Assembly: GCA_001179505.1 (NCBI GenBank)
Contig: CDMY01000430.1
Span: 1-64,000, forward strand
Source: Vitrella brassicaformis CCMP3155
Lineage: Eukaryota > Protista > Chromerida
Direction: 5' to 3'
DNA length: 64,000 nt
Part shown: positions 1 to 64,000 of the stretch, one piece after another
How positions within the stretch are numbered: position 1 is the first letter of the stretch
How the letters are laid out: the number at the start of each line of letters is the position of its first letter
The notes under the pieces: generated by a model
Databases searched by the model: none
The model's input: only the letters and a program-made list of their open reading frames with translations
What the model was told of the DNA's origin: nothing
Made by a program: the position numbers and the translations under genes

Positions 1-107
1 GACTGAGTGACTGAGTGACTGACTGACTGAGTCCCTGCCTTGACTGACTGAGGAGTGGGTGAATGAGTGAGTGATTCACTCCAATACTGATTGATTGATT
101 GATTTAC

Positions 108-3100
108 CTGGGTCTCCCGGGTACAGCCCCATGACGTTGAGGACATCCCTGAAGTTGAGGCCCACCGCGCGGACTCGCAGCAGACAGGCGCCCGGAGGCA
201 GCTTTCCTTTGTCGGCATCGTTGGCCCGGCTGCTGCTGCTGTTCTTCTCGTCAAGGTCAAGGGGCGGATACGCACACGGCCGCAGCTTGAGGTTCGAGAT
301 GGCCCCTCGCTCAGACAGGTGCAGCTCCACAGCCCCGCGTGCCGCTATGGCGCTCTTGGCCAGTCGGGCAGCGTACACGTGCTCCCCTCTGACAGCCACC
401 TCCACCTCTCGTTTGGCGCCCGCGCCTGATGACAGGACACGCTCCAGCTGCGACGACACCGCCTCGACTTTACTGCTGGCGCTGGGGAGGAGGAGTGGCT
501 CGATGTCAACGCAGCCGACAGCCACGGGACGGCCGAAGGTCTGCTCCAACTCGAGCCGAGCGCACCGAGCGAGGCCCCACAGACCACCGCCCTCGATCAA
601 GCAGCTGGGAGTCTGACCAACCACCAACGAGCGACCGGGAGATGACGGTGATGATGACAATGGGACATTCTGCACGCCGCACGACACCAACCAGACGGCA
701 GGCACGTTTGCCGCCTGCTTCACACGTGCCTCAGGCTGAGGCTCTTCTTGTTGCTGCGTTGCTGGTGCCGCAGGCGAGGCCGAGGCCGGGCGTGTGGGCC
801 GCAAAGCCAAGAGAGCCTTGCAGATCTGGAGAGCGACGTGCGTGTGCTCCACCGCCGCCTGGACCGTCCCGCCCTCCTCTTCCTCTCCCGCCTCCTTTGC
901 CTTGCTGTCCTTATCAAGCAGCGACCCCAGATAGATGATCGTGTCCCAACAGCCCTCCAGCAGCCGCTGCTCGAGCCGATTCGGAACGGCCATCACGCTC
1001 GCAGCCGTCCAGTGCTCCACTTGCATCGCCATGTCAGTGCTGTTCTTGTCTGCCCATCGTCTGGCCAGTGCCTCGCCCATACCCCCCTCGTTGCCGATCA
1101 CCAGCACTGAAGAGGGACGAGTGCTCGCGTCCTCTTCTTGGACTCGATCCTTCTCTTGCTTCTGTTCTTGTCCTTCTTCAGAGGCTGCCTCGATAACTGT
1201 TGTTGTCAATGCGGTTGGTGCAGCTGGCTCGGTGAGCTGCGCCCACTGGACTTCCCAGAGCACGTCCCGCGGGACCTGGACGGCTGCCGTGGCCGCGAAG
1301 TCGATCTGGCGTGCGGTGACGCTGTCGAGGCGGGCCACCAATTTGTGATGCTGGTCGAAGAGCTGCACGTCGAAACTGGCCTGCACGGCAGTCGCCGACA
1401 CCAGCTTGACGTGACTCCAGAAGACAGGAGCGGACGGCGCCGGAGACGACAGAGAGGCCACCTTGAGGCGGCCCAGGACAGCCCTTTCGATCGAGAAGGG
1501 CACCATCGCTTTCTTGCCCGCGTCTGCATGCTTTCTGTCGGCCATGGCGAACAGGGCTGCTGCCGACTGGAGGGCCCCATCGAGAATGGCGGGATGGATG
1601 CGGAAACCCTCCTCAAAGTCGTCGCAGCTGCCGGTCGTGCCTCCAGCCACCAGCTCAGCCAGCACCTCGCCAGGCATCTGACCACCCTCCTCGCCCTCGC
1701 CCTCGCCTCCCTCTGATGAAACGGTCGTGGACCTCAAGACGTGCACGCGCCGGACCGTCTGGAACCGCGGACCGTACTCCAGACCAACCTCACGAAGCTT
1801 CGCGTACAGCTCACCGCCCTCGATCGTCTGCATGACGGAACCGTCCGCGGCCTTCCTGTCGAGCAGCTCTGCCAGCCGCGGCGCTTGGTCGAAGCCGTCT
1901 TGGCTGACTTGGTCTGCAGTCCTTGCGTGAGCGAGAGTGGCGAGAGCGGCACGCGCGTGGATCTGCACGGCGTCCGCCGACTCCCCGTTGTCTGCCTCCT
2001 TTCCTTCGTTGGTTGCCGCCGGGCCGACGCTGAGTGCCCCGAGTGAGGCGACCTGCACTGCTTGGTCCTGCGTCGGGCCGTTATCCGCCGCCGGCTGGTG
2101 GGTGATTTGCAATGTCGGATGAGCCTTGTCGGTCCTCCTCCCGGCTCGCTTGGGCGCCCATGGCAGCAGCAGAGGACGCTCGAACTCGACCGTCTCGATG
2201 CTGACCATCGCGCTCTCCTTGTCATGGTGATCCAAGCTGTCCAGATCGTGGGCCGTGCCGCTCTGCTGCTCGTTGGTGAACGTGGTCGCATTCAGCACTT
2301 CCAAGAAGGCCGCCGCAGGCATCACCGGCCTTCCCAGGACCTTGTGGTCCACAAGCAGGCCCAGCAGGTCGTTACGCAGGGGCGTCTCGGTCACCACCGA
2401 CCGCGACACCGAGGAAGACAGCAACCGCCGCTTCCCCACAAACGCATTGTGAACAGTGCACCAGCGGAAAGCCGTCGAGTGNNNNNNNNNNNNNNNNNNN
2501 NNNNNNNNNNNNNNNNNNNNNNNNNNNNNNNNNNNNNNNNNNNNNNNNNNNNNNNNNNNNNNNNNNNNNNNNNNNNNNNNNNNNNNNNNNNNNNNNNNNN
2601 NNNNNNNNNNNNNNNNNNNNNNNNNNNNNNNNNNNNNNNNNNNNNNNNNNNNNNNNNNNNNNNNNNNNNNNNNNNNNNNNNNNNNNNNNNNNNNNNNNNN
2701 NNNNNNNNNNNNNNNNNNNNNNNNNNNNNNNNNNNNNNNNNNNNNNNNNNNNNNNNNNNNNNNNNNNNNNNNNNNNNNNNNAAGGGCACCATCGCTTTCT
2801 TGCCCCCATCTGCATGCTTTCTGTCGGCCATGGCGAACAGGGCTGCTGCCGACTGGAGGGCCCCATCGAGGATGGCGGGATGGATGCGGAAACCCTCCTC
2901 AAAGTCGTCGCAGCTGCCGGTCGTGCCTCCAGCCACCAGCTCAGCCAGCACCTCGCCAGGCATCTGACCACCCTCCTCGCCCTCGCCTCCCTCTGATGAA
3001 ACGGTCGTGGGCCTCAAGACGTGCACGCGCCGGACCGTCTGGAACCGCGGACCGTACTCCAGACCAACCTCACGAAGCTTCGCGTACAGCTCACCGCCCT

Positions 3101-6077
3101 CGATCTCTTGAGCTGCACCACTTGATGTTCCTTCCATGAGTTTCCGCAGCGCTTCCTCGTCTTCGTCGCCTGTATTGCGATCACTTGCTTCATGTTTTGC
3201 CAGTCTTCCTCTAGCATGCAGTTGCTGCTCATCATCATGCTGGAGATCAAGTGCTGCTCCGCCCTTCGACACGATGGTCAAGTCGCCACCTTTCTTCTCA
3301 AATGATGTCGTTGCAAGCTCCACACCACAGTGGCCACCGGGTGTAGAGCCGTCGTTGCTGTGACGAGGCAGAATGAGGGGCCTTTCGAATTCGATGTTCT
3401 CGATTGCTACGGCAGAGTCATCAGCGTCTCCGACCTCCTCCGCCGCGGCAACGGAAGCCGACGTGAAGATTTCGAGAAAGGCAGTCGCGGGCATGAGCAC
3501 CCGACCCATGATCGTGTGATGCTGCAGCAAGGCACTGACTTGCCGTCGTACTACAGTCTGAGCTCTCCAGCCTCCCGATTCGCTGTGATTGACCCGACCG
3601 CAGAAAGGATTGAGCATTGGGCTCCAGCGGAAAGCCGTCGAGTGGTCCCAGACGGGTTGCTGCCGGTCAGGCCCATGGGTATTGTCCGATATGCCCTCCG
3701 GGACTTCCATGACGATGTGGGCGTTTGCGCCTCCGAATCCGAATGAGCTGACGCCTCCCACGAAGCCCCGCCTGGGTTTGTGTCTGGGCCTCGCAGCGTC
3801 GGTGTGTTGGTGGGATGCTCTGGGCAGCTTCATGCGGTCGACGGGGAAGATGACGTTGAAGTCGTGATCGACCTCCATGAAGGGATTGAGAGTCTTCAAA
3901 TGCAGGTTGGGCGGGGCCTCGGCGTGCTGCAGTGTGAGGAGGAGCTTGAGGAGGCCGGCGATGCCGGCTGCTCCCTCCAGATGGCCAATGTTGGTCTTGA
4001 GAGCCCCCACAACCAAAGGCAGGTGGTTGGTCCTCGCGTGTTTGAAGACGGCCATGATGGCTCCCATCTCGATGGGGTCCCCGAGAGAGGTGCCCGTTCC
4101 GTGGGCTTCGATGTAGTCGACGTCACTTGGCCTCAGGCCTCCCATCTGCAGAGCCGCTCGGATCACTTCCTGTTGGGAAGGGCCATTGGGAGCAGTGAGG
4201 CTCGCACTCCGGCCGTCGTGATTGACTGCGCTGCCGCGAATGTACCCCAGCACCGGCCGGCCCTGACGACTTTGCAGCGGATTTGTCTTTGTCGCTGCTG
4301 CAGGGTGGTCATGTTTGTCATAGCTGTCAGCACTTTGCTGGTGGGTCTCGATGACCATAGCGCCGCACCCCTCGCCTCTTGCGTAGCCGTCGGCTTCCTT
4401 GTCGAAGGTCTTGCATCGCGCGTCCATGGAGAGCATGCGGGCCTTGGAGAAGGCAATGAAGAGATGTGGCGAGAGCATCAGGTTGACGCCTCCCACCAAG
4501 AGGCCGGTTGCCCCTCGTCCGTGTGGTCCGAGCACGTGTTGGACGCCCGCATCCAAGGCCACGAGCGATGAGGAGCAGGCTGTGTCGATGGTCATGCTGG
4601 GGCCCTTGAGTCCGTACACGTACGACAAGCGATTGGCCACGATGGACGCCGCCCCGCCCGTCCCTGTGTAGCTGCTGCTCTTCTTGTTGATGTCCAGGAA
4701 GTTCCAGTCCTGGTTGCAGCAGCCAATGAAGACGCCGAAGCCCTGCCCGACCAGGCTGTCGCGGGAACAGTACCCGGCGCTGTGGAACGCCTCGTAGCTG
4801 ACCTCAAGCATCACACGCTGCTGAGGATCCATGTACCGAACCTCAGACGGAGATAAGCTGAAGAATGCGTTGTCAAACTCGTCCATTCCCTCCATGAAGG
4901 CCCCCCTTCGGACGTAGCACTTGCCAGACGCGTCCGGATCACCGTCATACACTGCGTCGACGTCCCAACGAGTGGCAGGCACCTCTCGCATGCAGTCAGT
5001 GGCGTCCATGAGAGTTGTCCACATCTCGTCCAAGTCACCACCACAGGGCAGGCGACATGCCGCGCCAACGATGGCAAGAGCACTGGCATTGACGTCAGGC
5101 GGAGCAATCATGCGCAGAGCCGCATCCTCATCGATCGATGGGTCCGCTGACTGGCGGCCGACAGTCCTTTCCGCCTCCTTCGCAATGAACTCGATGATGG
5201 CTCCGAGGGTGGGGTAGTCGAAGAGCGTCGTGGCGGGGAGCCTGACGCCCAGCTCTGAGGGAAGGAGGAAGGGAGGGAGGGACACAAGAGAGAGAGAGAA
5301 GAAGAGAGAGAGACGATGAGCATCCATTCATGCAAGGAGTCGTTGGTGCAGGCTTACTGTTGGACAAGGCGTTGCGGAACTCGACGGCTCCCAGCGAGTC
5401 GATGCCCAGCTCCTGCAGCGGCGCGTCAAGGGGAGGGAGATCGCTCTCGGCCACGTGGCCGAGGACTTCGGTGGCCGTTTCCAACACGGTGGCCTTGACG
5501 AAGGCCCGCAGGTCGTCTGCGGTCATGCTCCTGAGCTTGTTGCGCAGCTCACTGTCCATGAGCATACTGGCGTCGCCGGTGCCAGACGAGGGCGAGATGT
5601 TGTCGAAGAATGCAGGCACGAGCTCATAGCGTCGAAGGAAGACATTCCAGTCGCCGAAGGGCTGGCATCCCACCACGCTGCTGGTAGTGCTGTGGGTGGT
5701 GGTGTTGACGAGGCAGAGGTCATTGAGCACCCGAAGGCCCAGGTCGTTGGTGATGCCGCGCAGTCCCACTTTGCTGAGGTGCTGTCGAAGACCGGCGGCC
5801 ATTCCCTGCTCCACCCAAGGGCCCCACTGGATCGACTGGCCACTCAGCCCGCTCGCACGGCGATGCACCGCAAGAGCGTCAAGGCAAGCGTTGGCTGCCG
5901 CGTAGTTGCTCTGGCCGAAGTTGCCGTACAGCGACGCGACCGACGAGAACAAGACAAAGTGGTCGACGTGGTGGTTGTGGGGTGGGGTGGTCGTGGCGTC
6001 GTGGAGGTTCCACGCGCCTCCCACTTTCGGGCGGTAGACCTGCTCGATGCCCGTCACACTCTGCTGCTCCACAACTG
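108..6077 (-). CDS. Modular type I polyketide synthase, internal portion: KR(C-terminal part)-ACP-KS-DH-[gap]-DH-linker-ER(start); continues off the window
   Basis: KR FSSVASLYGNFGQSNYAAANA (~5870-5950). ACP GIDSLGAVEFRN|KLGVRLPATTLFDYPT is split by intron 5255-5357. KS DTACSSS, EAHGTGT, TNIGHLEGAAG, SFGFGGANAH (~3705-5085). DH HTIMGRVLMP and HPAILDGALQ. Second DH DHKVLGRPVMP. ER GLNFRDVLNVMGLYPG, then a GT donor at 107. The 5' limit is a likely acceptor (tgtgtgcag) at 6078. Confidence 0.95.
2482..2781. other. Assembly gap (300 N)
   Basis: Run of N. Equal-sized gaps occur at 14573-14872, 55171-55470 and 58050-58349. Confidence 1.
5255..5357 (-). other. Spliceosomal intron inside the PKS ACP domain
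   Basis: Minus strand GTAAG...CCTCAG. Removing it joins NALSN-K-LGVRLP in frame. Confidence 0.9.
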
Positions 6078-7400
6078 CTGCACACAGGATGCTGGAGACT
6101 GGCAAGATTCTCTCCTCCGTCCTGTCTTGGCTAGGCTTCATCGGGGAGCTTAGAAGCTGCGCCCTGTATGTACTTGTGAGATCATTCATTGTGAGCCTTC
6201 ACAATTAGCCCCATTTGATCAAGCGTGCTTCGCTGATCGCTGTGAACCAATTTTGCATGTCAAATACTCACTCATTCGCGCAAAAATGGCAAAGCAATCC
6301 TAGCCACTGCCCAAAACGCCCTAAACGGCCTGACTTTCGTTTCTTCCTGATTTGCCTCATCGCCAGGCTGGTAACTCAGCGCGACGCAAGCAGAAGCCGT
6401 GTGAGAAAACGGCTAAGTGGTGCCACCCGAAGCATCACGAGAAACCCCCTTATTCACTCCCAAAGTTCACGCACGAGATTGACGTGTCATCTCGTGCACC
6501 CTGCAACAATGCTGTGGGCCTCGGATAAATGAATTCGCTTTCTTCCCAATTCGGACTTTTTCTCATCCTGTCAACTGGCGATCGAAGTCATCGATGACTG
6601 AACGTATGCAGAATGCATTCACGCAAGGAACATGCATGCGATGAGTCTTCCATGCACACCACATGGAAATGAGTCAGTCAGGAGGGGCCTCACACGCTGA
6701 GTGCGTCAGATGAACGCCAGGGTGGCGTCACTGAAGTGCTGCTCCAGAAAACACAACGTCTTGACTCGATCTGACATACAGATGCGTACACACGAAGGCC
6801 ATGCGATCGAGGACTCCTCCCCTGTCCTTTTCTCGCTATCTGCCTACCTCCCTTCTTGTCGCCGCAGAGCGTCTCGCTGGTCTGCATCGACTTGGCCTGG
6901 CTCAGGATCCACCGGACGAAGTTGATCATGTGCGGCTGGCCGGCGTACTTGCCGCTGGTGTATGTCGTTATCCACCCCTCCCAACCGCCCACTGTCAGAA
7001 AGCGGCTGAGCTGCTTCTTCCACAGAGGCTTCTGCTGCAGGGCGGTCCTGTGCATCTTCTTCTCGGCTGCGTACAACCGACCTGAACGGCGGACACAACA
7101 AGCAACGACCATGCAATGGACAGATGGCCTGAGGTGGGGTGGTGTTCGCCTCTCTGATGCCGCAGAGTGCTCCGGTTCATTTGTCCACTCATCAACCAAC
7201 TCATACAGATGTCCCAGCGGCAAACCAGGGAAGGTATGTTTCGTCTGACCGCCGGCCCACTTTGCGGTCAAGGTGGCCCCCCCTCTGACCTAATATTACC
7301 CCCGGGGCGTATTGCCCCCACCCGAAACCCGAACCCTGAACCCTAACCCGATTGGGGGGCAACCGCCCCCGGGACAGTTTAGGGTCCGTGATCCGGGACC

Positions 7401-7660
7401 GACTCATGGATACTGACCTTTTGCAGCCCCCTCCCCCATTCAAGGGGGAGGGGGCGATGTTGCGTCGTCCGCATTCCCACTTCCCTTCGCTGTCCGTGCC
7501 CTCTCTTCAATCACACACAAGTGCAGCCGGTTTTTGGTTTCTCGGCCATCCTCGCTTCCCCAGATTTTCGGGAATGGCCGCCAAATCACCTCACGGTGCC
7601 CAACTGCCCTTTTGGCGGAGACCCAAAGGGTCAAGTACTGGCCAATCGCGATCGCTAGAT
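7401..7660 (+). repeat. Hairpin-ended dispersed repeat ('H' arm), copy 1
   Basis: Begins GACTCATGG. It has a 12-bp stem GCCCCCTCCCCC-attcaa-GGGGGAGGGGGC (7426-7455) and is homologous in inverted orientation to 12969-13266 and 15871-16200. Confidence 0.85.
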
Positions 7661-7674
7661 GTTCGTTCGTTCGT

Positions 7675-7971
7675 GTCAGGAGTGCCGAGCTTGTGAGCTA
7701 GGGTAGATTGCTGTGTAAGGGAGAGAGAGAGGTGGAGAGAGGAAAAGACAAGGAAAGCATTCTGAGGAGACACGATCTTATCAGCCATCACCAAAGTGAG
7801 ATCTGTGTTGACCACCCTTCATGATGCCATACATGGACAGAAACAACTTTGATTGACTGGCCAGTCCATCGGTCTTACTAAAGGAAAAGCATTCTTACTC
7901 TGGGACTTATCGCCCAGCAGATCCTCTATTCAGCTAACTACAGGAAAGGTCCTCACCGGCCTTTTCGCACA
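7675..7971. mobile_element. 297-bp insertion flanked by 14-bp direct repeats GTTCGTTCGTTCGT
   Basis: The direct repeat lies at 7661-7674 and 7972-7985. The homologous H copy reads straight into (GTTC)n-GTTAACC with no insert. Confidence 0.6.
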
Positions 7972-8032
7972 GTTCGTTCGTTCGTTAACCTCGCGGGGAC
8001 CTGGCCCTCCGGCCCCCCGAAGGGGTACGCAA
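7972..8032 (-). repeat. 64-bp-type retroelement 3'-end module 'M' (UUCG stem-loop + (GAAC)n tail), isolated copy
   Basis: The reverse complement matches 8991-9055 and 12900-12968. Confidence 0.85.
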
Positions 8033-8113
8033 GATGGAACCCCCGCGAACGCGGTCACGAACGGGTACGAGGGGGTAAGACCCCCTCGTAACGGAAGGCG
8101 ATCGGAAAGGGAC

Positions 8114-9057
8114 GTTCGTTCGTCCGTTCGTTAACCTCACGGGGACCTTGCCCCCGGCCCCCCGAAGGGGTACGCAAGAACGAGTCTGTGTGAGTCAGGC
8201 CTGTCTACCCACCCATCCCTATGGTCCACCACAAAGGAAAAGGCACTGGCACCGGCCGACATACAGATGACAACAGAGCCTTACAGAGGGCACAGATGAC
8301 GAACACTTCCCCTAGCTACATACACAAGAACGAGCGATATCGCCCGACAGCATGAAGCCCTGGCATTCATGCCCACTGAGCCATCACACGCAACAAACAA
8401 ACAATCAGGTGAACACACCACCATGCGGGACGCATGTGCAAGGGAGGCAGGAAGACAACAGAGGGAGAGAAAGGAGGATAGCCAAGCAGGCCATAACGCC
8501 CTACAACATGCAGACCGAAAGGCACACCCTACAGAATTTCGCGGATCGAAATGTACACACCGGTCATCATGGGTTCAATTCCTCTAGTGGACCCATGGTG
8601 CAAGTTTCTGGAGGGAGTCTAGACTAGCCACCCTAAGGATCTCACTGGACTGCCTGCAAAGGGATCTTACTGGACGCGCCGCGAGGACCAACCGAGGAGT
8701 GGCACGGATGCATGCACGGATGCGTTAACTACTACTAGCTCCCGTGAAACCGTGCAAAGGCTGAGGACACAGTGGGCTTCCATGTTTCGCTTGCTTCCTC
8801 TGGCTTCTGTACACTTGCCAGGGCTTCTTGCTGTCGGGCGATATCGCCCGTTCTTGTGTATGCAGCCAGGGGAAGTGTTCGTCAGCTGTGCCCTCTGTTG
8901 TCATCTGTGTCGGCCGGTGCCAGTGCCTTTCCTTTTGTGGTGGACCATAGGGATGGGTGGTAGACAGGCCTGCATCACACAGACTCGTTCTTGCGTACCC
9001 CTTCGGGGGGCCGGGGGGCAAGGTCCCCGTGAGGTTAACGAACGAACGAACGAACGA
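8114..9057. repeat. Head-to-head inverted pair of SINE-like / 3'-UTR copies, each ending in module M
   Basis: Arms 8114-8365 and 8816-9055 are ~250-bp inverted repeats with small indels, separated by a ~450-bp spacer. Both outer ends are (GAAC)n tails. Confidence 0.85.
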
Positions 9058-10899
9058 GGCGTGCGATCGGTCGATCGGAGTGTGATCGTGCGTGGCCAGT
9101 GTACATAATCGGACTCGCAAAAGACTCGGGAGGGGGGGGGCAAGTACCCCATAAACAAAACCACCACCACCACCAGAGTATTGCGTCTCCTCGTTTGTAT
9201 TCTCTCGCTACTTACTTTGATCTTGCCCTGACTCACACACACAGCATCTAGCGCTCTCTCCTGCTGTGACTAATTTGCGTGATCGCATTCGTGCTGCGCG
9301 TCATAATTCTGGCCGTACACTCTACCGGTGGACGGTTGGAGACTTGATGGTATCACTTATGCAGTTGGGAAACGTGTCGGGACGGCCGCTCTCACAGACC
9401 TCAGCCAGGTGTTCACTGCGTTTTTTCGCTCGCGTACGTGGGCATATGCTCATGATTGTATTCTTATCCATCCCCTGCATAAGAAGGGCCCTACTCACTT
9501 GCCTGATAATTATCGGGGCATCCACTTGCTGCCTGTCTGGGAGAAATTGTATGGTAACCTCCTCATTAATGCCATCCTCTCTCAGACATCCACATGCCCA
9601 GAACAGGCTGGTTTTCGTAAGGATCATGGTACTATTGGCCAGTGCTTTGTGTTGGGTAGCTTGATAGAACGTGCTCGTCGTGCCAGGCAGCCACTCTATG
9701 TGCGCTTCGTTGATTTTCGTTAGGCGTTTGACTCCGTCAATCGTAAGCTCCTCTGGGATGTCCTTCGTAGGAAGGGCATTGCAGAGACTCTCGTACGGAA
9801 TCTCGAAGCTCTGTATGCACGTGTGAAGGCGCGTGTTGATGGTGGCTTTGAGGGGCTATCTGCTGTGTTCAAGGAGCTGTTCGGTGTTAAGCAAGGCGAT
9901 GTCCTTGGCCCACTCTTGTTTTCTCTTTTTGTCGATGACCTGCCTGAATACATTCGCGCTGGCCGTGACGCCACCGCCCCACTCTTGCGGCTCATCGACA
10001 TTGTTGTGTTCGCTTTGTTGTACGCCGATGATCTTGCTTTGCTTGCTGTATGCGCTCCAGGCCTGCAAGAGAGCCTTGATCGTCTGCGTACATGGTGTGA
10101 AGACCAGGGTGGTTATTTTTAACCCTGAGTTTGCCCCTACCCCACCCCCCACCTTTCACTTCGGCCCTGCAACCAATGTCTTGCCTCGTGATCCCGCTTT
10201 TCGCTACCTTGGTGTATGATTTCATGAATCGGTGGGGTGGGAGTATCACTTGCAGGTCATGAGTGGGAAAGCAAATACTTCTTTGAATATCCTTTATCAT
10301 CGTCTTAAACGTCTGCCTGCACTAGACCCAGCAACTCTTGTCCTTCTTTTCGACACACTTGTTGCGTCTGTGTATTTGTATGGCTGTGAGTTCTGGGCGG
10401 GCCTGCCGTATCGTCAGCTCGATAAGTTACATCGCCTATTTCTCTTGCGTGTCATGCGTGTCTCATCTCGCACTAGCACGGACGCATTACTCACTGAGAC
10501 CGGCCGCTTTCCCGTCACGTATGAAGCGCGCCGGCGGCTGCTCGGTTTTCTGTGTCGTATATGGAATGGTCGTTGCGGTGAGCTAGCTAGAAAGGCTCTG
10601 TCAGAAGCCCAATCTGCTTATACATCCGCACCTCAGTTCACACGTATGCAGACAGACACCACTTACTTCTACAGACAGCACCATAATATGTATGCTCGCT
10701 TTGCTGCCGCTTTGGATCATGCGTCAGCGCGCCCTGATCTCTAATGTTGGTCCCATTAGTGACTCCATGTTGCATGACCTTCGTGTCGGCCATGCTAAGG
10801 CTCACTTTGCTGATACACTCACGTCACGGTGGGACACCAATATACGGACTCGTCATCATGGAGGGATATGTTGCACGATATCCTGGTAGCGGTACTGGA

Positions 10900-11024
10900 G
10901 CGTATTTACTACTACCATCATCTCTTATAGTTCTTGCGCGTTCGCCAATTATCATAGCAAATTCATAGTCACTCAAATATCTACTGGTTTTTCTATCTTC
11001 TTTTTTAACAATAATTTCTGTCAT
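10900..11024 (-). pseudogene. AT-rich fragment encoding an RNA polymerase RPB6/RpoK-like N-terminal motif, possibly of giant-virus origin
   Basis: MTEIIVKKEDRKTSRYLSDYEFAMIIGERARTI resembles the RPB6 motif [23 protein letters not shown]. GC is 34/120 over 10921-11040. Preceded by TATATAGATA. Confidence 0.55.
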
Positions 11025-11467
11025 TATCTATATATACATTACATCATTCGTTGCTGCATGATGCACCCCCCCTTCCTCCCCCCCTCTCGCTCTTGCCCTT
11101 GCCTCTGTGTCTTCTTCCATGGCGTGGGTACACACATGACAATGCCCGTACGCGGATTCTCTTGCATGCACGTCAGCGTTTATTCACTGCTTCTCCTTTC
11201 TTTGGCAATGTCTTCCCTCATAGCTTTCCCGTGACCCGTCGGCCTTTTGCGCCGCGTACACAGCGTTGCCTTCTGGACAGAAGCAATCTACTCTCTCTAC
11301 CTGCATATGTACCTCCTTTTCTGCGTGATTTCATTATTGAGTCAGGCCAAGACTGGCTTCATCGCCTCATCCAGCCTTTGTCCACCTTTCCATGCTACTT
11401 CTCGCTACCTAGACCCAAGCGTCGTGTACTGTTCGCTTTTCGGACCGGTACATATCCTTGTGCAGTT

Positions 11468-12288
11468 TGTTACGAGGTGGCATTTTAAGCAGAATAAGAG
11501 ACTGAATTCAAGCACCATTTGTTGCCGTCTCCGGCCCATTTTAGTGAAGATCTCAGGAGAATGACGCTTCGCTGATAAAGGGAGGGAGGTGTTCTAGCAG
11601 CACTGACCTCGTCCGGCATCAGACACACAGAAATCGGTCGAAATGACGATGGTGCAAGGGACGACATGACTATTGTGGATGGATTGCATAATGGGTGTAG
11701 GGTATCTGTTGATAGTGAGTGGGTAGATAGGAAATAGATGATACATGGAAGGCAGCAAAGTCGGCACATGCAGACAGGACTGGCTCAGAGGCAGTTGAAC
11801 GTTTAATGCGAGCTTCTGCGAGCTTGAGTTTAGATCGACGGAGTTTAGATCGCCGGGAGTTTAGATCGCCGGCGAAAGACTTGCGGACAGGCCGATTTTT
11901 GCTTCTTGAGATCAGATTTTCGGACAAACTTGGTAGAATCGTTGACTTTGACAGATTTTTCGTTTTCTTTGCATATGATGGACATAATCGTTTATGTGTG
12001 TGCATCCCCCGCCACCCTGTGCGGCAGCGTTCATTGAAGAGACGTGCGCGACTACCAGCGGGCGTACACAAGCAACCTCAGCCTCAACGGGGAGAGACAT
12101 CATCTCCAGGTGACTCAGGTGAGCATCAAGCTTACGCACCGACTTCAAAGTGCGAGAACCTTAAGCGAGGGTAAGCACAAGCGACACATCACTGACAGAC
12201 AGTCGCACCAAGCAAGCGACAGACACACCACGCGTCGCGACAGGACGTCAATCAATCGACCACCAACCAAGGAGGGAGCCCTCAAGCA
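11468..12288. mobile_element. Solo LTR (821 bp, TG...CA) with 4-bp TSD AGTT
   Basis: AGTT lies at 11464-11467 and 12289-12292. Excision restores the in-frame LINE sequence FRTGTYPCAVTDGRIGGPPRLLRSCPYC. Confidence 0.85.
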
Positions 12289-12968
12289 AGTTACTGATGG
12301 GCGTATCGGTGGCCCTCCACGACTGCTACGCTCTTGCCCGTATTGCACCGTTTTTCATTTCTTGTCTCACATGTGGGTGCCACCTGTTGAGGATGAGCTG
12401 CACATTCTTTTCTACTGTCCGCTCTACAGCTCTGCACGAGGGGAAGTATTCCGTGTTGTTCGCATGTACGGCCTTGCGGCGCCTGATGGCAAGGTTTACT
12501 TTCGATGGGATCTCAATTATTGTGATCCCCTTGTGTTTGCCTTTTTTTGCTCACCTCTCGCTCACTGCATGTGCATGAAGCGGTAGCCACTTTTCTACTT
12601 TCTGCGAAGGCCTCGCGCAAGCGGTGGGTTGCGTTGCATCCGGTGCTTCCTTCTCCTGACTTGTGATTTTCTATGGACTCACACAGACCCTTTCTTCGGG
12701 ACTCGCGAGTTTCACGAGCGTGGCACGCTCTTACGAAACAAAGTGTTCCTTTGTTTGTCCGTAATTGGGGCCAAGCTAGCAATTCCCTTCGGTTCCCTTG
12801 TGGGGGCTTCGCGCGAGCTTGGGGGCTTTGCATGCATTGCGAAACGCATTTGCGAACGCGTAGCGAGTCCCGCCAGCCCGACGGAGGAGGGAAATTTCAT
12901 TGCGTACCCCTTCGGGGGGCCGGGGGGCAAGGTCCCCGTGAGGTTAACGAACGAACGAACGAACGAAC

Positions 12969-13266
12969 ACCAGACACTAAACCAGTGATCGCCAGCGGCG
13001 AGTAGCCGAGCCTTAGGGTAGACAAAAGGCAGTTGGGCACTGTCCGAAGCATTTTGCGGCGATTCTTGAAGATCTGGGGAAGCTGAAGGAAGAGGTGCTT
13101 GCTTGTGAACGGCGAGGCTGGCCCAGAAACCAAATGTCGGGTGCACTTGTGTGTGACTGAAGACAGGGCGCAGACAGCGAAGGGAGGTGGTGATGCGGAC
13201 GACGCAATGTCGCCCCCTCCCCCTTGAATGGGGGAGGGGGCTGCAAAAGATCAGCTTCCATGAGTC
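12969..13266 (-). repeat. H repeat, copy 2
   Basis: Inverted homolog of 7401-7660 with the same 12-bp hairpin (13212-13241). Confidence 0.85.
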
Positions 13267-13340
13267 AGTAGTCACAGGCAGAATAGAGCGCGTCGACTAC
13301 AGACCGATTGAAGGCAATGATGGCTGTCATGTAGGACTCC

Positions 13341-14085
13341 GGCACACAGATCTACTCGTCTGAGTGCTCCTGTGTCTGCCTGGCAGGTGTGTTGTTGAGC
13401 CGCATTGCCGCCCTCTCTATTGCCAGGTGGGCCGATGGCCGTCAAGCAGCATTCTGGCACGCAGATCTACTCGTCTGAGTGCTCCTGTGTCTGCCTGGCA
13501 GGTGTGTTGTTGAGCCGCATTGCCGCCCTCTCTATTGCCAGGTGGGCCGATGGCCGTCAAGCAGCATTCTGGCACGCAGATCTACTCGTCTGAGTGCTCC
13601 TGTGTCTGCCTGGCAGGTGTTGTGTTGAGCCGCATTGCCGCCCTCTCTATTGCCAGGTGGGCCGATGGCCGTCAAGCAGCATTCTGACACGCAGATCTAC
13701 TCGTCTGAGTGCTCCTGTGTCTGCCTAGCAGGTGTGCTGTTGAGTCGCATTGCCGCCCTCTCTATTGCCAGGTGGGCCGATGGCCGTCAAGCAGCATTCT
13801 GGCACGCAGATCTACTCGTCTGAGTGCTCCTGCGTCTGCCTGGCAGGTGTGTTGTTGAGCCGCATTGCCGCCCTCTCTATTGCCAGGTGAGCCGATGGCC
13901 GTCACGCAGCATTCTGGCACGCAGATCTACTCGTCTGAGTGCTCCTGTGTCTGCCTGGCAGGTGTGTTGTTGAGTCGCATTGCCGCCCTCTCTATTGCCA
14001 GGTGAGCCGATGGCCGTCAAGCAGCATTCTGGCACGCAGATCTACTCGTCTGAGTGCTCCTGCGTCTGCCTGGCAGGTGTGTTGA
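13341..14085. repeat. 115-bp tandem satellite, ~6.5 copies (1.5 more copies after the gap, 14873-15060)
   Basis: Unit starts at 13341, 13456, 13571, 13686, 13801, 13916, 14031. Units are near-identical and have no variable spacers. Confidence 0.95.
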
Positions 14086-14872
14086 TGTTTCGTTTGGCCG
14101 CATTGCAGGCTTCTCTCACCGTGCTGATGGCCGCGCCGCAGTATTCCAGCTTATACACATACGCTCCCACATATGTGCTCCGGTATGCGGGTCCTCCCGC
14201 ATTCATGTGTGTGCGCCATTGATTAGTGCATTCATAGCATGTGAGCACAAAGTTTTTGTCATGCCCATGCTTGTGTGTGTCCTTGCGTGTTTTATTGTTA
14301 GTTGATACGTCGACTGATGGGAATGCAGTGAGTGTATATACAGCGCACAGGGCATGTTGAGCGGGTCAGCTAGATATGGGTCAGAAGGATAGAAGTGCGA
14401 GAGATGTCTGACTTCAAGTTGGTCTCCGCCGTCCCTACCGAAAGAGCCCCCGGGGGGCTAAAGGTCTGTTGGAGCCGGTCCGCCGCTCCTCGCCCTTGCT
14501 TGTGTCGCACCAGTAGCGGTGGGATACCGGTGGTGTAGCATTCATATTGTGTCTTTCTTGGCCGTTTATCCCNNNNNNNNNNNNNNNNNNNNNNNNNNNN
14601 NNNNNNNNNNNNNNNNNNNNNNNNNNNNNNNNNNNNNNNNNNNNNNNNNNNNNNNNNNNNNNNNNNNNNNNNNNNNNNNNNNNNNNNNNNNNNNNNNNNN
14701 NNNNNNNNNNNNNNNNNNNNNNNNNNNNNNNNNNNNNNNNNNNNNNNNNNNNNNNNNNNNNNNNNNNNNNNNNNNNNNNNNNNNNNNNNNNNNNNNNNNN
14801 NNNNNNNNNNNNNNNNNNNNNNNNNNNNNNNNNNNNNNNNNNNNNNNNNNNNNNNNNNNNNNNNNNNNNNNN

Positions 14873-15545
14873 CGTCAAGCAGCATTCTGGCACGCAGATC
14901 TACTCGTCTGAGTGCTCCTGTGTCTGCCTGGCAGGTGTGTTGTTGAGTCGCATTGCCGCCCTCTCTATTGCCAGGTGAGCCGATGGCCGTCAAGCAGCAT
15001 TCTGGCACGCAGATCTACTCGTCTGAGTGCTCCTGCGTCTGCCTGGCAGGTGTGTTGATGTTTCGTTTGGCCGCATTGCAGGCTTCTCTCACCGTGCTGA
15101 TGGCCGCGCCGCAGTATTCCAGCTTATACACATACGCTCCCACATATGTGCTCCGGTATGCGGGTCCTCCCGCATTCATGTGTGTGCGCCATTGATTAGT
15201 GCATTCATAGCATGTGAGCACAAAGTTTTTGTCATGCCCATGCTTGTGTGTGTCCTTGCGTGTTTTATTGTTAGTTGATACGTCGACTGATGGGAATGCA
15301 GTGAGTGTATATACAGCGCACAGGGCATGTTGAGCGGGTCAGCTAGATATGGGTCAGAAGGATAGAAGTGCGAGAGATGTCTGACTTCAAGTTGGTCTCC
15401 GCCGTCCCTACCGAAAGAGCCCCCGGGGGGCTAAAGGTCTGTTGGAGCCGGTCCGCCGCTCCTCGCCCTTGCTTGTGTCGCACCAGTAGCGGTGGGATAC
15501 CGGTGGTGTAGCATTCATATTGTGTCTTTCTTGGCCGTTTATCCC
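14873..15545. repeat. Near-exact direct duplicate of 13900-14572 across the gap (offset 973)
   Basis: The sequence and ORF track repeat identically on both sides of the N run. Probably overlapping contig ends. Confidence 0.85.
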
Positions 15546-15785
15546 AGTCTGTCTCCCGTCGTGCTTCTCTTCACGCCTCCCTTCCACTCGCCTTTTCCTA
15601 CCTGCCACGCCCTGTACCTGCCTTTTTTTTTACGGTGTCGCGCACGTCCCAAGCGGCAGGTCTTTTTTGCAGACCTGCCACGCTTACGATAAATGATGGG
15701 GGGGGGAGGGAGAAGATTGAGACAAACAGAAGATACCGTGTGTGAAAAAAACCGCAAAAGCAGAGAAACCAATGCGTTTCTCCTC

Positions 15786-16200
15786 GATGGGCCTGGCCGC
15801 GAACGCGGCTCGACGAACGGTTACGAGGGGGGAGGGGTCCCCGAGTAATGGGAGGCGATCGGGAAGGGACACCAGGCAAAATGTCGCACCAAAGTCGATT
15901 ATCCACACTAAACCAGTGATCGCGATTGGCCACGGGCTTAGGTTTAGGGTAGCTAATGAAAGAGAGGATGCAAGAGCCACAACGATTTAACTGTATTTTG
16001 CAAGGATCCGGGAAGAGCGGATGAAGAGGACTCAGTCATTAGCGGTAGGACTGGTCCAGAAGCCGAGAATCGACTGTTTTTGATGGGTGATTGCAGTGAA
16101 GGCACATCGTGTGAAGTCAGATGTTCGTGCGGACCATGCAATGTCGCCCCCTCCCCCTTGAACGGGGGAGGGGGCTGCAAAAGACAAGCTTCAATGGGTC
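15786..16200. repeat. Uninterrupted S+H repeat copy (empty target allele)
   Basis: 15786-15870 matches 8033-8113 and 15871-16200 matches 12969-13266. The junction GGGAC|ACCAG at 15870/15871 is contiguous here. Confidence 0.8.
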
Positions 16201-18309
16201 AATGTTCATCGGTAGGAGACAATATGGCAGTTGCACACTGGCACAAATTGCAGTTGGAAAGCCGTCTGAAGACTCGTTGTGCTGGGGGGAGGGGCAGACA
16301 GACAAAGTGGGGCCTTGCACGCGCGAGTACATGCCATGCAGAAAGCATGGTTGGTTGGTCATTGTGTTTAACGAGACTCGTGTCTGTAACCCCGAGGGGA
16401 TCCTGTCCAGGTCAAGCATGAATTCACCTCATGCTTACTCCTCGATCGACAAGGGCCACGGGTCGAGGAAAACTTGCGATTGGAACGAATGTTCTGAGTC
16501 GTTCGTTGGGAGATTAGAGGAGAATGTGGAGTGCGACCCATACCGCATGCACTCGGCGCTCAGAGGAGTGATCGTCTGAGCCTCTCGTGCTCCCTCAGCG
16601 GCTTCAGAATGTCTGGCGCTGGCTCACCGCCGACAGACAACAGTTTCCCATCGACTGGTACAGAAGCACCGCACACAACCGACAATCAGTCATTGTGCTT
16701 GACTCGCTCTCGCTCACCGAGGTTTCATCTGCTGTGCTGTGCTTTCCATGTGGGCCGTGTTGGCATTCAGCTGGTGTGCTGGGCTGTGCCCCGACGTGCC
16801 GACGACGACGCGGATCAGCATGACGTCAACGACCCGCAGACCTATCAGGACCTCGCGACGCCCATGCCGGAGACCAGACAGGAGAACGCCAACCTCTACT
16901 TATTCAGATCCAGGCTGTAGTATGCACAGCTGCACTATACACAAAAGAACGCATCGCATCGACTGTCTGGCTGTCTGTCAGTGGGCACACGCGGCACTTT
17001 GATCTCATTCCGTTCAGCACAAACTACGTCCCATTCGCGCAGGCGTACCGGCAGGAGCCTCTAAACGATGTTGCCAACGACGAGGATCGTTTGGTGGAAG
17101 CGGAAATGCACTAGCGGCAGAGGGCACTAAGGGACGCTCTGCAGATTTGGTGTGCGGCAGCAACAAGAAGCCGCCAACCATCATGCTGTGTAAAAGATGC
17201 GACAGCGGCTTCCATTCATCCGCCATGCGTCCCGGTGGACCACAGGCTGACCGCCGTGCCCGATATGCATAGTAAGAAAATGGATGCCACTCTTCAACGA
17301 CGACGTGCAACCTTTCTTTCGATTGCACTATGATCAGACGCCATGGCGCTGCCAGCCCCTCGTTCGTCGTCACCCTCGACCCGCCAGGTTGCCTCAGGCG
17401 CCCTCCCGATCTGTACTTGCCTGGCGAGCCCTTACACGCGGGGCTGGTGACGTCGCTGTGGGCACAATCAGCGATATCCCGATTAGCCGTCAGGGAAAGC
17501 ATGGGATGTGTGGATCACTGCCGTTGGACTGTGTGCCTGAAGATCCGTCAGCTGAGGCGTTTGGCCTTCTGACTTGTGTGGAGAAGAGGCGGCGGACGAG
17601 GAGTTCGCTGTCGGTGCCCGTCGCGCACAGTGACGTGCCGTTTACTGCCGACGGACCGGTGGAGGAGAAACGGATGAAGAGGATGAGATAGTTCAGCATG
17701 CGGGGATACACATATAGCATCGATTAAATATGTTTTTCTCTATGTGTGCACACAAGATACATGCATGTGTCGATCGGATGCGCCATGGGATGGATTTGAT
17801 GAGCTGGCGTTTTGCATTTGATGAGCTGCCAAGGCAAGGATAAGTAGAGCTCGACGTGTGGATTCAGCCGGGCCACGCCCACCAACTTGAGGTGGGCGGG
17901 GCCCGGCTGAGCCTCCATGCATGTCTCATCCTCTTCATAATGCGATTCCCCAGACAGTTTGACTTGAATAGAGAAGCAGTGCGTGTCTGCTTTCGCGGGT
18001 CTGTCCATGATGGTAGTGTTATACATAGTAGCGTGTCTTGTGTGTCTGAACAAACAGCTCTCGTGTCTGTTCATGATGTTGTTACTGTACATGCTGACTT
18101 GTCTTGTGTCTCGGAACAGACGGCTCTTTTGAAGCTCTTTTGAAGGGCTGTCGACGCTTCATATATTGCATACCCCTTGAGGTTCCGGTGGCGTGTTCCC
18201 AGCGTAAGTTGGTTTCCTTCCATTATTATTCCCCAACCCCTAGACCTTCCTGCTAGATTCTCCCCCCCGATCTTCCTCGTGTTTTGTCCTTCCCTAACTC
18301 GCTTGACAC

Positions 18310-18487
18310 AATAAGGCCGGTGCCCTTATTCTACCAGCATGTCAGTTTTCACAACGGCTACCCTAAAGACTGCTCAATTCTAGAACACGGGGGAGATGCT
18401 GACATCTCCCTCCCTTCATCAGCGCAGCGGTATATCTCCCCAGTAGCTAACCGTACAAGAAACCCTAAGGTACACATTTAGGGTTTC
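18310..18487. other. Cluster of three perfect hairpins, the last made of telomere-like sequence
   Basis: AATAAGG/CCTTATT (18310-18330), GGGAGATG/CATCTCCC (18391-18410), GAAACCCTAA/TTAGGGTTTC (18459-18487). Confidence 0.7.
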
Positions 18488-18607
18488 CTTTTCGGCTTCA
18501 TGGTGACGTCAAGCGCCCGCTGGTGGTTCGAACGGTGTGCTTCTCGAGTCGCGCGGCACAGTATCTCGCGAGCACAGCGGAATTCGATCAAGATCTATGG
18601 GACATTC

Positions 18608-18628
18608 AAACCCTAAACCCTAAACCCT
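18608..18628. repeat. Interstitial telomere-type repeat (AAACCCT)3
   Basis: Three exact copies of the TTTAGGG complement. Confidence 0.8.
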
Positions 18629-18633
18629 GACCT

Positions 18634-19640
18634 ATGAAGACGTGCGCCGAGGTGGCGTTGTCAACCTTATCACTTTGCCCGCTCCAGCTTGAGCTCCTCG
18701 GGATCCACGGCCGCCGGAGGCGGCCGGCACATGCTCTTCAGTGTCATTTCATGCCACCCTGTAGCATTCCCTCCCTTCATGTGCTGGGCTCCGAACAGCA
18801 CCATTATCGGCTGCAGGGTGTGGAAGGCGCATGAACATGAGACATAATCCATCACACATCAACACATCCGCTGAGTGATGCACCTCGGCTCAGCTACATG
18901 ACGTTCGCAGCACCTCGCGAGTGTGCTTCCCGGCCTGGGGTCCGTATCGTCGAGTGGCTCCCCCGACCGTTTGTAAACACTGTAGGTGCGGGCTTAGCTC
19001 CCTTCATTCGCCTCAGGATGATATCCCCTCAGCTATCCCTCGGGTACGTAGCCTCACAGAAACCCATTGTGGTCACTCACTATCCTTCATCATGCAACAA
19101 CACGATGGCGACTCTGCTGTTCAGGCAAGGCGATGGCCTCCGACTTCTTGCTGTTCTGTTTCTGACCAGTGTTCGGGTGCCTGGCTCCCCCTTGCCTCGG
19201 CTCCTCTTCTCCTCTGCTCCTCCTTGTGATGCGCGTCCTCATCAACGGTGATGGTCGTGGGCGTCCCGCCTTCACCTTCCAGCATCATCGCATCGCCATC
19301 TCAACAACAACACATAAGGTGAGCCCCCCCAGTCATTGTCAGGAGATCTGTGCGCTCAAATCGCCCTCTGTCTGTCTGTGTCGTTTCAGGGCTCTTCGGA
19401 GCTGGGATTCACAGTGCCTACAAGCCTGTCTAACGCAATGGCGTCAAGGACAGAGTGTCCAAGCGATACAGCGCCAAGGGGAGGTGATCAAAGTGATGGC
19501 TGGGCGAGCTTCATGCTACCGAGGCGAAGTAGCATCCCAGCAGCAGACGCGGCTCCAGCACCGAGACGAGTTGGTGTGAAATCGCGCGTCAGATCACCGA
19601 CGACCCCGAAGGCGTGCCGCCCTTCTTCTCTTCCCGTCTT
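18634..19640 (+). pseudogene. Possible degenerate APE-type endonuclease region of a LINE
   Basis: Fragments VGAGLAPFIR, LFLTSVRVP and LSGDLCAQI fall in the order expected for GGGVAIFV, xVYxP and GDFNA. They are in different frames and the match is weak. Confidence 0.3.
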
Positions 19641-20040
19641 CCATCATGCTGACTGACATGGTTGGTACACCGAATCTCTATCGTGGCCACAGTCGGACTG
19701 CCTCTATCCGACTGCAGGTGTGGCTTGATTTGGCTGCCACTGTTATCTCCTGAGTGTGCTCACTCCCTCATGACACGTAAGCACATACACGCACATGCAC
19801 AAACACGCACACATACACGAACACGAACACATACATGAACACGTATCCTCCTCTCTCTCGCAGGTAGACGTGTTGTGAAAGGCGACGCAGGGCGTCCATC
19901 GTCAATGTCCATGCTTACTCGCTCACAAGCACGTCATGCCGCTTCGGACCCTACGTCTTTCCCAACTACACACTCTACCTACCCGCACGGGGCACCACTG
20001 AGCCGACACACACTTCCACGTAGGTCCCGGCTGGGAACAG

Positions 20041-20483
20041 TGTAGCACTAACCCTTAACTCAGGGCTCAGCAAGAGTCCTGCCTTGCCAACGTCCCCAGG
20101 CCGTTTGTTAGTGCGTCCCTGCCACTCCTGTGCATGCCTCCGTCGCGCTCTTCCTACCTTCCCCGTGCGTAATCATGTAATCATGCAATCATGTAATCAT
20201 ACAACCCCAACTTACTCTTACCAGCGGACACTTGCTTTGTCATGTAGTCACGCACCCTCAGCAGCAACACAGGTACACACACATACACATGCAACACACA
20301 CGTAACGCACCCCCCACACGCATTCATGCACAAAGAGAGAAGGATGCTGTGGCTGCTGTTGTTGTTATCTCTCAGGTAGTGTTTCAAGAGTGCTGGGAAC
20401 TCGTCAGTCCATGCGCTGGATCGGTTGCCATGCTGTGCCGCCAGATGGAGCAGGCACAGCCGGATCGTCACGCTCTCTCTCCC
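20041..20483 (-). mobile_element. Polypurine tract and probable 3' LTR of the Gypsy element
   Basis: The minus-strand PPT GGGAGAGAGAGCG (20471-20483) is followed by TGACG at 20470. The far end is uncertain (20041 or ~19650). No matching 5' LTR was found. Confidence 0.45.
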
Positions 20484-23400
20484 ATTGGTAATTCCGAAGG
20501 AAGCTAGCCAAAGGAATCGTCTGCTTCCGTCCTGCGAGACTCTCCTTCTTTAGTCTCTTTGTGCGCGTCGGTTCCTTCAGGTATTGTATCTGTATGCCTT
20601 CCTTGTCCAACCTCGTCACCTTGACAGTGTGCTCGCGACTGAGCTCCTTTACATGGCGGACTTGCACCACAGAATACAACGCGGGAAAGAGCGAAGCATG
20701 CTCGTCCAGGTCAGGCACGTTTTCACTATTCTCGTATTCCTGTACGAGCTCTGTGCAAGTGAGGTTCTCTTCGTCTTCCCAGGTTGAATGCGAGAGCGGA
20801 TACCAGCGCCATTTGAGCTTGTACTGCACCTTGCCGTGGTGCGTCCTCTTGCCGATGACCTGCTCGACTTCGTATCGATCGCCACGCTCAAATCGCTGGT
20901 CTGGTTGGACGTCTCTGAGGCTCGGGTCATGTGCTATCGGGTCGAATGTGGTCTCTGATGCTCTCTGCGTTCGAGCTGTCGGCACGGGGTCTTCCTGGAG
21001 GACAAAATCCTTCAAGACACGCTCTTGCCCAGGCGACAAAAATGCGCCCTGATTGAAGATTGTCTGCCTCCTGTCCCTCTTCAGGTCGCTTTCCTTCACA
21101 TCAATTCCGTCCTCTGGTGGTGGCGCTTCCTCGTCTTCTGGTGGTGGTGCTCTCTTCAGCCGATCGACATTGATGCTCCTCGCCTTTTGATCGCCACACA
21201 CACGGACCTTGTAGGTGACTGGTCCTTTCTTCTCCTGGACGATGCCGACTGTCCGCCAAGGTGAGGCCAGCTTCCTGCTGAGACCCTTAGGCACTTGGTC
21301 ATTGTATATGCGCACTCTGTCTTCTTCCTGGAATTGCCTTGGTGCAGGCAATTCTTTCTCGCGTTCAGCGGCTTGCTGCTTCTTCTTGCTCATCATCTCA
21401 CGAGCTTTCTTGTGGACCGCTTGAAGACCCTCTTTTATCACCTCGACGGCTTCCTTTACGTCGATTGGCTCTGCATTCCTCGCGAACAAGCCTTGCCGTG
21501 CTGCTCGGATGCACCGCTTCTCGGCCGTACAGCATCTTGAATGGCGTGAATCCTGTGGACTCATGCTCTGTCGTACGATACGCGTACAAGGCCAAGGGAA
21601 TCACTTTGTCCCAGTTGGTTTGCTCCTTATTGAGATACGGACGTATCCAATCCTTCGTGTACGGTTGAAGCGTTCGATCAGCCCATTGGCCTGCGGATGC
21701 CTTGCTGATGTTGTTGTGTGCTTGATGTGCAGCTTGGCCGTCACTTCGCGCATCACATCATTGACGAAGTGCGAGCCATTATCAGTGATTATCTCACCGA
21801 TCTTCCCGTGCCTCGCTATCATATCCATGAGCGCTTCGATTACGTCCTCGCCAGTCGGGCCGGTGCCAGGAGCCTTCGAAAACGTGAAGACTTCTGGCCA
21901 CTTGGTAAAGGTATCTTGGACGGTGAACGCAAACGACTTCTCGTCCAGAGAGATCGGCAGGGCACCGATGAAATCCATCGTCACTTTTTGGAATGGCCTT
22001 TCGGCCGATGCTGTCTGGATGCTTGCTCTCTTGCTTGCCAACAGCTTCCATTTGCTTTGACACTTCTGACATGCCTCTGTATGCTTCCGAAGGTCCGTAT
22101 ACATACCAGGCCAATAGTATTGTTGCGCCATTCGTTTGTATGCTCTCTCGACTGCCAGGTGGCCGCCGAAGATGTGCTCATGATGCAGCGTCAGCGCCTC
22201 CTTTCTCAGTGACGTGGGCACGAGCAGGACTGGACCATGCTCTTGGCGTCTCGACACGATCGATACAAGCCCATTATGTAAGCACACGTCGGCGAGCCTT
22301 GGCCAGTATGCTCTGGGAATGGCATCGCGCAGCTGATCGAGCTCTACGTTGGCTGCTTCTCTCTCCTGTGCCCTCAGGTATGCCTTGACGCGCGAGACCT
22401 CGGCACATTGGTCTTGGGCCTTCTTGATCTCATCGAGATAGAACAGCTGACTGACAGGCATGGACCTTAGCTCAACCGCATTGATATTGGCGTCAACCGA
22501 TTGCGACCCAACAGCACCCAACTGATATGCCTCTTCGTCACTCGCCAGAGGTATGTACTCAGTGTTTTTCTGCATGCCAGAAGGCCGTGACATTGCATCC
22601 ACGTCTCCATGTTGTGCTCCAGGTCGGTGGCGAAAGACGAAGTCGTAGTCTTGCAACATCCCTGACCATCTATTGAGCTTGCGGTTACTTCCTTCCGCGT
22701 GTTTCAACGCTCTCAACGCGTGATGGTCAGATACCAACTCAAATCGCCGTCCAAACAGGTAGGGACGGAAATAGCGCACGAAGACAAAGATGGCGAACGC
22801 TTCTCTCTCTGTGGCCGACCACTTGCGCTCAGGAACGGCAAGGACGCGGCTCACGCAATGGATCGGTCTTTCGTGCCCTTTGTCGTCTCGCTGGCAGAGG
22901 ATTGCTCCAATCGCATAGTCACTCGCGTCTGTCTTGAGCACGAATGGCTTCGAAAAGTCAGGCAACACCAGCACAGGTGCTTCCGTCAGCAGTGCATCTC
23001 GCTGGGCGTCGCCCCACTCAAATGGCACGTCTTTCTTCGTAAGGTCAGTGAGTGGTCGAGCCAGCTTAGCGTAGCCATGCACAAATCGCTTGTAAAACTG
23101 CAGACCCCCAAGGACACTGCGCAGCTCTTTTTGGTTCGTTGGTTCAGGCTGGTTGATCATGCCCTCGACCTTCTTTGGGTCGGCTTCCAGTCCGTCTCGA
23201 GAGAATGAAGCCAAGTACGGATATCTTGCGCGCGAAAAAGGTGCACTTGCTTGGCTTCACTTTGATGTTGCTTGCCTGCAGCAGTCGGAAGACCTCAAGG
23301 ATGTGGCTGCAGTGATCCTCAAAGGTGCGTGAGAAGATCACTATGTCATCGACATACACAAACGCACTCTTCCAAAGCACTGGTGCTAATGCCTTGTCCA

Positions 23401-25461
23401 TCACTCTCTGGAATGTCGCTACGCTGTTGCACAGACCCATGGGCATGCGGATCCATTGCAGTTGTGTCTGCCCGTTGACCGAGAAGGCCGTCTTGTGTCT
23501 GTCTTCTGGGCTGACTTCGACCTGCCAAAAGCCCGACGTCGCATCGAGCGTCGTGAACCACGACATGCCCTGGAGGGAGTCAAAACACTGATCAATCAAA
23601 GGTGGGGCGTAGCGAGACTTCTGAGTCATTTCGTTGAGCCAGCGATAGTCCACACACAGACGCCAGCTGCCGTCTTTCTTCTGACCATTACGATGGCTGC
23701 ATTGTATTCAGAATCAGCAGCTTCGACGACACCGCTGCTCTTCAAGTCGCTCACTATCTTCACTGCTTCCTCATGCTCAATCTGAGCCAGCCTACGAGGC
23801 TTCATGTACGGAGGAATGCCACTGACACTGATGCGATGGACACCGAGAGACGGATCGACATGGCCAAGGTCGTTCTTGTCACACGAAAACACGCCCGTCC
23901 GTTGTGCTGCTTTGATCACATCCACTGCCCGTCTTTTCTGTTGGTCCGTCAGGCCTTTGCCGATTTGTATCCCATGGCTGATTTCGTCAGCATCTGGGTA
24001 GCTACGGATGCTTTCTGTTTGTGGCTGCGTGGCCATCAAGTGATCGATCCGCTCTCTATCAATCTCACAAGGTACGACATCAGCATCAGCCACCTCGACT
24101 GCTGCAATCCGTCCCGTCTCGTCCACAGGTCGCTGCATTGTGGGCATGGAAGGGAGTACATCAAACCAGCCCAGCAGGTGGTTCTTGGGCAAGACGACCC
24201 TCTTGTGTGACGGATTGCTGATCCTGATATGCACACAACGACCTGATATCACTTCGCTTGTCTCGTCATCTACACATAGCCATGCGCCTCTGTGGCATGC
24301 GAGTGCTGGATGCACTAACAGACGACCAACCTCCCCTTTCATCTGTCTGTCAGGTCCCTTCAATCGTGCTAGCACCCATGTCTCCCTGCCGGCCGGGATG
24401 GGTGTCTTTGCCGTGACATGGACCTGATAGCTCAATCTCTTCCCGTCCGCAGGTGCGTCGATTCGAGTCAGGCCAAAAGCCATGACACTCAGGCTATTTA
24501 TCCCACATGTCTGTGGTGCGTGTATGTCCATAGGTGGCCATTCTGGTCGTGATGTGACACGTACTTTTCCGATCTCATGGTCAACGATGACCCTTTCTTC
24601 GCGAATCGCCTTGCCTCCCAGTAAGACGACACATTTGGAGTCATCGATGACATAGAAATCGACAGGCAGCGGGTTCGTGGCTGCTGTCTGTGTGTCCATT
24701 GTATCAGGCCACAAGGCGACTCTTGCGACCTTTTCGACCGCCACTTCACCATGGTGTAGCACACTGAGCGTCATGACGCCTGGACATATCGTCACTTCTC
24801 TGTCTCCTTCCTTTCGCAGCTTGTCAAGCATCTTGGTGCTCATTACACTCAGGTCGGCACCAGTATCAACGAGCACATCCACTCTCACACCATTTGCTTT
24901 CATTCGCACCTAGGTCTGCCATCTAACAGTCGGCACGAGCCCACGTCGTCTCTCTCGCCTATCTTCTACAGCGCAGCACTGCATCGCTTCCTCAGAACCA
25001 CCTACAACATCCCCCTCACATACATGTAAGTGAGCCGCCTGCACTGCATCGTCAGTGCATTGCATATGATTCAACTGACACTCATATTCGTCACTCCTTT
25101 CAGGCGCAGCAGGCGGAGAAGAAGGCGTCCCCTCTTCCCGCCGGCCGCAAACGAGGGCTTGGCTGGATCCGGCCTCGTTACACAGTTCCAGCCCTCCGTC
25201 AATTGTCATCGGTGGCGACCCACCACCACCGGATCGACTAGGGACACTTGATCGGCTAGGGATGCTTGATCGACTAGGGATGCAAGTTCCCCTCAACTGA
25301 CGGGTTACGCATGAGGGTTGACTCTCATATGATTGCTTGGTCAAGTACGTGTCCACCTCGTCTGTGTCACGTAAGTGGCTATCCGCAGAAAGCACTGGGG
25401 TGTAGCCCACGAAAACTGTCTCCCCCGTTCGCTCAGTTGTCTCTGTCTGACTTGCGGTCAA
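20404..25461 (-). mobile_element. Degenerate Ty3/Gypsy LTR retrotransposon with C-terminal chromodomain (gag remnant-PR-RT-RNaseH-IN-chromo)
   Basis: PR VLVDTGAD. RT DYRWLN, LDATSGFWQV, YVDDIVIFS. RNase H TDASDYAIG, EREAFAI, SDHHAL. IN HIFGGH...CQKC, MDFIG, TDNGSHF, QANGLIERFNRT. Chromo YEVEQVIGKR...YKLKWRWYPLSHSTWEDEENL. At least four frame breaks. Confidence 0.95.
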
Positions 25462-26581
25462 TCACTATTCCTTACTCGCTATTTTCACCCAAAACAGCCG
25501 TCGGGCGTGCAGCCGTGTGTAGCACAGTCACAGCCATCAGCATGCATGTACATGCCCGCACCTGCCCGCACCTCTGTGTGTGTGGTGTGGTCAGTCAGTC
25601 GTGTGCCCGAGTAATGGGAGGCGATCGGCCAGACGGAGAGCATACGAAAATGCCAGGCAACAAATATACACAGTTTTGTCGAGAGTGATTTTTGGTCGCC
25701 TCGAGGTTGAGTGAGGTTGAGTACGTATTTTAGAAGGGCTGGACAAGAGGAGACGCCAGAGGTTTCGGCAGAATTCACGTGTGGTGAGTGCATGCGGCGA
25801 GTGTTGGGGAATATGAAGGCTGCAATTACAAAGGCTTTGACGAGAGGACGATGCAGTCCCCCCCCCCCCATTTAGCCTTAAAGGGCGAACGTGTAGGTAT
25901 TCCAGGCAGAGGATGATGCGCCCATCTTAGATGAGTGCATTTGGGTCGGACGGCAGGCATTGGTATTGGTGGAGCTTTGCAAGGGGAGGGAGACTGCGCG
26001 CTGTGATGATGCGGGGGCGTGTTATGGGGGCGTCTTGTTCCCGAAGTGAATGAGGCCTTTTTGTGTGGTTCAACCTGTTTCAGGCTGGTCGAAGCCTGGG
26101 ATGGCAAAGAAGACGTGCTCAAGCTGGTCGGCGAGGTGACGAACGCTTTTGAAAACATGGCAATGCTCACCAATATCCTGCTCGCCAGGCTCCGCCAGAC
26201 TTGAACATACGAAATACAAGCAGACAAGACACCAACTCGAGCCTACCCCGATGGCGGTGCCCGCCCGGGAGGCCTTGCGCGTGAGCCGACAGAGGTCGGA
26301 CTGCCGGTCGAGTGGGGCCGGAAGGGGAGCGCGGAAGGACGGGTCGACAAGGCCGATGCCGCCGTGGCGCACGGGGCGAAGGAGCAGCCGCTTCATGTCG
26401 TCAGAGAGGGGCTGTGGTGTGCCGACGAGTGCGGGCAGGAACGTCGTCAGCTGAGTGAATTCTAGCCTACTGATACGTGTCCTCAGCTACCGCACTGGTC
26501 AACCCCCGGCCAGGTGTGCAGTGACATCAACGCTGACGACATGCGGCAGGGAGGCCTGCGAGTGGGTTCAAGAGAGCAGGG

Positions 26582-27955
26582 ATGGACAAAGAGGTCGGCA
26601 ATTCATTGGGCATTGCCAAGGACGAGGATGTGACGTTGGATCTCCTCGACAAGCATAACTGGAAGGACACCGTGGGACTTGCTCACTGGCAGACTGACGA
26701 CCTAGAGGACTCAGAGGACGAGCCCGTGCACGCACCCGCGCCCAGTGGCAACGGCCGCAGCGAGGAACCTGACGGCGAGAGTGATGGAGAGGGCAAGGAG
26801 GAGCCAGAGGCGTCGCGTGCCCGCATCGAGAACGCACTCATTCGCAGCAATGAGGGAAAGAAAAAGGCCATAACAATCGAGGTGCCGGGCGAGGGGCCGT
26901 GTGTGCTGTCCAAGGTTTTGTCGGTTCATGCAATCAGGCGGCTTATCGGCCGACCGATCACTTCGGGTCAGCCAAAGCTAGACCAGTGTGGGGCGCGTAG
27001 GTCACGGTGGTTTGGTGTGTGTAGGTGAGAGGAGTCGGGCGCAAGTGTCTGGACGTGTTGCTGCCGCGGAAAGGAGAGAAGATTGTGAGGATTGGGGGCT
27101 TCTACGTATGTCTCTTCAATGAGCAGGACCCACACACGCGACTATGCGTATCAATGGTGTGTAATCACAATACGGATACGCAAGGGTCGCGGTCGGCCGA
27201 CGGGTGTGTGTTTGGCTGCTCCTGTGTGCGTTGTGATGTGCAGGTACATCTGTCGTGTGGTGGGTGCTTGTGTGGGTGCCTCCCGGCCCCACACCAATGT
27301 ACCAACCAATCTCCCTCATGTACGACAACAAAAACGCCGAGCTCGACATCGAATTCTTCGCCCCTGTCCATCCAGAGGACGATTCCATGGACACCGACAG
27401 CCCTGTGATGTGCATGCTCACCCCGCCGAGGACAGCTGGTGTGCGCCAGCCAACATCGTGCATCATCCACGCAGTGGCTGAGGCTGACTTCTCGGCGAAG
27501 AGGGGTCACGAGGGGGTGCATTCAAGCTTGCAAGGCCAGCATATCACCGCACAAAGACGGTGGTGGCTGACAAGATCAAGGAGCTGGAGGAGCAGATGGA
27601 GAAGGAGGCAGCAACTCGTCGTGCTCAGCAGCCAGCCATGCCGCCCGTGGGGCCTGGGGAGGGCAAACGAGAGGTGAGACGGAGGCTCGATGACGCCTAC
27701 GCCGAGTGGTCAGACGTGGATGAGGAAAACAGCGATGTTGCTGAGCCTCCACCGGCTCTGTGGGGGCGAGGGCGGGGCAGGGGCGGGCGGGGAGGGAGGG
27801 GGAGGGGAGGGAGGGGCAGGGGCGGGGCAAATGCTGGCCGAGGCAAGGCCAAAGCAAAGGGGGGAGTCAAGAGGCCACCCAGGGAGTCTCGAGATGAAGA
27901 CGATGACTTCGTGCAGCAGATAAAGAAGCCGCACGCTGGCAGGAAGAGGGGATGA
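26582..27955 (+). CDS. Hypothetical spliced protein with acidic region and RGG-rich C-terminus, possibly transposon-encoded
   Basis: Successive protein-like ORF segments (DKEVGNSLGIAKDEDV..., YDNKNAELDIEFFAPV..., GRGRGRGGRGG...). No family recognised. Confidence 0.4.
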
Positions 27956-28259
27956 GAGGGGGGGTGGTTGGGTGGATGTGTTGATAATGAGAGGGCGGGT
28001 GGTTGGGTGGATGTTTTGATATCGCTGCCAGTGGTTGACTCATCTTTGAGACAGACACATAGGTCTTGTGCATAGCAAGTAAGCTTTGTTGTGTATATAT
28101 ACCAGCAGAGTCACTGAAGCGCATCAAAATCACACATTTCAGACACACACGCAGCCGAAATCACAGCAGCAGACGAGAAATCAGTGCAAATCACGATTTG
28201 GCTGGAATCCATTACCAACGCCAATAGATTTCTGATTCCCTGATTCCAGGTGCTGCACA

Positions 28260-28283
28260 ATAGAAATCAGCGCTGATTTCTAT
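28260..28283. other. Perfect 24-bp palindrome within a cluster of AATCA/TGATT motifs
   Basis: ATAGAAATCAGCGCTGATTTCTAT is its own reverse complement. Confidence 0.85.
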
Positions 28284-29004
28284 ATGATCCCTGTGTGATT
28301 CCGGATGCAGAGTGAGTACCCGTGACTTTTTGGGTCAAAGATCTGTCTTTTTGGATGGATAATCTGTCTATTTGCAATAGAGAGTCATCTTTCTGGTCAA
28401 AAAGCCATTTTTTTGGTGGAGAAAGTCACCTTCTGCCCCAGATCGGCAGCTCGCAGGTCAAAAAAGCGAGCTTCGACGGGGACTTTTTGCCCAGACCCTT
28501 CCTGTGTAGTCGACAGCTGGAACACGGCGAAACCCCTTCGCCGCTTTGTCGAGAGGGCCGCGCAACAAGCGCGTTCACGGAAAACTGAGGAAAACTGAGA
28601 CCAGAAAACTGAGGGCATGCATTCGAAAAGTGTCTCCGCTGCTGCATCCTTGATGTGTCGTTTCTGCAGTACAATAAAGGGCCTTCAAATCAAGACCAGC
28701 AGTGTAGTCGTGGACGGAAGATTCACAAAGTCTCGCGTGGTCGCGATGGGAACCTCGATGTGGCTCGATAGGGTAAGGGACGTTTCAGACGGAGCCACAC
28801 ATGTGGATGTCCGCTTTCCAGATCAAGACCTGTGTCGTGACGTGCTTCTGACCGGGTCACATGTCTCTTGATATAGCAAGTCTTTGCCGCACTGACGAAA
28901 AGACAGAGGTATGCAAATCTGTTCACTCGATAGTCTGCGCCCATTTGAGGGAACAGACCCTTTGCCGCACAAACACTTCAAGCTTCGTAAACACCTTAGC
29001 AACC

Positions 29005-30665
29005 TTAACACTTGGCCCAGCGTCTGTCACCGGCCGCTCCTTTTACTCGATCCCACCATTGACCACCCCACCTACAGCGAAGCTGATGCACTGATTTCGT
29101 GGTCTGAGGCCAGATGGTATAAGCCGGGGACCATAGCTTGCTTTTGACACGTTCTTCGCTCCACATTGAGGGTTGGAAGAGCCTGATGAACGATTCCTTG
29201 TACTTGTCGAGACCGTAAATGACATAGGCAATAGCCAAGTGTTCGACAAGGCGGTCCATATTAAAGCCGCCCTGGTTGGAGAATGGCCACTTCTTGCCAT
29301 GTGATAGCCCGTGGGGGATCAAAAAGTCGATGGCTTTCTTAATGCTGCCCCCGCTCTTTGCAACGTAGTGGTAGTTGTCAACCTCAACATTGGCGGCGAC
29401 CCGTGCGAGAAGCAGCTGCGCATTGAGGCCAAACAAGGAATAGAACCACGACGTTGCTCGCTTTACTTCATGCTTTTGCACGCCTGTGTGGTCGATCTGC
29501 ACGCCTATCCTCTTTTCCAGGGCCATCCTTGCCTTTCGGTTTGCCAGGTCCGTCTCCTTGAGGAAGAGCGCGGTTGAGATGTACTGGACGTCATAGAGCA
29601 GGCCGTGGTTATTGTTGCGCGCAGATTCTTTTTTGCCATGGTTGCTATTTGTTTGCCAGTCGATGTATTCCTCGAACCACGCTTGCATCCCGTTTTCGTC
29701 CTGCTCAGTCCAATGCTTGGAGTTCTTGATGAGGGCGATGCCATCAAAGAGTTGATAGGAGACAGACATGTCGACAACTCCCTGTCTACGACCACGGGGG
29801 TGCCCCCTTACAATCTGGGCATACTCCAGATGCGGGTTCATGCGCGTGTCGTCGTCGAGGAACCAGACCCGTATCTTTTCCACGGCATCTTTGGCATATC
29901 TTTCGTCCTCTAGGAAGTAGTATCCCAGCCCAAGCCTCTCCACACTCAAGAACAAGTCACGCAGGTTTTTGTAATCCGGTACAGAGTGGATCTCCGGGTT
30001 CGTTTTCCCATCGATATTAATATAGGGAAGGCCGGATGGATTTTCCTTTGTGACGTTGGGCCACCAGTAACGCGCCAAACTCATGTAGTCATGCTTGTCC
30101 CTACTAGGGGGCCGGTCGCTCTTGTCAAGCACTGAGACAGGCTCCTTCTGAAGAATGTGTTCGCATTCGTCGTATAATGATTTGAGAGAAGCTGCTAAGT
30201 CTCTTTGGCATATCTTTCGTCCTCTAGGAAGTAGTATCCCAGCCCAAGCCTCTCCACACTCAAGAACAAGTCACGCAGGTTTTTGTAATCCGGTACAGAG
30301 TGGATCTCCGGGTTCGTTTTCCCATCGATATTAATATAGGGAAGGCCGGATGGATTTTCCTTTGTGACGTTGGGCCACCAGTAACGCGCCAAACTCATGT
30401 AGTCATGCTTGTCCCTACTAGGGGGCCGGTCGCTCTTGTCAAGCACTGAGACAGGCTCCTTCTGAAGAATGTGTTCGCATTCGTCGTATAATGATTTGAG
30501 AGAAGCTGCTAAGTCTTTGTCGCCGTCGATGATCATCTGCTTGCTGATCTGCAGCTGCGTGGCGTTGAGTACGGTAAGGCCAGAAATGGACACAGCAGAG
30601 GGCGGCATGGAAGCAACAAGGCGGCAAAGCAGGCTTGTTAACGCAAGCGCGCCTTTCCTTCCCAT
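29005..30665 (-). pseudogene. Polysaccharide lyase (Alginate_lyase PF05426 type, probably PL38-like), frameshifted by an internal duplication
   Basis: PPSRDKHDYMSLARYWWPN...GLPYINIDGKTNPE, WFLDDDTRMNPHLEYAQ, NNNHG, HEVKRATSWFYS. No introns evident. Hydrophobic N-terminus. Removing one 314-bp copy gives a 448-aa ORF. Confidence 0.88.
29888..30515. repeat. Tandem duplication of 314 bp inside the lyase gene
   Basis: 29888-30201 = 30202-30515. 314 is not a multiple of 3. Confidence 0.95.
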
Positions 30666-31243
30666 CTTTGGGTATCCTCGGGTGAAGAACAGGATGATGA
30701 AGAAACGCAGATAGCAAGGGTTTTTTTTTCACACCCGGGGAGTTCCAACGGCCCTGCCGAAACCTTTTGCCCTAGGCCCCAGACGACGGCTGCAGAGCCC
30801 ATAAACACCCATATTTTCACCTGCATGCGTGCCTCCTAACAGCGGATTCTGTGTCTGGGTGTTCGATTCCGGTGTGTGTAACGGAGAGGTTGCGCAGGTT
30901 CCACTGTGAAAGATGAAAAGAGAATGGTTCTGCGAAGAGCAGCAATGGTGGCTGTGCTGCTCTGCGTCCACACCTTTGGCGGTCATTTCACGACCACCAA
31001 TTACCGCCAATTGAAATGACCGCCAATCACATACGCAGACCGCAACGCTAACGCATTTGTCCGAGACCATCTTCCACGTGGTCACGACACAGGTCAGCTG
31101 CGACACAGCTGAAGAGTCAACTGACCAAAGATGGCACATGCGGGCGACCTTCGTCACGTCCGCGATTGGAACATGACCGTGAGGCACATGATATTTCAAG
31201 GAGAAGCTGAGGGGAAGCAGATGTTCCCGCTGCGTTTGAGGAC

Positions 31244-32028
31244 ATGCTCGATACAGGAAGCCAGGTGTGCATACTCACACAGACACCCAGGAAAGGGGCG
31301 GGGCCACCCCCCGAATCTGTCAAACCCGACAAGAATGCACCTGGTTGCGACTTCGACTTCTCTGCAGTCGTCATCGTCGCCGCAAGCAAGTATCGCGCGA
31401 CCGTCGCAACAATCAGAGCACGAGGAGTTGAGTATGACTTGGATTTCGATAGCCATGGTCGTCCAATGGAGGCACGTCTGGTGCATTCATACGACACAGG
31501 CATCTATGCTAGGGCCAAAGGCAGCTACAGACGAATGCCCAACAGCAATGGTGTGTATTGTCTGGGGTTAACCCGTGACGAGTTCTTCAACTTCTTCACC
31601 AATCCATTCTACATCGAAACAACGAGCGATGGGAAAGAGCTGATAAGGATGGATTGGGACCTGAAGAGTGGAGGCTATAGCTCATATCGTGGTACGGATC
31701 GCGCGGTCAACCGCCCCTGGACTGGGATGCCGGCATGGCCGCCTACGGTCCCCTGGATGCTGACGTCGGCAACAAAGCGACAATTCTGAGGTTGCACTTT
31801 CCGTGGAACGGGGACACTCGCACACAGAAGTGGTGGGTTGTCACAGGTCAAAGTGACGATTCGCCGACCGAAGTGCATGCCGAAGTCGAGAAAAAGCAAT
31901 TCGAGCACTGGGTGGACATCCCAGAGGGAGCCGAGAATTGCAAGTATTTCCATGCGGTGGCGTTTGATGATCAAGATGAGGAAATGAATCGGTCGCAAGT
32001 GGTGGCCACGTCAGCCTCTTTGCCCTAG
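31244..32028 (+). pseudogene. Arylsulfotransferase (ASST, Arylsulfotran_2-like) C-terminal half, frameshifted
   Basis: ARGVEYDLD...ARLVHSY...GSYRRMPNSN, YSSYR...PWTGMPAWPP, WNGDT...W.V..G, KQFEH, YFHAVAFD follow the ASST C-terminal pattern. One base is missing in the C run at 31750-31753 and the N-terminus is absent. Confidence 0.6.
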
Positions 32029-33413
32029 ACGTTCTCGCGTCCTTCGGCGGAGAGGCACCTGAAAGACTACGTTTGCGAGTCCACTAGACTTCACCCGGCA
32101 AACGCTAGAAATGCACTGAGACATTGAACTTCCCCTTTTCGATGCTGATATCTGGCGGTGTCTCACTCTTGAGCCAGCCGTTCGGCCTTGCACAAAGTGT
32201 TTGAGGCTTGGGCGAACTTCCCCTTTGTGTTCACTTCAAATCCTTAGAAAAAGGGGCAAATAGTGAGTGTATGAGTGATGTAACAGAGGGGCATCTGCAA
32301 CTCAAAACAGTGTATCTGAGCTGTCAGTCAAATATTTACACTCGCTGGCATACAGAGTGTGTCAATGAAATTCTTGTGTTCTAGAAGAACTCACTCCAAA
32401 CCACCTCTTCATAATAAGCAGACTTACAGCAAGCTGCGGGGATGGGGTTAGCAGACGGGTCTTAGCAGACCGGCGGTGTCTACGCATGATGATGCTTGAT
32501 GGAACTTGCGGGTTTTCGTTTTTACATTTCTCTCTGAGGTGCATGCGCATGACTACTTGATGCTGTGTGGAATTCCAGACATCATCTTTTCATGCGAGAC
32601 CTCGCTTCCGTCACTGAACCTCCACCGCCCTCTAGTTCCCTGTTTGGTCGTAAGTGGACTTCTGGAATGAGTCGGACTTTTGCCGAGAGCGTGTGATTGG
32701 CTGCACGAAGACCTTCTTCTTTCGTGATCGATCGCACAAACGTTCAAGCCGTTGATTTGCACGCAAAGCCACTCATTCATGTCGCGTCTGACTCACTGCA
32801 AGAGCATCCCTTTGTCAACATCATTCATGCAGTCAGCCGGCTACTCTCCTTCCTCTACACATGTCTGCCCACTACTTTATTGTACAGCGACACACACTGC
32901 GAACCACACAATGCCATGCACAGAGACAACGAGTCATCATCTGCTGCACCGGCACCTGGCTGAGCCGCATCTTCCTCGTCCCACTGCTCACAACTGGCTC
33001 TCTCTTGAAACGTGCAAATATCAGTGTGAGCACACACACACAGGCACGGACCCAGAGCTGCGGGGCAGCCGTAGTAGCGCGGTCACGTCCATGTGCGCAC
33101 ACACTCCTCTGCCTATCTGGGTGCCTCCGGGTGGGATGCATGCTTACCTGATGCTTACTCATACGGGGATGGATTCATGATGACTTGTCGTGCTATGGCA
33201 GACATAATATGTTACTTTCGGTATTTGCGCACGTGCTGATTGCCCCACTCACCAACCGTTGACATACGTGCAGAGCGGCACCAACTTGCGAATGAGTCCT
33301 CCCCCACCTCAAAAGCGAAGTAGGCTCATAAAGTAATTACAATAATAATCCTTCCACGTATTACTATTTTTTTGTCACAGACCATACGCTCTTGGTCGTC
33401 GGAGTTGGACGAA

Positions 33414-36094
33414 ATGAAAGATTGCAGTCTTGCACAGCTCTTCTGGTCTTGTTTCGTGATTGCTTACGCCGTGGCCGTCAACAGCACCATCGTAACCTCT
33501 GCCGCGTCTGATGGAGCGTTGCCACTCCAAGTGAACGTGTTTGTGGACGACAGTGGTGCGCTCAAATATGCAGTGCTCGCCGGCGATCACCAGATCATCA
33601 ATCCGTCCTCCCTTGGGCTTTTATTGGCTGGAGACGCTAATCTGGGAGAGGACGTGGAGATTGTGGCAGAAACGGACCCGAAGGAGGTACAGAAGACTTA
33701 TCGAAAAATGGGCACTCATCCAGTCGCTCACAGCCATTACGGTAAGCCGTAGACATGACATTCGTGGGTTCAAAATGATTGCGCAGCGTGCAGTGGAGGT
33801 GACCTACACCGTCCATCATATACCTAGCGTACGATGAAAGAAGCGCCTCAGGACACTGCTATGAGATTTTTACTGGTTGTTTCAGGGCTTGCGGTATTAC
33901 ATCGACTTCAGAAGATTTCTGGATGAGTCAACTGGCATTGCATTTCGCTATCGGATACAGCAAACGCCCAAGGAGCCCTTATCAACAACGACGGGTCCAT
34001 TTCTCATGAAGGAAGGCATGAGCGAGTCCATGATCATCAAGGCAGATATGTCGGAGTTTCTCGTCAACTTCACGGAAGCAGATCGGGCATGGTACTTCGA
34101 AAGAGCCGACGGAATGCTATATGACGAGATGATGACATCCACCGGCGAATGGAGAAAGACAGGCCCCCAAAACTTGCGGACCCGGCAGCGAGGCAACAAG
34201 AATCGTTATGGACTACCTCTCCTCATTGAGGATTCAACCTGGAGCGTTCCCTATCCATACCGGATGATTGCAGAGGCTGCTCTATTTGATTCCGACGGCT
34301 TTCACCTCGTGGCACTTCCCGATGGCGATAGAGCGGGGTTCCGAGCAGAGTTCGCACACAGCTATTGGAGGCGGATTCCATCGCTGCGGATGCGAATGCC
34401 TTTGACCACCTCCTGGCGCGTCATTCTCTTGGCGAAGAACCTCAACCACCTCATCAACAGTGATCTGATCACTCATCTGTCTCCATCCCCTGAAGAACGT
34501 AATCCGGGACTCTTCAATTTCAAAAATGCCACTGATGGCCCGCCGGACTTTCCCGACTACATCAAGCCTGGCAGGTAACGGAAATGGACACACACAATGG
34601 ACAAAACGGATTTGATGTGTCGCGATTCGTCTTTGGACAGATCTGTGGTAAGCCACATTGAATGCAGTACGCAAAAGACACTCTGCACTTGCTGAACCGC
34701 TTTGGCCTCTGCAGTGGAACTGGTACATGGACCGGGAGGTTTCAAGGATAACAGCCGAGGAAGAGATGGAATACATCGAGGCTGCAGACAAGATGGGCTT
34801 TGAGTATGCGACTATTGACAACGGGTGGCAGAGGTGGAAACCTAGATCTACTATCAATCGGGTCGCAGCCTTTGCGCGACAGAATGGGATGGGCATCTTG
34901 GTCTGGAAATACAGAAAAGCTATTGATGACGCTCGTAACGATTATGAGAGCCTTCGAACCTTTCTTGACTACGTGAAGGAGACCGGGGCAGCCGGTGTGA
35001 AGTTCGATTTCTTCGTTTCCGAATTGCGGGAGACCGTTGAATTTGAGGAGCTGGTGATGCGTGAGGCTGCTAAACGAGAGCTCCTTGTCAACCTACATGG
35101 CGTTCAAAAACCGACAGGGTACTGTACATTCATTGCACGGATCATTGCCAGAAACCTTCTGTATGTATATCGAAAAACAGTGAGACGCGGACATACCCGA
35201 ATCAAATAACCCGGGAAGCAATCTTGGTGAGCGCCGCTCACCAACTACTTATATCCGTCGCTGACCATGTACTTGTATGTATCAACCAGGGAATGGAGAT
35301 TAACAAGATATCACCGAATAAGATCCCACCGTGGCACAGTGCCGCACTGACGTTCACCAGGTACAAGGCACTACCTCTATCATTCACTTCAAGAACCTTC
35401 TCTATTGTCTCCTCACACACGCGGACAGGTTCCCGTTGGGTCCAGCGGACGTAAGATTCTGGTCATCGTCGCAGAATATGTCGGAGAGTATGTCCTTTCG
35501 ACTTGTGCCTTGCTGTGTAGTATACACCAGTGGTCATACAGAACAGTACTCGGAGAGGACCAACAACCCAGGTACCACCGGGCCTGCAAAGTACACCTGC
35601 ACTCATTGTTTGCTGCTTGGTTTCGCTTCGGACAGGTTCACCAAGTGGCGCTTCTTGTGACATTTACATCGCCTCTTCAAACCATTGCAGAGAGCCCCAC
35701 GTTCCTTCTGAGACAGAAGTATAATGACATCGTGAGAGACATTCCCACTGTTTGGGACGAGACGAGAGCGGTACCCCCGAGCGTGATTGGCAGCTTGACC
35801 GTGCTGGCGAGGCGGAAGGACGACACCTGGTTCTTAGGCATTGTCAGCGGACGCATGGAGACACGCACTATTCGATCAATACCCCTAGGCTTCCTCGACA
35901 GGAGTAAAAGCTACACTGCGACGTTTCTGTTCACTAAGACCCTCCGCGGGGAGACGGAGGAGGACGTGGCAGTCAACAAGGTGGCCAGATTCCGATACAA
36001 GAGACTTACCAACGTCAGACTGTGGGGCGAAAGGACCAAAGGTGACGGCCTGGTCACCATTTTTAAGCCGACGGATGCCAGAGACATTTCTTGA
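33414..36094 (+). CDS. Secreted glycoside hydrolase family 97 (alpha-glucosidase/alpha-galactosidase type), 703 aa, 10 exons
   Basis: Exons 33414-33741, 33794-33828, 33886-34574, 34641-34647, 34715-35118, 35181-35226, 35290-35360, 35429-35450, 35521-35571, 35636-36094 total 2112 nt. All introns are GT-AG and phases agree. Motifs IKPGRSVWNW, GVKFDF, NLHGVQKPTGETRTYPNQITREAILGME, FTRFPLGPADYTP, HQVALLVTFTSPLQ. Signal-peptide-like N-terminus. Confidence 0.92.
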
Positions 36095-37129
36095 GGGGAA
36101 GTCATTAATGAAGGTCGGTCATTGCCATCTGAGAGTTCCTCAAGGCTCAGTCTGAAGCATGTGGGCATTCGCAGCTTGTGGGCCCTCCTGGACCTTCGTG
36201 GAGTCTGGAATTCCTGGAGCTTCTAGTTACGGCGCCAGGCCGACACGCCAATTATGTCCTTTCTCTCTTCTCTCTCAACCCTTACTCGTCACCCCACCCT
36301 AAGGAACGGAGCCACAGACAAAGCCATGCAGCACAGGAAAACGGAGACCGAGAGACAAACCAGCCATTGGGAGAGCGGTGCCACATATGCGAAGTATGCG
36401 AACTAGTCCAGAGAAGAGAACACGCAATATCATAGGAATCAAACGGGGGAATCCGTAACAGAGGTGCGTGGCGAGAGGCAAGCTAGGGCGGCTCGTTTGT
36501 GGTGTGGACGTGTGTGGGCGGCGGAGCATGAAGTTTGGGCACGGGCGGGGGGTTTGTGTAGGGGTGGGGGTGAGGGTGAGGTGGTGAAGTCTCCACCTGC
36601 ACATATGACGGAGAAAATCTTTTGCCTCCTCTGCCTTTCACTTCGCTTGCAGTCCCTCGTCACACTCCTCTCTGCCCCTACCTTTAGATTCCGGGACAGT
36701 TCGACCTTTTGGAGGCAGGCAAAAAGACACTGCAAGCCCGATGACGTCCGGCCTTTCCACAAAACCTGTAAGTGGGTCACGTGCACATGTATTTGCATGC
36801 ACCGCATAAACGGATCAGTTGCGTATGTGAATCAGCTGGGCTAATCACTCTGTACAGGAAGTATCGCCTAAAGCAATCAGTACAGGGCTGATTTCGGCTT
36901 TTAAACGTTTGATTGCTTTATATGCACAAGCAAGTGACTGCTTTATCTTCTGCTTGTGGATGACTCGCCAGAGTCACCCTCCATCACAGTGACTCCTTTT
37001 TCCCCGCTCAAAACGACTCTGAAACGACGAAAAATAATCCATTCACTCACTCACGGGTGCGAGTGGTTGCGAGGCTGTTGGGTATCTCGAGTGTCCGATT
37101 CACCCTCCACCAGTGCAACCTGAGCTAGT

Positions 37130-38830
37130 TCGCATGAATGGGCGACGAAGTTCGTCTAAGCATCAGTCGTATCAAGCAAGGAACGAGAACAATACATGCA
37201 AAAAACAATGGACAGACACTCATTGACTGCGAAAACATGTCGCAGACTGCAAACAAGCGCGAGACATGCAACACGACACACATATTCAGGAAATCCAGGC
37301 ACCTCACAGCCCCGGAGCGGGGCTGGTGTGTGGCCTGTATGGCCCGCGGCTGACGAAGTCCTTCGGAAACGCGCTGGCCCTCCGTGGCCCTCTGGCGGCC
37401 GCAGCCCGCTGTGCACGACTCGCCACTTGGAACGCGTTGTGCTTCATCAGCTCGACGGACAGAAGCTGGCTCCAATGGTTGACGAAGCTGTCTCGGAAAG
37501 CTGTGTCTTCCTCCGTGGGAATGGATGTGGGGCGGGGCTTTCGCTTGGCGAGCATCTTGAAAAAGTCCATGGTCTTCTCTCCCCATCTGCCGAACGTCTC
37601 CGCAGCGAGAGGCACGAAGCGGAAGCCGGCTGCTTGGGCGGTTGGACCATACTTGTCGATCTTGTCTTTCTCCGCAAGCTGAGCCGCCTTGCCACCAGAA
37701 AGCTGTGCGCCACGCCGGTTGACCGTCCGGTGGGCGATGGTGGCATCGAGCAGGTAGTCATGGCCGTCGATCACACAATAGATGTCCATGCGCTGGCTGT
37801 TGGGGTTGTCGTCGGGCGGGGTTATACCGAGGCACATTGGAAGGAACATCTGCCTCAGCCAGGATGTGAACAAACAAGTTGCGCATATTGTTGTGTCTTG
37901 TGACCCGCTCACGGCCGGTTTGACACACGTAGTAGTGATCGCCAAACTTGTCAACCTCCCCGCCGCAGATGCATCGCTGCGAGACGGTTGTGTGCGGGAG
38001 GCTAACGCCGAGACACTCGGCGACGGCGTGGCGATGCTGGAAGTTGTTCAGCGCCTTGTGGTCACTGAAAGGGATTGCTGACAGCCAACCAGAGGAGAGA
38101 GGCCCTAGGCAGCTCAAGAGACGAGCGCGGGCTCTGCCGTCGGGCGGGAGGGAGCTGAAGAGCTCGTTGAAGCGGCTCTTGTGCAGTTGATTGGTCAGGC
38201 GCTGCTGCAGCCGGACCTGCGGCCTCGAGAACAGATCCTGGAGGGAGGGGAGGGAGGAGGAGGGTCCGACCGCCTCAGAGACGGCAGCGAGGGCAGGAGC
38301 TGCAGCTTGGAGCCAGGGCAGGTCCAAGAGAGCAGCGGGCCCATCCTGAGGCATCCATGGGGCTCCGCGGAACGCGCAAGAGACATCAGATACCGTCACT
38401 CCGACCGAGCCGAGGAAAGCCGCCCGGGCAATCGTGGCTGCAGAGATAAGGCCGAACCCTTCCAGCCGGATGGGCAGCTGCACTTGCGCGGAAACCGAGT
38501 CAGGGAAGTCACCAGCGAAGCGGAATATGCGTCTGAAAGCCGTGATAACAATGGCAGCGTCACGTCGCTCAACGGCTGGCAGGGAGACATCAGATTCCGC
38601 AGGAAGGAGGCGCAGCCAATAGTTCAGCCGGGGGATGCACAATAGCGGAGGAGAAGGCCAGAGCTCTGCAACCCATCCGATCAGAGGTCACGATTGCCTC
38701 GAGCAGCGGCTGATGGCTGGTGGTGATCTTCTCGAGGCTGCGCCGGATGGAAGAGTTGGCGCCGAGCGGGCAGCCGGGGACAGTGATGTCTTCAGTGTGC
38801 ATCACAGTCCATCGCTGGGAGAGCCGCCGC
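37130..38830 (-). mobile_element. 5'-truncated CRE-like non-LTR retrotransposon with restriction-like endonuclease
   Basis: PRLNYWLR, QLPIRLEGFGL, CICGGEVDKFGDHYYVC, RHNNMR, RMDI...LLDATI, AEKDKIDKY, FVPLAAETFGRWG. Frameshift near 37800-37950. Confidence 0.85.
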
Positions 38831-41352
38831 TTCCATGACAAGCACGCTCCCCACCCCCAAATCACCACGCAACACACGCACGCACCGGTGTCGTCATACC
38901 TGAACGTTGAGGATGCGGATGAGAGGGGGCACGTGCTTTCCTCGAGCGGGGCCTTGTATCGCATTAGTAGCTGCTGGCCTCTCAATGGTCATGTCTCGAA
39001 ATACTGACTGGGCCATAGGATGGCTGCATACGGACACAAACAAACGAAACAGCCATGTGTGTACATGACATCAACAAAGACAAAGACGATTCATTCACTT
39101 ACATCGGGACGGCACCGAGGAGGCAAGGCACCTCTGACCATGCTGGAAGCTATACACGTCGGGAAGCTGCCCTGCAGACGCCCTAAATGCGGTGACTAAT
39201 GGCGGCAAAAAGTCCAACACCTTCATTGCATCCGCAATCGATCTCCGGCCGATGCTGTCTGCAATAACGGCTGGCCACATCACAGCCCAGCTCGTGTATT
39301 TCACACCCCGATACGTTGGATGGCCATCCATAATGCACAGGTGACAAGCGCACTCCTCACACAGCTGGTACTCGTCCACTCGTCCTGCCCGATGTCTTGC
39401 ATCCTCTCGAAGCGACCGAGGAAACCACAGCGCGATTGCTGCCACATGCGATGCCGGAGAGCTGTTGAAGGCGCCGACAATAGCAGCATCGGAATATGTG
39501 TAACCGACACCAGTATTCGCCACCTTTTACCCGAACAACAGGGCGCAATTGCAATTAGAAGCAGACTCGTCTCTGGCAGCGTCCGTGCGCATATCTTTCA
39601 TCAACCAGATCGACCTTGAAGCGTGTGCAAGGACATTGCGGTTGAGTTAGCGGTGAGCAAGTTTTCAGCGGCTATGGTCTCGTTTGCGGGTCGAAGAGCG
39701 ACGGCCGCTTGCGTACGAAGAGAACGTAAAGCAGTTGTGCCCTGAGCGATGCATTGTGTGACTGATGGTTCATGGCTGTGTAACCTTTCAGTGACTGGTT
39801 CTTCTTTCTGACGGAACGAAAAGCGATGCGCGCTTCCGTGTGAACAAACGTAGCGAAATGTATCATGCATTGACACAATTGTGGTGATTTGGGTTGACGA
39901 ACGGCAGCGTCAACTTTCGGTGGCTCATTCTCGTGTTTGACGGAGCGCAGAGCGATGACCGCTTGCGTGAGGACAGAGCACACAAAGGAGCACTCACATA
40001 CAGACTTGCGCGGCGAACGCACCAGAAACCCGAGAGAAAACAGCCAGAAACCGGTTTTCTGGGTTTTTGCTGCCGTTTTTCGCTGTTTTTCGCGCGAACG
40101 CGTGAACGGATTTCAAGCTCGAAGCAAACTTGTTCCTCGCAGTGACCCCCTCCACACATATCAGAAGACAGATCTTCAAAAAACACCCTAGAAAAAAAGT
40201 TGCTTTGTCGCCGGTAAACTGGGACCTGATAACCACCCAGCTCAGCTTTCAGCTTAGAGCAAGATCCGTGAAACTGATCTGAGCTGTCGTGTGCATTGCT
40301 TGCAAACGCATGCTTGGCTGGTCCCTCGTGAAGAACGAACCGAGTGGTGGTTGCTAAGCGCCGCTTTCTTTGCGCTGTACGGCTTCGATAAGCCCGATAT
40401 AGACTGAATCGAGGGCACTGCCGTCCTCTCGGGCATCTCTCTTCCTCGCTCACTGTCGATAGATACACTACACATGCAATCCCTTCGTAGCGCTCATGTC
40501 ATTCCTTGCACCCCCACCATACCACAAACTTTAGTCGTGCCTTGGGCTGAAAACTGCCCGCCCAATACGTGTTCTTCGCACATGTACGGCAGTATTTGGT
40601 GCAAAGGAAGGCAACATACCGCCGCGGCACATGTATTTGTCAACTAGCGTGTATGTGTAGTGGAGAGACGATGTAGTGGAGAGACGACACAAAAGAGCAG
40701 GGAAAGCAACGGTATGATGGAATGCAGTGGAGAGACGCCAGATTATCATTTGTGCGAGGCATTGAGGAGACGGCCTCGTGCTGCCCTTTCTCGCCGTTGC
40801 TTTCGGCCTTCGGCCTCCGCCTGCAAAGCTGTTTGTTCTGTGTACTGAGACGGCATTGGGTGCTCAAAGGAACATGTTTTGTGCGCTTTGAGGGGCAGAC
40901 GTGTGGCGGTGTCTTTCTGCGTGCGTTTTTCGCCGTTTCTTTTCCCCTTCTTGCGCCAAGCGTGCTCTATGGGTTTCCTTTGCTGGTGTGTGGCCTCCTG
41001 CGTGCCTTCTGCAGTGTCCTTTGGTTCCCTCTCTGTCTGTCTTGGTCTGTTCCCCGTTTCTGGTGCTGTTTTCACCGTTTCTTTCGCTCGTCCTGGACGC
41101 ACCTGAGGTGTGGGGTCTGCTGTGTGCTGCTGGTGTGCTGAAAAGGGTGCGGGGATGCTTTTTTCCACGGGTTTTTTGGAAAAGCTCGCCAAGGCTCGCG
41201 GTAAAACGACCCGTCTAGGGGTCCGTGTAATGGTCATGATGACAAACTTGGCTCAGACGTCTCTCGTTTGTGTGGGTGACACAGCCGCACACACAGCGTC
41301 ACGCGTGAACACAGCTCATCCTGGGCGCTTTCGGCCGGATTTCTGTGCTCAT

Positions 41353-44300
41353 TGTTGAGGAAATGATACGCCCGCAGCTCGCAGGAGCTTAGAGGAAGTC
41401 GTACCCTAGTTCAGACGAATTAAAAGTGCCGCGTACACCCGAGGGTTTGGAGCTAGGAACCCTATACGATCGCCTCACACACACCTGGCGTCTTCGGACG
41501 TGTTTGTGCTGTTTGTCAAGCCTGGCTCTTAACTCTTGACCCGCTGAAGCTACTCACGTTTCTTCAACAGGTTATAGAGCCCACTGAGCACCTCCCAAGG
41601 GGAGAAGGCTTGTCGAGCACCAGAACACAGATCTCTATGTGTGTGCTGTGGTTCGACTCAGCATGAGCTCGAGCGGTGAGGTCACGCCTCGTCAAGAGGG
41701 TGATCACGAGCCACACCAACACACTGAGGTGGACGTCATAGTCGGTGATGTCGAGATGGGTGGCGTCAAGGCTGCTGTGGCAGTCAAGGCTGCTGTGGCA
41801 GATCTCTGCCTCGAGGAGGTGGGAGGTGGTGCTTCCGGTGGTCACGATGGCCAAGAGGAAGGTCAACAGCCCTCGCCTCTCGAGCAGCTATACGCCTTTG
41901 CTCTCAAGTGGGAGAGTCTGACATCATGCGACGCATCTGGTGTGGAACGCTGTGTCTCATCTGGTGGCGGCATCTCTATGGTCGGTCGCGGCCGTGGCAA
42001 GGCTCTTACCGTGCCCGCTTGGGTGACCAAGATGCGACCCCAGCAGCAGACGCTGAATGAGACTGAGGCGGAAAGCATGTTGATCGGGTGTGATGCGACA
42101 CGTCGAGCACTTGTTGGTTTGCAGCAAACCATGCTCGAAGTGCGTCGACCTGCCCAGCACACACCGATCGTGGCTATACTCGAACGACCGAAGGTCGAGG
42201 AAGTCCCCAAATGGGATGGCGAGGCCGCAAGCTATGCGGTATGGCGCTGCAGCTTCATGGTTATGATGACTCGCGTCAATCTCAGCCATCTCATCGACAA
42301 GGGCATGCGAGCTGCGTTGCGAATGGTCAGCAACGAGCAGTATGAGGCTGATGCCGGCTACCTCTATGAGCTGCTGCTGCGTGCTGTACATCCATCAGCC
42401 CTCGAGGCCTTGCGCATCATACGCGCCGCTGGGATCAGCGATGCCTATGACGTGCCGGCTATGTGGGCCTTGACGGGTGTTAAGAGCGGTCTCGAAGCAC
42501 GTGACGGCGTTGCGGCTCTGGAAGCACTGGACGCGGTGTACATGCCTGGTGGGCGTGGCCGTAAGTGCTGGCTCTGCGGGCGTTCGGGCCATCTCCAACG
42601 AGACTGCCCACGCAGAGAGCCGGGCAAGGTAGCGAAGAGAAACCCCAAAATGGTACGCACGATGGTGCACAGGGGTGGGAGCAAGTGAGTGCTATTTGTC
42701 GACTGTGAGTCAGTCACGGACAGACGGACAGTCAGCGAAGTGCAGAGGAAGCAGCTTTGGTTGCCTGTGGTCATGCACAAGCTGAGAGCACACAGGGTAG
42801 TGTTGTCTCAGTGGGTATGGCACATTCGTCTGCTTTGGACACTCGGGGTGTATGTTGTGCGAGACAGGCACAGGATAGTGCAGTCAAGACACATACACAA
42901 TGATCGATCGAGTACTTCTTGTCTCGCTTCTTCTCTGGTGCTGTGCGTTACAGACCGGCAAGAAAACGAAGAAGTCAAGCAAGAAGAATAGAGATGAGTC
43001 ACGGGAGGAGTAGGTCGCCATGAGAAGTGCATGTGCTGAACTACAGTGCCTGTTTGACATGCGCTGGACTATGCATCTAGCTGGACTAGAGTGCATGGTT
43101 GCATGTGCTGAACTGTGCATGTTTGCCCGTTGTGTTGACCTGTATGTCTCGTCCATGCCAGCGGCGTGCAATAAGACTGTGCGTGGGACGGACGGATGCA
43201 TGTGAATGAATGCATTGTTGCGTTCAGTTGACTGCATCTAAGGTCGGATCGATCGATCATGAGTGCCAAAGAATGTGAGTGTGTAAACTTGCGCAAGTCA
43301 CACACGCCCATGTAACCCAGGTCAATCCCTTAGTGTAAGCTCACGGACAAGGGAGCAGTCGTTGGTGCATGCGACTGGTCAGAGAGAAAGCCAGCATCTC
43401 GGGTGAATCCTCAAGGCACGCCAGTGACCGCCGAAGGGAAGGTCTTACACACCGACCCTGAGGAATTAAACACAGGCATAAACATCCCTAACCCGGTTGG
43501 AATCGACAGAGCAGCCCGTCGATGGACGCATATAAGCTTCGCTCATCATTATAGGGTGTGTGATGCGTCCTCCAAAGCTCGCCACGGGCCCGGATGCTTG
43601 GCCCTCGTGTCGCACACACGAGGAGGGCACGCAATGGCTTCGTTTGGAACCCTCACAGCTTGAGGATGGCTGACGGGGACCAGGCAAATAGCACCACAAT
43701 CCCATCAACCGAGACGATGAAATCGTCACCTGCACACAAAAGGGAAGTCGGACTTTAACACTTCTGAAGTCCACCCCTGGTGGCTGTCGGTATCTTGTCA
43801 CCTTCGTTGATGCGTATACGAAGAAGATGGGAGTGCATCCACTGCCAGATGGCCGTGAGTCAGTAGTAGCACTGAGACGCCTCTGCGATGAGGTGGAGAC
43901 GCTTGAGATCCTCCGGTCGAGCGATGGACAGGGGCTGTCGGTTGAACAGACCTGCACAGAGGGAGGCCACAAGCAGAACCCAGTGCACACTACTCATCGG
44001 CACAGCATAGGATCGCCAAGCCAGTGAACAGCACGCTGCTTGACATGGCGAGTGCTCTGATGATCGAGCATCGCATCGCTGTGGCGTTCTGGTCCTTTGC
44101 GATTACCTTTGGCAGTGCATCTCTTCAAGCGCATATCCACAAACAATCTGTCACAAAGGACGACACCACACGAGACGTGTGCAATGTGACATGATTGAGG
44201 GATTTACCTGCATCGGATGGGAGACGTGGATGGCTTGGCTGCGTAGTTGTCAGTGAGCCCCGAAGGGCCACGCGCACTCAACCCAGAGCCCATCCCCATG

Positions 44301-46501
44301 ATGCTGCTAGCCATGGTCAATGCAGTGGCTCATGAATCCAGCATCCGCATGGATGGCGCTGTATTTGCAATGACAGATGCAGCAGCCGCCCCACAAGCTG
44401 TTCCGCTGCCTCTCAGACAGTCGGTCAGACGATAGACGAGGCAATGTCGAGTGACTCTATGCTGACGTCGATGCGATGGACGCACTGGCGAGACGTTGTC
44501 TGCCGATGGACGTTGTCTGCACATAGAGAGAGCGGAGCTGCGGCTGATGCGCGGCCGCACGGCCGGCCAGCTGTCGGTGAGGGGGCTGACTTGACGGATG
44601 AGTAAGTGGAGCACATGACCGAGAGTGTTCCTCGAAGTGGGGAAGAGCGGCTCGTCGGGACGATCCGTTGTTGGCACACTCGCTGAGCACTTGGATCGAA
44701 GAGGGGAAGTGATTGCTCCTGTAGACGATCCAATTGCCATCGAGTATGCGGCAATAGATGGCGTCGAGCTCGGCTTCAAGCCGGTTTTCGTGCCGGATAA
44801 AAAGGCTCTTTCTGCCCCATAAGATGGCCGATCGGGCGATGAACAACATGTTGTCGAGCCTCCGTGCTGACACTTAAGATGTACACGTGCTCGCAAGGTC
44901 GTTGTCATCAGCTGAGATGCCCGAGGCTGATGTGCTGTCATACGTGACGTGTGGCTGGCATAACGCCGAGACGGCTGAGTGGATGGATAATGCGGGTTGT
45001 CTTGATCGCGGCAAAAGCAAGTCGCCCTCAATTGATGCGCATCATCCACCTTCAGGCTGCAGGCACCCAACGCACGAACAGCACATAGCAGAATGGCTGA
45101 CGGATAGCAAGGTTCTACTCGCGCCTGGTCGATGTGACGAAGCGAGAGAGGCTGTGGCGTTGCTGTGTGGGGGATATGGGGAGCGTGACGAAGAGAGAGA
45201 GTCGGACGGCAAGAGGGGCAAGAGGGCTGGCACGGAGATGTGCTGCTTTGCCTGCTTGGCCGCAGAAGAGACTCCCTGCCTCTGACACCACCCACACCTA
45301 CACTCAGCAGACACAGCAGGAAGCCAATAGCAATTCGGTGGCCTGACTAGCGTCATGCCGGTGCCGATTTTGTGCATCCATCAAAAGCTATCCAGAAGCC
45401 AGAAATAGCCCCGATGCAGAAGAGTGGTCTGAAGTGACAGACGCACAACATCGGACAATGCACAACTTGGGTGTGTGCGAGGGTTCCTTACGTGAGCTGG
45501 ATGCTGAACGAGCGACTCGTGTGAGAAATGAGTCCTCGAGAAGAAACCAAGGCGACTTGTCGCCAAGGGTTTTATTGAGCAGCTCCTGCAAACAGATGAC
45601 GACAAGCACAGTCGTGCGCTGGTTCTCTCTGAGTGCTCACGGCATACCTCTTGTTCTCCTTCTCTGATCGTCAGGCTGTAGGGAAGCGAACCAACGGCTT
45701 CCAGCAGCTCTTGACTGCAGACAAGCAGAAGAAGACACCCATGTGTGACGTTGTCGATTCCTCGGCATATCAAAGTTGGCTGTGAGGCAGCTGACTTGAA
45801 GAGGGGCGGTGGTCTCGCGATGTCTGACGGGCTCAGAGAGGCAACGAATCTGAGGCCTACAGGCAACAGAAAGACAGGAAGCGTCCTCTGTCAGCAAGAG
45901 CCACAAGAAGCGGAAGCTGGACTAGGGAAGGAAGAGACCCACAAGTCTTCGTGTGTGCTCACCTGAGTTAGTTGGGTGAAGCAACGCGCACTCTCCCTTC
46001 CGAAAGGTGCTGTGATTTGGTGGGTTGGCACAGCAGCCGTCCTTCTTTCGCGCACACGGCCTTGACTCTTGAGCACGAAGAGGCCGACGCTGTGCATGAT
46101 CCCCGCTGCGCACCAGCAGAGATGTGCAACTCGGAATGTGTAGCAGTGCTGTCTGCAGACAGCAGAATCTCAACTGCAGACAGCAGGGCCCGGTGGGTCA
46201 ACGCTTCTGGAAAGCTGGAGATCTGCAGTGAGTGTTCGTGCTCTCTCTTACGTGATAGTGAGAGGGGTGGGCTGCGTGCGAAGAGGGGTGTTGAGGAAAT
46301 GATGCGCCCGCAGCTCGCAAGAGCTAAGAGGAAGGCGTACCCTAGCCCAGATGAATTAAAAGTGCTCGTACACGCGAGGGTTTGGAGCTAAGGGTCCCTA
46401 GACACCTCACACACACCTGGCGTCTTCGGACGTGTTTGTGCTGTTTGTCAAGCCTGGCTCTTAACTCTTGACCCGCTGAAGCTACTCACGTTTCTTCAAC
46501 A
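41353..46501 (+). mobile_element. Degenerate Ty1/Copia LTR retrotransposon
   Basis: LTRs 41353-41569 and 46289-46501 (TGTTGA...TCAACA). PBS GGTTATAGAGCCC at 41570-41582. PPT GAAGAGGGG before the 3' LTR. Gag with CWLCGRSGHLQRDC. Integrase remnants (VTFVDAYT; TLLDMASALM...FWSFAI) at ~43.8-44.1 kb. No TSD. Confidence 0.9.
41639..42688 (+). CDS. Copia gag-like ORF with CCHC zinc knuckle
   Basis: 349-aa ORF directly after the PBS; PKWDGEAASYAVW and CX2CX4HX4C. Confidence 0.75.
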   Translation: MCAVVRLSMSSSGEVTPRQEGDHEPHQHTEVDVIVGDVEMGGVKAAVAVKAAVADLCLEEVGGGASGGHDGQEEGQQPSPLEQLYAFALKWESLTSCDASGVERCVSSGGGISMVGRGRGKALTVPAWVTKMRPQQQTLNETEAESMLIGCDATRRALVGLQQTMLEVRRPAQHTPIVAILERPKVEEVPKWDGEAASYAVWRCSFMVMMTRVNLSHLIDKGMRAALRMVSNEQYEADAGYLYELLLRAVHPSALEALRIIRAAGISDAYDVPAMWALTGVKSGLEARDGVAALEALDAVYMPGGRGRKCWLCGRSGHLQRDCPRREPGKVAKRNPKMVRTMVHRGGSK

Positions 46502-46664
46502 TGTTGAGAAACCAATCAGGCTATAGCCGAGGTTATCCATCTGCGGGCCGACACATCGTTTCCTCAACACGGTGTCTGTTTTGAATCACCTTGGCGACGC
46601 GTGTTGGCGGGTCTTGACTCTTCGTAATGCTCTCGAAGCGACGCTAAGAGAGGCCGACGCGCCA

Positions 46665-46740
46665 GCAGCGCCCGAAACGAGCGACGCCAACTGCAACTTT
46701 CGGCAGCGCCCGAAACGAGCGACGCCAACTGCAACTTTCG
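46665..46740. repeat. 38-bp exact tandem duplication
   Basis: GCAGCGCCCGAAACGAGCGACGCCAACTGCAACTTTCG x2. Confidence 0.9.
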
Positions 46741-47124
46741 GCTCTGGAGCTCCTGTTTGTGCGCGCAATTTTGCGCGCGGGCATCTCGCTAGTCCTTCCA
46801 AAAGCGGTGTGGCAATGATTTGAACAGCTTCCCGGGGACCTTGATCGCGAGCTCAAACCGTAAAACAGAAGAATAGACAAGAACGGCGTTCAAAACACAC
46901 ACGCACCTCGAAACCACGAGGAGAAGAGGAAAAGAGAGCAGGAAGGTGGTCCCCAAGGCCGTGAGGTATGCATGCGAGGAGGAAACACACCTCGAGGGGA
47001 GGAAAGGCAGGGCCCTCCGCTATATCACGCATTCACGAATGCACTGGCAGCGAGGGCACCACTGCTCTCGCCAGCATGGCTATGATCACGTTGCCATGTC
47101 TGTTGTCCTGTCTGTCTGTCCTCT

Positions 47125-50100
47125 GCAGGCCATTTGATAAGTTTCTGCGGGCCATGGAGGCCCTGAGGTGAGGATACTGACAATGGGATGTCCACATGCA
47201 TACAGGGAATGCCGCCTGTGTTGTACGTACGCTGTCAGGCGCATGTGGACTTGGCTGTCAGGGGAGCGGTACGGCACGGTATGACAACGCACCACCACAA
47301 GCCAGCTATCTGTCCACGCATGCCATCCATCGCAAGTTGTGTGTATGGTCGTGCTGCGGGCTGTGTGTGTGTGTGCAGGGCGTCTCCATAATGGACGAGA
47401 TCGTCTGGGCGCTGGTGCCGCCCCAGCCACCCGCGGCGTCCGTGGAAGCCGCCCTGGTGCTGCCGGACGGCAACGTCGTACCGCATCGCAGCCGCGCCAC
47501 ACTCAAGGAGGAGGGTGCCAAGCACCTCAGCCAGAGCATCAGCAAGGTGAGCGGCGGAATGAACGATACGACTGACACGTCCATGTACGTGTTCGTGCAT
47601 GTGTGTGTGGTCACTCAGTTGCATGATAAGTTATTGAGGGATGGGATGACGGATCTCGCCAAGTACGCCAAGTTTCACACCAAAGTGGTCAGCTGGCCCC
47701 CTCCTCCCAGACACACACACACACACGTCTGCACCGACACACACATAGCATACACATCCATCTCTCTCTGTGTGTTCCTGGCGTGGCACGTGGGTATGTG
47801 CAGATCCAGCGTGCGAGGGAGGAGGAGGCCATGGCGCAGCGCATTCGCAACATGGAAGCGGCCAAGCGGTACACATTCACAGCCCAAATGAGCCTTCCAC
47901 TTTAGCCACCTGACTGACCTGCACAAACGGATCCGTGTGAATGTGTGTTGATGTATGCAGTGAGTTGAAGGAGAGTCTGACCCGGGAGGTGACGGCGCTG
48001 CAGAAGGGGCCCGAGAGGCAGGACGGCGACGGCACGGCGCTCTTTGCGAGCGGCAACCGCTACGAGGGCCAGTGGGGAGTACGGCCGCATCAACGGGGAG
48101 GGCAAGCTGACCTACCAGAATGGCGCCAAGTGCGAGGGCGAGTGGGTCGACGGCAAGCTGGTGGACGGCCGGGGGACCTACCGCTACGCCGAGGGTGGCG
48201 TGTACCACGGCGAGTGGCGCGACGACAAGCGCCACGGCGAGGGCGCGGTGACGCCCGTGAGCGCCAAGGACAACGTGGTGGAGTACGAGGGCGACGGGGT
48301 CAACGGCAAGATGCACGGCAAGGGCAACGAGGTGCCCGTCACCGCCACACCGAAGGCCGAGGTGCGTACGCCACCCCCCCACTCACCCCCAACACACACA
48401 CACGTCTGCACCGGCACATCCATGACATTAATCCATCTCTCCGTGTGCCTATCGTGGCATGGCGTGTGGGTATGTGCAGAGTCAGCAAGGGAGGGAGGCA
48501 GAGGCCATGGTTACCTACATACAGCGCATCGAGGCGGCCAAAAGGTACGCATTCACAAGCTACATGAGCCTTCCACTTTAGCCACCTGACCTGCACAAAC
48601 GGGTCCGTGTGAATGTGTGTTGATGTATGCAGCGAGTTGGAGGAGAGCCTGGCCCGGGAGGCCATGGTGCTGCAGCAGGAGGACCAGACGGCCGCATCGG
48701 CCACCAACTCGACCGCCACCCAGCCCCTTCCCACGCCCATCACCACCACATGGCCCGACCCCGCCACGACCTCCGCCATGTGGCTGGCCACGCGCCAGGA
48801 TCTGGAGGCCATCGAGGCCGCCCACCGAGTGGCTGTCAAGGGCTCCGTGTTCGTCATGGTGAAGCTGATAGACGGGCCGGCTGGGATGGGCAAGGACGCG
48901 AGGCAGCAGTGGCTGGCGACCAGGCCTATCAAATTGAATGACGAGATGACGTAAGCGAGCGACACGACTCACATGGGACGGAGGGAGGGAGGGAGGGAGG
49001 GAGGGAGGCGAAGAAGAGGGTCCATGGAAGCGCATGTTGTGCGGTGTGTTGTTGTGTGTGTGTCAACCAGGTATAGCGTCAGTCCAGAGGCCATCGCCCT
49101 CCACCAGGCGGCCAGCTGCAGCCAGCTCTATCCGAAGGGCACAGTGGTCGACATGTTTGCTGGGGCAGGTACACATCGCACGCACACGGACGGCACACAC
49201 GTACATCCACTGCACGTGATTGAATGAATGCCCGTGTGTGGTGTATGTGTGTGTGTGTGTGTGTGTGCGCGCAGGGGGGGATACCATTGCCATGCTGCGA
49301 GAGGGCATGAGCGTGTATAGTATTGATAAGGAAGCCGAGCACGTGGAGATCCTCGAATACAACACACAACTATACGGTAACAATATACAACGAAGGAAGA
49401 GACAGACCCCATTCATCCGACCACCACTCTGTCTGTCTGTGTGCGCGCAGGTGTGCAGCCCGTCATTGCCCTGCCCGAGGACTATGAGTCCGTAGTAGAC
49501 CGGTGGGACAACTACGACTTCAAGGCCGACCTGGTCAGTCAGTCGACACACGACATACTCACCAGCCCACCCACCTGCGCAGACGCCAACACGTCCGTCC
49601 ATCATGCGGATGTGTTTGTGCTGTGCAGGCCATTATCGACCCCCCCTGGGGCGGCCGCCAGTACCTCAATCAGAAGACGTACGACCTCGCCCACATGGCC
49701 GACGGCAGCCTGGTATGCATTGCAATGCGTCCATCTACTCACGATGGACACCACACACAGAGAGAAGACACTAGGGATGGATGGATGGATGGTTTGCCCC
49801 ACCTCGCCTTGCTTTGATTCGTTTGATCGATGCAGTCGATGTTTGACGTGGTGCGGGTGGCGGCCACCGTGACGACGAGCTTTGTCACCAAGATACCGAA
49901 AAATACGTCGATACTGTCCTGCGTAAGCATCCAACCACCCCACCCCACTGCATTCACCCCATCCACCCATAGCTGGCTGCATGATCGTGTTTGTGTATGT
50001 GTGTGTGCGTGTGTCCCCTTCCCCTCCAGGCTCAGTTGGGGCTGTGGGTCGAGCAGCTCCGCGTGCGTGCCGAGGGTTCCGACCGGCCCCCCACTTCGTT

Positions 50101-50496
50101 CACGCCGCCCATCGTGGAGGTCTTCGTGACACGGGAGAAGGGGAGGGGCCGGTCGGGCAATGAGGTGATCACTAAGCCCAAGTACGCCGCCGTCTATCTC
50201 GGAGACATCGCCAGGGGGTCAGTCAGCCACTCACTCACTCACTGATGGAAGCCACACGTGTGTCATCCCATCCACCAATTATGCGTTGATTGCATGTGGT
50301 CTCTTTCTGCCTGCGTGTGTGCAGCAAGTTAAAGGAGCTCAAGCGCGCCGGCCAGGGCCCCCCACCCAAGGTCGCCGTCACCACCCCAACCACACTGGAG
50401 GACCACGTCATGGGGCCCATGTGGCGGCAGTCCAGCCTGCTGCACCAGGTGGACGTTTCGGTTGTGCCACATAAGAAATGCTGGCACGGCTTGTAG
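47125..50496 (+). CDS. Multi-exon gene: coiled coil + MORN repeats + Tgs1-like RNA cap guanine-N2 methyltransferase
   Basis: MORN exon 47961-48361 (YEGQW, YHGEWRDDKRHGEG; one extra G at 48074-48077). MTase motifs YSVSPEAIA, VVDMFAGAGGDTI, YSID, YNTQLY, IIDPPWGG, FVTKIPKN. Splice phases link the exons. The 5' end is uncertain. Confidence 0.75.
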
Positions 50497-50622
50497 CCGC
50501 GCGCCCGCCCGGCAGCACAGCAGACACGTAAGACAGATAGATGCCTGGTGGGGCATGGCAGATGGACGGGTGGTTTGGATGGTTGCTCGCCTTGGCCGAC
50601 TTGCTGGGAACGGGGATCTCTC

Positions 50623-50657
<35 letters not shown>

Positions 50658-51088
50658 TCTGTTTCTCTCTCCCTCTCTGCGTTGCGTGCATCCCCTCTCG
50701 CCCTCCCGCCCTCCCTCCCTCCCCACCCACACCACCAGCCGGCATAAGTATTTTTGGTGCCCGCGTAATGTGCGGCCTCCCTGGTGGTGCGGAGGAGTGG
50801 TTGGATGAGAGGGATTGCCGCTATGGTCTGCTGGCTGGTCGATGGAGTGTACAGCTGGGTCGTGTGCGTGTGTTGGTGGTGACTGACTTGCTCTCTTTTT
50901 CTGTCGCTCACGTAAGGACTATTTGTTCCCTCACACACACTGCAAAGGCGCCTACCGCCAACAGAGTCGACTCTGCCCTAGTGCTCCAGCCACCACACGA
51001 CCACAGACAAGACAAGAAAACGAAAGGTCCTCACCATACATGTACCGTCGCAAACCGATCGGCCTCGCAAGCCGGCAGTTGTGAAGAG

Positions 51089-52747
51089 ATGTCAGCTCAG
51101 CTCAAAAGATCTCCCCTGGCAGCGTTGGGGATCTTCGTCTGCTTCGTCAGCAATGCTCCTCCCGCCCTCTCGGCCGCCATGCAGCGCCTCTTCCGAACGG
51201 CCTCTTCGTCGATGGACGTCAGGGCATGGCGTGGCGCCTTTGTGGACGCACTCAGGCATCCTCCAGCGACGCTGAAGCGAAGGCGAAGACACCGGGATCG
51301 CCCTGCGGCCTTCCTCAGAGGTGATCTCGTACAACACACTGTCTGCTTTCCTGAATCAATGCATCTACAGGCTGCTGTTTCCGTCGTGCAGGTAGCGCCA
51401 TGTCATCTGTGGCGTCGGTCGGCGTGGCAGATGCCGGTGCTGATGCTCATGTGAGCATGTTGGGGCTCGACAGTGACAGTGACAGTGACCATGATCATGA
51501 GGATCTGAGTGTGGGCGACAGGGTGGAGATCTTGGCGGGCAAGTACCAGGGCACTCACGGAGTCGTCCTGGACGTTGCCGACGGCAAGGTGAGTGAGAGT
51601 GCATGGATCAATGGGTGGATGGATGGATGGATGGATGGAAGCATCAAGCATCAGGTGACTGTCTGATGGATGCTTGGTGCTTTTATCTCAGGTCCAGGTG
51701 CGTCGCGATTGTCGGATAAAGGAGGATGGCAGTGTGCCGCCAGAGCTGCAGTCAGGCCACGAACGCACATACAGGTACCTTGCGAAGGGTAGCAGCGACC
51801 CCATTCACCCATCCGTCCATCCATCAATTTGTGTCTGCACCGGTGTGGTGGTCAGGTACCCTGCGCACCAGGTCCGGCTGGCCACATCACAACCGCCTCA
51901 AGCATTATCCCCCGCAGCGGCGCCAATCCCACCTCCCCCGTCACTATCAGCCGCTGGTGAAGCCAGCTCCCTGCTGCTGGACGCCGTACCGTCGTCTGCC
52001 TCCCTCCCCTCCCAGCCATCCTTGTCCGATGACGACCCCTACGCCCACCTGCACGATCTCTTCGACGTGAACCTGGGTCGGTCCATCACAGCTCCCACCA
52101 CCACGCCCAAGCCACTGCCTCCAGAGGCTGTGGCCGAGGGGCTGAGCAGGAAACAGGTACCGATGCACTCACTCAGAGAGCGACAGACACTGAAAAAAAT
52201 TAAGGATGGATGGACCTTGTGTGCGTGCTGCTGGATTGGGTGAGTGGACGCAGTGGCGTCAGGAGAGGAACAAGCGTCGGAAGAAGGAGCAGCTGGATGA
52301 GCGCAGGAGGAGCCACCCCGACTTCTCTCCCCCCCTCCCACTCCCCCTCCCCCACGATGAGGCCTCCCTCGGAGCCAGCACCCCGCCCCCATTACGCGAG
52401 CCGCCTCCGGTTGCCAAGGCGGCGGTGCGCGAGCAGTACTCGTCGCCATACGCTGAGACCGTGGGCGACCTCAACAACGAGCTTGACGACCTGCAAAGAA
52501 AGTACGTGACGTGTGTGAGGGATGCATCCAGGGCAAGGGCTAGATGTTTATGTCTGTTGTGTCTGTCAGTATCGGTCGGCTGCTCAAGACACTGCGTCGG
52601 ACAGAGCCTGACCCCTTCCTGTTCGAGTCGAAGCGCGAGGCGCTGATGAAGACATACCGGAAGGAGCGCAACAAGATCCTCGCCGCATACTTTGACCTCT
52701 CCAATGTCATGTTCGCACCCGGAGAAGAGCCGTGGGGGGATGAATGA
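51089..52747 (+). CDS. Hypothetical KOW-motif protein with possible bipartite (signal + transit) leader
   Basis: VGDRVEILAGKYQGTHGVVLDV is a KOW motif. The hydrophobic N-terminus LAALGIFVCFV is followed by an S/A/R-rich stretch, and exon 1 joins exon 2 in frame. Confidence 0.55.
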
Positions 52748-53173
52748 TTGAATGATGGCATTGCAATGCTTCGATAACACGTGTGTGACAAGTGGCGAAT
52801 GAGGGCCGGGCGGTCTTTCTCGTGCTGTGTTATGTTGGGTCTGTACTGCACGCGCATCTGTCTGTCTGGCAAGAGTCGGGCCTTTCGCGTCACGGAAGGC
52901 TGAAGGACCCTTGCCTCGGGATATTTGTGCGTGTAGATCACACCACAACATACCACACGTGGGCCATTTAGGAGGAGGCGGCAGCTCTCATTGCAATGCA
53001 TATCAGGACGAATAGGCTCAGCATGGGTTGACGGGTGTGAATACATGGACACATCCGACGTGCAATGAATCATTTTGAGGGTCTCCTCATCCCTGCAAGC
53101 GTAGCTCGCAGACGAGGAGAAAAAGGCGGGGAAGAGGCCGGGGGAGGGAAAGATCTGTGGTCATCTGTTCACA

Positions 53174-56100
53174 ATGACGAGCCCCCTGAGCCCCAATCTG
53201 GCAGTGCTATGTTGTCTGGGCATCAACTACGTGGTGCTGTTCCTCGTGGGGTCGTTCCGCTTCCTGCGGGTGTACTCGTATCGGCTGGGGTGGGGCGTCA
53301 CCAACACGCTCTTCTCGCTCATCGTCATGATCCTGCTCATGAGGGCTATGGCCTTTGGACTCATGTGCTACCTATACAGGTGAGTACAGGAGTGAGTTTG
53401 GCGTTGGTTTGGAGCATCCATTGTCTGTCTGTCCATTGTGTGTGTGTGTGTGTGTGTGTGTGTGGTTTGCTGGCTTCTCTCAGGCCGAGTCAGATGAGCA
53501 CGCACGACACCAACAAGCCGGTGTTTTTCGTCCTGTTCTCGGCGCCCGTGACGCTCACTGACCTGACCTTCATCACCCTGCTGCTGCAGCTGTGCATTCT
53601 CTACTACAGGCAAGCTGCTTGAGGCAGTGGCCAAACCGACCAATGCACGAGGCAGAAATGTATGTGTGTGTGTGTGTGTGTGTGCAGCTGCCATGACCTG
53701 CCCAGCTCGATGGCTCCCTTCGAGAACACCCGTGCGTGGCTCATTCTCACGTTCGTCGCTTTGGGTTTTGCCTACGGGGGCTGCATCGGCGGCATGTACC
53801 TGCTGTTCTGCTGCAACCTGCTCACCGAGAACATGGTCACCCAGGTGCAGAGCGGCAGCAACTTCTTCCTCGTGGCTATCGCCATCACAAGTACACGTAC
53901 CATATATTCCATCCACCGCACCAGCACTCGTGTATATGGTATGGTGTGTATCTATCTGTGTTTGGTTTGTGTGGTTTGGTTCAGCTGTGGGTCTTCTGCA
54001 CAGCCGTTTTCGGCGTGTAGAGTTCCGCTCAAACGCGGCGCGGCAGAAGCTGAGGAAGGTGGGGGGCGTCACGCTCATTTGGGCGGCGTCCAGGTGAGCA
54101 GGGGGAGGGAGAGAGGGAGGGTCAATGTTTGCACCTTCCTTCATGGTATGAATGGTCAGGCTGGTGTATGGCATTGTGTCGGTGACCTTTCTGCTGCCGT
54201 CGAGGCAGTCGAGCAGCGTCGAGCCGCTCTACAGTGTGCGTGACGTGCAGCCACACAGCACAGCCGCTTCGATATATGTGGAGGCATTTGTATGTATGGT
54301 CTCTCTGTGTGTGTTCAGGATGACTTGCGCTCCCTGATCGGCGTGCTGTCTCTGTTTCTCGTCACCGAGGTGCTGCCTATTCTCGCCTGCATCGACTGGG
54401 CGTTCGTCGGTCAGACCACAACCACACACACACACACACACAGACAGAGAGAGAGAGAGAGAGAGATGCCCACACGGACCGACCGGCCCAGCTGAGCGGA
54501 TGTGGCTGCCTGCAGGTCTGATGGTGGGGATGGACGACAGTGGGTCCACCTACCCCCTGCTGCATCATGCGCAGTACCACCAAGACCCTGGTCAGTCAGT
54601 CAGAATGACACACACACACACAGATGGATGGATGGATGTGTGGATGGCTATATGCAGCTTATCTCCGTTCCGGCGGCAGTGAGTACTACCCCCCCTCCCC
54701 CTACGGCGTACCGCCCGCCACCGCACCTTCAAGGGCACCCACCTCCACGGCACAGCAGCCACGAGGTAGGTACCTAGACAGACAGGCGTGCTGTGGCACA
54801 TTCATTACTCAAAACACATTACTTTTCTCATCTCACAGGATGGGTTCCCACGTCGCCGTCTCAGCGAGCCGTGATGGGCCCGCCGTCCAACTCGCCCCAC
54901 TCGACGGCCACTGCCCCCGCTGCCATGGGGGGCCACAGACAACCGCCAGACATCATGCCCACACTCGAGTGGAAGAACGTCGTCCTCATGGTGGCCAGGC
55001 ACTGTGCCTCCTCACATCCGGACGGACAATGTTTGTTGTGTGGTTTCGTCATTTAGGAGAGCGAGCCGCTGCAGCAGCCTCCACCGAAGGTCAAGCCGCT
55101 GGCCCTGGGCAAGGTTGGCACCACCGCACACAAGGACACGCACCAACCCCCCCCCCCCACACACACGCTCNNNNNNNNNNNNNNNNNNNNNNNNNNNNNN
55201 NNNNNNNNNNNNNNNNNNNNNNNNNNNNNNNNNNNNNNNNNNNNNNNNNNNNNNNNNNNNNNNNNNNNNNNNNNNNNNNNNNNNNNNNNNNNNNNNNNNN
55301 NNNNNNNNNNNNNNNNNNNNNNNNNNNNNNNNNNNNNNNNNNNNNNNNNNNNNNNNNNNNNNNNNNNNNNNNNNNNNNNNNNNNNNNNNNNNNNNNNNNN
55401 NNNNNNNNNNNNNNNNNNNNNNNNNNNNNNNNNNNNNNNNNNNNNNNNNNNNNNNNNNNNNNNNNNNNNNCCCCCCCCCCCCACACACACGCTCAGAGAG
55501 ATACCTCATGCGCATTTCGTGTGTTGTGTGTGTCATGTCAGCTGGTGGTGGGTGTGTTGCCCGCGGCGGGATCGATGCACTCTGTTGGTTCGCAGGGCAG
55601 CCAGACGCACCCACACACTGCCGACGCAGAGAGGGGGGCGCCCGACGACGGCGAGCCGGGCAGGAAGGTCGTCATACGAATCATCGACGCCAGAAGGTCG
55701 GCCATTCCACCCACCAGCCAACTCACACACACACACACAGCGCACAGAGCTCACAGAGAAAGACCTCCTTCTGTGTGTGTGTGTGAGCAGGTTATCTCGC
55801 TACATCAGCGAGGAGATCCGTCTGGACTTCATGAAGCTCCTCAGCCTGACCCACCCCAACCTGCTGCAGGTCAAGGAGCTGGCGGAGGTGCCCACACCGC
55901 AGCGCCGCATCTGGGTGGTCTACCCACACTTGCCCGGCTGTCTCTCCCTCTACACGCTTCTGCACACCGACCTGCCCGGCGACCCAATGCCCCCGCCATC
56001 GCCCGAGGACTCGCCTGCCAGAAGTGAGAAAGAAACACAGCCACGGAGGGAGGGAGGGAGGGAGGGAGGGGCTGCTTGTTGGAGGGATGGGGGGATGGGT

Positions 56101-57130
56101 GCAGGTCTGCCTGAGTCGAGGTTCAGCACGGGTGCCTCGGGGGGGCACACGGCTGTCTCAACGGGCCATGGCTCACTCACAGCGCCCAAAACACTCAAGG
56201 CCAAGCTGCAGGTGCGTGTGTGAGACTCCATCCATCCATCCATCCCTGTGCTGTGCCCTGATTGGCCTTCTGTCCCTCTCTGTGTGGTGGGTGTGGTGTT
56301 CTATCAGTATGTTCGTCAGGTGGTGTCGTGTTTAGTGTATCTGCACAACGAGGGCCGCCCCCACGGCCACCTCACCTCCCACAACGTCATCGTCTCGCCC
56401 ACACACAGGGCGTACCTCACTGACCTGGGCTTCCACTCCCTCAAGAGGTTCGGCACACACACCCTTCCATCCATCCATCCATCTCTGTGTGTGTGTGTGT
56501 GTGTGTGTGTGCAGGTTTCTGGCCGTGTTGGGTGTGTATGAGTTTCGGTCGGCGTGGTCCGCCCCCGAGATCCTGTCGGGTCAGTCAGTCAACGACAGAG
56601 ACACACACACTCTCTTTGACTGATATGGCTGGTGTGTTGATGGACTACTGCAGGCGAGTGCCGCGTGTTCACCGCCGAGACCGACGTGTATTCGCTGGGC
56701 ATCCTCATATGGGAGGTCTGCACCTCCATCGAGCCCTTCGGGGGCTCCAACATACAAACCATCAGAAAACTCGGTACGTCAGTCAGTCAATAAGTGTCTC
56801 CTGGTGTGTGCTGGCATCTCTGCCTGTGGGGGTGTGTGGGCGCGTGTGTGTGATTGTGTGTGTGACGCAGTTGTTGAGGGCAAGAAGCGCCCCGAGCTGC
56901 CGGCATCCATCCCGAAGGACCTCGCCGGTTTGGTGAGGTCATGCTGGCAAGACGCGCCTGAGAAGAGGTATACCGTCTGCCGCCCCACCCCACCACCCTG
57001 CCTGGGCGGCGCGGACCTGTTGGTTGGTGCGGTGCAGTGCTTTGATGTGTGTGTATGTGTTTGTGTCAGGCCGACGATGTCAGCGGTGCTGCGTGCGCTC
57101 GACAGCATCATGGACAACATGCGGTCATGA
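53174..57130 (+). CDS. Seven-transmembrane (THH1/TOM1/GPR137-like) domain fused to a TKL-type pseudokinase
   Basis: Seven hydrophobic segments lie in the exons at 53.2-54.4 kb. Kinase exons: KVVIRII, LTHPNLLQV, YLHNEGRPHGHLTSHNVIV, LTDLG, WSAPEIL, DVYSLGILIWEV...PF, RPELP...CWQDAPEKRPT. Stop at 57128-57130. Confidence 0.8.
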
Positions 57131-57390
57131 CGATGATCGGCGGAGGGAGGGAGGGAGGGAGGGATAGTCGGTGTGTGTGGTGTGAAGTGTGTGGTGTGAG
57201 CTCATTGGTGTGTGCGTAATTCGGTGTCGGTGAGTGGACAACGACCCACGACAGGTCAGGTGTGTGTCGTCCTTGCCGTCCTTGTGGTGTGCATTTTGTT
57301 ATGTCGTGTGTTGTGCCACACACAGTGGACAAACGAGCATTGAGTCTGACCGTTGACAGACACATCAAACGTCTCTCAAACTCATCCACC

Positions 57391-57421
<31 letters not shown>

Positions 57422-58370
57422 TATCACGATCACAACCACAATCCCTCGCCACCACAGCTCACTCGGCTCAGCTCAGCTCGGCATAGCTTAGGCCCCTTCC
57501 CACTCGACACACCACAACACACCACAGCACAACACACGAAAGGTATGGACACAGACACAGACACAGACACGCAGCAAACAGCTTAAGCCTCCATTGGCCC
57601 ATGTACACCACACGCACACGCGCACACCCCCTCACGAAGAAACGTTGCCAGGAAGAGATTCCCTCCGGGTCTTCCGGGGTCTTCCGGTGGCTTGAAAGGC
57701 GCACCAATCACCATCCATCCATCCATCAGTCAGTCAGTCAAACGGCACGGCTGCACCGATTGCCCCAGGGAGAGAAATACCCCATAAGCTTAGCCCAAAA
57801 ACGACACAGACAGACCCGACCCCAATCAGGTGCTCTCCCCCCCCCTCCCCCTCTCCCCGTCTCTCCCCTGCCCTGTTCCGCATCGACAAAACAGAGAAAA
57901 ATGCTGCCCCGTCGCAACGCAACGCCCTCGGCCGGCCGAGAAAAACACGTCAACACACAAACGGTTGAACCAAGTCCCTCTGTCGGTCAAGGCACTCTCA
58001 CGAGCATCTCATGAACACACACACAAAAACACCTACCTCTCAAGACCCCNNNNNNNNNNNNNNNNNNNNNNNNNNNNNNNNNNNNNNNNNNNNNNNNNNN
58101 NNNNNNNNNNNNNNNNNNNNNNNNNNNNNNNNNNNNNNNNNNNNNNNNNNNNNNNNNNNNNNNNNNNNNNNNNNNNNNNNNNNNNNNNNNNNNNNNNNNN
58201 NNNNNNNNNNNNNNNNNNNNNNNNNNNNNNNNNNNNNNNNNNNNNNNNNNNNNNNNNNNNNNNNNNNNNNNNNNNNNNNNNNNNNNNNNNNNNNNNNNNN
58301 NNNNNNNNNNNNNNNNNNNNNNNNNNNNNNNNNNNNNNNNNNNNNNNNNCCCCCCCCCAGCCGTTTCCCA

Positions 58371-59552
58371 TTACAGCCGCTCTTGTGCTGTCAACGGCAG
58401 CACCTCATCATCGGAGGTAGACCGAGGGGAGCTGTCGAGGTCGTCCTCCTCCACTGGTGTCACAACAACCGTCACGCCCCTGGCCGACTTGTGCTTCTCA
58501 TGGTTGTGTGCGTGTCCATGGGCGTGGGCGCCGTGGCAGTGGCCGTGGGCGCCGTGGCCGTGGCCGTGGCCGCATGAGAGTCCCATTGCGTGGATGGCCT
58601 TGTGCGAGAAATAGTTGGACGACAGCAGGCAGGCCGACCCAAGCAGCCCCACCACCGTGTGGATGATGTCCAGCTGCTCAAGGTACACCATCCACCCCCA
58701 CAACACCGCCAGAGCCGATGCAGGTGCACTTGTGGCCGAGGCGTCCGCCGTTCGAGGGCCTTCGGCTGTCAGGAGAGTCACGTCGGAAGCTGCCGCACCC
58801 TGCCCCTGTCTCAAATGGTGGTGGTCGTGTGTGTGAGCGGGGATGTGGCTGAAGTACAGCAGGGCCACGCCGAAAGCCCCCAGAGCGAACAGCCGCAGAA
58901 TGCGGTGCCGCGTGTAGTTCATCAGCACCGACAGCCCGCCGATGGGCAGCAGCACCCAAAACACAGCCTGAACCAGCCACACACGAGACTCTGCAGACAC
59001 GAATCTCTACTGGTCCTTTTGGCGCATCCATACCACATCCACTGCGCTGTGGATCTGGTCGTTGGTGTGTTCGCCGACAACCCCCAGCAGCGGTGCAATG
59101 GCCAGCAGTGGCGGCAGCAGCACACACTCGATGGCGCACAGCACCGACAGCACGGTGGTGGCAATGGGGATGGACGACTGAATGCGCCCCAGCAGACCTG
59201 ACCGTTGGGGCTTCAGGGACTTTGCTGAGGACGATGACGGACCGACAGATGGCGAGTGACTGCAGCCAACAGGCATATGACAGCCATGGAGACCTCAGCT
59301 TCCCTCTGTACGGATCTGCGCCCGGTAAATCACTCACCTGTGCCCGTCGTCATGATGGTCGTGGTTCTGGTGGTTGTGGTTGTGGCTGTGGCTGCAGAGC
59401 TGGCTGGTGCTGGTGGTGGTGGTGTCGGAGAGGGGAGAGGAGTCGCCGGAGGCGCTTTCCCCCTCGCAGCAGCCCGTGTCGCTATCGCAGCAGTGAGAGT
59501 GGTCATGCGCCTGCCGGGCATGGCACGCCGGCGAAGTGGAGAAATAGGACAT
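58371..59552 (-). CDS. MerC-like membrane protein with His/Cys-rich N- and C-terminal tails
   Basis: LSVLCAIECVLLPPLL, LPIGGLSVLMNYTRH...LGAFGVALL, HTVVGLLGSACLLSSNY follow the MerC pattern. Tails are HDHSHCC / HSHNHNH and CGHGHGHGAHGHC. Three exons. Confidence 0.7.
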
Positions 59553-59961
59553 CAGGCAGGGGAAAGCGGCGACAAGATTCTCCCCGGTGGCAGATCATCA
59601 AGCTCGCCAAAGGAAAAGCTCGCAGTTAACGGCTGACGTTTCCCTTTTGGCCGCCAGGGGAGAAACTTATCTAGGCCCTCGCGCAGAGGAGTTCCGCCAG
59701 GGGATTTTGCCCAGAAATCAGGTGATCATGTGTGGAATGAGACGCAGGATATGACGATGCGTGCGAGGTGAGGGACTCGTATGTGTAATGAATGAAGGGC
59801 TGTCGATTGACTGTTCTGTCTTGTCCATGTACTCAGTCGTGAGTTCAGTCAGCGGTGTGTTTGTCGGTCTGTGTATTGTCCGCTGGGTCGGTCCATTCAT
59901 TTGGTCTGCCGGCGGTCTGCGCATTGCCTGTCTGTCTGTCTCTGTGTCTGTGCCCGAGCGA

Positions 59962-60365
59962 TCACTTCTGGCCTGCACGCACATCAACCCACACACTGAT
60001 ATGCACACGCACCTCCTCATTTCGTCCTTTCGTCTGTGTATGTACCGGCGAGCATGTTGACGACGGTGAAGACGAGAATGGCGATGACGAACACACTCAG
60101 GAACACCTGCACACACGAGACACAAATGATTGGATGGATGGATGGACCTCTCCTCCCAGACACACACACAGATCAACGTACGTACCCAGTAGAACATTGA
60201 GACTGTGAAGACGAGCCACCAGAGTGCAGGTGCGGTGGTTTGGCAAGTGAGGCTCGAGGTCACCCAACCGGTGCCCACAAACACCCACAAGACCGACACC
60301 ACCAGCCCCCCCACCGACACCACCAGCCACCCCAACTCCAGCTGAAACGCACTGAAACTACAACA

Positions 60366-60399
<34 letters not shown>

Positions 60400-60840
60400 C
60401 AGAGACAGCGAGAGAGACGACAATCATGCTCTCATCAAATGTGTGTGTTGTATGTCAGTCTGTGTGTCTCCCTTGGTTACTGCTTTGTGGCGATTGCGGG
60501 CATGTCATTGACGACGTCGACGGCCATTGTGGCCGGGGCGCTCAGAAACAGCGCCACCATCACCCACAGAGCCAGCGGCGAGTCGCACGGAGACAGCCCG
60601 TCAATCGCCAGCACCTAAATGACCCACACACACCTCATCTGGCTGTGTCTCATCTCTCCCTTCCTCTCTCTCTGTGTCGATTTGCCAATCACTCCCTGTC
60701 TGTCTGGCTGTCTAGCTTACGATGAGTGCGACGGCATCAGCGAGAAGGTAGACGATGAATGCGGCGTTTTGGAGGATCACCACCGGGTCGGTCTTGAGCA
60801 CCTCGCCGTACGCCGTCGACGTGCGGGCAATCTCAGCCAT
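59962..60840 (-). CDS. Small multi-pass membrane protein resembling the TM region of plant-type RING-H2 E3 ligases, no RING seen
   Basis: Five exons (MAEIARTS..., PCDSPLALWV, SSLTCQTTAPALWWL, ...NMLAGQK*) with GT-AG boundaries. Confidence 0.55.
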
Positions 60841-61174
60841 CTCTCACACACAAAGAAACAGTCAATGTTTGCTCAGTGCTCACTCACACTTTGGTTGCCT
60901 GGCTTTGTTTGTTTGTACGCAGTCTCGTTTGTACTCACGTGTCTATGTGTCAGGCACGAGTGAGTGTATACGTATGGTGTCAATCAATCGATCGTCAATT
61001 CTAGCTAGGCTAGCTAGCTGTCTTGATCGACCATGACCAACACACACTCACACACACGTGTTCACGCACATGTACATACACATTTTCAGTCAGTCGATAG
61101 TCACTCATTCCTCGCAGACAGACAGACAGACAGACCCCTTCCCTTTATGCTACCTACTGCATGCCCAGCCTCAA

Positions 61175-64000
61175 TTAGTTCGTCCCCTCCTCCACCCGCC
61201 CCTCGTGACCCTCCTCCCCCTGTCCGCCCGCCCCCTCATCTGCCTCTTCTTCTACAGCCAGCCCATTCTCATCATCCCCCGCGGCCGCCGCATCGTCCTC
61301 ACCGTCTGCACCACCACTGCCCCTCTTGGTCTTGAACGACACCAGAGGGCTCGACGACAGCGACCACTCGCCGGGCGACGAGTTGGCCACCGGCGAGCGG
61401 AAGCCGTCCTCCTCAATGCCCTCAGGAACCTCGTCGTGTCGCTGCTCTTCCCCCTCCTCTTGGTCGTGCTGCACGATGGCGAGGCGGCTGCCGCCTGGTG
61501 GCACAAAGGGAGGAGACTCGGAGTAGGTGAGGGAGTCGACACCGGGGGACGCTGCACTCATGTGGCTGCGGCGGCCCTGGAAGAGGGGGGGTGGGGTGGG
61601 CGACGACACGCCCTCGCCTACGACAAACTGATCCGGCTGCTGGACGGCGGCCCCGTGCCCCTCCTCTCCCTTGCCCCCCTCCTGCTGCTGCTGCCACATG
61701 GCGGGTGCATATGGCTTGTGGGGCCTGGGCGGTGTGGGGCTCTCGATGAGGACGCTGCCCCTTTGGCCTTCCTCTGTCACACGGGCCGACTGGGCGAGGC
61801 TGCCCTCAGGCGTCTTGTATGGGTCAGAGGCCGGCAACGGCGAGTTGTCGTCCATGCGGATGGCATCCATGGACAGGGGCGGCACGTCGTTGGGCACGAG
61901 AACGGCTCCCGAGCCGCCGTCACCCCCACTGGCGATACTGGCGATGGGATGGGGGATCGCCACATCGATATCCGAATCCACGGCTGTGCGAGACCCACCA
62001 CCGCCCTCACTCCCCTGCTCGGACAGCGTGTCATCTCGGGGCGTCATGACCTCCATGTGCTCCCTCTTCTTGTCGAGGGCTTCCTTGCCCGCCGCCACAC
62101 CACTGGCACTGGGCTGCTGGCCGTCCCGTCGGCCGGGGGCGGAGGAGGAGCGCTTGGCGGGGCGAAGTGCGAGGGGGCGTGCCGGGAGATTGCCCGCCGT
62201 CATGAGGGGTTTGCCGGCCGTGCGCTGCTGGAAGGCACGCTCCAAACGCCCCACCTCGGCAGCACGCGCAGTCAGCTCACGCTGAACAGAGAGAAAGAAA
62301 GAAAACGGTGCGGGAGTGGTGCACGTCGAGCCGCCCACCATGCCAGCGCACCTACCTCCATTTGTTTGAGCTTGGCGTGTTTCTGACCGAGTCGGCTCCT
62401 CTCGCGCTCGAACTCGGCCTCCTGCAGCTGCACACGCACATACACACAGAGGACACACGGACATCAGCAAGGGCGTGCGTGACGTCTGCCTGACGTACCT
62501 TCCTCTGCTGCTTGAGGGCCTCTTCGTGCGCTTCGAACGACGCCCTGCGGACAAACACGGCCCTTGTGCCTGGTGGTGGTGGTTACATACTTACTGTTTG
62601 CATTCGAGTATGTCTTCTATCTCGAGGCAGCGGTTGACAGTGGCACGGTACTGCTCCAGCGACTCCTGGTGAAAGGAAGAGCAAGACGATCCGCACATAG
62701 GGAGGGTTTGTATGCTTGTGCATGTGCCGACGTGGCGCACCTGGTCGCGCATGAGCTGATCACTGGCCTGCTGCAGCTGCTGCTGACGAACGTCCAACTC
62801 CTCACTCTGATGAAAGGCCGGATGCATCGATAATCCTCAGGTGACAAATACGTGTGTGGTGGTTGTCTGTGTCTCTGGCGTACGCACGGACCAGACCTGT
62901 CTGAGTAGTGCGGCCTCCTTGTCCTTCAGGTCGCTACCGTATGCCTGAAGCTTGTGCTGCACACGCCATATACACACAGACAGTCATGGAATGCAAAAGA
63001 ACACAGCACAGCACACATTAGCCCGTGTGCGTGTGTGTGCCCGCACATATTCGTCTTGGATCGATTTCTTCTTCGCGTTGAGATCCTCCTCCGCCCTGGC
63101 GACTCTACCCTCAGCAGCGGCGATGGCACCCTCTCTCGCACACAACTCAGACTCACGGCCCTGCAGTCCAGTCAGCAGAAAACGACATAACACATTCCCT
63201 TCCCCCATCCATACGTGTGCGTGTGCGTACGTACGTCGAGCCGGGTGTTCTCCTCTTTGAGCTGCTCTAGCTGCACCCGCTGCTCGCCATCCACCCGTTT
63301 TCGGTCCACTTCCAGCGCCTCCAATTTACGACGGACACTAGCCTGACCAATCGACAGACAAGCCATCCACTATAGTATGCCCTCTGAGGGTGGGTATGCG
63401 TCGGTGCTGTGCCCACCTGCGTCTCTTTGAGTTGTTGCTGCTGCTTTTCGAGATCGGCGTCACGCTCATCCAGCCTGATTGACACATTCATTGGGTGGAT
63501 GAGCCAACCAGATGAGAGGGACAATGAATGGGAGGCATTGGGGTGTGTGGGTGTGGGTGTGGATCTGTCCAACGGACAGGGAGGCGCGCTCTGAGAGCTG
63601 CTGGCGACGGGCATCCAAACTGAAGAGGGCAGCGTACAGGGCAATGGACGAATGGATGGACGAGCGGGTGATTGATGGTTGGATGCTGCGGGTGTGGGGT
63701 ACTGACCTGTCCCACTCCTTGGCCAGCCGAGCCATCTCCTGCTGCACACGATCCAACTCTGCGCTGACCTGCACACACACACACACACACACAAGCAACA
63801 TACATCTTCTCCCCCTCGCCCGCGCCCCACCCTTTTCCCACCCACCTGTTCCTCCCTTGTTTCGATGTCCCTTCTGTGTTTCTCCACGTGGGCCCGCTCC
63901 TCCTTGATGGCTGCCTCCAGCCGCTGGTTAGTCTCATGGATCACCGACACGCTATTCTTGTCAGCCTGCACCTGACGCGCCCGCCCGTCTAGCTCCGCCC
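61175..64000 (-). CDS. Coiled-coil protein, 3' portion; continues off the window
   Basis: Many short E/Q/K/R-rich exons, then a long low-complexity last exon ending at 61175. Confidence 0.7.

What the first reader, a model, noticed from the sequence alone, without database searches (positions are those of the whole stretch)
29005..36094. PUL-like block of three bacterial-type glycan/sulfate enzyme genes inside a eukaryotic transposon island
Seen: within 7 kb lie a PF05426 lyase, an ASST-like gene and a GH97. By eye they have lower GC than the PKS and kinase exons, and they lack the microsatellite-filled introns of the host genes. Known: GH97 and these lyases are typical of Bacteroidetes polysaccharide-utilisation loci. 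Inference: this is a horizontally acquired, partly domesticated uronate/sulfated-glycan degradation cluster caught at three stages: intact with introns (GH97), freshly broken (lyase) and decayed (ASST). It would be unexpected in a photosynthetic alveolate-like host.
Basis: partly seen in the sequence, partly recalled or inferred. Interest (0 to 1): 0.75.

Follow-up and report, generated by a model that had tools for sequence, protein, structure and literature searches.

The report
Neighbouring bacterial-type glycan enzymes in Vitrella
In the alga Vitrella brassicaformis, a uronic-acid lyase gene and a GH97 glycosidase gene of bacterial ancestry lie 3 kb apart, but they look like separately acquired, long-resident, transcribed genes rather than a transferred bacterial gene cluster caught in decay.

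Summary
The window is Vitrella brassicaformis CCMP3155 contig CDMY01000430.1, positions 1-64000. Two of the three genes are real.

- **Lyase (29005-30665, minus strand):** a PL38-type uronate lyase with no introns.
- **GH97 (33414-36094, plus strand):** a 703-aa protein in 10 exons. Eight GT-AG introns and a 7-nt micro-exon are confirmed by a transcript contig that is 100% identical to the window.
- **"ASST-like" ORF (31244-32028):** it has no alignment-based match to any family. Only a language-model resemblance to Arylsulfotran_2 supports the name.

The PUL-like, co-transferred-block reading is not supported.

- This GH97 is one of six Vitrella paralogues. They form one clade, sit on six contigs and share intron positions, so the gene was duplicated inside the host genome.
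- Only 2 of 82 bacterial loci with a related lyase have a GH97 nearby.
- The lyase's nearest relatives are a Basidiobolus protein, then assorted bacteria at 35-47% identity. No donor can be named.

The "fresh break" in the lyase is a perfect 314-bp tandem duplication. An MMETSP transcript ORF carries only one copy and encodes an intact enzyme with its catalytic residues. The assembly also holds another duplication at a gap that looks artefactual. The break is therefore probably an assembly artefact, or specific to this strain.

Both enzyme genes are already in public annotation.

The parts
29005..30665 (-). PL38-type (PF05426) polysaccharide lyase gene with no introns. As assembled it is split into ORFs 30195-30665 and 29005-30132. 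Without the duplicated 314 bp it would encode 448 aa with a signal-peptide-like N-terminus.
   Evidence: Pfam E 3.8e-77. Transcript ORF P0122 (429 aa) is colinear with both ORFs and has one copy of the repeat. E 2.8e-56 to BoPL38 structures, with Y76/H230/Y285 aligned to the catalytic Y91/H243/Y298.
29889..30516 (.). Perfect tandem duplication, two units of 314 bp (30516-30203 and 30202-29889 on the gene strand). It shifts the frame and gives a stop two codons after the junction.
   Evidence: 100% matches, 2.0 copies, no filler. It is absent from transcript ORF P0122.
31244..32028 (+).
   Evidence: No family or homologue found by alignment. ESM Atlas features 0.91 and TM 0.47 to Arylsulfotran_2 clusters. 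No protein other than the genome's own model turned up in the collection. AF2 pLDDT 35.
33414..36094 (+). GH97 glycoside hydrolase gene, 10 exons, 703 aa (CEM11995.1 = P0273). The transcript covers 33408-36549.
   Evidence: Transcript contig L009 is 100% identical to the window and spliced. Exon lengths sum to 2112 nt, which is 703 codons plus the stop. Pfam domains. Best PDB match is the retaining alpha-galactosidase 3A24.
33742..33793 (+). GH97 intron 1 (52 nt, GT-AG). It is retained in transcript contig L009 and removed in the public model.
   Evidence: Inferred from frame and homology. P0273 reads HY-V-EVTYTVHHIPS across it. L009 carries a stop here and splits into two ORFs.
34641..34647 (+). 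7-nt micro-exon of GH97, between introns 34575-34640 and 34648-34714.
   Evidence: Exact threading of transcript L009. Paralogue P0126 has a 6-aa micro-exon at the same place.
35119..35635 (+). Region of five short GT-AG introns of GH97 (35119-35180, 35227-35289, 35361-35428, 35451-35520, 35572-35635), separated by exons of 22-71 nt. A further intron lies at 33829-33885.
20404..24909 (-). Ty3/gypsy chromodomain retrotransposon upstream of the block (context).
   Evidence: Chromo, RNase H, integrase and protease domains.
76..6189 (-). Type I polyketide synthase ORFs on the same contig (context; they show that the contig is host DNA).
   Evidence: KS, DH, KR and ACP domains.

Best explanation
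The block is a chance or secondary neighbourhood of two unrelated secreted carbohydrate enzymes of old bacterial ancestry. It is not a transferred operon. Gene 1 is a PL38-family uronate lyase. Such enzymes cut by beta-elimination, and the catalytic Tyr/His/Tyr are conserved here. Characterised relatives act on alginate, beta-1,4-glucuronan or glycosaminoglycans. The gene has no introns, is present once in Vitrella, is transcribed, and is most likely intact in the organism. Gene 2 is a GH97 alpha-glycosidase of the retaining alpha-galactosidase type. It is one of six Vitrella paralogues descended from a single ancestral copy that had already gained spliceosomal introns before the family expanded, so this copy reached its present place by duplication inside the host genome. 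The ORF between them is an orphan, possibly a remnant of a sulfotransferase-like beta-propeller. The 314-bp tandem duplication that breaks the lyase in the assembly is more likely an unmerged contig overlap than a real mutation. Shown: gene identities, splicing, paralogy, shared intron positions, rarity of the gene pair in bacteria, and an intact transcript ORF. Inferred: secretion, substrates, artefact status of the duplication, and independence of the two acquisitions.
For: Host and linkage: the window equals CDMY01000430.1 of V. brassicaformis and also carries PKS and Ty3/gypsy genes. GH97 splicing: eight GT-AG introns and a micro-exon in a 100%-identical transcript. GH97 paralogy: six Vitrella GH97 form one clade (SH-aLRT 100) and this copy is sister to P0290 (96). 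They lie on six contigs. None of the three paralogue loci examined has a lyase neighbour. Intron positions are shared between paralogues at alignment columns 169, 429, 635 and about 660. Lyase: PL38-like with catalytic residues kept. It has 0 introns against 9 in the GH97. The transcript ORF P0122 is continuous with one repeat copy. Bacterial synteny: only L003 and L015 of 82 lyase loci (1.35 Mb) have a GH97 nearby, and the L003 GH97, the one compared, is only 26% identical to Vitrella's over the catalytic exon. Assembly quality: 13909-14572 is repeated almost exactly at 14882-15545 across a 300-N gap.
Against: The single lyase gene lying within 3 kb of one of only six GH97 genes would be unlikely under purely random placement of these two families. 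P0122 differs from the genome at 4 of 429 residues, so it may come from another strain or allele. In that case it does not prove that CCMP3155 lacks the duplication. No reads could be laid. Co-expression was not tested. The trees used a quick search with LG+G4 only.
Confidence: 0.7

Rival explanations
1. One reading: the three genes entered together as a PUL-like fragment from a Bacteroidetes-type donor and are now at different stages of domestication and decay.
For: Both enzymes are nested among bacterial sequences. A Lacipirellulaceae MAG and a Pyrinomonadaceae MAG each have a GH97 next to a related lyase. GC and GC3 are slightly below those of the neighbouring host genes.
Against: The GH97 is one of six host paralogues with shared introns, sister to a copy on another contig. 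The adjacent-pair GH97 compared (L003) is only 26% identical to Vitrella's over the catalytic exon. Adjacency occurs in 2 of 82 loci. The lyase has no introns and the GH97 has nine. No SusC/SusD-type genes are present. ASST identity is unproven. No donor phylum is resolved.
Confidence: 0.06
2. Secondary functional clustering: the genes were brought together inside the Vitrella genome and are kept together because they are co-regulated in the breakdown or remodelling of an acidic, possibly sulfated, glycan.
For: The pair is close (lyase start to GH97 start is 2.7 kb). Both proteins have signal-peptide-like N-termini. Both are transcribed. Earlier notes of this scan report other sugar and sulfate enzyme neighbourhoods in this genome (not checked here).
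Against: No expression data could be examined. No known shared substrate links PL38 (uronates) to GH97 (alpha-galactosides and alpha-glucosides). The other GH97 paralogues have unrelated neighbours. No transcript-derived protein was found for the middle ORF.
Confidence: 0.12
3. Sub-question on the lyase: the 314-bp tandem duplication is real in strain CCMP3155, so the only PL38 gene has just been knocked out there.
For: The duplication lies in gap-free sequence. A 1-nt overlap at the junction would fit replication slippage or unequal exchange. P0122 has four amino-acid differences from the genome, so it could come from another strain or allele.
Against: An intact single-copy mRNA exists. 100% identity of the two units is exactly what an unmerged contig overlap produces. 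The same scaffold has another near-perfect duplication across an N gap. A second protein from the same MMETSP set differs from the genome's model at only 1 of 766 residues, plus a 3-residue gap, so the strains are nearly identical.
Confidence: 0.35
4. The block is bacterial contamination or a chimeric join in the assembly.
For: It has bacterial-type protein families and an intron-free lyase.
Against: The GH97 has nine spliceosomal introns that are removed in a transcript. There are no N gaps between 14,873 and 55,170, so the block is contiguous with the Ty3/gypsy element. The lyase and other Vitrella GH97 genes occur in MMETSP transcriptomes of Vitrella. The nearest bacterial identities are only 35-47%.
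Confidence: 0.02

Closest known systems
PL38 polysaccharide lyases (BoPL38 of Bacteroides ovatus, PDB 8BDQ/9FHT; Amuc_0778 of Akkermansia muciniphila)
   Same: Similar over the full length (E 2.8e-56 to BoPL38; 5.8e-69 to 3NFV). The catalytic Tyr91, His243 and Tyr298 are all conserved. An A. muciniphila homologue lies in the same tree (L089).
   Different: A eukaryotic gene, about 35-47% identical to any bacterial member. Its substrate is unknown; the family acts on alginate, glucuronan and glycosaminoglycans (PMC11890756, PMC11790493).
Eukaryotic PL38 homologues reported from ocean data (Phaeocystis antarctica, Goniomonas, Acanthoeca, Chlorophyta; Trichoderma parareesei exo-glucuronan lyase), PMC11890756
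   Same: They show that PL38-type lyases in protists and fungi are not unprecedented, and that some are highly expressed.
   Different: Vitrella is not among the reported taxa. Here the nearest eukaryote is the fungus Basidiobolus (45-49% identity, sister in the tree with SH-aLRT 97). The relation to the Phaeocystis group was not tested.
GH97 retaining alpha-galactosidase BtGH97b (PDB 3A24) and relatives (5E1Q)
   Same: Three-domain GH97 architecture. These are the best PDB matches. An Asp aligns with the Asp of the KVDF motif, which from memory is the BtGH97b nucleophile Asp415. The E-x-x-x-G-x-E segment is kept.
   Different: About 30% identity. It scores 171 bits against the 800-bit cut-off of NCBIfam NF053844, so it is not an equivalog. 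It has ten exons. It belongs to a six-member family specific to Vitrella.
Bacteroidetes polysaccharide utilisation loci (PULs)
   Same: Glycan-active enzymes lie next to each other.
   Different: There is no SusC/SusD pair and no regulator. The lyase runs opposite to the other two genes. Each gene would have its own eukaryotic transcript. The members have different histories.
Arylsulfotransferase families PF14269 / PF05935 (ASST)
   Same: Language-model features and a weak structural match of P0121 point to these families. Vitrella is said to have genuine ASST genes elsewhere (earlier scan notes; not checked here).
   Different: No HMM or BLAST match. It has 209 aa, against roughly 360-960 aa for full members listed. 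No transcript-derived protein was found.

Membership tests
PL38 polysaccharide lyase (Pfam PF05426 fold) | Significant full-length sequence match to characterised or solved PL38 members | tested here: met
   PF05426 E 3.8e-77. BoPL38 8BDQ/9FHT E 2.8e-56 over residues 10-368; 3NFV E 5.8e-69. The PDB codes are tied to BoPL38 by bioRxiv 10.1101/2024.12.11.627697.
PL38 polysaccharide lyase (Pfam PF05426 fold) | Catalytic residues Tyr298 (syn base/acid), His243 (anti base) and Tyr91 of BoPL38 | tested here: met
   They align to Y285, H230 and Y76 of P0122. These columns are also invariant in the 26-sequence alignment A1.
PL38 polysaccharide lyase (Pfam PF05426 fold) | Beta-elimination activity on a uronate polymer | not testable with these tools
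   Needs an enzyme assay (A235) on alginate, glucuronan and glycosaminoglycans.
GH97 glycoside hydrolase | GH97_N + catalytic (beta/alpha)8 + GH97_C architecture | tested here: met
   PF14508, PF10566 and PF14509 on the exons and on the public model.
GH97 glycoside hydrolase | Retaining-type nucleophile Asp and conserved Glu residues | tested here: inconclusive
   In the alignment to 3A24, the Asp of KFDF aligns with the Asp of KVDF, and REA...GME aligns with FEG...GLE. Which residue is catalytic is taken from memory of the BtGH97b literature and was not checked in a paper here.
GH97 glycoside hydrolase | Equivalog of the Bacteroides retaining alpha-galactosidase (NCBIfam NF053844 cut-off) | tested here: not met
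   171 bits against a cut-off of 800. Specificity is therefore open.
Polysaccharide utilisation locus (PUL) | Adjacent SusC-like TonB-dependent transporter and SusD-like binding protein | tested here: not met
   The 7-kb block holds only the three genes. Pfam scans of its ORFs give only lyase and GH97 domains.
Polysaccharide utilisation locus (PUL) | The gene combination recurs in donor-type genomes | tested here: not met
   A GH97 lies within the fetched flanks of only 2 of 82 bacterial lyase loci; no match to P0121 in any of them.
Block acquired in one horizontal transfer | Members share one donor lineage and one history in the host | tested here: not met
   The GH97 is one of six monophyletic host paralogues with shared introns. 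The lyase is single-copy and has no introns. Its sisters are Basidiobolus and then a metagenomic bacterium.
Arylsulfotransferase (PF14269 / PF05935) | HMM match above the family threshold | tested here: not met
   No Pfam hit at E up to 10, and no NCBIfam or PDB hit.
Arylsulfotransferase (PF14269 / PF05935) | Complete beta-propeller domain | tested here: inconclusive
   P0121 has 209 aa. The Atlas model (pLDDT 0.56) aligns 100-135 residues to ASST models at TM 0.39-0.47. The AF2 model is unusable (pLDDT 35). The C-terminal ORF alone points to fn3 at 0.84.

The most novel reading that the evidence does not exclude
The neighbourhood is a secondarily assembled, co-regulated eukaryotic gene cluster. 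It would comprise a secreted PL38 lyase, a GH97 alpha-glycosidase and a sulfotransferase-like protein, and Vitrella would use it to digest or remodel an acidic, sulfated polysaccharide, for example coral mucus or its own wall. That would be a eukaryotic analogue of a PUL, built from genes of separate bacterial origin.
Probability: 0.1. Interest if true: 0.55.

Novelty: new member of a known kind. Interest (0 to 1): 0.3.

Why it matters
It mainly corrects the record, in three ways. First, the locus is not a snapshot of a bacterial operon being domesticated. Second, the public lyase model CEM11993.1 is truncated and wrongly spliced; the gene probably encodes a complete 448-aa PL38 enzyme. Third, what looks like a pseudogene is probably an assembly artefact.

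Two modest positive points remain. A chromerid alga carries a six-member GH97 family that came from one old bacterial-type gene and expanded after gaining introns. It also carries a single intron-free PL38 lyase whose nearest relative is in a zygomycete fungus. Both are usable examples for studying how foreign carbohydrate enzymes settle in alveolate genomes. They also hint that this photosynthetic relative of apicomplexans can attack external acidic and alpha-linked glycans.

Tried and rejected
- **Reads:** The duplication, long-range linkage and expression levels could not be checked with reads.
- **Metagenome pattern scans:** two exact-pattern scans of metagenome contigs found nothing. One pattern came from the ASST-like ORF and one from the lyase just downstream of the repeat. 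No positive control was possible, so these blanks say nothing.
- **ASST test by alignment:** Pfam at E up to 10, NCBIfam, PDB sequences, the word search and tblastn against plasmids were all blank or at chance level.
- **ASST test by structure:** single-sequence AF2 gave pLDDT 35, so no fold search was run on it.
- **Longer ASST relatives:** the word search could only see proteins of 100-317 aa, so full-length ASST relatives, including Vitrella's own, were out of reach.
- **GH97 tree:** the mixture-model run did not finish in two attempts. The reported trees use LG+G4 and a quick search.
- **Spliced GH97 model:** Exon C was searched by reference. The full-length query was the public model P0273, returned.
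- **Canonical splice sites by eye:** my first guesses for GH97 introns 1 and 2 gave frame conflicts. The transcript resolved these by showing a short second exon (33794-33828) and a 7-nt micro-exon.
- **Contamination:** considered and rejected (see rival explanations).


Full report
**Identity of the window.** The 375-aa lyase ORF finds a Vitrella brassicaformis CCMP3155 protein as its top hit. That protein's contig, CDMY01000430.1 (77,883 bp, GCA_001179505.1), has the same coordinates as the window, so the window is positions 1-64000 of it. The contig also carries a type I PKS (76-6189) and a Ty3/gypsy chromodomain element (20404-24909). It holds four 300-N gaps, none between 14,873 and 55,170.

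**The lyase.**
- ORF 29005-30132(-) matches PF05426 over nearly the whole profile (E 3.8e-77). ORF 30195-30665(-) carries a signal-peptide-like N-terminus and a second copy of the first 80 residues of the domain.
- The cause is a perfect tandem duplication of 314 bp: two units, 100% identical, with no filler. It shifts the frame and gives a stop two codons after the junction.
- The 90%-identity cluster of the public model CEM11993.1 (P0001, 313 aa) also holds an MMETSP transcript ORF, P0122 (429 aa).
- P0122 runs without interruption from MPPSAV through ERYAKDAVEKIR to the stop at 29005. It has a single copy of the repeated segment and no intron.
- So an intact, intron-free lyase mRNA exists. 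The 3' intron in the public model is wrong.
- P0122 differs from the genome at 4 of 429 residues. A second protein of the same MMETSP set differs from the genome's model at 1 of 766 residues, plus a 3-residue gap. The transcriptome therefore comes from the same strain or a nearly identical one.
- The same scaffold holds another near-exact duplication across an N gap (13909-14572 repeated at 14882-15545), which is the signature of unmerged contig overlaps.
- I put about 0.6 on the lyase duplication being an artefact of that kind and about 0.35 on a real, very recent, strain-specific event.

**What kind of lyase.**
- The best solved relatives are 3NFV (E 5.8e-69) and 8BDQ/9FHT-9FI6 (E 2.8e-56). 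The latter set is BoPL38 of Bacteroides ovatus, whose catalytic residues are Y298, H243 and Y91 (bioRxiv 10.1101/2024.12.11.627697).
- These three residues align to Y285, H230 and Y76 of P0122 and are invariant in a 26-sequence alignment.
- PL38 enzymes act on alginate and beta-1,4-glucuronan (PMC11890756). The Akkermansia member acts on hyaluronan, chondroitin sulfates and dermatan sulfate (PMC11790493).
- PL38 homologues have already been reported from eukaryotes: Phaeocystis, Goniomonas, Acanthoeca, Chlorophyta and Trichoderma.

**The GH97.**
- Pfam finds GH97_N, the catalytic domain and GH97_C spread over several ORFs.
- The exhaustive search with the catalytic exon (by reference; result), followed by cluster look-up, gave the public model P0273 (CEM11995.1, 703 aa). 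It also gave a 600-aa protein from a 2,625-nt JGI contig, L009.
- L009 is 100% identical to the window and is spliced.
- Exact threading gives eight GT-AG introns: 33829-33885, 34575-34640, 34648-34714, 35119-35180, 35227-35289, 35361-35428, 35451-35520 and 35572-35635. It also gives a 7-nt micro-exon at 34641-34647 and a 3' UTR reaching at least 36549.
- A ninth intron, 33742-33793 (52 nt, GT-AG), is retained in L009, which is why L009 splits into two ORFs. It is removed in P0273, which reads HY-V-EVTYTVHHIPS-GLRYY across it.
- The ten exons sum to 2112 nt, which is 703 codons plus the stop. The gene is intact and transcribed.
- Its best solved relatives are retaining alpha-galactosidases (3A24, 5E1Q). 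It is far below the NCBIfam equivalog cut-off (171 against 800 bits), so its specificity is open.
The full-length query was the database's own P0273.

**GH97 history.**
- The word search with P0273 and the cluster look-ups show six Vitrella GH97 genes: P0273, P0290 (56% identical to P0273), P0126 (47%), P0291 (45%), P0125 and P0151. They lie on six contigs.
- In an 85-sequence tree, all six form one clade (SH-aLRT 100) inside bacterial and metagenomic GH97. P0273 is sister to P0290 (96) (P0151 was identified as Vitrella afterwards).
- The neighbours of P0125, P0126 and P0151 are unrelated genes (FAD oxidoreductase, trypsin-like, PAN-domain, GH31). No lyase is among them.
- Threading four paralogues onto their loci and aligning them shows shared intron positions: column 169 in three paralogues, 429 in two (with a micro-exon in both), 635 in two, and about 660 in all four.
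- The family therefore expanded after the ancestral gene had gained introns. The copy in this window is a product of duplication inside the Vitrella genome.

**Lyase history and synteny in bacteria.**
- Apart from the Vitrella entries, the best lyase hits are Basidiobolus meristosporus (49%) and many bacterial or metagenomic proteins at 37-49%.
- A scan of one genome per prokaryotic species returned 80 loci at 35-44% identity. They come from Acidobacteriota, Bacteroidota, Verrucomicrobiota, Planctomycetota, Ignavibacteriota and others.
- In a 125-sequence tree, the Vitrella lyase is sister to Basidiobolus (97). The next sequence out is P0022 (96), which sits on a bacterial-looking contig. No donor phylum is resolved.
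- A Lacipirellulaceae MAG has a GH97 directly upstream of its lyase, but that GH97 is only 26% identical to Vitrella's catalytic exon.
- Across 82 bacterial lyase loci (1.35 Mb), only that one and a Pyrinomonadaceae MAG have a GH97 within the fetched flanks. None has anything resembling P0121.
- The pairing is therefore not a conserved bacterial arrangement. With zero introns in the lyase against nine in the GH97, a single shared transfer is very unlikely.

**The middle ORF.**
- The public model P0121 (CEM11994.1, 209 aa) is alone in its cluster, with no transcript-derived member.
- It has no homologue in the word search, though that search was limited to proteins of 100-317 aa.
- It has no Pfam, NCBIfam or PDB match. 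tblastn against plasmids gave only chance-level hits.
- The ESM Atlas gives feature score 0.91 (198 shared features) and TM 0.39-0.47 to Arylsulfotran_2/ASST clusters. The tool's own calibration treats this as a lead, not a finding.
- The C-terminal ORF alone points to fn3 at 0.84. AF2 without an alignment is unusable (pLDDT 35).
- Earlier notes of this scan say that Vitrella has genuine ASST genes elsewhere (not checked here). A duplicated fragment of one of them is therefore plausible.
- I rate "ASST-derived remnant" at about 0.5.

**Composition.** The block is a little lower in GC than the PKS and other ORFs: 0.50-0.54 against a window mean of 0.553. Its GC3 is 0.58-0.66 against 0.62-0.75. 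It resembles the Ty3/gypsy element in this respect. The only tandem repeat between 28.0 and 40.6 kb is the 314-bp duplication. Microsatellites are found further along, at 49-58 kb.

**Verdict.**
- The block is not a PUL-like co-transferred unit caught at three stages of decay. It is two independently acquired, long-resident, transcribed genes that happen to be neighbours, with an orphan ORF between them. The lyase 'break' is probably not biological.
- A literature search found nothing on these Vitrella genes. All three are already in GenBank and UniProt.
- The remaining open points are the reality of the duplication, transcription of the middle ORF, and whether the neighbours are co-regulated.

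Noticed in passing
window 13909-14572 and 14882-15545 (N gap 14573-14872): About 660 bp before a 300-N gap is repeated almost exactly just after the gap. This is typical of two overlapping contig ends that were scaffolded instead of merged. Exact repeats also occur at 1523-1825 and 2809-3105, on either side of the gap at 2482-2781 inside the PKS.
   Followed up: partly
window 29043-30084 (public model CEM11993.1): The public lyase model starts at an internal Met because of the duplication. It also ends with a predicted 3' intron that the transcript ORF P0122 does not support. The ORF runs on to the stop at 29005.
   Followed up: yes
window 34641-34647; L008 11222-11239: There is a 7-nt micro-exon in this GH97 and a 6-aa micro-exon at the same alignment position in paralogue P0126. 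The micro-exon is therefore older than the duplication.
   Followed up: partly
L009 (JGI 3300017148, Ga0186167_102957) against window 33742-33793: The transcript contig retains the first GH97 intron. This puts a stop after the signal-peptide exon, so the called ORF lacks the first 103 residues. It could be incomplete splicing or an alternative isoform.
   Followed up: partly
L004 (Basidiobolus meristosporus MCFE01000006.1) 10001-11099: The closest relative of the Vitrella lyase is a lyase of the zygomycete Basidiobolus, which sits among ordinary fungal genes. Two distant eukaryotes share a sister pair within bacterial diversity. This could mean related donors, eukaryote-to-eukaryote transfer or long-branch attraction.
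   Followed up: partly
L003 7665-11257 and L015 about 1756-7061: A Lacipirellulaceae MAG and a Pyrinomonadaceae MAG each have a GH97 beside a PL38-type lyase. Their two GH97 proteins are 51% identical to each other, which suggests a small conserved pair in some soil bacteria.
   Followed up: no
L090 2587-6558 and 10001-12656 (Vitrella CDMY01000710.1): Another Vitrella GH97 paralogue (P0151) lies 3.4 kb from a GH31 glycosidase gene. This is a second CAZyme neighbourhood in the genome.
   Followed up: no
window 37304-38642 (-): Two overlapping ORFs (216 and 294 aa) have no Pfam match but carry a Cys/His-rich motif (CICGGEVDKFGDHYYVC). They may be the tail of an unclassified retroelement flanking the block.
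   Followed up: no
window 13319-14084: A 115-bp satellite-like tandem array with 6.7 copies at 96% identity lies next to the gap region.
   Followed up: no
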